DNA of 64,000 bases from Bacteroidales bacterium (GTDB lineage Bacteria > Bacteroidota > Bacteroidia > Bacteroidales > FEN-979): assembly GCA_038244085.1 (NCBI GenBank), contig JBBRTX010000001.1, forward strand, positions 138,064 to 202,063. The letters are read 5' to 3'. The position numbers and the translations under genes are program-made. Shown piece by piece: positions 1 through 64,000 of the stretch. The first letter of the stretch is position 1, and the number at the start of each line of letters is the position of its first letter. The notes below the pieces were generated by a model. That model made no database searches. It saw only the letters and a list, made by a program, of their open reading frames with translations, and was not told the DNA's origin.

Positions 1-917
1 GGCACATCACCAACATGACCTTCGGTTATACGTGGAATCAAAACAGGTTTATCCGCCATATTCTCAACCCGGTCGAGCTGAGTTTTGTAAAAATATACAA
101 GGATTCCACTTTCACTGCCAAACTGGAGCGCAGTTACGATAAACGGTTAAAGAATCAATATACGGATCACATGGTCGCGGGGCTGAAATACAATATCACC
201 TATAGCAGCCAGGATGTTACAAAACTTTCGGATTTTGTTTATATCCGGTCCAATATTGAAACAGGGGGAAATCTTGTATACCTGGTTGACAAGATATTCA
301 AACTCCCCAAAAGCGAAAACGGAGCCTACCATATCCTCAACACACCTTATTCCCAGTATTTGCGACCAGATATCGATATCAGATACTATCATTTGATTAC
401 GCCTGCCATTTCATGGGTTGCTCGTTTTTACGGCGGAATTGGCGTTCCTTATGGAAATTCCACCATACTTCCTTTCGAAAAGGCATTCTTTGCCGGAGGG
501 GCAAATGATCTGCGGGGCTGGAAAATGGGATCACTCGGTCCCGGAAGTTACCATACTGACACGATTGTTACGACCTTTGATCAAACCGGGGATATGCAAC
601 TGCAGTTCAATTTCGAGTACCGTTTCCCGGTTTATCGATTTATCCGCTCAGCATTCTTTGTCGATGCGGGGAATGTCTGGCTTCTGAATAATAATCCTGA
701 TTATCCCGGAGGAAAATTCGGTATCAGGACTTTTGCCCCACAGGTCGCTATTGATGTCGGCCTGGGCATACGAGCCGATTTCGATTTTTTTATCTTCCGG
801 CTTGATCCGGCAGTTCCCATCAGGGTACCGTGGACCGAAGGCAAAGGTCATTGGTATTTCAATAAAATTCAGCTGAGGGATATTCTTTGGAATTTCGGGA
901 TCGGTTATCCTTTCTAA
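1..917 (+). CDS. Omp85/BamA-TamA family outer-membrane beta-barrel protein, C-terminal part (5' end lies outside the window)
   Basis: The frame is open from nt 3, so the listed Met at 15 is internal. It carries surface-antigen (D15) barrel motifs (FFAGGANDLRGW, FVDAGNVW) and ends in an aromatic residue (...GIGYPF), as OMP barrels do. Confidence 0.7.
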   Translation, partial: HITNMTFGYTWNQNRFIRHILNPVELSFVKIYKDSTFTAKLERSYDKRLKNQYTDHMVAGLKYNITYSSQDVTKLSDFVYIRSNIETGGNLVYLVDKIFKLPKSENGAYHILNTPYSQYLRPDIDIRYYHLITPAISWVARFYGGIGVPYGNSTILPFEKAFFAGGANDLRGWKMGSLGPGSYHTDTIVTTFDQTGDMQLQFNFEYRFPVYRFIRSAFFVDAGNVWLLNNNPDYPGGKFGIRTFAPQVAIDVGLGIRADFDFFIFRLDPAVPIRVPWTEGKGHWYFNKIQLRDILWNFGIGYPF

Positions 918-2203
918 TTCTGCGTATTCAGATTTTGTAAAGCAATCAGCCGGTCGAACTGGCCACCCAGTTCACGAAAATACACCCAAATGGTATACTC
1001 ATTTTCTGTTTCCCAATGATTCCCTTCTACTAGAGAAAGATCTCCCTGTGTGGCGGTTTTCTCTTTGAAAGCATACAGATAGTTGTAATAACCCTGTTTC
1101 AATAATAAGGTCTTTGTATAACCTTTCCGGTCGAAATCAAAATCCATCCGGCTGTTATCATTGAGTTGCCAATCGGTAAGGGCACCCAAAAGGTACATCT
1201 GGCCATTGCTTCGAATGGCATCAAAAGGGAGAAAAAAATTGACCCAGGCATAATCGGCTTCAATATCGCTGTTTTGTGCACGTTCCTCATTTTTGATTAA
1301 TTTCCTTCCATTGATGTCCTTTTCAGTCGCATATCTTTTAAAGGTCCGTCTTTCATCATCCAGCAGAAAAACACGGGTCTCCGGTCCCTCCTTATCGATC
1401 TTTTTAATTCTTTCTGTCTGGTAGATCAGGCTTTTAATATCAAAAGCCCTGAATTCATTTCCGCCGGCAAATGAAATCTCATCCTCATATTTATAATCCA
1501 GCGATTCATTTCGGATGAATCTGGGTTTGATATCCCGGATGGCATTATCCCATCTGTCATTTTGAGTAACCACGACCTTTAATTGCCGGACCGGTTCATA
1601 TATCTTCATTCCGTTATATTGTATGGTAAAATCAACCTTCTGTTTTGAAAGCCTGTCTTCCATTTTTGTCGCCTGGAGAATTTCCCCTGTTATTCCCAGT
1701 GCAGTTCGCTCTGCAACCATAAAGCGCCAGGTAAAAGATGGTTTTTCCGGAACATCCAGGTATACCACCATCACATAATTTCCTGAAACCGACGGACGCA
1801 TTACACTTGATGGAAAGTCAAACGAATAATGGGTATACTTCACCAGAGTGTTGTATGAATAATCAGATTGTTCAATAAAATCCTCACTATAGCCGTCAAT
1901 ATAATCCGACTGCCGGATCTCTTCAGAGGTCTGCCAGTCGTTTTCGCAATGAATAATGGTGTATTTGTACCGTTTGAGATCCCCATCGAGATCATCAAAT
2001 GAAAGGATCAATCCATTATCATCTGTAAGACGCATGACAGGCATCGACATCTCGAATCCTTTTTTATAGAGAAGAACCGTATGGATATTCGGATCATAAA
2101 CCCGATTTTCATTTTGCCCGGAGGCAAATGTTGGGCAGGAAAAGCTAAATGAAAAGAAAACCAGGCTAATGAGAAGGATGAGATATTTTATCCGGAAGTT
2201 CAT
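914..2203 (-). CDS. T9SS plug protein family (DUF5103 / T9SS_plug_1st-like)
   Basis: 429 aa with a signal peptide. The N-terminal pattern (YDPNIHTVLLYKKGFEMSMPVMRLTDDNGLILSFDDLDGDLKRYKYTIIHCENDW) is what I recognise from DUF5103 proteins. The size resembles the Flavobacterium johnsoniae SprA-associated Plug protein, and the gene sits in a T9SS neighbourhood. Confidence 0.65.
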   Translation of the reverse strand: MNFRIKYLILLISLVFFSFSFSCPTFASGQNENRVYDPNIHTVLLYKKGFEMSMPVMRLTDDNGLILSFDDLDGDLKRYKYTIIHCENDWQTSEEIRQSDYIDGYSEDFIEQSDYSYNTLVKYTHYSFDFPSSVMRPSVSGNYVMVVYLDVPEKPSFTWRFMVAERTALGITGEILQATKMEDRLSKQKVDFTIQYNGMKIYEPVRQLKVVVTQNDRWDNAIRDIKPRFIRNESLDYKYEDEISFAGGNEFRAFDIKSLIYQTERIKKIDKEGPETRVFLLDDERRTFKRYATEKDINGRKLIKNEERAQNSDIEADYAWVNFFLPFDAIRSNGQMYLLGALTDWQLNDNSRMDFDFDRKGYTKTLLLKQGYYNYLYAFKEKTATQGDLSLVEGNHWETENEYTIWVYFRELGGQFDRLIALQNLNTQN

Positions 2204-2227
2204 AACGGGAAAAAGATTTTCGCAAAG

Positions 2228-3016
2228 TTACGATTTATCCTTGCCAGGCAAAGATCTTCTTCTGAATTCAGCGCAGATGACAGCGGTCGCAACGGAGGCA
2301 TTCAGCGATTCGGCGTGACCAGACCCGGAAACCGGAAAGGCAGGAATCGCAATTTTATCTGTCACAAAATCAGCAACCGCTGCTGAAATCCCTTTGGCTT
2401 CATTGCCTATGATGATGATTCCGGATTGCTGAAGATCTTTCTCGTACATATTCTCCCCTTCTGCAAAAGTGCCGTAGATCCTGATCCCGGCCGGGAGACC
2501 AGAAAGCCAGGCAGGAAGATCTGTCGAGATTACCCTGACACGTGCCACAGATCCCATGGTTGCCTGAACCACTTTCGGATTATAAAGATCGACGCAGGTT
2601 TCGGAACAAATCACAGTAGAGATGCCAAACCAGTCGGCAACACGGATAATGGTTCCCATATTGCCCGGATCCCGGATATCATCCAGTGCCAGAACCAGTT
2701 TATCCGGACTGACAACAGGAGGAGAGGTTGTTTTGGCCATTTCCATGACAGCCAGCACAGGACTGGGGGAGGAAAGGGCGGTTATTCTTGACATTTCCGC
2801 TTCGGTGACTTCGGTAATCATTGCTTTTGAGCCATACAGTTTGGCTCGGATGTCATCGGTTTTAGCGTATATCACAAAAAGTTCATGCACGGCAAAATGG
2901 CCAGACAAAAGATCCAGCACAAGTTTAGATCCTTCGGCGATGAACATCCGCTGCAGATCGCGTTGTTTCTTGTTCTGCAGTGAGACAATGGAATTGATCC
3001 GGTTCTTTGAAAGCAT
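2228..3016 (-). CDS. TrmH/SpoU family RNA 2'-O-methyltransferase
   Basis: SpoU methylase motifs are present (LDDIRDPGNMGTIIR, IIIGNEAKGIS, ESLNASVATAV). The start is placed at the internal ATG at 3016 (MLSKNRINS...); the longest ORF reaches 3073. Confidence 0.8.
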   Translation of the reverse strand: MLSKNRINSIVSLQNKKQRDLQRMFIAEGSKLVLDLLSGHFAVHELFVIYAKTDDIRAKLYGSKAMITEVTEAEMSRITALSSPSPVLAVMEMAKTTSPPVVSPDKLVLALDDIRDPGNMGTIIRVADWFGISTVICSETCVDLYNPKVVQATMGSVARVRVISTDLPAWLSGLPAGIRIYGTFAEGENMYEKDLQQSGIIIIGNEAKGISAAVADFVTDKIAIPAFPVSGSGHAESLNASVATAVICAEFRRRSLPGKDKS

Positions 3017-3076
3017 AAAAAAATACCCGGCAGCATTTGGTACCGCCGGGTAAATGTAAGAAAAATGCGTCAAATA

Positions 3077-3526
3077 CTATTCTGCGAATACTTCAAAAGT
3101 GATTTCGATATGCACATCCTTGTGCAGAAATACTTTTGCCTTGTATGTACCCAGTTCTTTGATATGTTCACCATCGACATGAATTTTCTTCCGGTCGATT
3201 TCGAAGTTGAACTGGTCTTTCAGTGCCTGAGCAATCTGAAGGGCATTCACCGAACCGAAAATCTTTCCTGATTCAGCGGCTTTTGCACCGATCTTCACGG
3301 TAATATTCTTCAGTGAACTGGAAAGGTCTTCAGCTGCAGTCCGGACTTTTTCTTCCTTATGTGCCTTTTGTTTAAGGTTTTCGGCAAGGATCTTTTTATT
3401 GGATCCGGTAGCCGGAATGGCAAGTCCCTGGGGAATGAGATAGTTTCTCGCGAAACCCGGTTTTACCTTTAACAACTCGTTTTCGTATCCCAGATTGGGG
3501 ACATCCTGTTTCAAAATTACTTCCAT
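3077..3526 (-). CDS. rplI: 50S ribosomal protein L9
   Basis: The N-terminus MEVILKQDVPNLGYENELLKVKPGFARNYLIPQGLA is the canonical L9 signature. It is the last gene of an rpsF-rpsR-rplI operon. Confidence 0.95.
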   Translation of the reverse strand: MEVILKQDVPNLGYENELLKVKPGFARNYLIPQGLAIPATGSNKKILAENLKQKAHKEEKVRTAAEDLSSSLKNITVKIGAKAAESGKIFGSVNALQIAQALKDQFNFEIDRKKIHVDGEHIKELGTYKAKVFLHKDVHIEITFEVFAE

Positions 3527-3536
3527 GGTTTCCTCC

Positions 3537-3809
3537 CTATTTTAATAAATCAGCTACATAGGGCATTAACGCCAGATGCCTTGCCCGTTTAATTGCCTGT
3601 GCCACCTTCCGTTGGTACTTCGTGGATGTACCGGTGATTCTTCTGGGAAGGATTTTTCCTTGTTCATTGACAAACTTTAATAGGAAATCGGCGTCTTTGT
3701 AATCAATGTATTTGATTCCGCTTTTTTTGAAGCGGCAATATTTCTTTTTTTTGGTGTCAACCGCGATCGGGGTCAGATATTTTATTTCACCAGCTTGTTG
3801 TGTTGCCAT
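3537..3809 (-). CDS. rpsR: 30S ribosomal protein S18
   Basis: 90 aa containing the S18 motif [32 protein letters not shown]. Confidence 0.95.
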
Positions 3810-3838
3810 AATTTTTCTGTTTTTGGTGCTACAATCGT

Positions 3839-4210
3839 TTATTCTTCTTTTGCTTTTTCGGCTTTTTCAGCTTTTTCAGCTTTAGCCCTGTTCCGTTTTT
3901 TCTCGTTATAGGCAAGCATATGCTTATCTAGAACTACGGTTAAAAAGCGCAGGATTCTTTCATCACGTTTAAACATCACTTCCCATTCGCGGATCAATTC
4001 AGGTTCAGCCTTAAATTCGATAAGGTGAAAAAAACCTGTTGATTTCTTCTGAATGGGATAGGCGAGCTTACGCAGGCCCCAGTTGTTTTCGTAAACGATT
4101 TCTGCATCTTTCGAAACCAGAAATTTCTGGTACTTTTCTACCGCTTCCTTCATCTGTTCATCAGACAAAACGGGAGTCATAATGAAAACGGTTTCATACT
4201 GTTTCAACAT
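3839..4210 (-). CDS. rpsF: 30S ribosomal protein S6
   Basis: The N-terminus [19 protein letters not shown] and the motif [10 protein letters not shown] are S6 signatures. The C-terminal tail is acidic/lysine-rich. Confidence 0.95.
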
Positions 4211-4254
4211 CTGTTTGATTTTTAATTAATAAGAACACTTTTTAAAATGGAGTG

Positions 4255-4262
4255 CAAAATTA
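4255..4262 (-). promoter_or_regulatory. candidate Bacteroidota -7 promoter box (TAATTTTG) for rpsF-rpsR-rplI
   Basis: The reverse complement of CAAAATTA matches the Bacteroidota sigmaA -7 consensus TAnnTTTG. It lies about 45 nt upstream of the rpsF ATG. Confidence 0.4.
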
Positions 4263-4330
4263 AGATATCTTTTTGAGATAAGCAAGTGCTTTGATATCTG
4301 ATCTCAGACTTTTGGTTTCAGGAAGTGGTT

Positions 4331-4810
4331 TCAGGATTCTTTTTTCTCCAGTAATGCCACAGCATAAGCCGATACCCCTTCTTCCCTGCCGATAAAACCG
4401 AGTTTCTCGCTGGTTTTAGCCTTGATGGAAAGCTGATCTTCATCAATTTTCATGACTTCCGCGAGGACGGTGATCATTTCAGGAATAAAAGGATTGATCT
4501 TCGGAGCTTGGAGAACCACGGTTGAATCGATGTTTCCGATAGAAAATCCTTTGGCAGAGATCAGCTCGCAGGCAGACCTGAGAAGGAGGGTGCTGTCGAT
4601 TCCTTTGAAAGCCGGGTCGGTGTCGGGAAACTGAAACCCTATGTCGCGCAAGGCAACTGCACCGAGCAATGCATCACAGATGGCGTGGATCAGGACATCT
4701 GCATCCGAATGCCCGAATGCACCGGATGAATGAGGAATGGTAATCCCCCCCAAACGGAAGGGAATGCCTTCAACCAGTTTATGTGTATCAAAGCCAAAAC
4801 CGACCCGCAT
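4331..4810 (-). CDS. ispF: 2-C-methyl-D-erythritol 2,4-cyclodiphosphate synthase
   Basis: The N-terminus MRVGFGFDTHKL...GHSDADVLIHAICDALLGA is the IspF zinc-site signature. Length is 159 aa. Confidence 0.95.
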   Translation of the reverse strand: MRVGFGFDTHKLVEGIPFRLGGITIPHSSGAFGHSDADVLIHAICDALLGAVALRDIGFQFPDTDPAFKGIDSTLLLRSACELISAKGFSIGNIDSTVVLQAPKINPFIPEMITVLAEVMKIDEDQLSIKAKTSEKLGFIGREEGVSAYAVALLEKKES

Positions 4811-4834
4811 GTAAATAGGTGAAAAGATTTTTTA

Positions 4835-6016
4835 CTACTGCTTACCCTTTTCCCCCAACTTGTCAAAATTGAAAAGCAGGGTGAACTGCATCGTATTCTG
4901 CAATGGATTGTTTTGTTCAAAAGGAATCAGGTATGAAAAATCGAGACCGAACACGTTATATCTTAAGCCGGCTCCGAGAGTTACATACTGGCGATTGCCT
5001 TTGTAAGGAGACTCATAAAAATAACCTGCCCGGATTGCGAATAATTTATTATACCAGTATTCGGCAGCCACACTTACATTGATTTCCCTCAATTCCTCCT
5101 GAAATCCGCCAGGGGCATCATAAAACGAATGGATGATTCCCGTGATAGCCGAAACATTCGGATCCATGCCATCGATAATTTTTCCGGCCGTATCGTAAAT
5201 GGGTGGTGTAGGAACCAGGAGTTTATTAAAATCCACCATGATGGAAACACGGTTAAATTCATCGATATCCATGGTAAATGATGGGCCTAAACGAAGATTG
5301 GTCGGGATAAAATCACTTTTGGTACTGGTGCTGTTATAAGAAATCTTCGCACCGATATTCGAGACATTAAATCCAAAATCAAAATAAGAGGCAGTAAGTC
5401 CCTTTATTTCCAATGGTTTATGAATATAAAGTGCAACGTCTGCCGCAACTGAAGTACCTGCCTGGGTCTGAATATTTGCATTGTTATAACCCGGTGTGAG
5501 GTTAGAATAAATAAATCTTCCTGCAACCGCACCGGAAAATACCTGACTGAATTTTCTTGCATACGTCGCATCGATGGCAAATTCATTGGGTTTAAAAGTA
5601 CCCTGCGGTGTTCCCTGGTCATCCATGTATTGAATTTCTCCCATGGAAAAATACCTCAAAGACACGGCAACAGCCTGCTTGTCACCAAATTTCTTAAATC
5701 CTGCCACCGAAGCCAGCCCGATATCATTGACCAGGCCTCTCAACCAAGGCACGTAGCCAATGCCAACGCCGAAATCCTTTTCGCTGAAGGCATACTTTGC
5801 CGGGTTCCAGTATAGTGAATAAACATCCGGGCTGCTTGAAACTCCAGCATCTCCCATTCCTCCTCCACGTGCATCAGGCGCGATCAGCAAAAAAGGGACG
5901 GCTGTGGTTGTAGGGTTATTTTTATCTGTGGAGGGTCTTATCTGAGCATAAGTTCCCGTTGTAATAATTACGCTTAAAACGAATAAAAAACAGAGTCTGA
6001 TTATCTTTTTTGGCAT
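4835..6016 (-). CDS. porV: T9SS outer-membrane shuttle/channel protein PorV (LptO)
   Basis: The motif AVPFLLIAPDARGGGMGDAGVSSSPDVYSLYWNPAKYAF is the PorV family N-terminal signature, and the rest is beta-barrel-like. The gene lies directly downstream of porU genes, as in F. johnsoniae. The start is placed at ATG 6016 (MPKKIIRLCFL...); the longest ORF reaches 6061. Confidence 0.85.
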   Translation of the reverse strand: MPKKIIRLCFLFVLSVIITTGTYAQIRPSTDKNNPTTTAVPFLLIAPDARGGGMGDAGVSSSPDVYSLYWNPAKYAFSEKDFGVGIGYVPWLRGLVNDIGLASVAGFKKFGDKQAVAVSLRYFSMGEIQYMDDQGTPQGTFKPNEFAIDATYARKFSQVFSGAVAGRFIYSNLTPGYNNANIQTQAGTSVAADVALYIHKPLEIKGLTASYFDFGFNVSNIGAKISYNSTSTKSDFIPTNLRLGPSFTMDIDEFNRVSIMVDFNKLLVPTPPIYDTAGKIIDGMDPNVSAITGIIHSFYDAPGGFQEELREINVSVAAEYWYNKLFAIRAGYFYESPYKGNRQYVTLGAGLRYNVFGLDFSYLIPFEQNNPLQNTMQFTLLFNFDKLGEKGKQ

Positions 6017-6109
6017 TCTGAATAAAATTTTAATTAGCATTTTTGAAAAATAAGTCCGCAAAACTAACGAATAATTTTTTTACATATTGTTTGAATGAGA
6101 AAAAGGAAA

Positions 6110-9100
6110 TTAATCTGTGATGATCAGTTTCTGGGAAGTCCGTGAAAAAGCGCCATCGGCCGAAAGGATGGATACGCTGTAGATATATAACCCGGCGCTT
6201 AACCGTGCACCGTTATTACCGGTTCCGTCCCATACGATTTCCACATGCCTCGGCATACCTTCCTGATAATCCTTTTCGATTTTCGTGACAATCTGTCCTT
6301 TGTAATCAAAAATATCGATCCGAAGACTGGTTTTTCCGCTGGTATTCGATGTACTGACCGAAAAAGTCGTTGGTTTGATGAAAGGGTTAAACGGATTGGG
6401 ATGATTGGAAACTTCCGTCATATTAATATCATCCTGGCTCCGCACATAAAATATGATCTCTTTGGTTGACGCGTTGTTATACATATCCCAGGCTTTCAAA
6501 CGCAGTGTGTGTTTCCCGGGACTCAGATCGGTAAAGAAATGCGAGAGCCTGCCTCTATTGCAAGAGCCGGTTTCGTAATTGAAGTAATCATTGAGAAGAA
6601 TGGGCTTGGTTGCATTATCCAGTGTGCAAAGGATATCATGTCCGATACCCAGACCGATGTAATTGATCCCATCCGGATCGTCGAGGGTGGCGAAAAGCAT
6701 CGTGTTTGGATTGGTTTTTCCTCCTGAAACAAATGTCACTGTATCCATATACATGGTAATCTCCGGGCCGATGTTGACAGGATTGACCGTAGGATCTTCA
6801 CCTCCAATTACAAGGGTGGTGTCGAAGCCCCAACCATCCTCTTCATTATTCTTGATATAATAACTGATCTTCCCTAAGCCGAAAGAGGGATTTATTCCTT
6901 TAGGTACGACAAAACAAAATTCAAACTCACCGTTCACGACATTGGTTTTTCCCCTAAAAATGAGACTGTTCTGTACTTTGTAGGGGGCCGAATAACTTTC
7001 GGGCGGGAAATTCCCAAGCGTGTAGGTGGTGACTGCTTTGTCATACACCGTCGGGGTAATGATTCCGTTATAGAGAACTTTCTTCCCCGCATCGTCCTGA
7101 ACCTGTCCCCTGATATTCACCATTGACAAGCCTAAGGCAGTATCAGGAACCGCATCAACAAGATGCGTATTGATGGAAGTCGTAACCACATTATGACGCG
7201 GGTAGGAAATCTGTAAGGCAGGATCACCAAAAAGGATGAAATTCTTCACATAAGCATTGTTGTCATTATCATTTTTTGAATAACGGATCAAATCGCCCAT
7301 CCGGGGATCCGGAGAACCGTCGGTGGATAAAAGGTGATTGAAGAAACTGGAATCCAGGTTAAAGTTCGTAGAGGCAAAGCTGAGGCGGGAGGTTGAAAAC
7401 AGTGCAATTGCGCCTCCATCAGCCCGGGTGATGATCATCTCACCCGCGGTAAAACGTTCAGGATTATCAAACCTGCTGAATTCACAGGTAGCTGTTATGA
7501 ATACCGGTAACCGGTGCTTGTTTGTCCAGCTGCCGATATCCTGCAAGGTGAGGATTTTTTCGGCGGCAAAACCATCTTCTCCTCCATGACCGGTATAATT
7601 GATCAGAAGCGTTCCTTCTGCAATGGTCCGGGAAATCTCATCATTCACCTGTGGAAGACGATACCCGGCCGGAGTCTGAACCATTTTATAGGCATCATTG
7701 TAAATCTTCTTCACATTAAAGACCGGGTAACGGCGTTTCACAATCTTTGAAAGGGTTTCTGCCTGGTTAAAATGCAAATTTTGGTTTTCATCATCTGCGA
7801 TGAAGGTAATCCTGTTTCTCCAGTCGCCAAAAACCGAATCCTCTGCTGAACAATAATGAATTACTTTATCCACCATTATTTTTGCTTCAGCCTCAGTTGA
7901 AACAGGAAACCGGCCGATACCCATATCGAGGGTGCCATTCGATTCGTACCCTTCGCCATAGCTCATCAAACCGTAAAAATCATCCGTGACAAAGGTTGTA
8001 TTGGAATTCAGATATTCAACCGACTGAAAAGCAGGAATGAAATCATTATTTCCTGGCAACCGGTTTTTCGGATCATAGGTTCCGTCGCCCATGAGCAGGA
8101 GATACCTGGGCTCAGCGCCACCGGATTTATCATACAGCATTTTCACAAAATCGCGTATGGCGGCTGGTTCCTTTCTGCCGCACCCAAATTCATTGTATAT
8201 TTCGGGTAAAGAAACAACCGTTACGGACAAGCCCAGATCTTGGTGGAACCCTGCCAGTCTTTCTGCTTCACTCCAGAAAAGAGGATCTGTGACAATCACC
8301 ATGGCAGCAGGGCTGAGGGCATGAAGATCCTGGTTGGGAACCGGCCCGCTGAGTGAAACAGGATAAAAGGAGGAGCCATCAAAGGCAACATATTCCTGAA
8401 GGGTATCGGTCAGCACCCGGAATCTTTCCGTGGAATCTGTCGAAACCGTTATCATCCGATGAATCTCATCTCTTTTGGTTACATCCCAAATTTCAATTCC
8501 CGGATGGGTGGATCTCATTCGGAATTCCGAACATTTCCCAATGGTGTTGGGATCCCTGAAACGCATCTGCGGCCCCGACCAGATCAGGTTTCTGTAACAA
8601 TTGATTTCGATATAATCCAACCAGCCGGTTGAATTGGTGGTTGGCAACTGATAGGTAATCTTCAGCCTGTAATCCGAACTAGGGGAAAAAACGGTGAGTG
8701 TTTTTTTAACCTCTCTGCTAAAAATATTCGGATGCGAATCGTCGCCGGCAGACACGATCACAGTATCATCCAGTACATTATTATCTCTCACCTTAAAAAT
8801 GTTGTTCTGCATTGATTTTGCCAAAAGATGCAGGGTTACTTTCATGCCGGTCAGGGAATCAATGTTCGGGAAGGAAAAAGGGAATTCGTAGGAATTTTTC
8901 ACGTTGCTGAAAAGCTCTCCTACCCAGGTTTTCCCTGATTTTATCAGATTGAGCGAATCAAGTTCATGAAAAGCATAATCATGAAATTTAAGGGAGGTCC
9001 AGGTAACCGGACTGTCACTGGAAGGCTTGTCCGTAATGCGCTTACCCGCCTCAGTTCCCACATTAACAAAGTAATAAAGTGAATCTGAATATAAATTTTT

Positions 9101-9517
9101 TGTGTGATAGAATCTGTTGTAATCGGAATTAAAGGTCCAGGTATCAGGAGGTTCGCCATAGAAGAGCACATAATCACCTGGTCCGAATGAATTATCATCA
9201 CCAACCACCACACGGATGGAATTTTCCATCAGGTCATCGATCCTTGCATCCCCATTTCGTTCGGGTAACATTCCACTGCCATTTCCGAAAATCCGGATCC
9301 GGGTAGGATCGAGGGTAGCCGGGTCGAAACCCATTTGCATGAAATTTTCATAGGTGATTTTGTGAATCCCGGCACGATACACTGAAATTTTAAACCACTT
9401 TCCTGAGGCAAGCACCGAATGCGGGTTAGGGTTGCCTGCCAAAAGAATCAGCGGAATCATGACCATCAAAAGAATGTAAATCTTCTTCATCATATGTTTT
9501 TTTCTGATCATGATCAC
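6110..9517 (-). CDS. porU: T9SS sortase PorU paralog 1 (peptidase C25 family, type A CTD)
   Basis: - It has the PorU-type N-terminal region (SVLASGKWFKISVYRAGIHKITYENF...IRIFGNGSGMLPE).
- YTGHGG and ITATCEFSRFDNPE motifs are taken as the clan CD His/Cys dyad.
- The C-terminus is a FlgD-Ig/T9SS type A CTD-like tail (LSAGLYIYSVSILSADGAFSRTSQKLIITD).
- The listed start is a GTV-type GTG that overlaps the upstream stop by 4 nt. ATG starts at 9511 or 9493 are equally possible. Confidence 0.85.
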   Translation of the reverse strand: MIMIRKKHMMKKIYILLMVMIPLILLAGNPNPHSVLASGKWFKISVYRAGIHKITYENFMQMGFDPATLDPTRIRIFGNGSGMLPERNGDARIDDLMENSIRVVVGDDNSFGPGDYVLFYGEPPDTWTFNSDYNRFYHTKNLYSDSLYYFVNVGTEAGKRITDKPSSDSPVTWTSLKFHDYAFHELDSLNLIKSGKTWVGELFSNVKNSYEFPFSFPNIDSLTGMKVTLHLLAKSMQNNIFKVRDNNVLDDTVIVSAGDDSHPNIFSREVKKTLTVFSPSSDYRLKITYQLPTTNSTGWLDYIEINCYRNLIWSGPQMRFRDPNTIGKCSEFRMRSTHPGIEIWDVTKRDEIHRMITVSTDSTERFRVLTDTLQEYVAFDGSSFYPVSLSGPVPNQDLHALSPAAMVIVTDPLFWSEAERLAGFHQDLGLSVTVVSLPEIYNEFGCGRKEPAAIRDFVKMLYDKSGGAEPRYLLLMGDGTYDPKNRLPGNNDFIPAFQSVEYLNSNTTFVTDDFYGLMSYGEGYESNGTLDMGIGRFPVSTEAEAKIMVDKVIHYCSAEDSVFGDWRNRITFIADDENQNLHFNQAETLSKIVKRRYPVFNVKKIYNDAYKMVQTPAGYRLPQVNDEISRTIAEGTLLINYTGHGGEDGFAAEKILTLQDIGSWTNKHRLPVFITATCEFSRFDNPERFTAGEMIITRADGGAIALFSTSRLSFASTNFNLDSSFFNHLLSTDGSPDPRMGDLIRYSKNDNDNNAYVKNFILFGDPALQISYPRHNVVTTSINTHLVDAVPDTALGLSMVNIRGQVQDDAGKKVLYNGIITPTVYDKAVTTYTLGNFPPESYSAPYKVQNSLIFRGKTNVVNGEFEFCFVVPKGINPSFGLGKISYYIKNNEEDGWGFDTTLVIGGEDPTVNPVNIGPEITMYMDTVTFVSGGKTNPNTMLFATLDDPDGINYIGLGIGHDILCTLDNATKPILLNDYFNYETGSCNRGRLSHFFTDLSPGKHTLRLKAWDMYNNASTKEIIFYVRSQDDINMTEVSNHPNPFNPFIKPTTFSVSTSNTSGKTSLRIDIFDYKGQIVTKIEKDYQEGMPRHVEIVWDGTGNNGARLSAGLYIYSVSILSADGAFSRTSQKLIITD

Positions 9518-12500
9518 TTTCCAGTGATCACCAGTTTCTGATTCACTTTGGTGACCGATCCGTCGTCACTTTTTGCCACCAATTGATAAATGTAAAGCCC
9601 TGGCGCGAGCAGGTTGTGGTTTTCTCCTGTTCCATCCCATTCCATTTCAAGCGGGGCAATGGTTTCCTCATCGAAAGTCTTGCTCAGTATCTTTACGATT
9701 TGGCCGGCAAAGTTGTAGATTCGAATTTGTATATAAAGTTGCCTGAACTTCTTCCCGGGTGTGAAAGAAAATTTGGTATGATCCTGCATCGGGTTGGGGA
9801 AATTGTAAACCGGGCTTATTGATAATCCAGGCGTTCCGGTAACAAAGAAAGTGATCTCTTTTACTGAACTGTTGTTGTATAAATCCCAGGCTCTCACTTT
9901 TAAAGTATGTTTCCCAGAAGAAAGATCGGTCAAGGCATACTTAACTGAACCACTGCTGTATTGATCAGGTTCCGGCTGGTAAAAGTCATTCAGGATCATC
10001 AAAGCAGCAGCATCTCCGTCCATTTCAGCCGAGATCTCATGTCCAATGCCCAGGTTGATGAAGTTAATCCCGTCAGGATCATTCAGGTTTGCCATCATTA
10101 TAGGATTCTTTCCTGTTTTTTCTCCATTTTTGAAGCTATAACTATCCATGTAAAGATCGATCTGAGGCCCGGCATTCACAGGATTAATGGAAGGGTCTTT
10201 CCCCCCGACAACCAATTGGCTGGAATATCCATTGGCATCGGTTGTTCCGTTGCGTGAATAAAAACTCATCTTGGCTTCACCCAGTGATGAGGTAACACTC
10301 ATCGGTACCACGAAAGTGCATTCAAAATCACCCTCCTTAACGGTAGCAGTCCCGGAGTGAAGCAGGCTTGTTTGGGATCTGAACTGTTCGGGATAACTGT
10401 TGGGTGTATTTCCGATGGTCATATGATAGGTCGGTTTATCAAAAACCGAGATAAACATCTCTCCGCTGAAGCCGGACATTTTTACACCAGTCAATCCCCG
10501 GACTTCCCCTTTAACCGTCACCCGCGACAATCCCATTGCCGTATCATGCACTGAAACAATCGAGTCCCCGTTAATGAGGGTGGCAGTCATATTATTCTCA
10601 GGAAAGGCGATTCCCTGCGCGGGATCTCCGAGCAGGACAAAGTTCCTGATGCTGTAATTGTTTCCGTTCCTGTTTTTGGAAATCCTTATCAGATCGCCCA
10701 TCCGTGGATTCGGAAGTCCATTACCCGGTATTAGATTCTGGAAAAAGCTGGTATCAAGTTTGAAATTGGCCGTAGCCAGCGCTTGACGCGTAGTTGAATA
10801 GAGGGCAATCGCTCCGCCTTTGGGCTGTAGAAGAACCATCTCCCCTGCTGTCAGCCGCTCCGGATTGTCGAACCGGCTGAATTCACAAGTGGCAGTAATA
10901 AAAACAGGAAGTTTATTGTAATTGTCCCAGTTGCTGATATCCGCGATGGTCAGCACTTTTTCAGCACTCCAGCCATCCTCCCCACCATGTCCGGTATAAT
11001 TAAGGATCAGGGTACCATCTTTCATGGCTTTATTAATGGCGGCATTTACATCAGGAAGCCTGTCGCCGGCAGGTGTTGAGACCATTTTGTAGGCATCCAG
11101 GTATATCTTATTCACATTATAAACCGGGTAATGGTCATTAACAATCTTTACCAATTGTTCTGCCTGGTGAAAGTGCAGATTATTGTTTTCGTCATCCGCG
11201 ATAAAGGTGAAAGTATTCTTCCAGGGCGAGCATATAGAGTCCGAATTTCCGGAATAATGAATGATTTTATCGACCATGGTTTTCGCTTCATCCATTGAAG
11301 AGACCGGGAAACGCCCGGTTCCCACTTCGATGCTCCCATTCGATTCATATCCTTCCTTCTCTCCCATGATACCAAAAAAATCATCCGATACATAGGTTCC
11401 TACTGGTTTGAGTGATTCCGCAGACTCAAAAACGGGGATCAGGTCATTATTGCCGGGGATCCGGTTCTTCGGGTCATAGGAACCATCTCCAAAAAGAAGC
11501 AGATATTTGGGCTGATCTGCTGTGGAGCCCAGGTCATATAGCATTTTGACAAAATCACGGATTGCGCTGATATCTTTTTTTCCGGAAGAGAACTCATTAT
11601 AGATCTCTTCGACATTCACCACGAGGGTGGAAAGGCCATTGTCTGAGTCATGAAATGCGGCAAGCCGTTTGGCTTCATTAAGAAACATCGGGGCAGCAAT
11701 GGTAATCATCTTAGCCGGTAAAGCCGAGTGAAGGTTCTGGTTTTCGACCTTTCCAATCAGCTGAACTGAATCAAACCCAGTCCCGTCAAAAGCGACAAAT
11801 TCCTTTAAAGAATCCGTTTTGAGGACGAATGATAATAGTTCTCCCGATAATTCAGGAATGATTTCCCTTACATCCGTTTCATTGGTGATGTTCCAGATTT
11901 TCACCGACGGCTGGATTCCTGAAAGGGAAAACCGCGTGATACGGTCCTTCCCGATACTCCCCGGATCGCGAAACGGCATTTGCGAACCACGGAATGACAG
12001 GAATCGCTGACAGGTAATCTCAATATAATCCAGCCAGCCTTGCGAGTTGTTGTTCGGCAAATCATACGTAATCCTGAAATTGGCCAGCGAATCAGCCATT
12101 GGAACGATCGCACCGGAGGTTTTTGGACGGGCGAAGATGTTAATTGAATTGGGGTCGGTATATTCCACTAGGATCGTGTCCACCGGTACGTCATTGGCGA
12201 AAACAAAGAAACGGCTGGGTTTTGAAGATCTTGATACCACCGATGTTTCTATCCTGATCGGAAATGCCGGATTGATCTCCGGAAAAGAAAGCGGGAAAGA
12301 ACAGGCCGTCTTATTGGCATCGAATAACTCACCAACCCATAGTTTCCCGGACTTGATAAGATTGAGCGAATCGGTTTCGTGAAAAACGTGATCGGTAAAA
12401 CTGTTGGAAAGATAATCCGGGACGGTATCCAAAGATGCCTGACCCAAAATCCTCTTGCCGGTCTCCCCTCCGCTGGTTATAAAGTAAAAGGAAAGGTCAG

Positions 12501-12906
12501 AATAAAGATTCGTAAAATGATGAAAGAGCCCGTTCTGGTAATTATAATCCCACCCTTCAGTGCCGGTACCATAGAAAAGAATGTAATCCTGCGGATCAAA
12601 TTTCCCGTCGCCACCATCAACCACCTCAATGGCGATCTCCCGGAGATCATCAGGCCTTGCACTTTCGTTGGATTCAGGAAGCATTTTTCCGCCATTTCCA
12701 AAGATACGGATCGTGGAAGGATCCACCGAGGCCGGATTCATTTCCATGTCGACCAGGTCCTGATAGGTAATCCTGTAGATCCCTGTTTTGGCAATGCCCA
12801 TCTTCCACCAATGTCCGCTAGATAGAACAGAAGACGCTTTGTGCGGATTACCAGCAAAACCGGTAAAAGTAAACAAGACCAGGATCAGTAAAACTATCCG
12901 CCGCAT
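9514..12906 (-). CDS. porU: T9SS sortase PorU paralog 2 (peptidase C25 family, type A CTD)
   Basis: 1130 aa, colinear with paralog 1 along its whole length. It has a signal peptide, the same YTGHGG and ITATCEFSRFDNPE motifs, and a CTD-like tail (LAPGLYIYQLVAKSDDGSVTKVNQKLVITGK). Confidence 0.85.
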   Translation of the reverse strand: MRRIVLLILVLFTFTGFAGNPHKASSVLSSGHWWKMGIAKTGIYRITYQDLVDMEMNPASVDPSTIRIFGNGGKMLPESNESARPDDLREIAIEVVDGGDGKFDPQDYILFYGTGTEGWDYNYQNGLFHHFTNLYSDLSFYFITSGGETGKRILGQASLDTVPDYLSNSFTDHVFHETDSLNLIKSGKLWVGELFDANKTACSFPLSFPEINPAFPIRIETSVVSRSSKPSRFFVFANDVPVDTILVEYTDPNSINIFARPKTSGAIVPMADSLANFRITYDLPNNNSQGWLDYIEITCQRFLSFRGSQMPFRDPGSIGKDRITRFSLSGIQPSVKIWNITNETDVREIIPELSGELLSFVLKTDSLKEFVAFDGTGFDSVQLIGKVENQNLHSALPAKMITIAAPMFLNEAKRLAAFHDSDNGLSTLVVNVEEIYNEFSSGKKDISAIRDFVKMLYDLGSTADQPKYLLLFGDGSYDPKNRIPGNNDLIPVFESAESLKPVGTYVSDDFFGIMGEKEGYESNGSIEVGTGRFPVSSMDEAKTMVDKIIHYSGNSDSICSPWKNTFTFIADDENNNLHFHQAEQLVKIVNDHYPVYNVNKIYLDAYKMVSTPAGDRLPDVNAAINKAMKDGTLILNYTGHGGEDGWSAEKVLTIADISNWDNYNKLPVFITATCEFSRFDNPERLTAGEMVLLQPKGGAIALYSTTRQALATANFKLDTSFFQNLIPGNGLPNPRMGDLIRISKNRNGNNYSIRNFVLLGDPAQGIAFPENNMTATLINGDSIVSVHDTAMGLSRVTVKGEVRGLTGVKMSGFSGEMFISVFDKPTYHMTIGNTPNSYPEQFRSQTSLLHSGTATVKEGDFECTFVVPMSVTSSLGEAKMSFYSRNGTTDANGYSSQLVVGGKDPSINPVNAGPQIDLYMDSYSFKNGEKTGKNPIMMANLNDPDGINFINLGIGHEISAEMDGDAAALMILNDFYQPEPDQYSSGSVKYALTDLSSGKHTLKVRAWDLYNNSSVKEITFFVTGTPGLSISPVYNFPNPMQDHTKFSFTPGKKFRQLYIQIRIYNFAGQIVKILSKTFDEETIAPLEMEWDGTGENHNLLAPGLYIYQLVAKSDDGSVTKVNQKLVITGK

Positions 12907-12961
12907 GAATGGATTTTTGAACTACAAAGATACGCAAAATAGCGAGGAGGATTTTTCATTT

Positions 12962-15900
12962 TCAACGGATTACCACAAGCTTGGCGCTTTTATACACGGT
13001 GGCTCCGTCGGGAGAACTTACCCTTACATTATAAATATAATTCCCGGAACTGATTTTATAGCCCCGGTCAGAAGTTCCATCCCATGTTATGGTATTGGCC
13101 CGGTACCCATTGGTAAAGAGGTTTGCATCGATCTTTTTCACCAATTGACCGGATAAACTATAAATGGAAATACTCACGTCCAGGTTTGAGTTCGGTTTGT
13201 TGTATTCAAAAGAGAAGGTGGTATGATCGATTAACGGATTGGGGTAATTGAAAAGATGATCCAGGGCAAGTTCTGCCGATGAAGCCACGACGAACTCAAG
13301 ATAGGCATCTGATGAATTATTGTAAACATCCCATACTTTCAGCTTCAGGGTATGCAACCCATCACTCAGTTTAAAGAAAGGATAAAGAATATTTCCGCTT
13401 TTAAACGTATTGGCGTCGGAAACATAATAGTCATTGACGATATCCTGATTTTTTGAATCATTATCCAGTGTAACGGTCAGGTCATGACCAATACCATTTC
13501 CTACTGTATTAATCCCGGATTGATCAGAAAGGATAGCAAGCATTTTGGGATTCTGATCGGTCAAACCCCCTGAAACAAAGGTCGTGTCGTTCATAAAAAG
13601 CCTGACCAGTGGTCCATTCACATCGGTTGATGAATTATTATTGTAACCACCTACGATCAGATTCGGATCATAGCCGTTTGCATCAGTTGATGAACTTCTG
13701 GCGTAATAGCTGATCTTGCCCACTCCATATTGATAAGCGATATCCTTGGGAACGATAAATGAAAAGGAGAAGGTTCCATTGGTCACATCCACTTTTCCCT
13801 TGTAAATAATATTTTTCCTCAACGAAAAATTAAAAGGAGTCCCGCCATCGAAAGCAAGGGTTGTTATTTCTGAAACTTTATCAAATACTGTAGGGAAAAC
13901 TGTTCCGTTAAAATCGGTGGCAGGATTTCCGTCCAGATCTCTGATTTCGCCAGCAATGGTGATGGTTTCGAGTGCGCTGATCGTATCAGGAATTGCGCCA
14001 ACAGGCTGCCCATTGATTGATGTTGTTACCACATTCAATGCAGGATAGGCCATCTTTATCGCCGGATCGCCGATAAGAATAAATTTTCGGGTTCCGAGAT
14101 CATTCCCGGAGGCGTTTTTTGAAATCACGATCAGATCGCCCAAGCTTGGGTAAACACCATTGGTTTTATTGAACGCATGACTATAAAAATTAGCAGTCAG
14201 GCTCACATTATCGCTTGCAAATGTTGGACGTGTAGTGGTGAACAGGGCAATTCCTCCTCCGGTCGGATTCAGGAAAACCCATTCCCCGGCCGACACCCAA
14301 TCGGGATCATCATATAGGGTGAATTCGCAGGTAGCTGTGACAAATACCGGCATCTTGTCAAAATTTTTCCAATTCCGGATATCCGGGATCTCCAGGACCC
14401 GTTCATGGGCCCAGCCATTTTTGCCTCCATGACCGGTGTAATTCATTATAAGGGCACCTTTCTCCACACGAAGGTTCAGGGCAGCATTGACATCAGGAAT
14501 ACGGGCTCCACCGGGTGTGGATATCTGTGGATAAGCGTCAAGATAGACCTTATCGATATTATAAACCGGATGGCCCTGCTGTACGATCGACGAAATAGAT
14601 TCTGTCTGCTCCATATGAAGATTTCCGTCCTCGTCATCAGCTACGAAACAAACTACATTTCTCCATTCATTTTTAACTGAGTCGCTGATTGAAACGTAGT
14701 GTTTGACTTTTGCCACCGCAGCTTTTGCTTCGCCGGCGGTCCTGACTGGGAATCTGCCAACCCCGATCTGCAGACTGTCGTAACTTTCCATCATTCCGTA
14801 GTAATCATCCGTTGCATAGGTACTTAAAGGGTTTAGCGATTCAAAAGACTGAATGGCGGGAACAAAATTTGTATTGTTGGCTTTCCTGTTTTTATAATCA
14901 TAGGAAGCATCTCCAATAAGAAGCATATATCTGGGTTCCCGGCCTGAAGGCGCCCTGTCGTAAATCATCTTTGCAAAATCGCGGATGGCGGTAATATCCT
15001 GAACCCCTGATGAAAATTCGTTGTAGATTTTTTCCGGTGTAGTGACCAGGACGGCAAGATGATCCTGGGTTGCATGAAAATTGGCCAGGTCATTGGCTTC
15101 ATTCATAAAGGACGGATGCGTAATGATCAGGTAGTCATAAGATCCAAGACCGTGAAGATTCTGGTTTTCAACGGCGGCTGAAGAGAGAATGGTTTTAAAT
15201 GCAGTACCATCATAAGCGATAAATTCACGAAGCGTATCCGACGGCAGGCGGAAATTGTAATCATTTCCAACATTTAATGCCTGAACTTCCCTTGTATTCC
15301 CCGGATCGGTAACATCCCAGATCGCCATGGGAGATCCTGTACCCGTGGCGGTGAAATCAGTGACCTTGCCACTTCCGAATCCGGCAACCGATCGGAAGTT
15401 CATCTGGCCACCAGACATTTTCAGCATCCGCATAACATTTATTTCGAGATAATTAAGGCATCCAATGGCTTCCTGCCCATTTTTCTGAAAGCTGATCCTA
15501 AGGTTGATCGGTGAGCCTGAAAGCGAAAAAGTGGCATCTGCAATTTTTTCGCTACCCCAGGCCGAATTGTCCGCTGTGCTTGTCGGCACTATCGGAATAT
15601 TCATCACATTTTGTCCATTGGCTGAAATCACAAAAGAGGTGGAAGTCTTGGTTGAATGGGCGGCAACCGCAGCTCTCAGAGTAACCGGATTAGAAATGTC
15701 AATATCTGCAAAACTGAAAGAATAATCCCTGACGGTGGTAAGCTCAAAGATGCTCCCGTCATACCACTGCCGGCCTGACTTGATCAGGTTGATTTCGTCT
15801 TTCTCATAAAACGAATAATCATTGAACCGGTTTACATGATCGGTAGCCGTCTGATTGGTGGATGCCAAAGGAGTGATTCGCTTACCTCCGGCCTGACCGT

Positions 15901-16795
15901 AAGTGATGAAATAACAGGTGTTATCGGAATAGATGTTTTTTGAATGATGAAAAAGCTGATCTGTACTGTTGAAGCTCCATTTATCCGGTCCTTCCCCATA
16001 AAAAAGAAGATAGTCGCTTGCGTCAAGTTTTCCGTCATCTTCTCCAACAACCCGGATGGATAATTCCCTGAGATCGTCAATCCTTGGAATTGAAACATTT
16101 TCGGGCAACATACCTCCTCCGTTTCCATAAACCCGGATGGTTCTGGGGTCGGCGGAAGCAAATCCAGGATCTAGGGCAACCAGGTCTGACTGGCTTAATT
16201 TATAGACACCTGTAGAATTTATCGCCAGCTTAAACCATTTACCCGCAGCAAGAACGGAACTTGCTGCATAAGTCCGGACAGATTTTTCTGTCATTTTTGA
16301 ACCACCGGGAATGATTTCCATGGTGAGGGTGAATGACACCAGTTTTTCTGTATTTCCTTCCGCATCTTTTCGCAAAGGTATGATGGAGACATTCAGGTAG
16401 GGTTGTTTCTTCTGGGAAGTGACCGAATACCGGATCACAGGCTCTGCGGTTATTCTTTCCTGATCGCGGATTCCTGATATTCCGGTTTTTTCATACACCG
16501 GCTGATCGATCCTTAACACAGCAATGGAATCGTTAGCAGTAAAGAGCCGGAATGATTCAATATACACCGGCAGGTATCCAAACCGTGAGGGAAAACTGGC
16601 AGCTCCTTTAAAGTTCAGAATCATGGCTGAATCACCGGAAGGGAGAACGCCTGTGTGTGCAGGGTTCCAGGCTATCTTGCGGCTATATTGAAACGGTTGG
16701 GCAGTTGCTATCGTGACCTGGTAAAAAATACAGAATACAATACAAAGCGTTGAAAGGCTTATTGAATGAAATATTCCGGAGACAACTTTTTGCAT
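12962..16795 (-). CDS. porU: T9SS sortase PorU paralog 3 (long form with ~250-aa extra N-terminal region)
   Basis: It has the same C25/PorU architecture (YTGHGG, VTATCEFTLYDDPD, CTD-like tail GNYIYNVRVSSPDGATVYKSAKLVVIR) but is more divergent. The start is placed at ATG 16795 (MQKVVSGIFHSISLSTLCIVF..., signal-like). The 71 codons upstream in the longest ORF look non-coding. Confidence 0.8.
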   Translation of the reverse strand: MQKVVSGIFHSISLSTLCIVFCIFYQVTIATAQPFQYSRKIAWNPAHTGVLPSGDSAMILNFKGAASFPSRFGYLPVYIESFRLFTANDSIAVLRIDQPVYEKTGISGIRDQERITAEPVIRYSVTSQKKQPYLNVSIIPLRKDAEGNTEKLVSFTLTMEIIPGGSKMTEKSVRTYAASSVLAAGKWFKLAINSTGVYKLSQSDLVALDPGFASADPRTIRVYGNGGGMLPENVSIPRIDDLRELSIRVVGEDDGKLDASDYLLFYGEGPDKWSFNSTDQLFHHSKNIYSDNTCYFITYGQAGGKRITPLASTNQTATDHVNRFNDYSFYEKDEINLIKSGRQWYDGSIFELTTVRDYSFSFADIDISNPVTLRAAVAAHSTKTSTSFVISANGQNVMNIPIVPTSTADNSAWGSEKIADATFSLSGSPINLRISFQKNGQEAIGCLNYLEINVMRMLKMSGGQMNFRSVAGFGSGKVTDFTATGTGSPMAIWDVTDPGNTREVQALNVGNDYNFRLPSDTLREFIAYDGTAFKTILSSAAVENQNLHGLGSYDYLIITHPSFMNEANDLANFHATQDHLAVLVTTPEKIYNEFSSGVQDITAIRDFAKMIYDRAPSGREPRYMLLIGDASYDYKNRKANNTNFVPAIQSFESLNPLSTYATDDYYGMMESYDSLQIGVGRFPVRTAGEAKAAVAKVKHYVSISDSVKNEWRNVVCFVADDEDGNLHMEQTESISSIVQQGHPVYNIDKVYLDAYPQISTPGGARIPDVNAALNLRVEKGALIMNYTGHGGKNGWAHERVLEIPDIRNWKNFDKMPVFVTATCEFTLYDDPDWVSAGEWVFLNPTGGGIALFTTTRPTFASDNVSLTANFYSHAFNKTNGVYPSLGDLIVISKNASGNDLGTRKFILIGDPAIKMAYPALNVVTTSINGQPVGAIPDTISALETITIAGEIRDLDGNPATDFNGTVFPTVFDKVSEITTLAFDGGTPFNFSLRKNIIYKGKVDVTNGTFSFSFIVPKDIAYQYGVGKISYYARSSSTDANGYDPNLIVGGYNNNSSTDVNGPLVRLFMNDTTFVSGGLTDQNPKMLAILSDQSGINTVGNGIGHDLTVTLDNDSKNQDIVNDYYVSDANTFKSGNILYPFFKLSDGLHTLKLKVWDVYNNSSDAYLEFVVASSAELALDHLFNYPNPLIDHTTFSFEYNKPNSNLDVSISIYSLSGQLVKKIDANLFTNGYRANTITWDGTSDRGYKISSGNYIYNVRVSSPDGATVYKSAKLVVIR

Positions 16796-16958
16796 AAATG
16801 TATTTATAAAAATGACTGTTTTCCAGTTAATAAGGATGAATCTGATCCATCCTGACCGAAGACTAAAAGGCAGGAAAATTAACGATCGACCTCCTGTTAT
16901 ATTGTTATTGTGGGGAACTATTTGGTATTTTAACGGAAAGACGACACAGGTTTGAAAA

Positions 16959-16966
16959 TAATTTTG
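16959..16966 (+). promoter_or_regulatory. candidate -7 promoter box (TAATTTTG) for the porP-like/gldJ unit
   Basis: Exact TAnnTTTG match 42 nt upstream of the ATG at 17008, inside the divergent intergenic region shared with porU paralog 3. Confidence 0.4.
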
Positions 16967-17007
16967 TAATATTGTAACCCTAATTATTATAGGCTGTATA
17001 AGCACCA

Positions 17008-17997
17008 ATGGTCAATAAAACGTTTATTATCATATTGTTGACAATGATCGCTTTCATGCCGCGAAGCTATGCTCAGGATCCGGAATTTTCGCAGTTTTAT
17101 GCAAATCCGTTATACCTGAACCCGGCTTTGGCAGGATCGACGGTGTGTCCCAGAATGATAGGCAATTTTCGTGATCAATGGCCAGCGATCGGAGGTGCTT
17201 TTGTTACCTATAATTTTTCGTATGACCAATATGTTGATTTTCTTCATGGCGGATTGGGTGTTCTTGTTACCGCCGACCGGACCGGAGGAGGAAATCTTAA
17301 TACCACATCTATCAGCCTGATGTACGCTTATAAATTTAATATCACCGATAAATTAAGTGCAAGCGGAGCCTTGCAGGCGGGCTATTACCAGCGTCATCTT
17401 GCTTTCGAAAAACTTACCTTTGAAGACATGATTGATCCCCGGGCGGGGTTTGTACTTCCAACTAGTGAAAAATCACCTGACCGGACCACCGTTGCTTCAC
17501 CCGATTTTTCGGCTGGCATCATGCTGGGTTATGATGAAAAATATTATGGCGGAGTAGCCGTTTCGCATTTGACACAGCCTAAAAACGGGTTTTATGCGGA
17601 TAACTCCAGTTCGCTCGAAATGAAAATTACAGCCCATGGAGGTGCTGTTTTTAACCTTGGAGAGAGTGGAATGGGCGAAGACAAGGAATTTTCCATTTCA
17701 CCCAACGTTCTCTACCAGCAACAGGGAAATTTCCATCAGTTAAATCTTGGCCTGTACCTAACGGTAGATCCATTTATTGGCGGCCTCTGGTTCCGGCATA
17801 ATTTCGAAAATGCTGATGCGCTTATCCCTTTCATTGGAATTCACTTTCAAAGTTTGAGAGTCGGATACAGTTACGACTATACCATCTCCAGCCTGAAAGG
17901 TGCGACTGGCGGGGCTCACGAGATTTCTGCATCCTGGCAATTTCCCTGTATTGAAAAAAGAAGACATATTAGGGCAATAAAATGCCCTAGATTTTAG
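17008..17997 (+). CDS. PorP/SprF family T9SS membrane protein
   Basis: A signal peptide is followed by QDPEFSQFYANPLYLNPALAG, the hallmark N-terminal motif of the PorP/SprF family. The 329-aa beta-barrel-like remainder fits the family. Confidence 0.85.
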   Translation: MVNKTFIIILLTMIAFMPRSYAQDPEFSQFYANPLYLNPALAGSTVCPRMIGNFRDQWPAIGGAFVTYNFSYDQYVDFLHGGLGVLVTADRTGGGNLNTTSISLMYAYKFNITDKLSASGALQAGYYQRHLAFEKLTFEDMIDPRAGFVLPTSEKSPDRTTVASPDFSAGIMLGYDEKYYGGVAVSHLTQPKNGFYADNSSSLEMKITAHGGAVFNLGESGMGEDKEFSISPNVLYQQQGNFHQLNLGLYLTVDPFIGGLWFRHNFENADALIPFIGIHFQSLRVGYSYDYTISSLKGATGGAHEISASWQFPCIEKRRHIRAIKCPRF

Positions 17998-18020
17998 TTA
18001 ATGTAGTTCAAATTCTTATT

Positions 18021-19499
18021 ATGATGAAACTTCAAAAGATTCTTCCCGTTCTAGCGATGGCTTCGGTCATTGTGATACTCGGTTCCTGTAAGAAGGAAGT
18101 ATCAAGTACCACCGGTTGGGATTATAACAATTCAAAAAACGGAGGATTTGAAGTCCGCCCCTATGAAGGACAGCAAACGGGCCCCGGCCTGGTTTTCATT
18201 GAAGGAGGGGTATTTACGATGGGACAGACCCAGGACGATGTTCAGTTTGATTGGGATAACCAACCACGTAAAGTTACTGTTTCCAGTTTTTATATGGATC
18301 AAACCGAAGTTCGAAACCTGGATTACATTGAATACCTTTATTGGCTGAACCGGGTTTATGCCACCGATTTCCCCGGTGTCTACCGCAAAGCATTGCCCGA
18401 TTCCCTTGTTTGGCGTGACAAACTCGCTTACAATGAGCCACTGGTAGAATATTATTTCCGCCATCCGGCTTACCGGAATTATCCTGTGGTGGGTGTCAGC
18501 TGGGTACAAGCCAATGACTATTGTGCCTGGAGAACGGATCGCGTTAATGAAAACCTCATGATCAGAAGAGGTATCCTCGCCATGGATCCTGCCCAGAAAG
18601 ATGAGAATAACTTTAATACCGAAGCCTATCTTGCCGGTCAGTATGAAGGCGTAGTGGATAAACCGCTGCCCGATCTGAATCCGACAGGTACGGGTACCCG
18701 TAAGGTGCGCATGGAAGACGGTCTTCTGCTTCCGAAATACCGTTTACCCACCGAAGCCGAATGGGAATATGCTGCCCTCGGCCTGATCGGAAATACACTT
18801 TATGAGCGCGTTGTCGAAAGAAAGAATTATCCCTGGAACGGAAACTATGTGCGTACCAGCGAAAACAAATACTATGGTAGTATGATGGATAACTACCGCA
18901 GGGGCAAAGGCGATTACATGGGTGTTGCCGGAAACCTGAATGACGGCGCTGAAATTCCTGCACCTGCAGGTTCTTTCTTCCCGAACGATTATGGCCTGTA
19001 TAACATGGCTGGTAACGTGAGTGAATGGGTTCTTGACGTTTATCGTCCGATGAATTCCACCGAGGTTTCGGATTTGCGTCCTTTCCGCGGGAATATCTTC
19101 ACCACCCCCGTTCTCGATGCAGACGGCTTTAAGGCCGAAAAAGACAGCCTCGGCCATATGAAGTTTCGTGAAGTTACCACAGAAGAATCGATGAACCGTA
19201 AGAACTACCGTTCAGCCAATAATGTGAACTATCTTGATGGTGACTATGCCTCCAACATTGATGTTGACTGGAAAAATCCTCCCGCAGGAGATACCTCTAC
19301 CACTAACCTGATGTACCAGTATGGAATCACGTCACTGGTTACCGACCAGGCAAGGGTATATAAAGGTGCTTCCTGGAAGGATGGTGCCTATTTTCTGAGT
19401 CCGAGTACACGTCGTTTCCTCGACCAAAATGAAGCTTCGGATGCCATCGGGTTCCGTTGCGCCATGACCCGCGTCGGTGGATCAATTCCGGGCAGATAA
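18021..19499 (+). CDS. gldJ: gliding motility / T9SS lipoprotein GldJ (FGE-sulfatase fold)
   Basis: - A lipobox is present (ILGSC).
- The GldJ-type N-terminus SSTTGWDYNNSKNGGFEV...GPGLVFIEGGVFTMG differs from the GldK/PorK type.
- FGE/SUMF1 motifs are present (YPVVGVSWVQANDYCAWR, RLPTEAEWEYAA, GFRCA).
- It is followed by murF rather than gldLMN, matching the porV-porU-gldJ-murF layout I recall for F. johnsoniae. Confidence 0.8.
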   Translation: MMKLQKILPVLAMASVIVILGSCKKEVSSTTGWDYNNSKNGGFEVRPYEGQQTGPGLVFIEGGVFTMGQTQDDVQFDWDNQPRKVTVSSFYMDQTEVRNLDYIEYLYWLNRVYATDFPGVYRKALPDSLVWRDKLAYNEPLVEYYFRHPAYRNYPVVGVSWVQANDYCAWRTDRVNENLMIRRGILAMDPAQKDENNFNTEAYLAGQYEGVVDKPLPDLNPTGTGTRKVRMEDGLLLPKYRLPTEAEWEYAALGLIGNTLYERVVERKNYPWNGNYVRTSENKYYGSMMDNYRRGKGDYMGVAGNLNDGAEIPAPAGSFFPNDYGLYNMAGNVSEWVLDVYRPMNSTEVSDLRPFRGNIFTTPVLDADGFKAEKDSLGHMKFREVTTEESMNRKNYRSANNVNYLDGDYASNIDVDWKNPPAGDTSTTNLMYQYGITSLVTDQARVYKGASWKDGAYFLSPSTRRFLDQNEASDAIGFRCAMTRVGGSIPGR

Positions 19500-19525
19500 A
19501 CCGCCATTAAAAGAACTGCAAAAAA

Positions 19526-19557
19526 GGCTTTCTCAAAATGTGAAAGTCTTTTTTTTT
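19526..19557 (+). terminator. rho-independent terminator after gldJ
   Basis: A 7-bp stem GGCTTTC/GAAAGTC (one G.U pair) with a 9-nt loop is followed by nine consecutive T residues. Confidence 0.55.
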
Positions 19558-19625
19558 GTCATGACAAAAATTTTATCCAATTTTAAGATCGATTTCATTT
19601 ATTCATTTTCAAAATCCAATATTAT

Positions 19626-20915
19626 ATGATGGATTTGTGCCAGTTGTATTCCATCTATAAACAACATCCCATTGTTATTACCGACAGCCGGAAAATAACA
19701 TCCGGATGTCTCTTTTTTGCCTTAAAAGGAGATCATTTCGACGGTAATACCTTTGCCGGAAAAGCGCTTGAGATGGGTGCAGCCTTTGCCATCATTGATG
19801 ACAAAACCTTTCATGTTAACGAGAAATGTATCCTTGTAGAAAATGTCCTGGATACCCTTCAACAACTGGCACTTCATCACCGGAAACAACTCACTATCCC
19901 GGTAATCGCCATAACCGGAACCAATGGTAAGACCACCACCAAAGAACTTTCGTATGCGGTGCTTAATCGAAAGTATCGCACCATTGCTACATCAGGAAAC
20001 CTAAACAATCATATCGGAGTACCCCTGACCCTTCTTTCCATTCGGCCGGATACCGAAATCGCACTTATCGAGATGGGCGCCAATCATCTTAAGGAAATCG
20101 ACTTTCTTTGCCGGTTGGCTTTACCTACTCATGGACTGATCACCAATATCGGAAAGGCCCACCTGGAGGGATTCGGAGGCTTTGAAGGTGTGATCGAAAC
20201 TAAAACGGAATTATACCAGTACATGCAATCGGTGAATGGAACCATTTTTATCCATTCCGGTGATGAATTACTCATAAAACGGGCAGAGGGAATCACACAG
20301 ATTTCCTACGGAACAACCTCTGAATCAGCTGTTCACGGAGAGATTGTCTCCACCGGTCCTTATCTATGCCTGGATGTGTTTCTGCCGGAAAAAACCCGTA
20401 TCCGAACCCAACTCTTCGGCTCTTACAACGCCGATAACATACTTGCCGCCTGCTGCATAGGGAAGTCTTTCCAGGTTGATCCGGAAAAGATCAAACAAGC
20501 CTTAGAAGAATACCGGCCCGTGAATAACCGTTCACAAATCCTACAGACCACCAGGAACCGGCTGATCCTGGATGCATATAATGCCAATCCTTCCAGCATG
20601 GGACGAGCCATCCGGGATTTCAATGATCTGCCGGGAAAAAACAAGGTTTTTATCCTTGGGGATATGCTTGAGTTGGGCGAAGAAAGCGACACAGAACATC
20701 AGAAAATCCTTCAACTTCTTGAAGAATACAAAGCAGAGAAGGTTTATCTCGTCGGCCCCGTTTTCCTGCGGATCAATACAAAAATCGAATGGCACTGTTT
20801 CCAGGACAGTGATCTCGCGAAGCTCTGGCTGGGTCATCATCAGATCAGCGGTGCCGATGTTTTGCTGAAGGGATCAAGAGGAATACAATTGGAAAAGGTG
20901 GTTGCGGAGTTGTGA
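19626..20915 (+). CDS. murF: UDP-N-acetylmuramoyl-tripeptide--D-alanyl-D-alanine ligase
   Basis: Mur ligase motifs are present (ITGTNGKTTTKE, GANHLKEI, DAYNANPSSM), and the N-terminal DSRKITSGCLFFALKGDHFDGN is MurF-typical. Confidence 0.9.
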   Translation: MMDLCQLYSIYKQHPIVITDSRKITSGCLFFALKGDHFDGNTFAGKALEMGAAFAIIDDKTFHVNEKCILVENVLDTLQQLALHHRKQLTIPVIAITGTNGKTTTKELSYAVLNRKYRTIATSGNLNNHIGVPLTLLSIRPDTEIALIEMGANHLKEIDFLCRLALPTHGLITNIGKAHLEGFGGFEGVIETKTELYQYMQSVNGTIFIHSGDELLIKRAEGITQISYGTTSESAVHGEIVSTGPYLCLDVFLPEKTRIRTQLFGSYNADNILAACCIGKSFQVDPEKIKQALEEYRPVNNRSQILQTTRNRLILDAYNANPSSMGRAIRDFNDLPGKNKVFILGDMLELGEESDTEHQKILQLLEEYKAEKVYLVGPVFLRINTKIEWHCFQDSDLAKLWLGHHQISGADVLLKGSRGIQLEKVVAEL

Positions 20916-20947
20916 ACTTGAATTATATCGGCTATTACTCAAACAAA

Positions 20948-22003
20948 ATGAAAATCTATAAAGTAACCGGGCTAATGTCAGGAACATCGCTGGATGGTTT
21001 TGATATGGCCTACTGCGTTTTCCGGGAAGATGAAGGCCGCTGGAGTTATGAAATTTTGGCAGCCGAGACTTTCCCTTATCCGGAAGCATGGAAAGAACGG
21101 TGGAGAGGTCTTGAAAATGCATCGGCCATTGAATTTGTTCAGGCAGATGTGGATACGGGTCATTATTTTGGGGAGATCACCCATAAATTTCACCAGAGGC
21201 ATGACCTGAAGCCCGATTTCATTGCATCACACGGGCAAACCATCTTTCATCAGCCCGATAACCGGGTGACTGCCCAGATCGGAAGAGGAGCAGCCATTGC
21301 TGCAGAGACCGGATTGCCTGTGGTATGTGATTTTCGCACCGTCGATGTGGCTTTGGGTGGACAGGGTGCACCGCTGGTTCCGATCGGTGACCAACTGCTC
21401 TTCAGGGAATATGACTATTGCCTGAATCTCGGCGGTTTCGGGAATATTTCCTTTATTCAGGAAAACCAACGGATCGCATTTGATTGCTGTCCTGTGAATA
21501 TCGTTCTGAACCACCTGGCCGAACGAGCCGGGAAACCGTTTGATGAAGGCGGGATCATGGCCTCTGAAGGAAACATCCTTGATGATCTGCTGAAAAAATT
21601 GGAACAGCTCCCCTACTATCTTCAGAAACCGCCCAAATCGTTAGGAAAAGAATGGGTGAAGGAAAATGTTTTCCCGTTGTTAAATCCGGCCTTGTCCCTT
21701 ACCGACCTTTTGAGGACTTATACTGAACATATTGCCAGCCAGGTGGCCCGATGCACTGAATTCCATCCGGGAGAAAAAATGCTGGTAACCGGAGGCGGTG
21801 CGTTTAATTCCTTCCTGACCGGCCTGATCAGTGAAAAATGTCCGGCAGAAATCGTCATCCCTGATCCGGCTACCATCAATTTCAAGGAAGCCCTGGTTTT
21901 TGCCTTTCTCGGTGTTCTGAGATGGCGCAATGAGATCAATTGCCTTACATCGGTGACCGGTGCATTAAAAGATCATTGTGGCGGGGCGATTTATCTGGGC
22001 TAA
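20948..22003 (+). CDS. anmK: anhydro-N-acetylmuramic acid kinase
   Basis: MKIYKVTGLMSGTSLDGFDMAY and later GGGAFN are AnmK signatures. The start is placed at ATG 20948. Confidence 0.9.
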   Translation: MKIYKVTGLMSGTSLDGFDMAYCVFREDEGRWSYEILAAETFPYPEAWKERWRGLENASAIEFVQADVDTGHYFGEITHKFHQRHDLKPDFIASHGQTIFHQPDNRVTAQIGRGAAIAAETGLPVVCDFRTVDVALGGQGAPLVPIGDQLLFREYDYCLNLGGFGNISFIQENQRIAFDCCPVNIVLNHLAERAGKPFDEGGIMASEGNILDDLLKKLEQLPYYLQKPPKSLGKEWVKENVFPLLNPALSLTDLLRTYTEHIASQVARCTEFHPGEKMLVTGGGAFNSFLTGLISEKCPAEIVIPDPATINFKEALVFAFLGVLRWRNEINCLTSVTGALKDHCGGAIYLG

Positions 22004-22034
22004 TCCGTAATTTTGCAGATTATATGGCTGCAAA

Positions 22035-23330
22035 ATGACCTATCCCGAAACGCTGGATTATCTTTTCACCCACCTGCCCATGTTCCACCGGATCGGACAG
22101 GCTGCCTATAAAGCAGATCTCACCAATACCCTCATTTTGTGCGATCTGCTTGACAATCCCCAGAACCGATTTCCGTCGATACACGTAACCGGAACCAACG
22201 GGAAAGGTTCCGTATCTCATATGCTGGCGTCCATCTGCCAGGAAAACGGCCTGAAAACAGGGTTGTACACTTCGCCCCATCTGAAAGATTTTCGTGAAAG
22301 GATCCGGATCAATGGAAAAATGATCCCTGAAAATAAAGTCGTGCATTTTGTGAACCAATATCATGCGGCATTTGAAAAGATCGGGCTCTCTTTTTTTGAG
22401 ATGACGGTAGGAATGGCTTTTGACTATTTCCGTGAGGAAAAAGTGGATATCGCCATTGTGGAGGTTGGCCTGGGGGGACGCCTGGATTCCACCAATGTTA
22501 TTACACCACTTGTTTCTGTGATTACCAATGTCAGTTATGATCATATGCAGTTCCTGGGCGACACCCCGCAAAGCATTGCCTCCGAGAAGGCCGGGATCAT
22601 CAAACCAGGGATTCCGGTTGTGATTGGTGAAACACAGGAGGCTGTGAGGGAAGTTTTTACTTCGAAGGCCGCTCAGACAGGTTCTCAAATCTTTTTCGCA
22701 GATGAACATTTTTCGGTAAGAAACAGCAAGGTTGAAAAAACCAAGGACCATCTGGTTCGCTTGATGGATCTTTATCTGGATGACGATACGTACCTGCCCG
22801 ATCTGAAACTGCCGTTGCCGGGTAAATACCAGGAAAAAAACGTCATTACTGTCCTGGGAACCTGCAGTTTTCTTAAGGGTAAGTTTGAAGTTCCCGGAGA
22901 TAACTTGAAAGCCGGCCTCCAAAAGGTCATTGTGAACACGGGATTGATGGGCCGCTGGCAGGTCCTTTCCGATTCACCACTTACCATTTGTGATACGGGT
23001 CATAACGAGGCCGGGCTCAGGGAAGTATTAAGCCAGATCAGCCAGACACCGCATGATGCCCTTCATTTTGTTTTTGGGGTAGTGAATGATAAAGAGATCG
23101 ATAAGATCCTGAAGCTACTACCGGAAAAGGCAACCTATTATTTCTGTAAAGCAAATATACCCAGGGGACTGGATGCCACCCTGCTTAAGAACAAAGCAAA
23201 TGCTGAAGGGTTGAAAGGAGAGGCCTACGCATCGGTGACCGAAGCGCTCTCGTCTGCGAGAAATAATGCTTCAGAAAATGACCTGATATTTATCGGGGGA
23301 AGTACTTTCGTCGTGGCAGAAGTAATTTGA
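22035..23330 (+). CDS. folC: bifunctional folylpolyglutamate synthase / dihydrofolate synthase
   Basis: HVTGTNGKGSV (P-loop), EVGLGGRLDSTNV and the overall Mur-ligase-like layout are typical of FolC. Confidence 0.9.
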   Translation: MTYPETLDYLFTHLPMFHRIGQAAYKADLTNTLILCDLLDNPQNRFPSIHVTGTNGKGSVSHMLASICQENGLKTGLYTSPHLKDFRERIRINGKMIPENKVVHFVNQYHAAFEKIGLSFFEMTVGMAFDYFREEKVDIAIVEVGLGGRLDSTNVITPLVSVITNVSYDHMQFLGDTPQSIASEKAGIIKPGIPVVIGETQEAVREVFTSKAAQTGSQIFFADEHFSVRNSKVEKTKDHLVRLMDLYLDDDTYLPDLKLPLPGKYQEKNVITVLGTCSFLKGKFEVPGDNLKAGLQKVIVNTGLMGRWQVLSDSPLTICDTGHNEAGLREVLSQISQTPHDALHFVFGVVNDKEIDKILKLLPEKATYYFCKANIPRGLDATLLKNKANAEGLKGEAYASVTEALSSARNNASENDLIFIGGSTFVVAEVI

Positions 23331-23351
23331 TGCAACTCAGTGTAATTAAAA

Positions 23352-23561
23352 TTATCCCCCACTTATCAGGTGGAGAACCATTACATCATCACCGTCTTTC
23401 ACAGTGGCCAGGTCATAGTCGGTCTTTGCAACCAGAATTCCGTTAATCTTGATCACCAGCATCTTAAAAGTGAAATTTTTCGCCTTCAGCAACGCATTGA
23501 TGGTCATGGTTTCAGGAACAAACGATTCGGAAGTATTATTTAAAATGATGTTCATTTTCAA
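23352..23561 (-). CDS. thiS: ThiS-family sulfur-carrier protein
   Basis: 69 aa with beta-grasp-like features, ending in ...VKDGDDVMVLHLISGG (C-terminal Gly-Gly). It lies immediately downstream of a ThiF-type E1. Confidence 0.75.
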   Translation of the reverse strand: MKMNIILNNTSESFVPETMTINALLKAKNFTFKMLVIKINGILVAKTDYDLATVKDGDDVMVLHLISGG

Positions 23562-23576
23562 GGATATTTTTCACAG

Positions 23577-24164
23577 TCAGCTCATCTCACCGAGCAATAT
23601 CTCCAACACGGTATTGGCTTGCATATACGCCACGATCCCTACTCTTGGGGCTATGGGAGGCCTCTCAGCACCAATTTCCGAGACTTCATCTCCACAAATG
23701 TAGATATTTCCGATCTGTTGTTGATGGATCAGTTCATTCTTTCCCCATCCGGCTATACCGAGTCCGGTAACAAGTGGTAACCCGGGAAATATCGTCTGAA
23801 CCGTTTCAATTAACATTTGTTTCTGATCGGCCAGGTCGAAGGCCTCCACAATCACATCACAATCCTGAAACAGATGGGGAATATTCTCTGGTGTCAGTTT
23901 TACATCATGGGCAATCACCTCCGTCTCAGCATTGATCCTGCTGATATTCTCCCTGGTCGCGGATGCTTTTGGTTTACCTATCTGATCAAGGAAAAAGTAT
24001 TGCCGGTTCAGGTTTCCTTCATTCACGATATCAAAATCAGCGATGATGATCTTACCAATACCAACTCTGGCCAGCGCCACCGCACAATTGGACCCGAGAC
24101 CGCCAGCCCCGGCGATACCCACCGTTTTTGTGGAAAGTATTTCCTTTATTTCAGGAAAAGTCAT
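23577..24164 (-). CDS. thiF: ThiF-family (short form) adenylyltransferase for the adjacent sulfur carrier
   Basis: The Rossmann motif VGIAGAGGLGSN and NLNRQ motif of E1-like ThiF/MoeB enzymes are present. The ~195-aa short form lacks a rhodanese domain. Confidence 0.75.
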   Translation of the reverse strand: MTFPEIKEILSTKTVGIAGAGGLGSNCAVALARVGIGKIIIADFDIVNEGNLNRQYFFLDQIGKPKASATRENISRINAETEVIAHDVKLTPENIPHLFQDCDVIVEAFDLADQKQMLIETVQTIFPGLPLVTGLGIAGWGKNELIHQQQIGNIYICGDEVSEIGAERPPIAPRVGIVAYMQANTVLEILLGEMS

Positions 24165-24238
24165 TATTGATTATCTTTAATCCGGAAAGAATTGAAAAAG
24201 CTAAATGCAAAAATAACAAATCATTATGATTAAATTTC

Positions 24239-24246
24239 TAAATTTG
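24239..24246 (+). promoter_or_regulatory. candidate -7 promoter box (TAAATTTG)
   Basis: Exact TAnnTTTG match 47 nt upstream of the ATG at 24293. Confidence 0.4.
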
Positions 24247-24292
24247 CATTAGTTTCCTGAGAACTAAAACTCCTGCATAAAACTCAACTACT

Positions 24293-26023
24293 ATGTCAAA
24301 AAGAACGTTGTTAATCAGGGATCTGACCCTTCGTGATGGACAGCAATCCCTGTTTGCCACCCGGATGACACAAGACCAGGTGGACCGGGTACTTCCGTAT
24401 TATAAAGACGCCCGTTTTTATGCCATGGAGGTATGGGGCGGAGCCGTACCCGATTCGATCATGCGGTATCTTTCTGAGAATCCATGGACGCGGCTTGAAT
24501 CCATCAAAGCGGCCATCGGGGATGTTTCGTTACTAACGGCACTTTCGAGGGGAAGGAATCTTTTCGGCTACAATCCCTACCCGGAAGAAGTCATCGAAGG
24601 ATTCAACCGCAATGCCATTCAGTCAGGAATCGGAATCATGAGGATTTTCGATGCTTTGAATGACCTTAACAACATGAAATCCACCATTCGCATTGTGAAG
24701 GAAAATGGCGGTATTGCAGATTGTGCGATCAGTTATACCGTTGATCCAAAGTTTTCAAAGAAACAGAAATTTCATTCCTGGGTTCATTTGAAATCCCTTC
24801 CACATAATATTTTTACGCTGGATTACTTCGTAGCTAAAGCGGTAGAACTGGAAAAATTGGGAGCAGATATGATCAGCATCAAGGACATGGCCGGTCTTAT
24901 TCCACCCGAAACGAGCGGAAAACTGATCCGCCAACTGAAAGCTGAAGTGAGTGTTCCAATCGATTTTCACACCCATTGTACGCCCGGTTTCGGATTGGCT
25001 TCTGTGCTGATGGCGATCGTGAACGGAGTTGATATTGTTGATACTTCCATTATGAATTTTGCCGGTGGCCCGGCCGCACCTGCATTTGAGCTCGTTCAGA
25101 TATTCTGTACCCGCCTGGGTATTGAGACCGGAGTGAACCTCGAAGCTGTTTCGGCCATCAACAAGGAATTGCGGCTTATCAGGGAAGAACTTAAACAATT
25201 TGACAGTACGCCCCTGCCCATCGAATTTGACATCGCGAAAGATAAACTTCCCCGCGAAATCAACCGGATCTTCACCAAGGCCATTTATGCAGCCAAAAGG
25301 GATAAGTTTGATGAATGCCTGGAAGCCTGTATGGCCATCGAAAAATATTTCAACTTCCCCGAACCCGATGAGATGGTTAAAAAAGCCGAGATTCCCGGGG
25401 GAATGTATACCAATATGCTTGCCCAGTTAAAACAATTGAAACTCGACCACCTTCTTCCCCGTGTACTCGAGCTGGTTCCGCTCGTCCGGGTGAAATCCGG
25501 TTGCCCTCCCCTGGTTACGCCTACCAGTCAGATCGTAGGTGTTCAGGCAGTGAACTGCGTGATCGATGAAAACAAGGCCCAGCCATTCTTCACCACCAAA
25601 TCCATTCAATATGTAAACCTGGTGAAAGGTATCTATGGAAAAACCCCGATTCCCATTGATCCCGACTTCCGGGAACAACTCACCGGCGTCAGGGAAGAAA
25701 CAGGTTACGACACCCGGAACTACAAAAAACAGGAAAATACGGTTTTTGAAGATTATGGCGATATGAAGCTGGCGCAGAACGAGAAAGAAGAACTGCTCCT
25801 GGAGCTTTTCCCCACTGTGGCCAGGGATTACCTGACCAAATGCGTGGAGGAAAGATATACGGAAAACATTTTCCAGATTGAGGATGAAAAACGACGGAAA
25901 CAGCAGGAAGCACGGGAAGCTTATCAACGCCTCACTCCTGAGGAAAAACGAGAGCGGATCCTGGAAGGTTTGTACAACTTTCCATGGATGACAGCCCAGG
26001 ATGAAGACCTGGGCAGATCATAG
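24293..26023 (+). CDS. oxaloacetate decarboxylase alpha / pyruvate carboxylase subunit B-like carboxyltransferase, without a biotin-carrier domain
   Basis: The HMGL-like TIM-barrel N-terminus (LIRDLTLRDGQQSLFATRMT...YAMEVWGGA) and the conserved-region motif (PGGMYTNMLAQL) are present. The C-terminus is a charged tail with no (A/V)MKM biotinylation motif. Confidence 0.75.
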   Translation: MSKRTLLIRDLTLRDGQQSLFATRMTQDQVDRVLPYYKDARFYAMEVWGGAVPDSIMRYLSENPWTRLESIKAAIGDVSLLTALSRGRNLFGYNPYPEEVIEGFNRNAIQSGIGIMRIFDALNDLNNMKSTIRIVKENGGIADCAISYTVDPKFSKKQKFHSWVHLKSLPHNIFTLDYFVAKAVELEKLGADMISIKDMAGLIPPETSGKLIRQLKAEVSVPIDFHTHCTPGFGLASVLMAIVNGVDIVDTSIMNFAGGPAAPAFELVQIFCTRLGIETGVNLEAVSAINKELRLIREELKQFDSTPLPIEFDIAKDKLPREINRIFTKAIYAAKRDKFDECLEACMAIEKYFNFPEPDEMVKKAEIPGGMYTNMLAQLKQLKLDHLLPRVLELVPLVRVKSGCPPLVTPTSQIVGVQAVNCVIDENKAQPFFTTKSIQYVNLVKGIYGKTPIPIDPDFREQLTGVREETGYDTRNYKKQENTVFEDYGDMKLAQNEKEELLLELFPTVARDYLTKCVEERYTENIFQIEDEKRRKQQEAREAYQRLTPEEKRERILEGLYNFPWMTAQDEDLGRS

Positions 26024-26088
26024 CGATATGCACCTTTTTTCATATCGAACTTTTTGATCCTCTATCGTTTACGAAACGAAAAAAATGC

Positions 26089-26096
26089 TACTTTTG
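26089..26096 (+). promoter_or_regulatory. candidate -7 promoter box (TACTTTTG)
   Basis: Exact TAnnTTTG match 36 nt upstream of the ATG at 26132. Confidence 0.4.
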
Positions 26097-26131
26097 CTTG
26101 TGAAATCCATAACGCTTCAAAATAATAATTT

Positions 26132-28297
26132 ATGAAATTCGAGGAATTTAAAGAATCCCACAAACTACTGCATGCTTACAAATACAGCTGGGCACCCATT
26201 GACAGAGGATACAACAACCGTACGATTTACGTGAATGTTGGTGATGGCGAGATCCGGGAAAAACCTGTATCTGCAAAAATGAAAGAAAAATTTATCGGTG
26301 GAAAAGGATTTGACCTGCGTTTGCTCTGGGATGCCACCCAGCCATCCACGAAATGGAACGATCCCGAAAACGAGATCGTCATCTCCGGAGGACCGATCTG
26401 TGGCATCACCCAGTATTCAGGAACAGGAAAAGCAATCGTTTGCACGATCTCTCCACAAACCGACTCCATCATGGATTCGAATGTTGGCGGATATTTTGGC
26501 CCGTTCCTTAAATTCTGCGGATTTGATGCACTCGAAATCCAGGGAAAATCGGATCAGGAAGTCATGATCCTTTTCGATGAAGAGCGTGAAGTGATAGAAA
26601 TCTATGAAGCAGGTGATCTTCCTTCCGATAGTCATGTTCTCGGTGAAATACTTCATGAGATGATGGCAAAGGAAGGCAATGATAAAGATAAAATGAATGT
26701 GTCGGTAGTTTCTGCGGGAACTGCAGCCGAACATTCGTTGATCGGTATGCTGAATTTTACTTTTTACGATCCGAAACGTAAGGTCGTCCGCCTAAAACAG
26801 GCCGGTCGCGGCGGTATCGGAACCGTTCTGAGGGATAAGAAAATCAAAGCGGTGGTGGCAAAAGTGAAAACCATCGGGGGCAACCGGAATAACGTTGTCA
26901 ACATGGAGGCCATCCAGGAAAGAGGCCGCCGGTTCAACAAGGAAATGAGGGAACTCGACGACAAGCAATGTGAGATGAAAAGCAAGGGAACCGCTCACCT
27001 CACCCATATCATGAACGATTATGACCTGTTGCCGGTGCATAATTTTAAATTCGGCAGTCATCCTGATGCATTCAAGATCCGTGGAGATGTCTGGAAATCT
27101 TACTTTACCCAAAACGTACCGGATGGTTGCTGGGTTGGTTGCAACATGGCCTGTGCAAAAGGCGTAGACAATTATGAACTCCGGTCAGGGCCCTACAAGG
27201 GAGATAAAGTGATCGTAGACGGGCCGGAATATGAAACGACTTCTTCTCTCGGTTCTATCGCCGGAATATTCAATCCCGATTTCACCATCGAAGCCAATTT
27301 CTATTGTGATACTTATGGCATTTGTACCATTTCCTGGGGAACCATTCTCGGTTTTATGATGGAGTGCTATGAAAATGGCATTCTGAATCAGGAACGAACC
27401 GGCGGACTGAAACTCAATTTCGGTAATGCCGACGATGCCATGGAACTGTTACACATGGTTTCGCGTGGTGAAGGATTCGGCTTAATTGCCGGTTTGGGCG
27501 TCAGGAAAATGAAAGAGCTTTTCGCAAAAAAAGGCTGGGGTGATGCAGGATTCATGCAGGATATCGGCATGGAAAATAAAGGTCTTGAATATTCCCAGTA
27601 TGTTTCCAAGGAATCCCTTGCCCAGCAAGGTGGATATGCGATGACCAACAAAGGTCCGCAGCATGATGAAGCATGGCTGATCTTTATGGACATGGTAAAT
27701 AACCACATTCCCACGTTCGAAAAGAAAGCTGAAGCGCTGCATTATTTCCCGATGTTCCGCACCTGGTTTGGCCTGGTTGGACTTTGCAAACTTCCCTGGA
27801 ATGATGTTGAACCGGAAAGCAATCCTCAAACCAGCGAGCCAGCCAAGGTTCCTGAACATGTAGATAATTATGTAACCATCTTCAATGCCGTTACAGGAGC
27901 TAATGTTGATAAGGACGAACTGGTCAGACAATCCGAAAGGGTTTATAATTTCCAGCGGATATTCAACCTCCGTCGCGGTTATGGTACAAGGAAGCATGAT
28001 GCTCAGCCTTATCGCGCCTGCGGTCCGGTTACAAAAGAAGAATATGAATCACGCGCCGAACGGTACGACAAACAACTAATCGAGAAGGTCAATTATGATC
28101 CTGCCGGCAAGACCACAGAAGAAAAGATGGCTATCACACGCGCATACCGCGAAGACCAGTATGAAAAGCTGTTGGATGCGGTTTATGAACGCCGGGGTTG
28201 GACAAAGAATGGCGTTCCAACCATCGAACATCTGAAAAAGATTGGAATGGACCTGCCTGAACTGATCGAAGTGGTGACTCCTTTCCAGGAGAACTGA
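26132..28297 (+). CDS. aldehyde:ferredoxin oxidoreductase (AOR) family tungsto/molybdopterin enzyme, long (~720 aa, YdhV-like) form
   Basis: It has an AOR N-terminal domain (GGKGFDLRLLW, NVGGYFGPFLKFCGFDALEIQG) and AOR domain 2/3 motifs (EYETTSSLGS, CDTYGIC). It is roughly 100 aa longer than classical archaeal AORs. Confidence 0.85.
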   Translation: MKFEEFKESHKLLHAYKYSWAPIDRGYNNRTIYVNVGDGEIREKPVSAKMKEKFIGGKGFDLRLLWDATQPSTKWNDPENEIVISGGPICGITQYSGTGKAIVCTISPQTDSIMDSNVGGYFGPFLKFCGFDALEIQGKSDQEVMILFDEEREVIEIYEAGDLPSDSHVLGEILHEMMAKEGNDKDKMNVSVVSAGTAAEHSLIGMLNFTFYDPKRKVVRLKQAGRGGIGTVLRDKKIKAVVAKVKTIGGNRNNVVNMEAIQERGRRFNKEMRELDDKQCEMKSKGTAHLTHIMNDYDLLPVHNFKFGSHPDAFKIRGDVWKSYFTQNVPDGCWVGCNMACAKGVDNYELRSGPYKGDKVIVDGPEYETTSSLGSIAGIFNPDFTIEANFYCDTYGICTISWGTILGFMMECYENGILNQERTGGLKLNFGNADDAMELLHMVSRGEGFGLIAGLGVRKMKELFAKKGWGDAGFMQDIGMENKGLEYSQYVSKESLAQQGGYAMTNKGPQHDEAWLIFMDMVNNHIPTFEKKAEALHYFPMFRTWFGLVGLCKLPWNDVEPESNPQTSEPAKVPEHVDNYVTIFNAVTGANVDKDELVRQSERVYNFQRIFNLRRGYGTRKHDAQPYRACGPVTKEEYESRAERYDKQLIEKVNYDPAGKTTEEKMAITRAYREDQYEKLLDAVYERRGWTKNGVPTIEHLKKIGMDLPELIEVVTPFQEN

Positions 28298-28325
28298 TTC
28301 TTCTGAACAATCCATCGAAAAGAGA

Positions 28326-28351
28326 GGCCGTCCCAAAAGGGGCGGTCTTTT
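28326..28351 (+). terminator. rho-independent terminator after the AOR gene
   Basis: A 9-bp stem GGCCGTCCC / GGGGCGGTC (two G.U pairs) with an AAAA tetraloop is followed by TTTTACTTT. Confidence 0.6.
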
Positions 28352-28490
28352 ACTTTATGGTAGCTCTGCATATTACGAATCCCAAATATCGAATAAAACA
28401 CAATACTCAAATCTAAAACAGGTATGTACAAAATACAGATAACAAAAACTTGACATGGAGTATGAATTATATTATATTTACCGCAATATT

Positions 28491-28498
28491 TATTTTTG
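28491..28498 (+). promoter_or_regulatory. candidate -7 promoter box (TATTTTTG) overlapping a 7-bp inverted repeat
   Basis: TAnnTTTG match 36 nt upstream of the ATG at 28534. It is embedded in the perfect inverted repeat ACCGCAA-N9-TTGCGGT (28479-28501), a possible operator. Confidence 0.35.
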
Positions 28499-28533
28499 CG
28501 GTGTAAATATATTTCTTTCATCAGCCTTTATTT

Positions 28534-29193
28534 ATGGTTAAACCTATCCGGATCTTAATTGTGGAAGACCAGACCCTGGTGAGGAAAGGGTTTAAGTCAC
28601 TGATACAGATGTACCGGCCCGCCTGGGAAGTATTTGAGGCGGTGGACGGGATCAAGGCGTTGATTTCAGTTAGAGAACATGAACCGGATCTCATCCTGAT
28701 GGATTATTTCATGCCAAAGCTGGATGGATTAAAAGCGGCAAAATTTATTCTGGAAGAATTTCCTGAAACTAAAATCATCATGGTTTCGACTGAGCAAAGC
28801 CCGGAGTTTATCGCTGAAACTTTCTCCACCGGTTACATGGGTATTGTCTGCAAGGATTCATCAGACCGCGAATTACTGGAAGCCCTTGATAAAGTTGCCT
28901 CCGGAGAAATGTATATCAGGGAAGACCTTCAGCAATATGCGAACATCGATCTGAAATCCTACGTAAAAAAGAAGATTTCTAATCAACATTCGCCTGCCCC
29001 GGAACTTTCTGTAAGGGAGGTTGAGATTCTCCGTCATCTTTCCAATGGATTAAAATGTAATGAGGTTGGCAAACAACTGGGCATCAGCAAGCGGACAGTT
29101 CACAATCACAAAGCCAACATCTGTAAAAAATTCCAGATTCATTCCATCGCGGCCCTGGTCCGGTTTGCCATGCAGCATAATCTTACTCAATAA
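28534..29193 (+). CDS. two-component response regulator, NarL/LuxR family (REC + HTH_LuxR)
   Basis: The receiver domain (ILIVEDQ...DLILMDYFMPKLDG) is followed by a C-terminal LuxR HTH (LSVREVEILRHLSNGLKCNEVGKQLGISKRTVHNHKANICKK). No cognate kinase gene is adjacent. Confidence 0.9.
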   Translation: MVKPIRILIVEDQTLVRKGFKSLIQMYRPAWEVFEAVDGIKALISVREHEPDLILMDYFMPKLDGLKAAKFILEEFPETKIIMVSTEQSPEFIAETFSTGYMGIVCKDSSDRELLEALDKVASGEMYIREDLQQYANIDLKSYVKKKISNQHSPAPELSVREVEILRHLSNGLKCNEVGKQLGISKRTVHNHKANICKKFQIHSIAALVRFAMQHNLTQ

Positions 29194-29360
29194 TCAATTC
29201 AGACCAAAAGATCAAAGATCAGCCTGTGGTTAAACTGTTCTGCTTTCCTGATTAAACAGATACAATAAATCAACATGTTTTTAAGAACTGAGAATTTACC
29301 CGAAAAGAAATGAAGCTCCCCGCCGCAGAGCAGCGGAGTATCAAATTGATATTGTATTTT

Positions 29361-29382
29361 TTCCCGCAGCAAGCTGCGGGGA
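29361..29382. repeat. GC-rich hairpin element (CCCGCAG-CAAG-CTGCGGG)
   Basis: A perfect 7-bp stem with a 4-nt loop. A degenerate copy (CCGCCGCAGAGCAGCGG) lies ~35 nt upstream at 29329-29338. Both are read through by the spurious 65-aa ORF at 29199..29396. Confidence 0.6.
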
Positions 29383-29393
29383 ATTAACCCAAG

Positions 29394-29464
29394 CACCTCA
29401 TCCCCTGCACCCCTTCTCCTTAAGACCCCTTCTCCTTAAGGAGAAGGGGCCGGGGGTTGAGGTG
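29394..29464. repeat. compound palindromic (REP/MITE-like) element between convergent genes
   Basis: Outer arms CACCTCATCCCC / GGGGGTTGAGGTG enclose a perfect 24-nt palindrome CCCCTTCTCCTTAAGGAGAAGGGG. An extra direct copy of CCCCTTCTCCTTAAG precedes the palindrome. Confidence 0.6.
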
Positions 29465-29914
29465 AATAGATTAAAATTGCACTTTCTGCTTATCAACTCC
29501 GAAACACAATAATCTCCTTCACATTATTACATCTTTTACCCGTTGATCCAGGGAAAAAAATGAGTCAATCTACCTATTTCATCTCCTGTGGGCAGACATT
29601 ACATTTAGTGCTGGTAAAGCTCAGGGAAAATGAAAGGCACGAGGGAAAGAATATGGGTGTTGTCAATCTTATTAACCATCTCTATGGTGGGTTACTCTCA
29701 GGAAACCCAGCCAGAATTGAGGAACAATGCAGAAATCAAAAATGTTACCCTATCGGGGCTTCTTCCTGTGATGGATATCCAGTTTAAACCAATTGAACAG
29801 AACCATCGTACCTCCTCAGTTCTCTTTATCGGAAGGAAAACCACAGGTTTTTACCTGGCCATTTATGATGGTTCGGAGGATGCTGAAGATACAGTGGCGA
29901 AAGAGAAGAAACCG

Positions 29915-30379
29915 TTACTGGATCAGTTTCATCAGATTTGCCATCTCGATAGCAGCAAGAGAAGCATCGAAACCTTTGTTTCCGCTCTTGGTACCGGCTC
30001 TTTCAATGGCCTGTTCGATATTTTCGGTAGTAAGAACCCCGAAAATAACCGGGACACCGGACTCGAGACCAGCCTGGGCAATTCCCTTGGAAACTTCCGC
30101 AGCCACGTAATCAAAATGCGGTGTTGCGCCGCGAATGACAGCTCCCAGGCAAATAATCGCATCATATTTGGCGGACGTCGCCAGTGTTTTTGCAAGTAAA
30201 GGCATTTCAAATGCACCGGGAGCCCAAACGGTCTCAATGTCAGCTTCTTTGGCACCATGACGAACTAATCCGTCGAGACAGCCTGTCAGCAGCTTTCCGC
30301 TGATAAATTCGTTGAACCGGGTTATGACGATTGCGAATTTCAATCCTTTGGCATCCAGTTTTCCTTCGATTGTTTTCAT
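29915..30379 (-). CDS. ribH: 6,7-dimethyl-8-ribityllumazine synthase
   Basis: [26 protein letters not shown]...[10 protein letters not shown]...HFDYVA are lumazine synthase signatures. The start is placed at ATG 30379, downstream of the ribBA stop; the longest ORF (to 30514) overlaps ribBA. Confidence 0.9.
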
Positions 30380-30401
30380 TTCAGAGTGGTTTTGGTTTGC
30401 G

Positions 30402-31649
30402 TTATCTTTTTCCATTTGGTCCCGCTTTGGGGAGGATTTCGTCGGAGAAATGCATAAAGTGTCCGAGTTTCTCTTTTTTTGTTTTAAGATACCGGACATT
30501 CTTGGAGTTTTCATTCATCTGGATCGGGAGCCGTTCGACAATTTCGAGCCCGAATCCTGCGACACCCGAAACTTTCTTCGGATTATTGGTGAGTAAACGA
30601 ATTTTTTTGACGCCAAGGTCAGCCAGGATCTCTGCTCCTGTTCCATACTCCCGGAGATCAGCCGCAAAACCCAGCGCCTCGTTTGCTTCCACAGTATCCA
30701 TACCGCCATCCTGCAGTGAATAGGCTCTCAATTTGTTCAAAAGGCCGATTCCCCTTCCTTCCTGCCGCATATAAAGGAAAACGCCCCTGCCCTCTTTGGC
30801 AATCCGGATCATGGCATCTGCCAGCTGTTCCCCGCAATCACAGCGAAGTGAACCGAAGACATCGCCGGTAAGACATTCCGAATGAACCCTTACGATTACC
30901 GGGTTCCCATCGGTAACGTCTCCCTTGACCAATGCGATATGATTTTCGCCGGAAATCTTGCTTTCGTAACTGTAAGCGGTAAATTCTCCGTACTTGGTTG
31001 GCATCTTTACTACCGAGATCCTCGTTACCAGTGATTCCGTGCGACGGCGGTACTGGATCAGGTCGAGGATGGTGATAATTTTCAGCTTGTACTTTTCCAC
31101 ATAATCCATCAACTCCGGAACCCTGGCCATGCTGCCATCTTCATTCATGATTTCGCAGATCACCCCGGCTGGAAAAAGACCTGCCATCCTGGCCAGGTCC
31201 ACCGATGCTTCGGTATGACCTGCCCTCACCAAAACGCCGCCTTCACGGTATTCGATGGGAAAAATATGACCCGGACGTGTAAATTCTTTCGGGGTAGTTC
31301 TTGGATCGATCAGCTTATGAATGGTTAATGACCGCTCCTGGGCTGAAATACCGGTTTTGCATTCGCAGGCATCGACCGAAACCGTGAAAGCTGTTTTGTT
31401 CGGATCTGTATTCTTGGCTACCATCCGTTCAATATTCAATTCTTCAAGTCGCTCCCGGATCACGGGAAGACAAATAAGGCCTCCGGCGTGTTTTGCCATG
31501 AAATTCACAATGGCGGGAGTGACTTTTTCAGCAGCAATAACCAGGTCACCTTCATTTTCCCGGTCCTCATCATCTACTACCACAATCATCTTCCCATTGC
31601 GGATATCTTCAATGGCTTCATCAATCGTATTAAACTTAAACTTTTTCAT
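30402..31649 (-). CDS. ribBA: bifunctional 3,4-dihydroxy-2-butanone-4-phosphate synthase / GTP cyclohydrolase II
   Basis: DHBP synthase motifs ([25 protein letters not shown]) and GTP cyclohydrolase II motifs ([34 protein letters not shown]) are both present. Confidence 0.95.
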
Positions 31650-31663
31650 TGCTTTATTGCAGA

Positions 31664-32302
31664 TTAAATAAAATCGTTTTTAGTAAGAAATTCCAGATCA
31701 ATCCTGCTATCTGTTCCCGGTTTAAAAAGTTTTTCGACATATTTCCCGATCAGATCGCATTCGATATTTACCAGGTCGCCTGTTTTCCGTCCGGTGAGGT
31801 TGGTCTGCGATTGTGTATGCGGGATGACTGAAACATCAAAAGTGTTTTTCTCGACTTTGGCAACCGTGAGGCTGATCCCGTCGATGGCTACAGAACCTTT
31901 TACTACGATATACCTGAGAATGTCGGGATCAGCAGAAATCCTGTACCAGATGGCATTTTCATCCTTCCAGGAATTCATGATCTTTCCGGAGCCATCGATA
32001 TGACCCGAAACCAGGTGACCTCCAAGCCGGTCAGAAAGACGGACCGCCCGTTCGAGGTTTACTTTTGTCCCGGTCTGAATTTGTCTGAACCCTGTTCTCG
32101 ACATCGTTTCCGGCATAACATCCACTGTAAAGGAGTTTTCATCAAATGCAGTTACCGTAAGACAAACGCCGTTGGTATTGATGCTGTCGCCAATTTTCAG
32201 GTCTTCATTAACCAGTTTGGAAGCAACCGAGAGTTGAATGGCCGTGGAACCTTTCCGGATGGCCTTTACCGTACCTATTTCCTCTATGATACCTGTGAAC
32301 AT
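31664..32302 (-). CDS. ribE: riboflavin synthase alpha chain
   Basis: [12 protein letters not shown], the duplicated [13 protein letters not shown] / [12 protein letters not shown] barrel motifs and [11 protein letters not shown] are present. Confidence 0.9.
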
Positions 32303-32303
32303 T

Positions 32304-33401
32304 TTATTTTCCTCCTTTTCCCGGATAAGCCTCTATGCAAATATCGTCACCGATCTTTCTGATCTGCATATTTTTCAGTTCAATTGCATCTTCCATTCTC
32401 GAAATTCCTTCTCCACCCACGGGTGTTACAGCTTCTTTACCACCGATGATCTTAGGTGCGATGAAACTGATCACCTTATCGACCAAGCCTTCCCTGAGCA
32501 CGGAAAAGGCCAGTGTACTTCCGCCTTCAATCAAAACGCTGTCGATTCCCATTTTTCCAAGTGCATCAAAGAGAAAGGGCAGGTCGGTTTTATCATCCTT
32601 TACCGGGCAGATCAAAACCTGGGCTCCCATTCTTTCAAGGGCTTTAACCTTCTCCGGATCCGCCCGCTCTGTTGAAGCAAATAAAGTCAGCTGTGGATCA
32701 TTTTTCATGATATTCGCTTCAGGAGTGGTTTTGCAATAAGTATCCACGATGACTTTCAGGGGATTCCGGCTTTCTGCCGAGCGCCGGATATTCAGCATCG
32801 GATCATCATACAGAATGGTATTGACTCCCATCATGATGGCACTGTATGCATGACGCAAGTCGTGGACATAAGCCCTTGACTTTTCGCCGGATATCCATCT
32901 TGAGGCATTGGTTACGGTTGCGATTTTCCCATCCAGGGTCATTGCGGTTTTCAATATTCCAAAGGGTTTCCCGGTTGTGATATATTTTATAAAAACCAGG
33001 TTCAGTTGTTCAGCCTCTTCCGCCAGTATTCCGGTGGTTACCTCAATCCCGTGTTGCCGGAGAAAAAGGATCCCTTTACCTTTTACCAATGGATTGGGAT
33101 CTTCCATTCCAATCACCACTCTCCTGATTCCCCGGGAAACAATCAGCTCCACGCAGGGCGGTGTTTTTCCATGATGGGAACAAGGTTCCAGGTTAACATA
33201 CAAAGTGGCGTCTGTCAGGTCTTCGCCAATACCGGCTAACGCATTTACCTCGGCATGGGGAGCGCCAAAATGATGGTGATACCCTTCTGCGATCATTTTA
33301 TTATCCCTGACAAGCACTGCTCCGACCATCGGGTTGGGATTGACCCAGCCAATGCCTCTTCTGGCAAGCAGAATCGCCCGTCGCATATATTTTTCGTCCA
33401 T
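32304..33401 (-). CDS. ribD: bifunctional riboflavin biosynthesis deaminase/reductase RibD
   Basis: The CMP/dCMP deaminase zinc motif (HAEVNAL...PCSHHGKTPPC) is followed by a reductase domain (LIEGGSTLA). The start is placed at ATG 33401 (MDEKYMRRAILLA); the ATG at 33425 abuts the terminator T-tract. Confidence 0.9.
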   Translation of the reverse strand: MDEKYMRRAILLARRGIGWVNPNPMVGAVLVRDNKMIAEGYHHHFGAPHAEVNALAGIGEDLTDATLYVNLEPCSHHGKTPPCVELIVSRGIRRVVIGMEDPNPLVKGKGILFLRQHGIEVTTGILAEEAEQLNLVFIKYITTGKPFGILKTAMTLDGKIATVTNASRWISGEKSRAYVHDLRHAYSAIMMGVNTILYDDPMLNIRRSAESRNPLKVIVDTYCKTTPEANIMKNDPQLTLFASTERADPEKVKALERMGAQVLICPVKDDKTDLPFLFDALGKMGIDSVLIEGGSTLAFSVLREGLVDKVISFIAPKIIGGKEAVTPVGGEGISRMEDAIELKNMQIRKIGDDICIEAYPGKGGK

Positions 33402-33425
33402 GAATATGTCAGTGGTTCTGACCAT

Positions 33426-33461
33426 AAAAAAAGCCCTGAAGTATATAATACCTCCAGGGCT
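33426..33461 (-). terminator. intrinsic terminator forming the expression platform of the FMN riboswitch
   Basis: On the minus strand the stem AGCCCTG(GAGG)...(CTTC)AGGGCT is followed by seven T residues. It sits between the aptamer and the ribD start. Confidence 0.65.
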
Positions 33462-33500
33462 TTCAGATATTTTAAAACTGAATAATCGACAATTTTAAAA

Positions 33501-33622
33501 TCATTTCTTCTTTCATCCAGACTTTACTGTCGGTGCCGTAGTTTCAACGGCTCAACCAGTTTTTTCAAGCTGGCTCGCGGACTTTACCGCCGGTCGGGAA
33601 TTTCACCCTGCCCTGAAGAAAT
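33501..33622 (-). promoter_or_regulatory. FMN riboswitch (RFN element) aptamer
   Basis: The minus strand reads ...CAGGGCAGGGTGAAATTCCCGACCGGCGGTAAAGTCCGCGAGCC...GGTTGAGCCGTTGAAACTACGGCACCGACAGTAAAGTCTGGATGAAAGAAG. These are the conserved RFN core segments, in the expected position upstream of ribD. Confidence 0.9.
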
Positions 33623-33632
33623 TATTTTTTTG

Positions 33633-33640
33633 CAAAGATA
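33633..33640 (-). promoter_or_regulatory. candidate -7 promoter box (TATCTTTG) for the riboswitch-rib operon transcript
   Basis: The reverse complement of CAAAGATA matches TAnnTTTG and lies ~10 nt upstream of the first conserved riboswitch nucleotides. Confidence 0.45.
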
Positions 33641-33682
33641 CGAAAACAAATCTATTGTGAATCACTTCACAACAATTTTATT

Positions 33683-36061
33683 CTACCGGATCATCATTTT
33701 CCCGGTAGCCGAGTTTCCGTTTGACTGAACTTTCACAAAATAGAGTCCTTTCGGATATTTGGAAAGGTCAATATTCTTTTCCAGGAAAGTGTTTCCGGAA
33801 GAAATCTGTTCTTCCAGTACAGAAACACCCTGGATATTGGAAACGGTGATCTTAAGGGTTCCTTTGATTCCGCCAACTCTGATGGTAAACAAACCATCAG
33901 AAGGGTTAGGTGTTAGCTGGATACCAAAAGCTGCACCCGTTAGATCATTGATTCCTGTGCAAGGGTCCAGTATAACCACAATGGTATCTACATAAGCGGT
34001 TGTACAAGTTCCCATTGGGTATGCTGTAAGGGTCAATGTGACAACTCCGGCAACTTTATCCAGTGCTCCCGGGGTATAGAGGCTATAGAGGGTGGTTTCA
34101 TTATTAAAGGTTCCGTCACCCAGGGTTTGCCAGCGTGTATGATCTGCGAAAGTTGCCTGTCCGGAAACCGGCCATAAAGGGAACTGGATGCAATAGGTAG
34201 TATCATTCCCGGCAAAAGCAGTAGGTTCCTGAGCTACGGTTACTTCCACGGTATCCATTTTGGTTTCCACACCATCATTGAGGGTTATGACATATTTTGT
34301 CGTAATCAACGGCGTAACACTTGGGTTTGCAATGGCTGAAGTAAATCCTGCAGGAATGGATGTCCATGCATAGGTATAAGTTCCCGAACCACCGGTTCCC
34401 AGCGCATTCAATTGAGAGGATTCACCGAGACAGATCGCCTCAGGTGTTGCAGAGGCGGTCACAGAAAAAATATTGGCAAAACTAAAGGAGCCAATACGGG
34501 TTTTCCAGTTTGCCTGCGACATGTTTGTATAATATTCGGTGGTGTACCAGAAGGTTGCGGGTGAAGATGGGTCGACACTCATTGCTGAGTAATCCCCCCA
34601 GCGACTGGGTGATCCGCTCCAGGTATTGGTTTGGGAGCCGCCTCCGTTTACAATGCCACCTTCCTGGATGGTCATGACATTCAGGGGATCGGTAGCCAAT
34701 CGTCCGGTATAGCGGATTGAGGGAAACATGGTAGAACTGGAGATAGAATAGCCCAGCGCGATATTTCCTGCGGTATCCATTGCGATGCTTCCCATCCAAC
34801 GGCAATTGTTATCGGGGGAATAAGTTGCCTGCTGATAGATGTACCAGGGGTTGGTTCCTTCTTTCCTTAACTCATACCATCTCTGGCCAGCGACGTTTGA
34901 ACCCACGTTGACAGTTCCACAGGCGACCATAGACCAATGCGTTGAAAATTTCCTGAACGGCAGACGGAACATGATACGGCCAGATATTGCATCAAGCTTC
35001 ACACTGGTTCCTTTTTGAGGAATTCCTCCGCTGATACTTCCGGCGAAAGCGTTTACGGGAAGGTTGATACCCAATGAATACGTCGAAGCTGTAGGGTTGG
35101 CCCAGTCAGCATGAAATTCATAGATGGCAAGACGATCTGGACCGTCATTTTGATAGGTAAAATAATTCGGCGTTCCAACCGGAGGAAAAGCACCGTCACA
35201 ATCCGATGGCAACACCGCATAAGGTTCTGCGGAAGAACTTAAGGTTTTCAAAATCATGGTGGCTGAAGGGTCGCCGGCAATCATCTTGGTACGATCCATT
35301 GCAATAGCTCCGGTTCCCATATAAGAAAGGGACCCTGATGAAAATCGGTTGATCGACATGTAATAACCATCGGGCCATACACCGATCTTTGGATAGTCAG
35401 GCATATCAGTGAACTGGAACTGGTACCTGTACCAGGTACCGGTCGGGTCTGCCGTTTGGGAGATGGCAACATTTTCGTAGAAGGGGCCATTCGGGTAATT
35501 GGGTAATGAAAACTGGCTGAACAACCATCTGTCTGCAACTTCATCATAAATCACAACAGCATCTCCATCATTGGAGTTGTTTGGCAAACCTGAAAAAATG
35601 GTGCTGTTATTGGAGGGCCCGAGCAGTTTTACCCCACTCTTGTTAAAGATAGAATACTTAACATTGACGACCTGAAAATAATGGTTAGGTCCTACATCGC
35701 CGTCTGTATCAGGAGGGCACATACTTCCATCACCTGCAACTCCGTCGAAATTCTGGATGGTGGTATCCGCTACTGAACCGAACCAGTTCTGAACAATGGG
35801 ATCGTTTTCGTAGGGATTGTCATTTTCTTTGTTTCCCCGTGCATGAAGGATGTTTTTAACCACCCCATCCTTCCATGATGTTTCAACTTTTTCCGGAGCC
35901 ATTTTAACCATATCCCGCAAAGGCGGAGAGACATCAAAATAATTGGCTTTGATTACAGTGGTTTTTGAAGCCTGGTTCTGGGAAAATGAAAAATTCACAA
36001 AAAATATGCACGCAAACAGGAGTACGATTTTCTTCATGGGCTTTAGTATTTTAATTTTCAC
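33683..36061 (-). CDS. secreted hypothetical protein with T9SS type A C-terminal sorting domain
   Basis: It has a signal peptide and a ~520-aa N-terminal region of unknown function (PPDTDGDVGPNHYFQVVN..., possibly propeller-like). Ig-like modules follow (EAICLGESSQLNALGTGGSGTYTYAW). The tail is a Por_Secre_tail-like CTD (LTPNPSDGLFTI...LSKYPKGLYFVKVQSNGNSATGKMMIR). Confidence 0.7.
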   Translation of the reverse strand: MKIKILKPMKKIVLLFACIFFVNFSFSQNQASKTTVIKANYFDVSPPLRDMVKMAPEKVETSWKDGVVKNILHARGNKENDNPYENDPIVQNWFGSVADTTIQNFDGVAGDGSMCPPDTDGDVGPNHYFQVVNVKYSIFNKSGVKLLGPSNNSTIFSGLPNNSNDGDAVVIYDEVADRWLFSQFSLPNYPNGPFYENVAISQTADPTGTWYRYQFQFTDMPDYPKIGVWPDGYYMSINRFSSGSLSYMGTGAIAMDRTKMIAGDPSATMILKTLSSSAEPYAVLPSDCDGAFPPVGTPNYFTYQNDGPDRLAIYEFHADWANPTASTYSLGINLPVNAFAGSISGGIPQKGTSVKLDAISGRIMFRLPFRKFSTHWSMVACGTVNVGSNVAGQRWYELRKEGTNPWYIYQQATYSPDNNCRWMGSIAMDTAGNIALGYSISSSTMFPSIRYTGRLATDPLNVMTIQEGGIVNGGGSQTNTWSGSPSRWGDYSAMSVDPSSPATFWYTTEYYTNMSQANWKTRIGSFSFANIFSVTASATPEAICLGESSQLNALGTGGSGTYTYAWTSIPAGFTSAIANPSVTPLITTKYVITLNDGVETKMDTVEVTVAQEPTAFAGNDTTYCIQFPLWPVSGQATFADHTRWQTLGDGTFNNETTLYSLYTPGALDKVAGVVTLTLTAYPMGTCTTAYVDTIVVILDPCTGINDLTGAAFGIQLTPNPSDGLFTIRVGGIKGTLKITVSNIQGVSVLEEQISSGNTFLEKNIDLSKYPKGLYFVKVQSNGNSATGKMMIR

Positions 36062-36174
36062 AAAAGTAAATGTTTTTTCGATGCATATTGATTCATCTTC
36101 GGATAAAAAATCATAAAACCGGTCGGGATAAAAACAGTTTTAGTATCTTTAGCCATCTGTTAACGGTTTATACT

Positions 36175-36879
36175 ATGAATATCATCATAACAGGAGCAAG
36201 CAAAGGCATTGGCGCTGAACTGGTAAGGGTGCTCACCAAACACAAGGGAAATCATATTGTGGCCATCTCCAGGAACGGGGAGGCGCTTCGTAAACTTCAG
36301 GCTGAGTGCATGAAGCTGAATCCCGACGGAAAACTGCTAACGGCTGAATTTGATCTCTCCCAATTCGAGTTTTATCCTTTTCTCCTGCAGAAAATCGAGG
36401 CGTTCATGCGTCGCTGTGACATCCTGATCAATAATGCCGGAAGGTTGGTGAATAAAACCATTGAGAAAACCAGCCTGATGGAATTTGACGAAGTGTTCAA
36501 TGTCAACGTAAAGAGCGTTTTTTTCCTGACACAAACCTTGTTGCCGATCATGGCAAAAGGTACACATATCGTGAATATCAGCAGCATCGGCGGGTATCAG
36601 GGAACGAAGAAGTATGCCGGACTTGCCGCCTACAGCTCCAGCAAAGGGGCTATGGCCATCCTTACCGAAGCGATGGCAGAAGAGCTGAAGGACCGGGAGA
36701 TTTCGGTGAATTGCCTGGCACTGGGCGCCGTTCAGACTGAGATGTTTGAAAGAGCCTTTCCCGGAATGAAAGCGCTACAAACCCCGGCTTCAATGGCAGC
36801 TTATATTGCTGATTTTGCCGTTTCGGGTCAGAAATATTTTAACGGGAAAGTAATTCCGGTTTCCCTGAGCATACCCTGA
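36175..36879 (+). CDS. short-chain dehydrogenase/reductase (SDR) family oxidoreductase
   Basis: MNIIITGASKGIGAEL (TGxxxGIG) and the YSSSK catalytic motif are present. The start is placed at ATG 36175. Confidence 0.85.
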   Translation: MNIIITGASKGIGAELVRVLTKHKGNHIVAISRNGEALRKLQAECMKLNPDGKLLTAEFDLSQFEFYPFLLQKIEAFMRRCDILINNAGRLVNKTIEKTSLMEFDEVFNVNVKSVFFLTQTLLPIMAKGTHIVNISSIGGYQGTKKYAGLAAYSSSKGAMAILTEAMAEELKDREISVNCLALGAVQTEMFERAFPGMKALQTPASMAAYIADFAVSGQKYFNGKVIPVSLSIP

Positions 36880-36889
36880 TAAGGGATTT

Positions 36890-38113
36890 CTACAGATAAT
36901 CTTCCGCTTTGCCTTTCACAAAAGGCTCGATCGCCCGGTTATAGATTCCGTGTAAATAGGCTATGGCCATTCCGTAGTTGGTGACGGGTATTCCTGCGTC
37001 AACGGCGGGCTTCAGCCGATTGATCATTTGTTTTCGGGTAATCATGCATCCGCCGCATTGAATCACCATTGCATAATCTGTGATCGGCCGCGGAATGGCA
37101 TTCAATCCGGGAACTGTGTCAAATTCCAGTTTCAGCCCGTTAAAGTTGCTCAGCCAGCGTGGTATCTTAGTCCTTCCAATGTCATCGCATGAGACGTGGT
37201 GGGTGCAGGACTCGAGGATGAGCACCCGGTCGCCGCTTTTCAGTTTGGCCAAATGGGGCGTTCCACGTAAAAAATTGGCAAAATCGCCCTTTTGCCTGGC
37301 CAGGACGATGCTGAAACTGGTCAACGGGATCTCTTTCGGGATGGCCGCATCGGCTTTCGGGAAGACCTGGCTGTCGGTGATAACCAGCGCCGGTTTGGGA
37401 TTCATCTTCCTGATATAGGCATCCACTTCCCTCTCCTTACAAACCACCGCGATTCCATCATGATCCAGGACATCACGGATCACCTGGACTTGCGGAAGTA
37501 TCATTCTTCCTTCCGGAGCCTCAATATCGATTGGTGTTATTAGTAAAACCGTATCTCCGTAAGAAATCAAATCCCCGATGAGCGGCTTTTTGCGGTAGGC
37601 AGTCTCCGGCATCTGTTGCTGAATGATCCGGATCAATTCTTCGGGTTGAGTGTTGGATACCGCGCTGAAAGACAGGACGGGAACGGAATACTCAGCAGCT
37701 AGCTGCGTCTTGAGGTCAGGATTCAGCGGTATTTCATCTTCTTTATTATGCAAGATGATAAAAGGGACTTCATTTTTCTCAAAATCCTTGACGAGGGAAG
37801 TTTCGGGATCTTCAAACTGGTTATTGACAATTACAAGGATGGCGAGATCGATGATGCTGAGCATTTCTTTTGACCGGGCAATCCGTTTTGCACCCAGTTC
37901 GCCGGTATCATCAATCCCCGCAGTATCAATGACAATGGCAGGGCCGATTCCGGCAATTTCGATGGATTTTTTAACCGGATCGGTGGTTGTACCCGCCACA
38001 TCGGAAACGATCGCGGTTTCTTGTCCGGTCAGGGCATTGATGAGGGAGCTTTTTCCGTTATTTCTTCTTCCGAAGATCCCGATATGGGGTTTATTATCGC
38101 GGCCTTTCGACAT
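36890..38113 (-). CDS. hydF: [FeFe]-hydrogenase H-cluster maturation GTPase HydF
   Basis: The N-terminal GTPase has GIFGRRNNGKSSLINALTG, DVAGTTTD and DTAGID motifs. The C-terminal cluster-binding region has CTH...QCGGC (CxH...xCxxC). The start is placed at ATG 38113 (MSKGRDNKPH). Confidence 0.85.
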   Translation of the reverse strand: MSKGRDNKPHIGIFGRRNNGKSSLINALTGQETAIVSDVAGTTTDPVKKSIEIAGIGPAIVIDTAGIDDTGELGAKRIARSKEMLSIIDLAILVIVNNQFEDPETSLVKDFEKNEVPFIILHNKEDEIPLNPDLKTQLAAEYSVPVLSFSAVSNTQPEELIRIIQQQMPETAYRKKPLIGDLISYGDTVLLITPIDIEAPEGRMILPQVQVIRDVLDHDGIAVVCKEREVDAYIRKMNPKPALVITDSQVFPKADAAIPKEIPLTSFSIVLARQKGDFANFLRGTPHLAKLKSGDRVLILESCTHHVSCDDIGRTKIPRWLSNFNGLKLEFDTVPGLNAIPRPITDYAMVIQCGGCMITRKQMINRLKPAVDAGIPVTNYGMAIAYLHGIYNRAIEPFVKGKAEDYL

Positions 38114-38152
38114 GAGCAGGGTTTGTGGAAGCAAAGGTACGGAAATAAGGAA

Positions 38153-39619
38153 TCAGCTTGGTGTTCCTTTGTCCGCGATGATATCACCCAGCGTGAATCC
38201 CAGTTTCAGCAGGTTTTCAGGGCTAAGGAGTGATTTGATTTTTCCAGGTTCCAGGAACCCGTATTTTTCATTGGCCAGGAAAATAGTGGTATTGTTTTCT
38301 TTCATGAATTTTGCCAGCAAAGCAGCATTATTGTAACCGATCAGTGGGATTAGGGCGGTAGTAATCGCCGGACTTTTGTATAATTTCTCCTCACTGGTTC
38401 CGGGATGAATGACCATACCGCTGAACAGGTTCTCTATCAGCGTATGATCTGCGGCGATCAGCAATTTCAGACTTTGAATCATGGCATTTCCAATGACCGG
38501 GAGATAGGCATTCAGCTCCAGGCAACCCTGAGCGCAAAGTGAGGTGACCAGCTGGTCGTTTGCATAAATGGTATGGGCTGCGCTGATGACGAATTCGGGA
38601 ATGACCGGGTTGACCTTCCCGGGCATGATTGAACTTCCAACCTGTTTATCGGGTAGCTCTAAGTCTTTGGTCCCCATCACATCCGAAGCCAACAAACGGA
38701 GATCGGAAGTCATTTTTTCCAGGTTAACCGCATGGGCTTTAAGGATGGCATGAATTTCCACGAAGGTATCGAGATTGGCGGTTGTGTCGGCCAGGTTCTC
38801 CGCACGGGCCAATGGAAGGCCTGTTACCATTGTCAGTTGGTTCACCACTTCCATGATGAAAAACCTGGGTATTGCCAGCCCGGTTCCAATGGCGCCTCCA
38901 CCCAGGTTGACCGGCTTGATCCGTTCAAGACATTTTGAAACCCGCCACCAGTCGCGCGAAAGCGCATCATTATATGTACTGAAAAGTTTTCCGATGGATG
39001 AAGGCAGCGCCTCCTGCATCTGGGTGTAACCAATCCGTAAATCATTGTGATGTAAATTTTCCTTCTCCTCTATCCCTTTTCTCAAAACGTTGATCTTTCC
39101 TTCCAGCTCATTCAGGAGCGACATCAGTGCCACTTTAAGGGCCGTTGGAACCACATCATTGGTTGACTGGAAGACATTGGCCTGTTCTACCGGATCGATT
39201 ACGTCATAATCACCGGGTTTGTGGTTCAGTAGGATCAGTGCCCGGTTGGTTATGATCTCATTGACATTCATGTTGATGCTCGTTCCGGCACCACCCGAGA
39301 TGGCCGGTACGATAAAATGTTCAAAATGCTGACCTGAGGCAACTTCTTCTGCCGCCATGATCATCTTTTCCAGAACTGCATCCCCGACGAAATGAAAGGG
39401 AAATTCCTCTTCCCTGAATTTTTCAAGCGCATTCTTTTTGAACAGTTGATAGGTTTGATAACAGGCGATTTTCACCATGCCCATGGCTTTAAACCATACA
39501 ATGGGAAAAACAGTATCATCCGGAAAATTCTCCTTAGCCCGCAAGGAATGTATGCCATAAAGGGCTGTTAACGGGAACTGTTTGGTTCCGATAAAGTCTG
39601 TCTCTGTTCGCATTCGCAA
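38153..39619 (-). CDS. aspartate ammonia-lyase / class II fumarase superfamily lyase
   Basis: TSINMNVNEIITNRA, QSTNDVVPTA and the signature GSSIMPGKVNPVIPE are present. The gene is immediately upstream of hydF and co-oriented with it. Confidence 0.8.
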   Translation of the reverse strand: MRMRTETDFIGTKQFPLTALYGIHSLRAKENFPDDTVFPIVWFKAMGMVKIACYQTYQLFKKNALEKFREEEFPFHFVGDAVLEKMIMAAEEVASGQHFEHFIVPAISGGAGTSINMNVNEIITNRALILLNHKPGDYDVIDPVEQANVFQSTNDVVPTALKVALMSLLNELEGKINVLRKGIEEKENLHHNDLRIGYTQMQEALPSSIGKLFSTYNDALSRDWWRVSKCLERIKPVNLGGGAIGTGLAIPRFFIMEVVNQLTMVTGLPLARAENLADTTANLDTFVEIHAILKAHAVNLEKMTSDLRLLASDVMGTKDLELPDKQVGSSIMPGKVNPVIPEFVISAAHTIYANDQLVTSLCAQGCLELNAYLPVIGNAMIQSLKLLIAADHTLIENLFSGMVIHPGTSEEKLYKSPAITTALIPLIGYNNAALLAKFMKENNTTIFLANEKYGFLEPGKIKSLLSPENLLKLGFTLGDIIADKGTPS

Positions 39620-39633
39620 TCTATCTAATTATA

Positions 39634-39641
39634 TATATTTG
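39634..39641 (+). promoter_or_regulatory. candidate -7 promoter box (TATATTTG) for the giant-protein array
   Basis: Exact TAnnTTTG match, but it ends only 3 nt before the ATG at 39644. This argues that the real start of the first giant gene is further downstream (in-frame TTG at 39716). Confidence 0.35.
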
Positions 39642-39643
39642 TT

Positions 39644-42600
39644 ATGTGTAAGGCTTTCAGTAATTTTTGTAATTTTACGAATTCTATCCGGATTCTCATT
39701 AAAAATCAGGCACTATTGAAAAGATATTTCTACTTTTTCTTCTTGATTTGCCTGTCAATTCAGTCTTACGGCCAGATTGATAAAGAATTCTGGTTCGTCG
39801 CCCCTGAATGTTCCTCCAATCATGGTGACCGTCCGATATACATGCGCATTTCGACCATGGAAGATCCAGCATCCATCAACTTAAGAATGCCGGCCAATCT
39901 ATCCTTTTCGCCTATCAACCAGATAATTCCTCCCAATACCACCTTTTCGATCAACCTTACAGCCTGGATCGACAGCATTGAAAACAAACCTGCCGACAAA
40001 TCCATAAACCGCGGGTTATACCTTACTTCCGACAACCTGGTTACCGCTTATTATGAGATTGCCAACGGGAGTAATCCGGCCATCTTTCCTTTAAAAGGGA
40101 AAAATGGGCTTGGTGTCGATTTTTACATTGTTTCCCAGAACAATTATGCCAACCAGACCAATGACGGGAGTGAAGCTTTCGACATTATTGCGACAGAGGA
40201 CAGCACTTGGGTGACGATCATGCCGGCCATTGATATTGTGGGTCATCAGGCCAATAAACCGGTTCTGGTATTCCTGAACAAGGGGCAGACTTATTCTGCG
40301 AGGACACTGAATACGGCTGCAACCGTCTCATTAGCCGGATCGCATGTGACTTCCAACAAACCGATTGCGATCACCATCAGTGATGACTCAATTATTACCG
40401 GTGGATGGGATATCATCGGGGATCAGATTGTGCCGGTCAACTTGTTGGGGAAGGATTATATTGTCATCAAAGGTTACGCGGATAATAATCCCCCTTCCAA
40501 CAATGACGAAAGGGTTTATGTGCTGGCCACCGAAGACGGAACCGATATCCGTCTGGATGGTTCTGCAACTCCGTATACTACACTGAGCAAAGGACAACTG
40601 CTTTCGTATGGCATAGAAAACACGGCGCCCACCGTGGTTCTCAAGGCATCAAACCCGGTATATGTCTATCATCTTTCGGGTAACCCGGGGGAGGCCGGCG
40701 CCTCGCTCATTCCGCATGATTCGTGCACCGGATCCAGGCAGATCGGATTTAACCGGACGAGTTCCAGCTTTTTTGCCATGCTCATCCTCACCCGGAACGG
40801 CAACCAGGACAGTTTTTACCTTAACGGGAACAGAACCATCATTACAGCTTCAGATTTCAGTGTGGTTCCGGGAACTTCCAATACCTGGGTTTATGCAAGA
40901 ATGTCGATGAGCACCGGGCAGGTCCCTGTGGGAAATAACCTGTTGCTGAATACAAAAGGGAAGTTTCACCTTGGTATCATCAACAATGTGAGTGCAAGTT
41001 CCGAATATGGATACTATTCGGATTTCAGCAGTCTGTACCTCGGGGCCAACCGGAATATATGTCCCGGCGATTCGGTGAAACTGGATGCAGGGCCGTACAT
41101 GGATTCTTATGAATGGTATAAACTGACAGGTGGCACTTTTACACTTATTGACAGTACCCGGTTTCTGACCATTCACGATTCCGGTTTTTATGCAGCCGTG
41201 GCGAACGGTAATTTTTGTATGCTGCAGGATACAATCCATATCGGATTTTATGCCAATGCCACCGTAGATCTCGGACCGAATGACACTATCTGCGAAGGCA
41301 CCGTGATGGTGCTGAATCCCGGTATTTTTCTGAATTACTTTTGGCAAAACGGCGGGAACGGGCCTGTTTTCAATGCCACCACAGAGGGTGATTACTGGGT
41401 TCGGGTTACCAACAACAACGGGTGTATCGCTTCCGATACAGTGTTTATTAAGGTAGATTCCATTCCAAGACCCACTGGCCCGATCACCGGAACCACAACG
41501 GTTTGCCAGGGACAAACGGGCCTTACTTATATGGTTTCTCCATATACTTATGCCGATACCTATTCATGGAGTCTTCCCCCAGGTTATTCCGGAAGCAGCG
41601 CCACCAATTCCATTACGCTGAGTTTTACCACCAGTGCACTTTCCGACACCATCCGGGTGATAGCCGCCAATTATTGCGGTTCCGGCGTATCGCTGAAACT
41701 GGGAATTACCGTCAATCCTTTGCCTGGCGAGGGAAAACCGGTTACCGGTCCTTCAACCGTATGCCAGGGACAGGAAAATGTTTCCTACTCCATGCCGGCT
41801 GTTCAAAATGCAACCAGTTATATCTGGATGCTGCCACCGGGTGCAACGATTATCAGCGGTGCCGGGACCAATACCATCCTTGTAAATTATTCCTACAGCG
41901 CCATTTCAGGGAATATTATCGCAAACGGACACAATGATTGTGGTGACGGTTCAACCTTCTCTTTTCCGGTTACGGTGAATTTGTTTCCTCACCCGGCCGG
42001 AGTCATAACCGGCCCGCTCACGGTTTGTCAGGGACAATCCGGGGTAATCTTTACCACTCCGCTGATTCCGGGTTCCGACAGTTATGTGTGGACATTACCT
42101 CCCGGGGCATTGATCACCTCAGGAACCGGCACCAACAACATTACCGTCATTTTCAGTGTAGCCGCGACCTCAGGGAATATCAGTGTTTCCGGCAGAAGTC
42201 TTTTCTGCGGGGATGGTCAATCCTCTTCCTTTTCGTTGACGGTGAATCCGCTCCCGTCGCCGGCAGGGATCATTTCGGGAAACAACCCGGTCTGCCAGGC
42301 TGAGGTAAATGCGATTTACACGGTTCCCCCGATCAATGCCGCCACGAGCTATAGCTGGTCGCTTCCGCCAGGAGCTATGATCACCGGCGGAAACGGAACC
42401 AACAGTATCATGGTTTCATTCAGTACCAGTGCCGTTTCGGGAAACATCACCGTACTGGGTCACAACGCCCTGTGCGGTGACGGTCCTGATTCCTTCATCG
42501 CGGTCACGGTTAACCCTTTGCCACTGGCAGCCGGTAACATTACCGGACCGAGCCCGGTATGCCAGTCCTCTTCAGGAATAACTTATCATGTGACACCGAT

Positions 42601-43588
42601 TCCTTTTGCAATGAATTATACCTGGATTTTTACCGGTACCGGGGCAACCATCACCAATGCGGGAAACGATATCAGCATCCAGTTTTCGCCGGTTGCCACC
42701 TCAGGCATTCTGACGGTAAGAGGAGAGAATGGCTGCGGGAATGGACCCGTTTCAGGGAATTTTAATCTTACCGTGGACCCGATTCCCATCACTTCGCTGG
42801 GAATCTGTAACACGCTCACTACCCATGATGCCAAACCCTTTAAACTGACCGGCGGTCACCCGTTGGGAGGAACTTATTCGGGAACCGGTGTGAGCGGCAC
42901 CACTTTTACACCGACTTCGGTTCCGGTTCTAATAGATACGGCCTGGGTTAGTTATTCATATACCAATGTTTATGGGTGTCTGAATGTCTCAAGACAGATG
43001 ATCACTTTGCTGAATTCACCGTCATTTTCCTGCGGAGGCATGCTGACCGATATCCGGGATAATCAGACTTATTCAACCATCAAAATCGGCAATCAATGCT
43101 GGATGGCTGCGAATCTCAACTATGGGGTATTCCTTGCCTCTGCCCAATACCCGGGCGAAAATTGTGTTCCTGAGAAATACTGTTTCAATGACAACCCGAC
43201 AAACTGCAGCATCAGAGGAGGATTATATTCGTGGGATGAAATGATGCAATATGACCGGATCCCGTCTATCCAGGGTTTGTGTCCGCCTTCCTGGCATATC
43301 CCCACAAGTGCAGAATGGAATACCTTGTTTTCACAATTTATTAACAACGGGTTTGCAGGAAGTCCTTTGAAAGCCACCGGGTATTCCGGTTTCAATGCAT
43401 TACTCAATGGTGAAAGAATCCAAAATAAAGGCTGGTATATGGACAACTTTTCCACTTTCCTGTGGTCTTGTACATCGGCAGGTAATTTGAAGGCATGGGC
43501 GTATGGTATGAACATCTATAATCCAAGCGTATCATCTTACCCATCGACCATAATCAATGCTTTCAGTGTCAGATGTTTGAAAGATTAA
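39644..43588 (+). CDS. giant modular secreted protein A: IgGFc-binding-like head, Ig-like modules, 5 PKD-like modules, C-terminal FISUMP domain
   Basis: - The head begins QIDKEFWFVAPE... and runs through a beta-helix-like region, reminiscent of the bacterial IgGFc_binding N-terminal domain.
- Five ~87-aa modules follow, then a GGxPxGGxYSGxGV module, then FISUMP.
- No T9SS CTD is present.
- The likely true start is TTG 39716, giving MKRYFYFFFLICLSIQSYGQ as signal peptide. Confidence 0.8.
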   Translation: MCKAFSNFCNFTNSIRILIKNQALLKRYFYFFFLICLSIQSYGQIDKEFWFVAPECSSNHGDRPIYMRISTMEDPASINLRMPANLSFSPINQIIPPNTTFSINLTAWIDSIENKPADKSINRGLYLTSDNLVTAYYEIANGSNPAIFPLKGKNGLGVDFYIVSQNNYANQTNDGSEAFDIIATEDSTWVTIMPAIDIVGHQANKPVLVFLNKGQTYSARTLNTAATVSLAGSHVTSNKPIAITISDDSIITGGWDIIGDQIVPVNLLGKDYIVIKGYADNNPPSNNDERVYVLATEDGTDIRLDGSATPYTTLSKGQLLSYGIENTAPTVVLKASNPVYVYHLSGNPGEAGASLIPHDSCTGSRQIGFNRTSSSFFAMLILTRNGNQDSFYLNGNRTIITASDFSVVPGTSNTWVYARMSMSTGQVPVGNNLLLNTKGKFHLGIINNVSASSEYGYYSDFSSLYLGANRNICPGDSVKLDAGPYMDSYEWYKLTGGTFTLIDSTRFLTIHDSGFYAAVANGNFCMLQDTIHIGFYANATVDLGPNDTICEGTVMVLNPGIFLNYFWQNGGNGPVFNATTEGDYWVRVTNNNGCIASDTVFIKVDSIPRPTGPITGTTTVCQGQTGLTYMVSPYTYADTYSWSLPPGYSGSSATNSITLSFTTSALSDTIRVIAANYCGSGVSLKLGITVNPLPGEGKPVTGPSTVCQGQENVSYSMPAVQNATSYIWMLPPGATIISGAGTNTILVNYSYSAISGNIIANGHNDCGDGSTFSFPVTVNLFPHPAGVITGPLTVCQGQSGVIFTTPLIPGSDSYVWTLPPGALITSGTGTNNITVIFSVAATSGNISVSGRSLFCGDGQSSSFSLTVNPLPSPAGIISGNNPVCQAEVNAIYTVPPINAATSYSWSLPPGAMITGGNGTNSIMVSFSTSAVSGNITVLGHNALCGDGPDSFIAVTVNPLPLAAGNITGPSPVCQSSSGITYHVTPIPFAMNYTWIFTGTGATITNAGNDISIQFSPVATSGILTVRGENGCGNGPVSGNFNLTVDPIPITSLGICNTLTTHDAKPFKLTGGHPLGGTYSGTGVSGTTFTPTSVPVLIDTAWVSYSYTNVYGCLNVSRQMITLLNSPSFSCGGMLTDIRDNQTYSTIKIGNQCWMAANLNYGVFLASAQYPGENCVPEKYCFNDNPTNCSIRGGLYSWDEMMQYDRIPSIQGLCPPSWHIPTSAEWNTLFSQFINNGFAGSPLKATGYSGFNALLNGERIQNKGWYMDNFSTFLWSCTSAGNLKAWAYGMNIYNPSVSSYPSTIINAFSVRCLKD
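41480..42787 (+). repeat. five tandem ~87-codon PKD-like modules ('type 0') inside protein A
   Basis: The recurring pattern is ITGxxxVCQGQxxxxYxxxxxxxAxSYxWxLPPGAxIxSGxGTNxIxVxFSxxAxSGNIxVxGxNxCGDGxxxxFxVTVNPLP. The array is 436 codons, in frame. Confidence 0.85.
43049..43585 (+). other. FISUMP (Fibrobacter succinogenes major paralogous) domain, C-terminal 179 aa of protein A
   Basis: DIRDNQTYSTIKIGNQCWMAANLNYG...GGLYSWDEMM...CPPSWHIPTSAEWNTL...GFNALLNGER...FSVRCLKD matches the motif order I know for TIGR02145-type domains. Confidence 0.8.
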
Positions 43589-43641
43589 AAGTAAGACGGA
43601 TTGCAGATCCGCGCTATGCATGTAAAACAAATACGCTCTCT

Positions 43642-46600
43642 ATGAAGCATCGCTTTTACCTTCTTTACCTGCTTCTTTCCGTTTTTACCTTTGTTTCCTT
43701 TCACACTTCAGGAGAAGGGACAAAAGAATTAAACAACAATAATCAGCACAGTACCGTCCTGTATTTGTGTACTGATTTTGCAGGACATTGTTCCGGAACG
43801 GGTGGAGTGAGATCACAATTCGCGGTATATAATGGTAATCTCAGCAGTGCGGAAACCGATCGACTCTACTTCCAGATTAAAGATCCGACTGAAATTCTGT
43901 ACTTAGGATTTAAAGGCGGCAATCTTTCAGCAAACCCTCCCAAAAAAATCGTTTTCAGAATAAAAGAAAAAATCACTGATGCCGTCGTTTTTCCGGAACA
44001 AGATCTTCCGTTGAGCGGAACAGGATTTATAGGAACTTTTCCCCAGGCAGTGAACGGTCCCAATCAATTGCTTGGGCCACCTACCGGTTACGATGCTATG
44101 ATATTTACCCCGCCTTATGCCGGAATATTTTTTATTGAATTTGCCGTCAGGAACACTTCAACGGGGTCATACTGGTCAGGACAGTTCGATATAGATATTT
44201 TCGACCTGACGGTTGCCAGTACGGCACCACCCGCCGCTATTCCCGGACGGGTTTTTTCAAAAGGCTGGCAGTTTTATGAAGGGGCCATTCCCGGTGGAGA
44301 CAATTTTTTCTCCAAGAATTATATCATTTCTGATGACAGCATCGTGACTTCTGCCGAATTCTCCAATATGGATGGAGGTGCCTGGGTTCAGTATTGTAAT
44401 CAGACCGGTTGCGGTGCCAATAACTGGATTGTCAGCCGTAAATCCCTGAACAATCAGCAAGCCCTTTTCCCCCAGTATAAAGTTTTTCTTAATATTCCCG
44501 ATCCTGCCGTATTTCCTGCAGCTACTACCCTGGGTCAACTGGTCGCACCTGCCCCCTGGGGAGAACGTAACTGCAACGATGGTCACATCCTGTTTCATAT
44601 TACAGTTGATAAACCCGGCAATGTGGAGATCACCCTGACCTTTTCGGCTCCCTATACTTCCAGGAGTCTGAACCAGCCGGTTGTGACGGGAGAAAACCTT
44701 TTTGACTGGGACGGGCTGGATGGAAGCGGAACTGCAATTCCGAACAATTCCAATATCTCTTTCACTATCTCTTATTTAAACGGGCTGACGAATCTCCCAC
44801 TTTACGATGTGGAAGGAAATTCCAGTGGTTTTACCATCGGGCTGGTGAGTCCTCCGGGAGTGACCCCCTTGGTTTACTGGGACGATACAAATATTACCGG
44901 ACCTCCGCCAGGAATTGCCAATTTCGCCGGTTGCATGAGCCCTCCCGGTTGCCATACCTGGTCAGGAAGCGGAGGTGGTTGGGGAGATCATAACACCATC
45001 AACACCTGGTGGTACAATGTATCAACAAGCACATTACCTGTTTCTATCACTGAATTCCGCAGGCCTCAGAATCTTAATTTCAACCAGCTTCCCCCACAGG
45101 ATTATTGTGCCGGAACCAACGGGATTACCTTTTCGGTTGCACCTGATCCTAACAGCGATGCGTATGTATGGAGTTTTACCGGGACAGGTGCCACGATAAA
45201 CCAGGCCAATGCTGCCAATCCTTTTATCACGATCGATTTTGCAGCGAATGCCACATCCGGAATTCTTCAGGTACACGGAACAAATGTAAACTGTATTGCG
45301 CCGGGGCCTACGGCCCAATTATTTATCACCATTAAGCCGATTCCGGCGTTGGCTCCGCCTTATTCGAAAAGCATCTGTTCAGGCACTTCTGTCGGGGTCA
45401 CGCTGGCCTCGCTTCCCGCCGGAGCAAACTTCAGCTGGAGCAGCCCCTCCCCGACCTGTACACCCAATATCGTTGCATGTCCGGCAGGTAGTAATTCCGG
45501 TACACAAATTCTGGATGTTTTAGGGGTCAACAATACCAACCCGGGAACGGTCACTTACCATGTGTTTCCCATGATGAACGGTTGCAGTGGCCTAAACCAG
45601 GATTTCATTGTAACAGTAAATCCGCTTCCGGTTCCGGCCGTTGCGGGGAACAACAATGTCTGCCAGAGTAGCACTGGGAATGTTTATACCACCCTTCCCG
45701 GGATGAGTAATTATCTGTGGGTTGTTTCGGCCGGAGGCACTGTTACAGCGGGCGGAACCGCCGCATCCAGTTCGGTAACCGTTACCTGGAACACACCCGG
45801 GGCAGGTTCCGTTTCCCTCAATTATACAGATGCCAACGGATGCACTGCTGTTTCATCCATTGTGTTTCCCGTCACCATTCATCCATTTTCGGTACCGGCC
45901 GTCGCAGGTTCTGCTACTTCATGTTTCGGTTTGAGTAAAACCTATACGACAGCAGTCGGAATGACCAATTACAGTTGGCTGGTCTCTGCCGGAGGAATGA
46001 TTACTGCAGGTGGTTCAACCACGGATAACACCGTTACCGTTTTATGGAATACCACTGGTTCGCAAACGGTGTCTTTAAATTATACCGATATAAACGGATG
46101 TACCTCGCTGACTCCGACGATTTACAATGTGACGGTCAATCCTTTACCGGTGCCAACCGTTTCAGGTAATGCCAGTCTTTGCGAAGGAACCGCCGGGGTC
46201 ATTTATACCACTGAACCCGGGATGAGCAATTATACCTGGTTGGTTCCGGCCGGGGGCACAATAACCGCCGGAGGAACCCTTATGGATAATACGGTCACCG
46301 TTACATGGACTACAGCAGGGGTCCGAACCGTTTCTGTCAACTATACCAATGCCAATACCTGTACGGCTCTTCTTCCGACCGTTTATAATGTAACGGTAAA
46401 TGCATTGCCCAACCCGACCCTTTCCGGTACGAATGCACTTTGCCTGGGTTCTGCGGGTGTTGTTTATGCGACCCAATCGGGACAATCCGCTTATAACTGG
46501 AATATTTCCGCAGGAGGCATCATTACCGGAGGAGGCAATGCGGTAAGCAGCACTGCTACCGTAACCTGGAATGCAGTCGGTCCGCAATGGATCTCGGTTA

Positions 46601-48795
46601 ATTATAATAATCTGAACGGTTGCCAGGCTGTTTTGCCAATTCAATACCCGGTTACGGTTCATCCGCTTCCGGTTCCATCCATTTCAGGACCCTTGCAGGC
46701 ATGTGCACTTTCAACAGGAAATATTTATTCCACGCAGGCCGGGATGACAAATTATCAATGGATCGTTGGTCCTGGCGGAACCATTACTTCCGGGGGGACG
46801 ACCACTGATCCTACTGTTACCATTACCTGGACCCTGGCTGGTGCGCGAACGGTTTCTATCAATTATATTAACAGTGACGGCTGCACCGCTGTAACAGCTG
46901 TTTCATTTCCTGTCACCGTGTTTGCACTTCCGATACCGATCATTACCGGACCTGCAGCCATCTGCCAGAATGCATCGAGTACCTATACGACTGATCCTGG
47001 AATGACGGTATATTCATGGACCGTCACTGCAGGAGGTATCATCACGAGCGGTCAGGGAACAAGCACCATAGATATCCAGTGGAACGCGACCGGTCTGCAA
47101 AGCATCACTGTCAATTACATAAATGGAAATGGCTGCACCGCCACGGTGGCCAGCAGTCATGCCGTGACGGTGAATGTTTTGCCTGTGCCTGTTATTTCAG
47201 GATTGAGTACCGTTTGCCAGACCAACATCCTCGTTTATAGTACCGCACCCGGGATGACCAATTACCAGTGGGTTGTTTCGGCCGGCGGAACCATCTCAGC
47301 CGGCGGCGGCCTGTCCGACGCTTCTGTCACAGTGAACTGGACGACCGCAGGACCACAAACCGTAAGCGTAAATTATACCATCCCGGCGACTGGATGTACG
47401 GCTGCAATCCCGACAAATTACCCTGTGATTGTTAAACCGAAACCGGCTGTTGCAAACATCATTCTCAATTCCCAGCAATGTTCAGGCCTCTCCACCAATA
47501 TCATCCTGCAATCCACCGTGGGCGGAAGCACCTATGTGTGGACGGCAAACGGAAGCAGCGCGGCAGTAAACGGGTATTCTGCCAGTTCCGGTCCTTCCAT
47601 CATCCAGCTACTTCAGAATACAGGATTCAATATTGAAAATGTTACCTATGGTGTAACTCCGACGGCCAATGGATGCCAGGGGGATGTGACGAATTTCGTG
47701 GTGACGGTTTTCCCGGTAGCCAATGTATTGTTCAATCCGAATGCAATGAGCTTCTGTTCGGGAGGATTGACAGCCATTACGCTCAGCAGTGGTGTTGCAG
47801 GTTCCAACTATACCTGGATCGCAACTCCAAGTTCCGGAAATATCACAGGATATTCAGCAGGCTCAGGAAACTTTATCGGCCAGATGCTGACAAATACCGG
47901 GAATATGATCGAAACCGTGATTTACACAGCGACACCTGCCGCCAATGGTTGTACAGGAACTCAGAACAGTACGCTGGTAACGGTAAATCCGCTTCCGGTT
48001 GTATCCTATACCCCTTGTACAGATATCGTGACGACCACAAATGCCAAGCCTTTTAAATTAAAAGGAGGATTGCCCTCTGGCGGAACCTATGCCGGTGCCG
48101 GCGTGTTTGGCGGAATCTTTAATCCTGCAGTAGCCGGTGTCGGGAATCATATGATCACCTATGCCTATACCAATTTCTGGGGATGCAGCGGCAACCAGAT
48201 TCAAAATATCGCTGTCATCAATTCCCCGGCTTTTGTGTGTGGAAATCCACTCATTGATATCCGCGACAACATTCAGTATCCGACCGTTCAGATCGGAACC
48301 CAATGCTGGATGTCCTCGAATCTTAATTTCGGAAATCCGATTGGCTCCGTACTGATGCAGCGTGACAACTGTGTACCTGAAAAATACTGTTCGGGAGATA
48401 ACCCGGTTAATTGTGCAACCATGGGCGGATTATACCAATGGGACGAAATGATGCAGTATGATGTAACGTCGGAACTGCAGGGATTCTGTCCCCCGGGATG
48501 GCATATTCCATCTGAGAACAACTGGAATACCTTATTTAATTTTTATATCAGCAATGGTTTCGCGGGGAGTCCGCTGAAAGCCAGCGGGTTTTCCGGATTC
48601 AATGCAAACCTCTTTGGAACCCGTTTTGATAATGTGACATGGAGTTATAATAATTTTGCAACATTCTTCTGGTCTTCTACCTCCCATGGCATTTATAAAG
48701 CATGGGCACATGGAATGAATACCTTTAACCCGAGCGTTTCCTATTATCCCGGTAACCGGTCCAATGCATTCTCGATCCGATGCCTAAAAGATTAG
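43642..48795 (+). CDS. giant modular secreted protein B: uncharacterised ~480-aa head, 1 type-0, 1+2 type-2 and 7 type-1 modules, type-3 module, C-terminal FISUMP domain
   Basis: The start is placed at ATG 43642 (MKHRFYLLYLLLSVFTFVSF, signal peptide). The head is homologous to the head of protein E (shared ...YLNGLTNLPLYDVE...YWDD...GC..W...NTINTWWY...). No T9SS CTD is present. Confidence 0.85.
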   Translation: MKHRFYLLYLLLSVFTFVSFHTSGEGTKELNNNNQHSTVLYLCTDFAGHCSGTGGVRSQFAVYNGNLSSAETDRLYFQIKDPTEILYLGFKGGNLSANPPKKIVFRIKEKITDAVVFPEQDLPLSGTGFIGTFPQAVNGPNQLLGPPTGYDAMIFTPPYAGIFFIEFAVRNTSTGSYWSGQFDIDIFDLTVASTAPPAAIPGRVFSKGWQFYEGAIPGGDNFFSKNYIISDDSIVTSAEFSNMDGGAWVQYCNQTGCGANNWIVSRKSLNNQQALFPQYKVFLNIPDPAVFPAATTLGQLVAPAPWGERNCNDGHILFHITVDKPGNVEITLTFSAPYTSRSLNQPVVTGENLFDWDGLDGSGTAIPNNSNISFTISYLNGLTNLPLYDVEGNSSGFTIGLVSPPGVTPLVYWDDTNITGPPPGIANFAGCMSPPGCHTWSGSGGGWGDHNTINTWWYNVSTSTLPVSITEFRRPQNLNFNQLPPQDYCAGTNGITFSVAPDPNSDAYVWSFTGTGATINQANAANPFITIDFAANATSGILQVHGTNVNCIAPGPTAQLFITIKPIPALAPPYSKSICSGTSVGVTLASLPAGANFSWSSPSPTCTPNIVACPAGSNSGTQILDVLGVNNTNPGTVTYHVFPMMNGCSGLNQDFIVTVNPLPVPAVAGNNNVCQSSTGNVYTTLPGMSNYLWVVSAGGTVTAGGTAASSSVTVTWNTPGAGSVSLNYTDANGCTAVSSIVFPVTIHPFSVPAVAGSATSCFGLSKTYTTAVGMTNYSWLVSAGGMITAGGSTTDNTVTVLWNTTGSQTVSLNYTDINGCTSLTPTIYNVTVNPLPVPTVSGNASLCEGTAGVIYTTEPGMSNYTWLVPAGGTITAGGTLMDNTVTVTWTTAGVRTVSVNYTNANTCTALLPTVYNVTVNALPNPTLSGTNALCLGSAGVVYATQSGQSAYNWNISAGGIITGGGNAVSSTATVTWNAVGPQWISVNYNNLNGCQAVLPIQYPVTVHPLPVPSISGPLQACALSTGNIYSTQAGMTNYQWIVGPGGTITSGGTTTDPTVTITWTLAGARTVSINYINSDGCTAVTAVSFPVTVFALPIPIITGPAAICQNASSTYTTDPGMTVYSWTVTAGGIITSGQGTSTIDIQWNATGLQSITVNYINGNGCTATVASSHAVTVNVLPVPVISGLSTVCQTNILVYSTAPGMTNYQWVVSAGGTISAGGGLSDASVTVNWTTAGPQTVSVNYTIPATGCTAAIPTNYPVIVKPKPAVANIILNSQQCSGLSTNIILQSTVGGSTYVWTANGSSAAVNGYSASSGPSIIQLLQNTGFNIENVTYGVTPTANGCQGDVTNFVVTVFPVANVLFNPNAMSFCSGGLTAITLSSGVAGSNYTWIATPSSGNITGYSAGSGNFIGQMLTNTGNMIETVIYTATPAANGCTGTQNSTLVTVNPLPVVSYTPCTDIVTTTNAKPFKLKGGLPSGGTYAGAGVFGGIFNPAVAGVGNHMITYAYTNFWGCSGNQIQNIAVINSPAFVCGNPLIDIRDNIQYPTVQIGTQCWMSSNLNFGNPIGSVLMQRDNCVPEKYCSGDNPVNCATMGGLYQWDEMMQYDVTSELQGFCPPGWHIPSENNWNTLFNFYISNGFAGSPLKASGFSGFNANLFGTRFDNVTWSYNNFATFFWSSTSHGIYKAWAHGMNTFNPSVSYYPGNRSNAFSIRCLKD
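45637..47445 (+). repeat. seven tandem 84-87-codon Ig-like modules ('type 1') inside protein B
   Basis: The pattern is xxxGxxxxCxxxxxxxYxTxxGMxNYxWxVxxGGTITxGGxxxDxTVTVxWxTxGxxTVSVNYxxxNGCTAxxPxxxxVTVxxLPxP. The array is 603 codons, in frame. Confidence 0.9.
48256..48792 (+). other. FISUMP domain, C-terminal 179 aa of protein B
   Basis: DIRDNIQYPTVQIGTQCWMSSNLNFG...GGLYQWDEMMQ...CPPGWHIPSENNWNTLF...FSIRCLKD. Confidence 0.8.
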
Positions 48796-48845
48796 CTACT
48801 TTCTGCACGTTTTTTTTTGCAGGAGGTCAAAAATAAATATACTCA

Positions 48846-51800
48846 ATGAATAAACATTTTACCCTTTACAGGATTTTATTCCTTTTTTTATTTTTTATTC
48901 CGGCCAGTAATTTCCTTTTAGGCCAAACAATGGGTGAAGGCCCCGGATTTAAACCCAGCATACCTTTAGTACCTGAATTCTCCGTGGTATATCATACCGA
49001 TAATACCGATAATGGAGGTCCTCCTCCTGTGCTTGAATCCCATTGCAGCAATTCTGATTTCAGTTACGGGAATTTTACCAAATGGAAAGGCTGTAAAGGC
49101 GTTTTTTTAGATCCTTGTTCAAATGGCCCTTTTATCCAGGCAACAGATACGGTGGGTGTCAATGCACGGTTTAAGATCTTCCCGGCAACCCCTCCAACAA
49201 CCGACCCATATACCTCAGGTCTTTTACCCACCGTATTCCCCGGCGAAGCGTTTTCGGCCCGTTTAGGAAATAGTGTAACCGGTGCCCAGGCCGAGCGACT
49301 TACCTTTTCGGTATCAGTTACGCCCCAATCCTATCTTTTTGTATATCGATATGCCGTCGTTCTTAATGATAATGGTCATCAGCCTGATCAGCAACCCAGC
49401 TTCGAGATTCAGGTCCTTGATAGTTTAGGTGTTCTTGTTGATACCTGTGGAAAATATTATGTATATGCGCAACCCGGACTTCCAGGCTGGCATAATGGTA
49501 TTCCGGCAAATAGTGCACCGGTGAGGTGGAAAGATTGGACTACGGTAGGGATGAATTTACAGGATTATAGTGGAAAAATATTAACGATTCAATTTACGAC
49601 AAAGGATTGCAAGCCGACCGGCCACTTTGGATATGCCTATATTTCTGCCTATTGCAGTTATCTTGAATTACAAACGGCCCTTTGTGAGGGAGATTCCTCG
49701 GCCACATTGACAGGACCTCCGGGGTTCGGCTATTTATGGAATACGGTAAATGGCGATACGACAGTAAATGGCGATACCACGCAGACCATCCTGGTTCCTC
49801 ATCCCACAACCGGTTCAACCTATAGCTGCGAACTTACTGCCGCCAATAACTGTAAGGTTACCATTAATACTACGCTTACCTATACCCAGATTCATACCGG
49901 TTTTTCTGAAATACTAAATTGCGCGAATCGGCCTTGCACTTTTGTGGATACCACCTGGGTTAGTCAAAACTATGTGACCGGCTGGCGTTGGTACTTTGGG
50001 GATCCCACCTCCGGCTCGTCCGATTCATCCAATCTGAGATATCCTGTGCATAGTTTTACATCGGCGGGAAATTATCAGATTACCCTGATTTCGTATTCAA
50101 CAGAAGGATGTGCCGATACCACGACAAAAACAATTACCATTGGCCCTTTGCCAACCATGACAAGTATTCCCACCGTTCTTACCCTATGCAGCGGAACCCC
50201 GATAAATTATGCTTTAACAGCCAATGAGCCCGGGGCCTGGTTCAACTGGCGGTCGCATCCGAGAGTGGTCGGCCCTATTACCGGATTTACCAATAACAAT
50301 ATCGTCAACAACCCGATCACCACCCTGAATGATGTGCTGATAAACCTGGGAAACACGATTGACACCGTTTATTACAGCATTGTCCCGGTTACTTCGGGGT
50401 GTACGGGAGATTCAATCCTGCTGAAGGTAGCCGTCAAGCCCTATCCCGACCTGACCAACCCGGTGCTGGTAAAATCCATTTGCGACAGTACCCGCACCAA
50501 CATCGATCTTAATTCGCATAATAGTACCACGCGTTATACCTGGACCTGTACGGCCACATCCGGTAATCTTTCCGGATTCGCAGATAACACTGCCACTCCG
50601 GATACCCTGCTCAATCAATTGCTGCGTAATTCAGGCACCTCCATTGATACGGTGATTTATCATGTCACCGGCCATGGCTTCGGATGTGACGGGCCGCTCT
50701 ATCTCTTTAAAGTGGCGGTTTACCCGGTACCGAACCTGTCGAATGTTCCCTTAAGTGCCAGTACCTGTAATGGCGTGCCGATCAGCATACCGCTGACGAC
50801 CACCGTAACAGGGACGCTTTTCACCTGGACCGTAACACCTAGTGCCCCCAGCATTACAGGGGGCACCAACAATGTTATCCCCATCAATGTACTGAACCAA
50901 ACCTTATCAAATTCAGCAACGAGCCCTGGCACCGAAACCTACCTGATTACCCCGCATGCCAACGGTTGTGATGGATGGAGGAAGAACTTTGTTGTAACGG
51001 TTTATCCGACGGCTGTAATAAATGCCGCCCCGGTCAGCCTTTCCATCTGTTCCGGCCAGACCGCCGTTGTGAACCTGAGCTCGCTTACAGCAGGAACCTC
51101 CTATTCATGGACCTGCACGCCCAGTTCAAATAAAGTATTGGGTTTTTCAGCCGGGTCGGGAAACACGATCAGCCAGGTTCTTACCGACACGAGCGCTGTC
51201 AATCAAACCGTAACGTATCATATCACCCCTTTGGCCAATGGTTGTAATGGCACGGTCCTCGATTATGTGGTTACCGTAAAACCCTTGCCCGACGTATTGT
51301 TTAACCCGGCAACACCAACGATTTGTTCAGGGCAAACTGCAATCATCAACCTGACTTCGCATGTTGCCTTAACGACCTATGCATGGACTGCCGTTCCCAG
51401 TTCTCCCACGGTCACCGGGTATGCTGACGGCATCGGGAACCTCATCTCCCAAACCCTTACTACGCCTGGTATTGTAGCCGAAACGGTGACCTATTCGGTT
51501 ACAGGAACCTCAAATTTATGTTCAGGACTTCCCTATCCTGTTATTGTGACCATCAACCCCAAGCCACACCTGGTGCCGCTGACCATGAACCAGACCATCT
51601 GTTCCGGGACAGCTACCAATCTCCCGCTGTCTTCCAGCGCGCTGAATACAACTTTTACATGGACGACATCCAACCCGGCAGGAAATGTAACCGGAAATTC
51701 CGCCGGTTCAGGGGCCTTGATCAGCCAGCTTCTGACAAATAATCTTTCCACGCAAGGAACCATTCTTTATGTGATAACACCGGCAACCGCCACCTGTACC

Positions 51801-54800
51801 GGGGATGTTTCCACCTACACCGTTTTTGTCGATCCCAAGCCCTTGTTAAGCAATGCACCGGCTACTGCCGAGATCTGCAACGGAGCCTCACCCAATGTCA
51901 CCCTGACTTCCGCTGTCGCGGGATCCACCTTTACCTGGACTGCCACGCCCAGTTCCGCTAATGTTACCGGTTTTTCGGACAATGCAATCCCGGTTACCCT
52001 GCTGAACCAGACTTTATTCAACTCCGGAACCGTCATGGAAACGGTAACCTATCATATTACGCCCCATGCCAATGGTTGCGACGGGTCTGTTGCGGATTTT
52101 GTCGTCTCGGTCCATCCGGTTCCTGTTCCGACACTTGCGGGGAACAACAACCTTTGCAAAGGAACTTCCGGTGTGGTTTATACTACACAGGCCGGAAAAA
52201 TCAATTATAACTGGAGTGTTTCTATCGGCGGAACGATCACAGCCGGAGGAACTCCCGTTTCCAATACGGTAACCGTTACCTGGACTACTTCCGGTGCAAA
52301 AACGGTCACGGTAACCTATTCAGACCCTTTCGGATGTCCTGCTGCGGCGCCGGTCATTTACCCGGTCACGGTTAATGACCTTCCGGTTCCGACTGTTTCA
52401 GGAAACCAGAGTGTCTGCAGATTAACCACCGGTGTAGTTTATACCACTGAAGCCGGGAAAACGAATTATACCTGGAGCATCTCTGGCGGAGGAACCATCA
52501 CTGCCGGAGGAACAGCAACGGATCCCACCGCCACGGTCACCTGGAGCACTGCCGGGGCACAAACCATTTCCGTTAATTACAATGATGCCAACAACTGTAC
52601 TGCGGTCAGTCCGACCGTTTACAATGTGACCGTCCATGCGCTTCCCTCACCTGCCATTGCCGGATCAAATGCCCTCTGCAAATTAACCACCGGGGTGGTT
52701 TATACCACTCAGGCCGGAAAAACCGGCTATAGCTGGAGTGTTTCCGCCGGAGGAACCATCACCGCCGGAGGCACTGTAACGGATCCAACCGTTACGGTTA
52801 CCTGGAATACTGCCGGGGCCCAAACGGTCAGCGTGAATTATGTCGATGCCAATGGCTGTACTGCCGTTACACCCTTCGTTTTTAATGTAACCGTTCATGA
52901 TTTGCCGGTTCCCGTCATTGCAGGCCCGGCTGCCATTTGTGCAAATACAACCGGCATTTATTCAACACTGCCCGGGATGTCCCTTTACAACTGGGTTGTC
53001 TCCGCAGGAGGAACACTGACCTCCGGCAGCGGAACCAACGCTATAAATGTTCTCTGGAATACCATCGGGCTGCAAACCATCACGGTGAATTATTTTGATG
53101 CCAACGGTTGTACTGCAGTGGCTCCGACCAGTTACACGGTAAATGTCAACATCCTTCCAACGCCTCCTATCACAGGTACAAACAGTATCTGCACCGGTTT
53201 TTCTGCCACTTACAGCACGGATGCAGGAATGTCGGCGTATACCTGGGCTGTATCTCCCGGAGGAACGATTACCGGAGGCGGAACCCTTACGGATCCAACG
53301 GTTACCGTTCACTGGACTACAGTCGGCGCTCAGACCGTTTCGGTAAACTATACGGTAGGAACAGGGTGTACCGCCGCTTCACCTTCGGTATATAACATAA
53401 CGGTGCATCCTTTACCTGTTCCTGTCTTAACCGGAACCAATGTCATTTGTGCCGGTCCCACCGGGCTGGTCTATACCACTGATGTGGCAATGACCAACTA
53501 TCAATGGGTTGTTACCAGCGGAACGATCTCTGCAGGTGGCGGAACCAGTGACAATACCGTTACCGTTCAATGGCTCACAGCCGGAGCAAAGACGGTTTCG
53601 GTCAATTATACCAATGCCAACAGCTGTACCGCACTTTTACCCACCAGCTTCCCGGTTACCGTCAACCCATTACCCATCCCCGCCGTACCAGGCCCGTCGG
53701 CCATTTGTCTGAATTTTACCGGAACCTACTCAACCGATGCAGGCATGAGCAATTACCAGTGGCTGGTCCCATTGGGCGGAACGATCACTTCCGGAGCAGG
53801 AACCAATACCATCAGCGTTTTATGGACTACCCTGGGAGCCAAAACCATCACCATCAATTACAATGATGCAAATGGCTGTACTGCTCCCGCCCCATCTTCC
53901 TTTACCGTAACCGTTAACCTGTTGCCGGCGCCAACCATAACCGGAGCCAATTCGATCTGTACCGGGCTGAGCACCACCTATACGACAGAAGCCGGGATGA
54001 ATAATTATTTGTGGAACGTCTCTCCCGGAGGAGCCATCACTTCAGGAGGCGGTCTGTCGGATCATACCGTTACCATTCTCTGGAGTACATCCGGAATGCA
54101 GAATGTCAGCGTCAATTACTCACTTGCCACCGGGTGCACCGCCGTATTATCCACCCCGTATAATGTCACAGTAAAACCCCGGCCGGTTGTAACGAATATG
54201 GTGACCACTTCTTCCATCTGTTCGGGCACTTCCAACAATTTCATCCTTCTGCCCGATCTTCCGGGGACTTCTTTTGCATGGACCGCTTCGGGAAGCAGCG
54301 CCAGTGTAACCGGGTTCAGCAATGCTTCCGGGCCGGTTATCGCACAAGTGCTGACAAACTCCGGTTTTAATATTGAGAATGTCATCTATTCGGTTACCCC
54401 AACGCTCAATGCCTGCGACGGAACGGTTGTACCTTTCCAGACCACGGTTTTCCCTGTGGCCGATGTTTACTTCACTCCGAACGGCCAATCCTTTTGCTCG
54501 GGAGGTACCTCGAGCATCACGCTTGCCTCTAATGTGGCCAACACCACCTTTACCTGGACGGCATCCGGAAGTTCGGGCAACATCAACGGCTTCACCAACG
54601 GCAGCGGAACGCTCATTCAGCAAACCCTCCTCAATACAAGCTACCTGATTGAGACCGCCACCTATCTTGTTGCCCCGCTGGCCAACAGTTGTCCGGGAGC
54701 CAATAAAAATGTTGTGGTACAGGTTTATCCATGGCCTTCGGTCAGTTATACCGCTTGTCCCGACCTGGTCACCACCACCGATGCCAAGCCTTTCCGTCTG

Positions 54801-55535
54801 AAAGGCGGGATTCCTCCAGGGGGAACCTATTCGGGAACCGGTGTTTTCGCGGGCATGTTCAATCCGGGTATTGCAGGCATCGGAATGCATCTGATCAGCT
54901 ATGCCTATTCAAACACCTGGGGCTGCAATGGCGGCGCAGCACAGACCATTGCGGTGATTGCACCCCCTGTGTTTGCCTGTGGAAACAACCTCATCGACAT
55001 TCGCGATAATCAGCAATACCCGACTGTTCAAATCGGAACCCAATGCTGGATGTCGACGAACCTTAATTACGGGAATGCCATTCAGGCAAACAACATGCAA
55101 CGGGATAATTGCCTGATGGAGAAGTATTGTTTCGGAGATAACCCGATGAACTGCAGCGTATCCGGCGGACTTTATCAATGGGACGAAGTGATGCAGTATG
55201 AAACCACCAGCGAAAGCCAGGGATTCTGTCCTCCTTCATGGCATCTTCCCTCCGAAACTGACTGGAACAGACTTTTCAATTTCTATATCAGCAACGGGTT
55301 TGCCGGTAGTGCGTTGAAAACTACCGGGTATTCCGGCTTCAATGCGTTTTTGTATGGCGACCGGTTTGATAACACAAATTGGAATTACAGCAACTTTGCT
55401 ACGCTTTTCTGGTCTTCCACGATCCATGGCCCTTACAAAGCCTGGGCTCATGGCATGAACTTTTATAACCCCAGCGTCTCCTATTACCCCGGTAACCGTT
55501 CGAATGCGTTTTCGATAAGATGTTTAAAAGATTGA
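48846..55535 (+). CDS. giant modular secreted protein C (2229 aa): uncharacterised head + PKD domain, 7 type-2, 8 type-1, 2 type-2, type-3 module, C-terminal FISUMP domain
   Basis: - It has the signal peptide MNKHFTLYRILFLFLFFIPASNFLLGQ.
- The head carries RLGNSVTGAQAERLTF...YRYAVVLNDNGHQPDQQPSFEIQV...GHFGYAYISAYC.
- A classical PKD domain follows (WRWYFGDPTSG...HSFTSAGNYQITL), then 17 stalk modules.
- No T9SS CTD is present. Confidence 0.85.
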   Translation: MNKHFTLYRILFLFLFFIPASNFLLGQTMGEGPGFKPSIPLVPEFSVVYHTDNTDNGGPPPVLESHCSNSDFSYGNFTKWKGCKGVFLDPCSNGPFIQATDTVGVNARFKIFPATPPTTDPYTSGLLPTVFPGEAFSARLGNSVTGAQAERLTFSVSVTPQSYLFVYRYAVVLNDNGHQPDQQPSFEIQVLDSLGVLVDTCGKYYVYAQPGLPGWHNGIPANSAPVRWKDWTTVGMNLQDYSGKILTIQFTTKDCKPTGHFGYAYISAYCSYLELQTALCEGDSSATLTGPPGFGYLWNTVNGDTTVNGDTTQTILVPHPTTGSTYSCELTAANNCKVTINTTLTYTQIHTGFSEILNCANRPCTFVDTTWVSQNYVTGWRWYFGDPTSGSSDSSNLRYPVHSFTSAGNYQITLISYSTEGCADTTTKTITIGPLPTMTSIPTVLTLCSGTPINYALTANEPGAWFNWRSHPRVVGPITGFTNNNIVNNPITTLNDVLINLGNTIDTVYYSIVPVTSGCTGDSILLKVAVKPYPDLTNPVLVKSICDSTRTNIDLNSHNSTTRYTWTCTATSGNLSGFADNTATPDTLLNQLLRNSGTSIDTVIYHVTGHGFGCDGPLYLFKVAVYPVPNLSNVPLSASTCNGVPISIPLTTTVTGTLFTWTVTPSAPSITGGTNNVIPINVLNQTLSNSATSPGTETYLITPHANGCDGWRKNFVVTVYPTAVINAAPVSLSICSGQTAVVNLSSLTAGTSYSWTCTPSSNKVLGFSAGSGNTISQVLTDTSAVNQTVTYHITPLANGCNGTVLDYVVTVKPLPDVLFNPATPTICSGQTAIINLTSHVALTTYAWTAVPSSPTVTGYADGIGNLISQTLTTPGIVAETVTYSVTGTSNLCSGLPYPVIVTINPKPHLVPLTMNQTICSGTATNLPLSSSALNTTFTWTTSNPAGNVTGNSAGSGALISQLLTNNLSTQGTILYVITPATATCTGDVSTYTVFVDPKPLLSNAPATAEICNGASPNVTLTSAVAGSTFTWTATPSSANVTGFSDNAIPVTLLNQTLFNSGTVMETVTYHITPHANGCDGSVADFVVSVHPVPVPTLAGNNNLCKGTSGVVYTTQAGKINYNWSVSIGGTITAGGTPVSNTVTVTWTTSGAKTVTVTYSDPFGCPAAAPVIYPVTVNDLPVPTVSGNQSVCRLTTGVVYTTEAGKTNYTWSISGGGTITAGGTATDPTATVTWSTAGAQTISVNYNDANNCTAVSPTVYNVTVHALPSPAIAGSNALCKLTTGVVYTTQAGKTGYSWSVSAGGTITAGGTVTDPTVTVTWNTAGAQTVSVNYVDANGCTAVTPFVFNVTVHDLPVPVIAGPAAICANTTGIYSTLPGMSLYNWVVSAGGTLTSGSGTNAINVLWNTIGLQTITVNYFDANGCTAVAPTSYTVNVNILPTPPITGTNSICTGFSATYSTDAGMSAYTWAVSPGGTITGGGTLTDPTVTVHWTTVGAQTVSVNYTVGTGCTAASPSVYNITVHPLPVPVLTGTNVICAGPTGLVYTTDVAMTNYQWVVTSGTISAGGGTSDNTVTVQWLTAGAKTVSVNYTNANSCTALLPTSFPVTVNPLPIPAVPGPSAICLNFTGTYSTDAGMSNYQWLVPLGGTITSGAGTNTISVLWTTLGAKTITINYNDANGCTAPAPSSFTVTVNLLPAPTITGANSICTGLSTTYTTEAGMNNYLWNVSPGGAITSGGGLSDHTVTILWSTSGMQNVSVNYSLATGCTAVLSTPYNVTVKPRPVVTNMVTTSSICSGTSNNFILLPDLPGTSFAWTASGSSASVTGFSNASGPVIAQVLTNSGFNIENVIYSVTPTLNACDGTVVPFQTTVFPVADVYFTPNGQSFCSGGTSSITLASNVANTTFTWTASGSSGNINGFTNGSGTLIQQTLLNTSYLIETATYLVAPLANSCPGANKNVVVQVYPWPSVSYTACPDLVTTTDAKPFRLKGGIPPGGTYSGTGVFAGMFNPGIAGIGMHLISYAYSNTWGCNGGAAQTIAVIAPPVFACGNNLIDIRDNQQYPTVQIGTQCWMSTNLNYGNAIQANNMQRDNCLMEKYCFGDNPMNCSVSGGLYQWDEVMQYETTSESQGFCPPSWHLPSETDWNRLFNFYISNGFAGSALKTTGYSGFNAFLYGDRFDNTNWNYSNFATLFWSSTIHGPYKAWAHGMNFYNPSVSYYPGNRSNAFSIRCLKD
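50181..52130 (+). repeat. seven tandem ~90-95-codon PKD-like modules ('type 2') inside protein C
   Basis: The pattern is xICSGxxxxxxLxSxxxGxxFxWTxxxSSxxVTGxSxGxGxxIxQxLxNxxxxxxTVTYxITPxANGCxGxxxxFxVTVxPxP. Confidence 0.85.
52131..54185 (+). repeat. eight tandem 84-87-codon 'type 1' modules inside protein C
   Basis: The array is 685 codons, in frame. Neighbouring units 2 and 3 are visibly similar even at the DNA level (shared runs such as ATTAACCACCGG, GGAGGAACCATCAC, ACTGCCGGGGC). Confidence 0.9.
54996..55532 (+). other. FISUMP domain, C-terminal 179 aa of protein C
   Basis: DIRDNQQYPTVQIGTQCWMSTNLNYG...GGLYQWDEVMQ...CPPSWHLPSETDWNRLF...FSIRCLKD. Confidence 0.8.
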
Positions 55536-55558
55536 TTTCCTGAGATAAAATAATTGTG

Positions 55559-56011
55559 ATGAAAAAAACATTGGGTTGTTTCCTGGTCTTATTGCTTTTA
55601 CTGGCCTCTTGTTCCAAAGAAAAGGGAGGAGGGGGATCGAAAAGCTCTTCCTACAACAATACAGACAGTCATAATACCGGGACGGCTTGCATGAGTTGCC
55701 ACAGCAATGGCAGTGATAATGGGTTTTGGTGGACGGTGGCAGGAACCGTTTATAGGCCGGGTGAAACAGACCTGAACCCGAATGGAACCGTATATCTCTT
55801 CAAGGCATCAGATCCCACGGGAACACCTGTTCTGACATTACCGGTGGATGCAAAGGGTAACTTTTACACAACCGGGGCCGTCGATTTCAGTATCGGACTG
55901 ATCGCCAGCGTGAAAAGCAATTCAGGAGTGATAGAGAAGATGACCTCCGTCATTACTTCCGGTAACTGCAACAGTTGCCATATTTCCGGGAAAAGGATCT
56001 TTGTAAATTAA
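55559..56011 (+). CDS. small lipoprotein with two CxxCH motifs flanking a beta-sandwich-like core (putative c-type haem or metal binding)
   Basis: It has a lipoprotein signal (LLLLLASC), a Gly/Ser linker, CMSCH at the N-terminal end and CNSCH at the C-terminal end. Between them lies a CarboxypepD_reg-like stretch (WWTVAGTVYRPGE...VYLF...DAKGNFYT). The start is placed at ATG 55559, 23 nt after the stop of protein C. Confidence 0.6.
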   Translation: MKKTLGCFLVLLLLLASCSKEKGGGGSKSSSYNNTDSHNTGTACMSCHSNGSDNGFWWTVAGTVYRPGETDLNPNGTVYLFKASDPTGTPVLTLPVDAKGNFYTTGAVDFSIGLIASVKSNSGVIEKMTSVITSGNCNSCHISGKRIFVN

Positions 56012-56110
56012 CCTTCCGGCTCCCGACAACAGTAGTTTTTGTAAATTTACATCTCAAAGGCAACTCCTTATAAAATTGTTGTCTTTATCCTATTATTTGG
56101 AGTTACTTTG

Positions 56111-59100
56111 ATGAGAAAATATACTTTTCTGTTTCTCTTTCTTTTATTTATTTCCGGTGAAAATGTTTTCGCACAGCTCACGGTTGTGCAAGGATCGGCG
56201 TTGAACATGACCACTCTGCAACTGGTCCAGACTCAACTTGTTGGCCAGGGCATTACGGTTCTGAATGCAGCTTTTAACGGAAGCCTGGGAGGAAATATAA
56301 ACTCTAACCAAATCGGGAAGTTTACGGCAACCGACAGCGCCTACCGTCAGTTGATGATGAGTGCCGGAGTGATACTCTCAAGTGGAACAGCTGCAGGAGC
56401 CATAGGTCCCAACAACTCTGGCGGATTTAGTGGTTTCTTACCTTCCCAGGGTCCCGGAGATCCTGATTTAACAATGATTGCAGGGATGGCTACCCATGAT
56501 GCTTCTGTGCTGGAATTTAATTTTATCCCGATATCGGATACGATTCGATTCAATTATGTTTTCGGATCTGATGAATTTTATGAATATTGTTCCGGTTACA
56601 ATGATGCTTTCGGATTCTTTCTGAGCGGGCCGGGAATCACCGGGACCTTCAGCAACCAGTCCGTGAATTTAGCCCTGATGCCGGATGGGATCACCACTGT
56701 GATGATCAATAATCTTTGTAACAACCCTTCTACAAACTGGAACAATGCCGGAGGTATTAATTTTCAGTATGACGGGATGACCTACGTTTTTACTGCCTGG
56801 CACATCGTTCAACCCTGCCAGGTTTATCATATCAAATTGGCTGTTGCGGATGCCTCCGATTGGGCTGTTGATTCCGGGGTATTTCTTGAGAAAAACAGTT
56901 TCAGTGCAACTGGTTTCGTTGTCAAAACAGATTATTCGGTTCCCGGACTGGGGAACAAATCAATTGAAGGTTGTTCCGATGCTACGGTCACATTTAAAAT
57001 CGCCGATATTACGCCTGTAAATGACACCATTCATTATACCATTACCGGTACGGCAATAAACGGTGTGGATTATCCTGCCATTCCTGCAAATTATGTGGTG
57101 ATTCCTGCCGGTCTTGACAGTACTTTCATCACCATCGCTCCTTTTATGGATGGAAATCCCGAAGGGACGGAGTATACGGTTCTTTCCATTCCGATGATTA
57201 CCTGTTCCGGAACAACGACCTATGTCGACAGCATTTATATTTTTGACAACACGCCGTTTCAGGCCATTGCCCCGGCAGATACCGGAGCCTGCGAGGGAAC
57301 GGATCTGCTCCTGCTGGCACACGGTTCAGGAGGACAGCAGCCATATCGGTTCTTATGGAATACAGGCTATGCAAAAGATGACCTTCATGTCATTACCCTT
57401 CCGGGAATCAACAGTTATTGGGTTCGGGTCACGGATGCCTGCGGAATGGTCCTGACGGATACGGTTCATGTGAATGGATCGCCACAGCCGCAGGTAACCA
57501 ATAGCCAGCTTATTTTTAGTCTATGCTCCGGTGCAACGACCAATATCCCGCTTCAATCAACAGTCCCCTCGGCCACTTTCGACTGGACAGCAACCTGTCC
57601 CTCCCCTTTGGTTACAGGGTATTCGGCCGGCACCGGTTCTCTTATTGTTCAAACCCTTCATAATACAGGGACTACCATTGATACGGTAACCTTTCATGTG
57701 ACGGCAAATAATGCTGGTTGCCTGGGACCCTTAAAAAACTTTAAAGTAGCGGTTCATCCAAAAGTAACGGTTTCCTTTACCCCTGCCGGAAGGAAGATCT
57801 GTAGTGGAGGGAACAGCAATATCGCCCTCAGTTCGCCCATTGCCAGTGCAACGTTTACCTGGACCGTTGTTGTCAGTTCCCCCAATACCAGCGGTGCTTC
57901 AGCGGGGAACGGGAACCTTATCAGCCAGGTTTTAACCAATTCAGGAACTACCATCGACACGGTTACCTACAAAGTAGTGCCTTTCGGGTTAGGTTGTTCA
58001 GGAGACACTTCTGTCGTGAAAGTTATTGTGAATCCTCCCCCTTTGCCTGTCATCACAGGGAACTTATCCGGTTGTGTAGGTTTCTCAACAGGTTTCAGCA
58101 CACAAAACGGGATGTTCGGTTATACCTGGACATTAGCACCTGACGGAACCATCACTTCCGGTTCGGGAACCAATGCCATCCAGGTAAACTGGCCAACCAC
58201 CGGTGCCAAGACCGTTTCTGTAAATTATTTCAATCCCGGAGGCTGTACGACACCGACACCTACTGTCTTTAATGTAACAGTTCATCCATTGCCTGTTGTT
58301 ACGATCACCGGAAATACCAGTGTTTGTGAAGGTTCCACAGGAAATGTCTATACAACCGCCCCCGGAATGACGGGTTATACCTGGACTTTATCCGCCGGTG
58401 GCAGCATTGTTTCGGGAGGAACTGCTACGGATCAAACCATCACCGTATTGTGGAATACTTCCGGAGCACAATCGGTATCCGTCAATTATACGGATTCCAA
58501 CGGATGCACTGCGGTAACCCCATTTGTTTTGCCCGTCACAGTACAAATATTGCCTATCCCGGTTATTTCCGGGACCAATGCCATCTGTTCCGGATTTACC
58601 ACCCTCTATTCTGCTCAACCCGGAATGACAGGTTATCTATGGACTATTTCTCCGGGCGGAACCCTGATCTCGGGTGGAACAATTACGGATAATACCGCAA
58701 CGGTTCAGTGGAATACTTCCGGCAGTCAGTCGGTCGCTGTAAACTTTACGAATGGAAATGGTTGTACGGCTCTTTCCCCGGTTACCTTCCCGGTTAACGT
58801 ATTTGCACTGCCTGTTCCAGTTGTTTCAGGACCAGCTGCAGCCTGCCTGAACAGCTCCCAAATCTATACTGCAAGCCCCGGGATGAGCAATTACCTTTGG
58901 GGCATCACTCCAGGGGGAATGATCACTGCCGGAAACGGAACCAGTTCCGTTACCGTGCAATGGAATGCTTCAGGAGCTCAGAATCTGACCCTCAACTATA
59001 CCGATGGCAATGGATGTACAGCCGTTTTGCCTTCCTCTAACCCGGTAAATGTTACCGTTTTGCCCGTTCCTGTTTTGACCGGGAACAATTCTCTTTGCCA

Positions 59101-60673
59101 GGGACTCACCGCCACCTACAACACAGATGCCGGTATGAGCAACTATTTCTGGAGCGTCTCTCCCGGAGGTACAATTACCAGCGGTGGAACAGCCGCAGAT
59201 CCTGCTGTTACCATTCTCTGGAATACGCCAGGATCACAAACAGTAAGCGTTAACTACACCGCCGGAATCGGATGTACTGCAGCTCTTCCGACTCTTTTAC
59301 CGGTTACGGTCAAGCCAAGACCTGTAATAACGAGTCCGGTGACCACTGCATCGCAATGCTCCGGCCTATCGATTAATTTTGTGCTTCAGGCTGATTTGCC
59401 CGGGAGCACTTTTTCCTGGACGGCCGCCGGCAGTTCACCGGCAGTGACGGGTTTTACACCAGGCAATGGTTCTTCCATTATTCAAATCCTGAGTAATTCC
59501 GGTTTTAACAATGAAAATGTGGTTTACACTGTTACGCCCGCACTGAATGGTTGCGCCGGAAATTCCGGCGCTTTCACCGTCACCGTTTTCCCGGTAGCCG
59601 ATGTGATCTTTGTCCCGCCCACACAGTCCTTTTGTACCGGATTAATTACAAACCTCTCTTTTTCTTCCAATGTCCCTGCATCAACTTACACATGGACATC
59701 AACAGGAAGTTCGGGAAATATCTCCGGTTTTGCTCCCGGAAGCGGCAACCTGATCCAGCAAACCCTTACCAACAGCGGCTTTGCCATTGAAACTGTCACT
59801 TACACCGTCACGCCTTCAGCGAATAATTGTATCGGTACTGCCAATAATGCAACGGTAACTGTTTACCCTTCGCCCGCTGTATCTTTTGGTCAGTGCAATG
59901 ACTTAATTACTACCCTCGATGCAAAACCTTTCCCGCTCAAAGGCGGCCTGCCTGCCGGAGGCATCTATGGAGGCGCGGGCGTCGTCGCGGGGATCTTTAC
60001 TCCCGCCACGGCAGGCCCCGGGACGCATTTGCTGTCCTATGCCTATTCCAACACCTGGACCTGCAGTGACAGCAAGACTCAAAGCATTACGGTACTGGCC
60101 CCTGTTGCATTTGCCTGCGGAAATCCGATCATTGATCCGAGGGATAATCAATCCTACCCGACCACCCTGATCGGAACACAATGCTGGATGGCCGCCAATC
60201 TCAACTACGGAGCGCCCATTCCTTCAGCCGCCATGCAAAGAGACAACTGTTCAACTGAGAAATACTGCCTTAATGATAATCCCGCAAACTGTTCTTCGCT
60301 CGGAGGGCTATACCAGTGGGATGAGATGATGCAATTCAGGAATACGCCTGCAATTCAAGGAGTCTGCCCTCCATCATGGCACATTCCCATTGAAGCTGAA
60401 TGGAATACGCTTTTTACCTTTCTTAACGGCAGTGGCTTTGCCGCCAGCCCGCTGAAGAATACCGGCTTTTCCGGGTTCAATGCAATGCCTTATGGTTCCC
60501 GTTTCGATAATGTTAACTGGAACTACAACAACTTTGCTACCTTCTTCTGGTCTTCCGACTCCCACGGATTGTTTAAAGCCTGGGCCCATGCGATGAATAC
60601 ATTTAACCCGAGCGTTTCATTTTATCCGTCCAATCGCTCAAATGCCTTTTCAATCAGATGTATGAAAGATTGA
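56111..60673 (+). CDS. giant modular secreted protein D: choice-of-anchor-L head, Calx-beta-like domain, 2 type-2, 5 type-1, 2 type-2, type-3 module, C-terminal FISUMP domain
   Basis: - It has the signal peptide MRKYTFLFLFLLFISGENVFAQ.
- The choice-of-anchor-L pattern is present (LVGQGITVLNAAF...GVILSSG...GPGDPDL...HDASVLEFNFIPISDTIRFNYVFGSDEFYEY...YHIKLAVADASDWAVDSGVFLEKNSF).
- A Calx-beta-like segment follows (ITGTAINGVDYPAIP...).
- No T9SS CTD is present. Confidence 0.85.
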   Translation: MRKYTFLFLFLLFISGENVFAQLTVVQGSALNMTTLQLVQTQLVGQGITVLNAAFNGSLGGNINSNQIGKFTATDSAYRQLMMSAGVILSSGTAAGAIGPNNSGGFSGFLPSQGPGDPDLTMIAGMATHDASVLEFNFIPISDTIRFNYVFGSDEFYEYCSGYNDAFGFFLSGPGITGTFSNQSVNLALMPDGITTVMINNLCNNPSTNWNNAGGINFQYDGMTYVFTAWHIVQPCQVYHIKLAVADASDWAVDSGVFLEKNSFSATGFVVKTDYSVPGLGNKSIEGCSDATVTFKIADITPVNDTIHYTITGTAINGVDYPAIPANYVVIPAGLDSTFITIAPFMDGNPEGTEYTVLSIPMITCSGTTTYVDSIYIFDNTPFQAIAPADTGACEGTDLLLLAHGSGGQQPYRFLWNTGYAKDDLHVITLPGINSYWVRVTDACGMVLTDTVHVNGSPQPQVTNSQLIFSLCSGATTNIPLQSTVPSATFDWTATCPSPLVTGYSAGTGSLIVQTLHNTGTTIDTVTFHVTANNAGCLGPLKNFKVAVHPKVTVSFTPAGRKICSGGNSNIALSSPIASATFTWTVVVSSPNTSGASAGNGNLISQVLTNSGTTIDTVTYKVVPFGLGCSGDTSVVKVIVNPPPLPVITGNLSGCVGFSTGFSTQNGMFGYTWTLAPDGTITSGSGTNAIQVNWPTTGAKTVSVNYFNPGGCTTPTPTVFNVTVHPLPVVTITGNTSVCEGSTGNVYTTAPGMTGYTWTLSAGGSIVSGGTATDQTITVLWNTSGAQSVSVNYTDSNGCTAVTPFVLPVTVQILPIPVISGTNAICSGFTTLYSAQPGMTGYLWTISPGGTLISGGTITDNTATVQWNTSGSQSVAVNFTNGNGCTALSPVTFPVNVFALPVPVVSGPAAACLNSSQIYTASPGMSNYLWGITPGGMITAGNGTSSVTVQWNASGAQNLTLNYTDGNGCTAVLPSSNPVNVTVLPVPVLTGNNSLCQGLTATYNTDAGMSNYFWSVSPGGTITSGGTAADPAVTILWNTPGSQTVSVNYTAGIGCTAALPTLLPVTVKPRPVITSPVTTASQCSGLSINFVLQADLPGSTFSWTAAGSSPAVTGFTPGNGSSIIQILSNSGFNNENVVYTVTPALNGCAGNSGAFTVTVFPVADVIFVPPTQSFCTGLITNLSFSSNVPASTYTWTSTGSSGNISGFAPGSGNLIQQTLTNSGFAIETVTYTVTPSANNCIGTANNATVTVYPSPAVSFGQCNDLITTLDAKPFPLKGGLPAGGIYGGAGVVAGIFTPATAGPGTHLLSYAYSNTWTCSDSKTQSITVLAPVAFACGNPIIDPRDNQSYPTTLIGTQCWMAANLNYGAPIPSAAMQRDNCSTEKYCLNDNPANCSSLGGLYQWDEMMQFRNTPAIQGVCPPSWHIPIEAEWNTLFTFLNGSGFAASPLKNTGFSGFNAMPYGSRFDNVNWNYNNFATFFWSSDSHGLFKAWAHAMNTFNPSVSFYPSNRSNAFSIRCMKD
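58049..59323 (+). repeat. five tandem 84-87-codon 'type 1' modules inside protein D
   Basis: The array is 425 codons, in frame, with the same consensus as the arrays in B and C. Confidence 0.9.
60134..60670 (+). other. FISUMP domain, C-terminal 179 aa of protein D
   Basis: DPRDNQSYPTTLIGTQCWMAANLNYG...GGLYQWDEMMQ...CPPSWHIPIEAEWNTLF...FSIRCMKD. Confidence 0.8.
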
Positions 60674-60720
60674 AACGGAAGGGTTTTTAAAAAAAAATTA
60701 CACAAATCAGACTAATCCGT

Positions 60721-60728
60721 TAATTTTG
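60721..60728 (+). promoter_or_regulatory. candidate -7 promoter box (TAATTTTG)
   Basis: Exact TAnnTTTG match 38 nt upstream of the ATG at 60766. Confidence 0.4.
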
Positions 60729-60765
60729 CCGTTCATTCTGTCCATTCTAAACATTTATCCTTTTT

Positions 60766-61125
60766 ATGAAAAAATTAACCATCTTATTGATCGCTGTTTT
60801 GTTCAGTACAATGGCAGTTGCCCAGAATTTTACGGAAATAAAGAGCTCGGAGATTCCTAAAAAGGCCACTACATATATCAAACAAAACTTTCCCAATTTC
60901 GAGCTTGGTCGTGCCGGTAAAGTTGATATCAAGGGTACAACCAAGTATGCAATTGTTGTAGACTCCCGTGGCCGTAAGTCGATTCTCGTTTTTGATAAAA
61001 CCGGCAATTACCTCGAACGGGTTAAAAAGATCGATGAAATCTCCAGTGAAGTAAAAAACGCGCCTAAATCTACCCCGCCCGCAACTAAACCGCCAACCAA
61101 TACCGATCCTCCTCCACAGAAGTAA
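60766..61125 (+). CDS. small secreted PepSY-like (BLIP-like) protein with Pro/Thr-rich tail
   Basis: It has the signal peptide MKKLTILLIAVLFSTMAVAQ. The pattern IPKKATTYIKQNFPN...KYAIVVDSRGRKSILVFDKTGNYL resembles the putative beta-lactamase-inhibitor-like PepSY-like family. The tail reads KSTPPATKPPTNTDPPPQK. Confidence 0.55.
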   Translation: MKKLTILLIAVLFSTMAVAQNFTEIKSSEIPKKATTYIKQNFPNFELGRAGKVDIKGTTKYAIVVDSRGRKSILVFDKTGNYLERVKKIDEISSEVKNAPKSTPPATKPPTNTDPPPQK

Positions 61126-61164
61126 CCGTAGGGCAGAAATTAACACAGAATTCAAAAAAATTGT

Positions 61165-61211
61165 CAAAGTCACAGGTTCACGGATATTTTTCGTGTTACT
61201 TTGTGACTTTG
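61165..61211 (+). terminator. possible terminator hairpin after the PepSY-like gene
   Basis: A 10-bp perfect inverted repeat CAAAGTCACA / TGTGACTTTG is followed by TTTCTTT. The loop is long (27 nt), so this is a weak call. Confidence 0.35.
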
Positions 61212-61289
61212 TTTCTTTAGTAAGCGTGTATTAGAAGCAACTTTTTCATACTTTTATACTCTAAGAACAGGATTTTCATAGGTGACTTT

Positions 61290-64000
61290 ATGAATCATTC
61301 TTTACAAAGAGTACTTTACTTTTCCGCCTTTTACCTGGCTCTTTTTCCGCTATCCGGCTTTTCTGAAGGAACAAAACAGTTTCGGCCAATGGAATCTGAT
61401 AAAGGGGAACTTTGTATTGATACCACAAGAAATAAATTCGGAAGTGTCTCAGCTACGGCTGATTACCGTCTTTATATCCATATCTCTGATTTCACGACTG
61501 AAGCAATTTATTTCGGCTTCGGGGAATCAAAGCACAATACAGGGAGTTCTACTTTTCGTCTTTACCGTCCTGATGGTACAATTGATACATCCGGTTTGGT
61601 TCCTGTAACCTCAGGAAACCGTGGGTATATTGATAACTGGTCACAGGCAGTTGCTGGCCCCACCGTGGTTGGAGGTCCATCCGGTTATTGGGCGTTACGA
61701 TGCACACCCAATATGAACGGAGATTATTACATTGCTTTTAAAATTGCATGGCAGGGAGGTTTTGGCCAGGAACAGTACAAAACCTTTGCAAATTTTGACG
61801 TAACGGTTGTGAACATACCCACCTGGAGCGCAAAAGACGGTCGTTTATGGTCAAAAGCATGGCAGCTTTATGCCGAAAACCCGCAATTCGCTTCCAACAA
61901 TCAATACTGGGGGAAGATGTTCATCTATTCCATGGACAGTATCGTGACGAAGGTGGATCTGAACGGAATGATTCCGGGCACCTTTACCGTATCGTGTAAC
62001 CGGTCTGGCTGTTATCCCATTGATGTTCTCCATCCGTTGACCGAAGCAAGAAAATCTGTTAGTGGCGAGCATACCTATCCCCAGTATAAGATTTTCCTGA
62101 ATAATCCGGACAGTACCATCTATCCCAGCGGAACTCTGGGAGGACTTGATAATACTGTGCCTGTAACTGCACTTAGGCATTGTAACGGAGCCGTTGATTT
62201 TACCTTTGGAACAACAAAAGCCGGGAATGTTGAAATTCATCTGCTGCTTGGGGCGCTCGGGCCACCCTATGTCGACCGGGTGCTTCCTGCCCAGGTAGTA
62301 ACAGGTTTGAATACCATTTCATGGGATGGTATCGACGGAGCCGGGAACCCCATTTTAAACGGAGCGGTTTTCCAGTTTTATATCAGTTATGTGAATGGAT
62401 TGACACACCTTCCGCTTTATGATGTCGAATTTAATGAGAACGGATTTCGTCTTGCCCTTGTAAGGCCAATCACTGTGCCTGCCCCCCCTGATCCGCTCTT
62501 TTACTGGGACGATTCTAACCTCGGTGGGGGAACAACCAATCTTAACGGCTGTCTTAGTTCACCCACTACGGGTTGTCATATATGGAATACAACCGGGAAC
62601 GGAGGTTTTGGGAATAACCGCACGATCAACACCTGGTGGTATGCCGTGAGCACCAGTACGGCTTCACTCCAAATTTTCCAAAAACGGGAACCGGGTCCCC
62701 TTGGCGCCATTACAGGTCCAACAAGCCTTTGCCCAGGAACAAATATTGTAAATTACAGTGTATCCACGGAGCCAAATTCAACTTCTTATCAATGGGCTTA
62801 TTCCGGTGCTGGTGCAACAATCATCAACAACGGGAACAATTTCATCACGATAAACTTCTCTGTTTCCGCCACATCGGGAACTTTATCGGTAAGAGGATAC
62901 AATGATTCCTGCGGACTGAGTGGAACCCCCTCCAACCTGGTTATCACCATGCTCCCCTTTCCGCCGGTTGTGCTCAATGTGTTTACTCCGGTTTGTATTG
63001 ATTTACCTGCGTTCCCGCTTTCCGGAGGGTCACCGGCAGGTGGAACTTATTCGATTGCAGGAATTCCGGCAACCATTTTTGATCCTGCCATACAGGGTAT
63101 AGGAACTCATATCATTTCTTATTTTTATTCCGATCCTTTCACCAGTTGCAGTAAGTCTGTTGATCAACCCTTGCTCGTGAATCCATTACCGGTTGTTTCG
63201 TTAAACCCCATCAGTTCCGTTTGCGCCAATGCCCCGGCCTTTTCACTTTCCGGCGGTAACCCTGCCGGAGGGATATACTCCGGTACCGGGGTTACTGCGG
63301 GGATATTCAATCCATCTGTGGCCGGGCCCGGAACCTGGAATATCATCTACACATACACCGATGCCAATTCCTGTACGAATTCCAACACAAAACCGGTAAC
63401 CGTCTTTGCAGTTCCGGTAGTAACGCTTGCCCCGTTAGCCCCAGTTTGCGTCAACATCAATCCATTTACCCTGACCGGCGGAACCCCGGCAGGAGGTGTC
63501 TATTCCGGTCCGGGTGTGACTGCAGGGATTTTTGACCCATCCGCAGCCGGACCAGGCATCCATAGCATCCTTTATACGTACACGGATGTCAATGGATGTA
63601 TCTCAAATGATACGAAAAACCTTACGGTGAATCCCCTTCCCGGAAGCGCCGGAACCATAACAGGCGTTGCCGTCATTTGCCAGGGATCCAATAATGTTGT
63701 TTATACCACCACAGCAATCGCCAACGCAACCAGTTATGCATGGTCGGTTTTACCTGCCCTTGCAGGTACAATCAGCGGGTCCTCCACTTCGGTCAGCATC
63801 AACTGGTCAACCGTCTTTTCGGGAACTGCTAATGTTTATGTTAAAGGCGTCAATGCCTGCGGAGATGGATTACAGTCCAACGCTTTTCCTGTTACCATAA
63901 ATCCAAAACCCGTTGTCACCTTTAAAATCTGTACCGACTCGGTTACCACAACCGATGCAAAACCCATCGTTTTAAAAGGGGGAATTCCTCCTGGTGGAAC
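61290..64000 (+). CDS. giant modular secreted protein E (3' end outside window; not in the supplied ORF track)
   Basis: - My own translation from ATG 61290 gives MNHSLQRVLYFSAFYLALFPLSGFSEGTKQF... with no stop through nt 64000.
- The head is homologous to that of protein B.
- After the head come a type-0 module, three type-3 modules and another type-0 module.
- At the window edge a further module begins, ICTDSVTTTDAKPIVLKGGIPPGG. In A-D this module immediately precedes the FISUMP domain. Confidence 0.8.
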   Translation, partial: MNHSLQRVLYFSAFYLALFPLSGFSEGTKQFRPMESDKGELCIDTTRNKFGSVSATADYRLYIHISDFTTEAIYFGFGESKHNTGSSTFRLYRPDGTIDTSGLVPVTSGNRGYIDNWSQAVAGPTVVGGPSGYWALRCTPNMNGDYYIAFKIAWQGGFGQEQYKTFANFDVTVVNIPTWSAKDGRLWSKAWQLYAENPQFASNNQYWGKMFIYSMDSIVTKVDLNGMIPGTFTVSCNRSGCYPIDVLHPLTEARKSVSGEHTYPQYKIFLNNPDSTIYPSGTLGGLDNTVPVTALRHCNGAVDFTFGTTKAGNVEIHLLLGALGPPYVDRVLPAQVVTGLNTISWDGIDGAGNPILNGAVFQFYISYVNGLTHLPLYDVEFNENGFRLALVRPITVPAPPDPLFYWDDSNLGGGTTNLNGCLSSPTTGCHIWNTTGNGGFGNNRTINTWWYAVSTSTASLQIFQKREPGPLGAITGPTSLCPGTNIVNYSVSTEPNSTSYQWAYSGAGATIINNGNNFITINFSVSATSGTLSVRGYNDSCGLSGTPSNLVITMLPFPPVVLNVFTPVCIDLPAFPLSGGSPAGGTYSIAGIPATIFDPAIQGIGTHIISYFYSDPFTSCSKSVDQPLLVNPLPVVSLNPISSVCANAPAFSLSGGNPAGGIYSGTGVTAGIFNPSVAGPGTWNIIYTYTDANSCTNSNTKPVTVFAVPVVTLAPLAPVCVNINPFTLTGGTPAGGVYSGPGVTAGIFDPSAAGPGIHSILYTYTDVNGCISNDTKNLTVNPLPGSAGTITGVAVICQGSNNVVYTTTAIANATSYAWSVLPALAGTISGSSTSVSINWSTVFSGTANVYVKGVNACGDGLQSNAFPVTINPKPVVTFKICTDSVTTTDAKPIVLKGGIPPGG
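62967..63641 (+). repeat. three tandem 75-codon 'type 3' modules (xVCxxxxxFxLxGGxPAGGxYSGxGVxxGIFxPxxAGxGxHxIxYxYTDxNxC) inside protein E
   Basis: The array is 225 codons, in frame. The same module occurs once, directly before the FISUMP domain, in proteins A-D. Confidence 0.85.

Follow-up and report, generated by a model that had tools for sequence, protein, structure and literature searches.

Three tandem PorU paralogs of long and short form beside a single porV in a Bacteroidales bacterium

PorU of Porphyromonas gingivalis (PG0026/PGN_0022; PDB 6ZA2) is the C-terminal signal peptidase/sortase of the T9SS. The activity, the A-LPS attachment and the dimer latency have been demonstrated for this protein alone. 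Its CTD is retained and binds to PorV, and porU and porV of P. gingivalis are predicted to be transcribed independently. Arg722, located about 32 residues after the catalytic Cys690, is absent from the gingipains and was proposed for the sortase chemistry (Gorasia 2015). The T9SS models are built on P. gingivalis, Flavobacterium johnsoniae and Tannerella forsythia and assume one PorU per cell. An earlier note on the DNA analysed here had started from the same point, and reviews agree that the studied model organisms have one PorU. According to a recent review, the choice of PorU between releasing and anchoring the cargo 'remains to be unravelled'.

Several related proteins are known. The PorU of most Bacteroidota is a long form, recognised by NF052318 and NF033707, whereas P. 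gingivalis PorU has a short architecture with no N-terminal extension. The gingipain zymogens RgpB and Kgp (PDB 4IEF, 5MUN) share the C25 family with PorU, and an inhibitory prodomain of β-sandwich fold follows their signal peptide. RgpB and Kgp are, however, cargo with a cleaved CTD, whereas PorU is a component of the machine. PorU-related paralog families have already been recognised by the NCBIfam curators as PorU2/PorV2 (NF052324/NF052325), a putative second PorU-like sorting system. In Gram-positive bacteria, the sortases of family C60 comprise the housekeeping SrtA and the specialised SrtB and SrtC, which are often encoded near their substrates or partners and have their own regulation. 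These multi-sortase sets are a functional analogy, with several Cys/His/Arg transpeptidases per cell; their fold and family are unrelated to those of PorU.

Here we describe three porU genes, P1, P2 and P3, in a 64-kb window (the whole stretch of DNA analysed, 64,000 nucleotides) from a Bacteroidales bacterium. P. gingivalis PorU resembles P1–P3 in the C25 domain, the aligned His, Cys690 and Arg722, a C-terminal region that would be a CTD in P1–P3, and the adjacency to porV, but its gene is single-copy and three copies are present here. P1–P3 themselves are known from their sequences.

Locus and catalytic residues

The features of the locus are listed in Table 1. The three genes are co-linear on the minus strand in the order P3, P2 and P1, as the earlier note had read them, and both the open reading frames and the end-to-end matches to NF033707 agree with this. 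The gap between P3 and P2 is 55 nt, and the stop codon of P2 (9514–9516) abuts or overlaps the start candidates of P1. The longer P1 frame, 6110–9517, gives 1135 aa from GTG 9517, and the gene callers prefer ATG 9493. The maximal frame of P3 is 12962–17008 (1348 aa); the realistic start at ATG 16795 provides a signal peptide. The spacing and the downstream porV given in the earlier note also stand.

Table 1. Features of the porU locus (positions in the 64-kb window)
Feature	Position	Strand	Basis or remark
T9SS plug protein, end of syntenic block	914–2203	-	NF052315, 407 bits
porV	4835–6016	-	NF033710, 494 bits; Pfam PorV; 393 aa from ATG 6016; ORF to TTG 6061
TAGTTTTG, -7-like motif	6059–6066	-	about 43 nt upstream of porV ATG 6016
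P1, short-form porU, porV-proximal	6110–9493	-	NF033707, 1168 bits; 1127 aa from ATG 9493
P1 Peptidase_C25 domain	7211–8302	-	Pfam PF01364
P1 codons of His636, Cys670, Arg703	7586–7588, 7484–7486, 7385–7387	-	
P2, short-form porU, middle gene	9514–12906	-	NF033707, 1212 bits; 1130 aa
P2 Peptidase_C25 domain	10618–11709	-	Pfam PF01364
P2 codons of His640, Cys674, Arg707	10987–10989, 10885–10887, 10786–10788	-	
TATCTTTG, match to Bacteroidetes -7 element TAnnTTTG	12925–12932	-	P3–P2 gap, 19 nt upstream of P2 ATG
P3, long-form porU, first gene of the array	12962–16795	-	NF033707, 1309 bits; 1277 aa
P3 Peptidase_C25 domain	14051–15133	-	PF01364, E 6.5e-101
P3 codons of His789, Cys823, Arg856	14429–14431, 14327–14329, 14228–14230	-	
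P3 residues 34–163, N-terminal β-sandwich, gingipain-prodomain-like fold (predicted)	16307–16696	-	AF2 and Foldseek
PorP/SprF-family outer-membrane protein, divergently transcribed	17008–17997	+	TIGR03519, 249 bits
GldJ-like lipoprotein	18021–19499	+	TIGR03524, 453.3 bits, slightly below cutoff 458.2

The same arrangement with identical sequence occurs on two independent metagenome contigs, and the porV gene call on L001/L002 is likewise 393 aa. porV lies directly downstream of P1, and this linkage is found in nearly all related loci. The gene order of the syntenic block porV-ispF-rpsF-...-rplI-SpoU methyltransferase-plug is kept in L082 and L085, and the synteny with the PorP/SprF gene is repeated in L082, L084 and L085. 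Neither porQ nor porZ was seen among the annotated genes of the window.

The NF033707 'T9SS sortase PorU' equivalog model, with a curated cutoff of 420 bits, scores 1167.7 (P1), 1212.0 (P2) and 1309.3 bits (P3) over model positions 1–1094 of 1095. Pfam Peptidase_C25 (PF01364) matches the paralogs with E about 1e-101 to 1e-106. The homology to P. gingivalis PorU is full-length, and the matches to 6za2 score 495 bits for P3 (residues 167–1276), 431 for P2 (E 8e-128) and 399 for P1, with E from 1e-118 to 1e-147. According to these matches, P1, P2 and P3 are genuine PorU-family proteins. Under the PorU2 model, whose cutoff is 450 bits, the paralogs score 164.2, 181.6 and 194.2, and the adjacent PorV obtains 25 bits with the PorV2 model (cutoff 325); both identities were ruled out.

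The earlier note had taken the conserved YTGHGG and TATCEF motifs as the C25 His-Cys dyad, and the alignments confirm this. By HMMER, NYTGHGG and TATCEF of the paralogs fall in register with NYAGHGG and TATCDF in the PorU of P. gingivalis (6za2), and the His and Cys are aligned with His211 and Cys244 of RgpB in the HMMER alignment to 1cvr. All 124 PorU copies from 79 related loci, without exception, carry the His, the Cys and the Arg equivalent to Arg722. A signal peptide had been assigned to each paralog, and a heuristic agrees: in P1–P3, a hydrophobic core (at least 12 aa, mean KD 2.6–3.2) comes after a basic N-terminus. For the type A CTD-like tail assigned to each, the evidence is uneven. 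In all three, the NF033707 model and the 6za2 alignment run through to the last residues, the tails end in K-L-V/I, and the Lys conserved in the last strand is present. TIGR04183, the generic model for type A CTDs (cutoff 23), passes for P3 alone (24.8 bits), stays below threshold for P2 (19.9 bits) and has no match in P1.

Long and short forms of PorU

P3 has the same architecture as the long-form PorU of most Bacteroidota; unlike that lone long form, it coexists with two short-form paralogs. Its match to the NF052318 'PorU long form' N-domain is 41.4 bits (cutoff 40). The PorU core is anchored at residue 180 in P3 against 26, which gives an extra N-terminal segment of about 154 residues in place of the approximately 250 estimated earlier. 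The HMM of this N-terminal module (N-module) finds P3 with 1.6e-41 and has no match in P1 or P2. Among the sampled PorU genes, it detects the module in 41 of 43 operon-first copies, 33 of 39 single copies and none of the short-clade copies.

AF2 models of the N-module were obtained for P3 (pLDDT 80) and for a distant homolog (pLDDT 90). In Foldseek searches of the PDB with both models, the top six matches are exclusively the prodomains of RgpB (4ief) and Kgp (5mun), with prob 1.00, E 8e-5 to 7e-4 and TMq 0.44–0.57, and the next match has E>0.2. Pfam Propeptide_C25 has no match at E<=10 in 13 N-module homologs, and a profile search of the PDB with the N-module was empty. The modelled likeness to the gingipain prodomain is at the level of the fold only, with no detectable sequence similarity. 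Residues 167–189 of P3 form a low-confidence linker (pLDDT 40–45), which is a possible processing site. Unlike in the gingipains, about 450 residues of PorU-core sequence lie between the N-module and the catalytic domain. No description of the fold or role of the long-form N-domain was found in the literature. By its predicted fold, the N-module may connect the regulation of PorU with that of the gingipain zymogens, a link that was also not found described.

The protein identity among P1–P3 is 41–49%, and no gene conversion at the DNA level was detected among them. The long-form and short-form clades each have 100% bootstrap support. P3 is the sister of the first copy of L003 inside the long-form clade, and P2 clusters, with 100% support, with the lone short copy found in two-copy genomes (P0002–P0007, L085). 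The ML analysis favours the topology (P1,Y),(P2,X) with RELL 0.70; by this topology P1 and P2 would each be more closely related to the one short copy that other genomes carry than to one another, and the P1/P2 branching order is not firm. The best non-self homolog of P1 among 5.8 billion proteins is just 53% identical. Between the same genome pairs, the short copy is less conserved than the long copy (51.6% against 57.3%, 10 of 10 pairs). This phylogeny places P3 in a conserved, operon-first long-form clade and P1 and P2 in a short-form clade that evolves faster. P3 had been described as the most divergent copy. It is indeed the most different from P1 and P2, but it is also the most canonical PorU, with the top NF033707 and 6za2 scores. 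P. gingivalis PorU is closer by score to P3 than to P1 or P2, and its lack of the N-domain is thus probably an independent loss.

As judged from the tree, the three copies did not arise by a recent triplication: the locus combines an ancient long/short pair with an old extra short copy, and the pair existed before a broad Bacteroidia clade radiated. Of the 57 related species-level reference loci that were informative, at least 33 carry two or more tandem porU genes, and triple porU is present in at least three other loci (L007, L082, L084). Wherever a short-clade copy occurs in the informative loci, a long-clade partner lies upstream of it, and the pair is kept in tandem upstream of a single porV in related genomes. 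Some two-copy relatives are culturable, for example a Prolixibacteraceae or Draconibacterium isolate. The earlier note had allowed that multi-copy porU might be common and already described. It is common in related genomes but apparently undescribed: no publication describing such loci was found.

Of 15 related loci, 10 carry TAnnTTTG in the gap that precedes a short-form copy, against about 0.7 expected by chance. Across the whole window the count of this motif is at chance level, and no exact TAnnTTTG was found upstream of P3.

Proposed regulation and specialisation of the paralogs

We consider it probable that the paralogs run differently regulated PorU complexes, which differ in latency and timing and have their chemistry in common. 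P3 is the canonical long form. Its signal peptide is followed by a prodomain-like β-sandwich of about 130 aa, a disordered linker and the PorU core, and it would end in a CTD that is retained. The short forms P1 and P2 begin directly at the PorU core, as in P. gingivalis PorU. Every paralog would be exported by the T9SS and docked on PorV via the uncleaved CTD, and each would remove the CTDs of cargo by the same Cys/His(/Arg) chemistry. P3 is perhaps restrained in cis by its prodomain-like module, whereas P2 and P1, without this module, would be transcribed from their own promoter. The outcome would be several attachment/processing complexes under different regulation. The N-module, the clearest difference between the copies, speaks for a divergence in regulation or latency and not in specificity. 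The long form alone in most Bacteroidota, or the short form alone in P. gingivalis, suffices; thus, the two forms do not have to depend on each other mechanistically.

The earlier note proposed sub-functionalisation toward different cargo classes or attachment chemistries. Functional divergence of the copies is plausible, probably in latency or regulation, given their long retention, asymmetric rates, domain difference and separate promoter motif; the part concerning cargo and chemistry has no direct support. In such a specialisation, the paralogs would serve separate subsets of CTD proteins, use another acceptor, or release the cargo instead of attaching it. We regard this as possible but rather doubtful; it is compatible with differently regulated complexes and does not exclude them. 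The long-term retention of diverged paralogs, the several sortase classes with distinct substrates in Gram-positive bacteria and the acknowledged open question of release or attachment speak for it. However, 203 conserved sites are shared and only nine are clade-discriminating, which gives little sign of altered substrate specificity, and no remodelling of the active-site neighbourhood is evident beyond N681/D. A single type A CTD protein was seen in the window, and nothing here points to distinct sorting motifs of P1–P3 like those of the Gram-positive sortases. The 203 shared columns would fit copies with one and the same function on shared cargo, retained for a higher or sturdier supply of PorU, as would the low sequence specificity of P. 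gingivalis PorU in the literature. We find this improbable. Dosage duplicates are usually young and similar, whereas P1–P3 are at the identities given above with no gene conversion, their orthologous clades are kept across many species, and the copies differ in domain architecture, evolutionary rate and, for the short copy, a conserved promoter motif of its own.

Alternatively, regulation could act between the paralogs. They may pair instead of running separate complexes, with the hairpin or prodomain of one blocking the active site of another, and the extra copies would mainly be regulators or activators; for example, the short forms may remove the prodomain of the long form. A homodimeric 'intermolecular latency' of P. 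gingivalis PorU is described in a review, PorU is reported in a review to help to remove gingipain prodomains, the short-clade copies of informative loci are always accompanied by the upstream long-clade partner, and the prodomain-like module is present in one class only. On the other hand, a partner with only a regulatory role should sometimes lose catalytic residues, and the His, Cys and Arg are invariant throughout; the long form also functions alone in most Bacteroidota. We judge such pairing unlikely. Finally, it is very improbable that one or two of the copies are silent or decaying remnants, or secreted C25 protease cargo outside the T9SS machinery. The weak or absent TIGR04183 match of P2 and P1 and the faster evolution of the short copies might be read in this way, but the reading frames are intact (1127–1277 aa) and co-linear over the full PorU model with at least 1168 bits, the sequence is identical on independent contigs, the clades are conserved with all key residues invariant, and the gingipains give only a weak match (E about 1e-5), in the catalytic domain.

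If the copies are merely redundant, the finding shrinks to an annotation note. A large environmental group of Bacteroidia stably keeps two or three PorU paralogs, predicted to be catalytically intact, beside one porV, and these are set apart by a module resembling the gingipain prodomain and by a motif-predicted promoter of their own. A wider proposal, which we offer as speculative, is a two-tier PorU in many Bacteroidia that model organisms with one PorU could not have shown: a cis-latent, prodomain-bearing canonical PorU and one or two separately transcribed, prodomain-less, fast-evolving paralogs would all dock on one PorV and decide between release and anchoring of the cargo, or activate each other, and the N-domain would share true homology with the gingipain prodomain. 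If this homology is true, the ancestor of all C25 proteins, PorU among them, would already have had zymogen control.

Three tandem porU genes and their catalytic residues

Three porU genes lie in tandem on the minus strand (see the table): P3 is the operon-first gene, P2 follows, and P1 is proximal to porV. The ORFs, profile matches, gaps and porV match bear out the reading of the earlier note, namely three large tandem porU genes upstream of porV. The intergenic gaps are 55 nt between P3 and P2, about 20 nt (or a 2-nt overlap) between P2 and P1, and 48–93 nt between P1 and porV. Downstream of P1, porV (NF033710, 494 bits) is followed by ispF, rpsF, rplI, a SpoU-type methyltransferase gene and a T9SS plug gene. 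A PorP/SprF-family gene and a GldJ-like gene are located divergently upstream of the array, and the maximal TTG ORF of P3 would run into the start of the divergent neighbour. The order P3-P2-P1-porV-ispF was found with identical proteins on two independent metagenome contigs. The GldJ-like and PorP/SprF-family genes are also present beside the porU arrays of the related loci L082, L084 and L085.

The profile NF033707 ('type IX secretion system sortase PorU', cutoff 420 bits) matches P1, P2 and P3 with 1168, 1212 and 1309 bits, respectively, and each match covers the model positions 1–1094 of 1095. Pfam Peptidase_C25 is detected in all three (E ~1e-101 to 1e-106), and the end-to-end alignment to the crystal structure of P. 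gingivalis PorU (6za2) gives 399, 431 and 495 bits. According to the NCBIfam model scores, identification as PorU2 is ruled out. In pairwise protein comparison, P1 and P2 are 49% identical, and P3 is 41% identical to either. P3 had been regarded as the divergent outlier; it is instead the most canonical PorU of the three.

In the alignment to 6za2, NYTGHGG and TATCEF of the paralogs are located opposite NYAGHGG and TATCDF of P. gingivalis PorU, and the His and Cys residues are in register with His211 and Cys244 of RgpB. These alignments confirm the His–Cys dyad of the C25 family, which had been proposed from the motifs. The PorU-specific Arg722, located 32 residues after the catalytic Cys, was proposed to be necessary for the sortase chemistry (Gorasia et al., 2015), and its equivalent is found in P1, P2 and P3. 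When 121 PorU copies from related loci were aligned with P1–P3, the catalytic His, the Cys and the Arg were invariant in all 124 sequences, which rules out the reading as pseudo-enzymes. In the second PorU copy of the related locus L021, the sequence around the His and Cys is atypical, and both residues are still present. A simple hydrophobicity check identified the three N-termini as Sec-type signal peptides and thus supports the signal peptides described earlier. Judging from sequence, P1, P2 and P3 are very probably all functional PorU-type enzymes, which would be exported by the T9SS, docked on PorV through their CTDs, and remove the CTDs of the cargo.

Elsewhere in the window, the sole Pfam match of a 792-aa protein is the type A T9SS C-terminal sorting domain (PF18962, 46 bits); this protein, encoded ~17 kb from the array, is a candidate PorU substrate. 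Four consecutive giant genes carry PKD_5/PKD_6 repeat arrays, and each ends in a Fib_succ_major (PF09603) C-terminal domain; no T9SS CTD match was detected in any of the four. The first additionally has an IgGFc_binding domain. The FMN riboswitch is the only Rfam match in the window. The aldehyde:ferredoxin oxidoreductase gene suggests an anaerobic lifestyle of the source organism.

Positions of features in the window and in related porU loci
Feature	Sequence	Position	Strand	Remarks
P1 porU	window	6110..9517	-	ORF; ATG 9493 in gene calls on independent contigs, 1127 aa
P2 porU	window	9514..12906	-	1130 aa
P3 porU	window	12962..17008	-	maximal TTG ORF; ATG 16795, 1277 aa with signal peptide
TAnnTTTG match TATCTTTG	window	19 nt upstream of P2 start codon	-	
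LPxRxNPxTGxIExLVSF stretch	window	~16328-16384	-	P3 residues ~138-156
GldJ-like lipoprotein	window	18021-19499	+	492 aa against 559-position model TIGR03524; 453.3 bits, cutoff 458.2
Aldehyde:ferredoxin oxidoreductase	window	26132-28297	+	AFOR_N and AFOR_C domains
FMN riboswitch	window	33501-33624	-	RF00050, 122.9 bits, full-length; upstream of ORFs 32304..33425 and beyond
Protein with PF18962	window	33683-36061	-	
Four giant PKD genes	window	39644-60673	+	1314, 1740, 2229 and 1521 aa
Two PorU copies	L021	6488-14350		
Two tandem PorV-like genes	L031	6167-9141		
PorV and two weaker PorV-like matches	L060	13540-17365		
Operon-first porU	L084	6493-9942		1149 aa
Split long-form porU	L085	6081-9944		four ORFs: 151, 387, 303 and 393 aa

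N-terminal module of the long form

The clear difference between the paralogs is the N-terminal module present in the long form (P3) and absent from the short form (P1 and P2). The extension had been estimated at ~250 residues; it is ~154 residues. The module is recognised by NCBIfam NF052318 (41.4 bits in P3). An HMM of the domain was built here, and the presence of the domain was scored in each PorU copy. The HMM matches residues 34–163 of P3 (E 1.6e-41). The domain is present in 41 of the 43 copies in operon-first position and in 33 of the 39 that are single; in the short clade, no member gave a match. P. gingivalis PorU differs from P3 in having no such module, and its alignment to P3 starts at P3 residue 167.

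The AlphaFold2 model of P3 residues 1–189 (13-sequence alignment, mean pLDDT 80) consists of a β-sandwich and then a low-confidence linker. In the Foldseek search against the PDB, the top six matches are all gingipain N-terminal prodomains, from Kgp (5mun) and RgpB (4ief), with probability 1.00, E ~1e-4 and TMq 0.44–0.45, and the seventh match has an E value of 0.27. Using the trimmed domain of a 24%-identical homolog (pLDDT 90.3), the same six chains were at the top with TMq 0.55–0.57, and the next E value was 0.21. At the sequence level, neither Propeptide_C25 nor any chain in the PDB matched the P3 domain. As sequence methods are blind to the prodomain link, it is the fold, together with the context that PorU itself is a C25 peptidase, on which the link is based. 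The models thus suggest that the P3 module is prodomain-like by fold. In gingipains, the prodomain holds the enzyme latent.

Within the domain, conservation is highest at LPxRxNPxTGxIExLVSF, a loop-strand motif in which one Pro is invariant and a basic residue is conserved. This loop may be functional, perhaps inhibitory. The operon-first copy of L084 belongs to the long-form clade and has no prodomain-like domain. This loss looks real because only ~250 nt separate the copy from the upstream porP, and loss of the domain thus seems recurrent.

Age and distribution of the porU copies

In bootstrapped NJ trees of the 124 copies, the long-form and short-form clades are each supported at 100%. The long-form clade contains P3 and the operon-first copies of the closest genomes, and P3 is sister to the first copy of L003 (97–99.5%). 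The short-form clade contains P1, P2 and the porV-proximal copies of those genomes. The catalytic core is nearly the same in both clades: the two share the same residue, at 90% conservation or more, in 203 columns, and have conserved but differing residues in only 9. One of these 9 is located seven residues past the Cys (Asn in the short clade, Asp in the long clade). Between the same two genomes, conservation was lower for the short than for the long copy in all ten pairs compared (mean 51.6% versus 57.3%).

The origin of the two short copies was considered in several ways. The best DNA tracts common to the porU genes are 73–75% identical over 72–182 nt; the absence of high-identity tracts between the genes rules out a recent tandem duplication as well as gene conversion. 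A sister pairing of P1 with P2 received 32% support in the first NJ tree, and some of the consensus site-pattern counts, which are ambiguous on this branching, favour the pair. In the tree of 96 short-form sequences, however, P2 is placed, with 100% support, beside the only short copy of genomes that have two porU genes (P0002–P0007 and L085; 55–56% identity), and P1 is at the base of the clade holding the L003 short copy (60%). In an in-house likelihood comparison of seven topologies (Poisson+F+Γ), (P1,Y),(P2,X) was the best (RELL 0.70, ΔlnL 9.7–14.3), and P1 and P2 as sisters reached a RELL of ~0.11. A sister relationship is therefore disfavoured, and (P1,Y),(P2,X) is favoured without being settled. 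These groupings and the DNA comparison show that the extra short copy is of old origin. It either descends from an early duplication that was lost in most lineages or was acquired laterally. The closest non-self homolog of P1 among 5.8 billion proteins is only 53% identical, and the neighbouring genes are 50–81% identical to all related loci. Thus, no close relative of the lineage of the window has been sequenced.

The three-paralog alignment was used to scan one genome per GTDB species, and the best 79 loci were kept. By tblastn count, two tandem PorU genes are present directly upstream of porV in 41 of these loci, and L007 alone has three. Among the loci with enough flanking DNA, 32 two-copy loci and the L007 triple stand against 24 single-copy loci; at least 33 of 57 are thus multi-copy. 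As the sampling favours relatives of the query, this proportion is not a phylum-wide frequency. The labels of the two-copy loci are Bacteroidales, Prolixibacteraceae, Draconibacterium and Lentimicrobiaceae; among those with a single copy are Flavobacteriales, Chitinophagaceae, Chryseobacterium and Sphingobacteriaceae.

The protein search of 5.8 billion sequences reached further triple loci: L082 (NCBI MAG GCA_026391355.1), with synteny exactly as in the window and one protein seen on 14 contigs, and L084 (a Logan assembly). At NCBI, their proteins are merely named 'type IX secretion system sortase PorU'. The L007 triple at first appeared to be an independent duplication (98.5%); with L082 and L084 added, it proved to be a duplication common to that lineage, the two short copies forming two orthologous subclades joined at 99%. 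As this is a separate inherited duplication, triple loci arose at least twice. The triple array of the window is not unique; it is a less frequent extension of the common two-copy arrangement.

The two PorU copies of L021 are each other's closest relatives (NJ), which indicates a comparatively recent, independent duplication. L031 has two PorV-like genes in tandem after porU, and L060 has one PorV and two weaker PorV-like matches; thus duplication at the locus is not confined to porU. In L085, the short copy is preceded by a long-form porU that is broken up into several ORFs, either as a pseudogene or through frameshift errors in long-read assembly.

Reviews describe one PorU. Full-text searching of the literature found no mention of multiple, paralogous or tandem PorU genes, and no description of a PorU prodomain. 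The earlier note had considered that multi-copy porU might be common and already described. The former holds in at least 33 of 57 loci, and no paper was found for the latter: multi-copy porU is common in genomes, yet undescribed as far as could be established. The proteins are of a known kind, PorU; what we did not find described is their organisation as several paralogs and the prodomain-like module that the long form carries.

Transcription and divergence of the paralogs

Sigma-70 promoter and intrinsic-terminator scans of 3500–18200 gave counts equal to those of shuffled controls; they are uninformative because the promoter type of Bacteroidota differs. The Bacteroidetes −7 promoter element is TAnnTTTG. 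Over the whole window this motif is at chance (45 matches, 44.4 expected), and the signal lies only in its short-gap placement and its conservation in related loci. On the minus strand, P2, porV, rpsF and the plug gene each have a match in the short gap just 5' of the start codon, and none is present in the P2-P1 gap. The gap ahead of a short-form copy contains the motif in 10 of 15 related multi-copy loci (chance ~0.7 of 15), often exactly 6 nt past the upstream stop codon. These placements suggest three putative transcription units: P3 alone, P2 with P1, and porV. This agrees with P. gingivalis, where porU and porV are predicted to be transcribed separately.

The paralogs are likely, on balance, not redundant: they are orthologous lines retained since ancient times, their rates are asymmetric, their architecture differs, and there is a separate promoter motif that is conserved. 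They would diverge in latency and regulation, P3 having in cis a prodomain-like module that P1 and P2 lack; there is less indication of a change in specificity. The earlier note proposed specialisation toward cargo classes or attachment chemistries, which is possible. A serious rival is a hetero-oligomeric or activation-cascade arrangement of the paralogs; P. gingivalis PorU is reported to reach latency via a dimer.

As multi-copy loci are so common, the surprise expressed in the earlier note loses some of its force. The multi-paralog pattern is instead a T9SS feature that is general and accessible to experiment, and it bears on how release versus anchoring, and the activity of PorU, are controlled.
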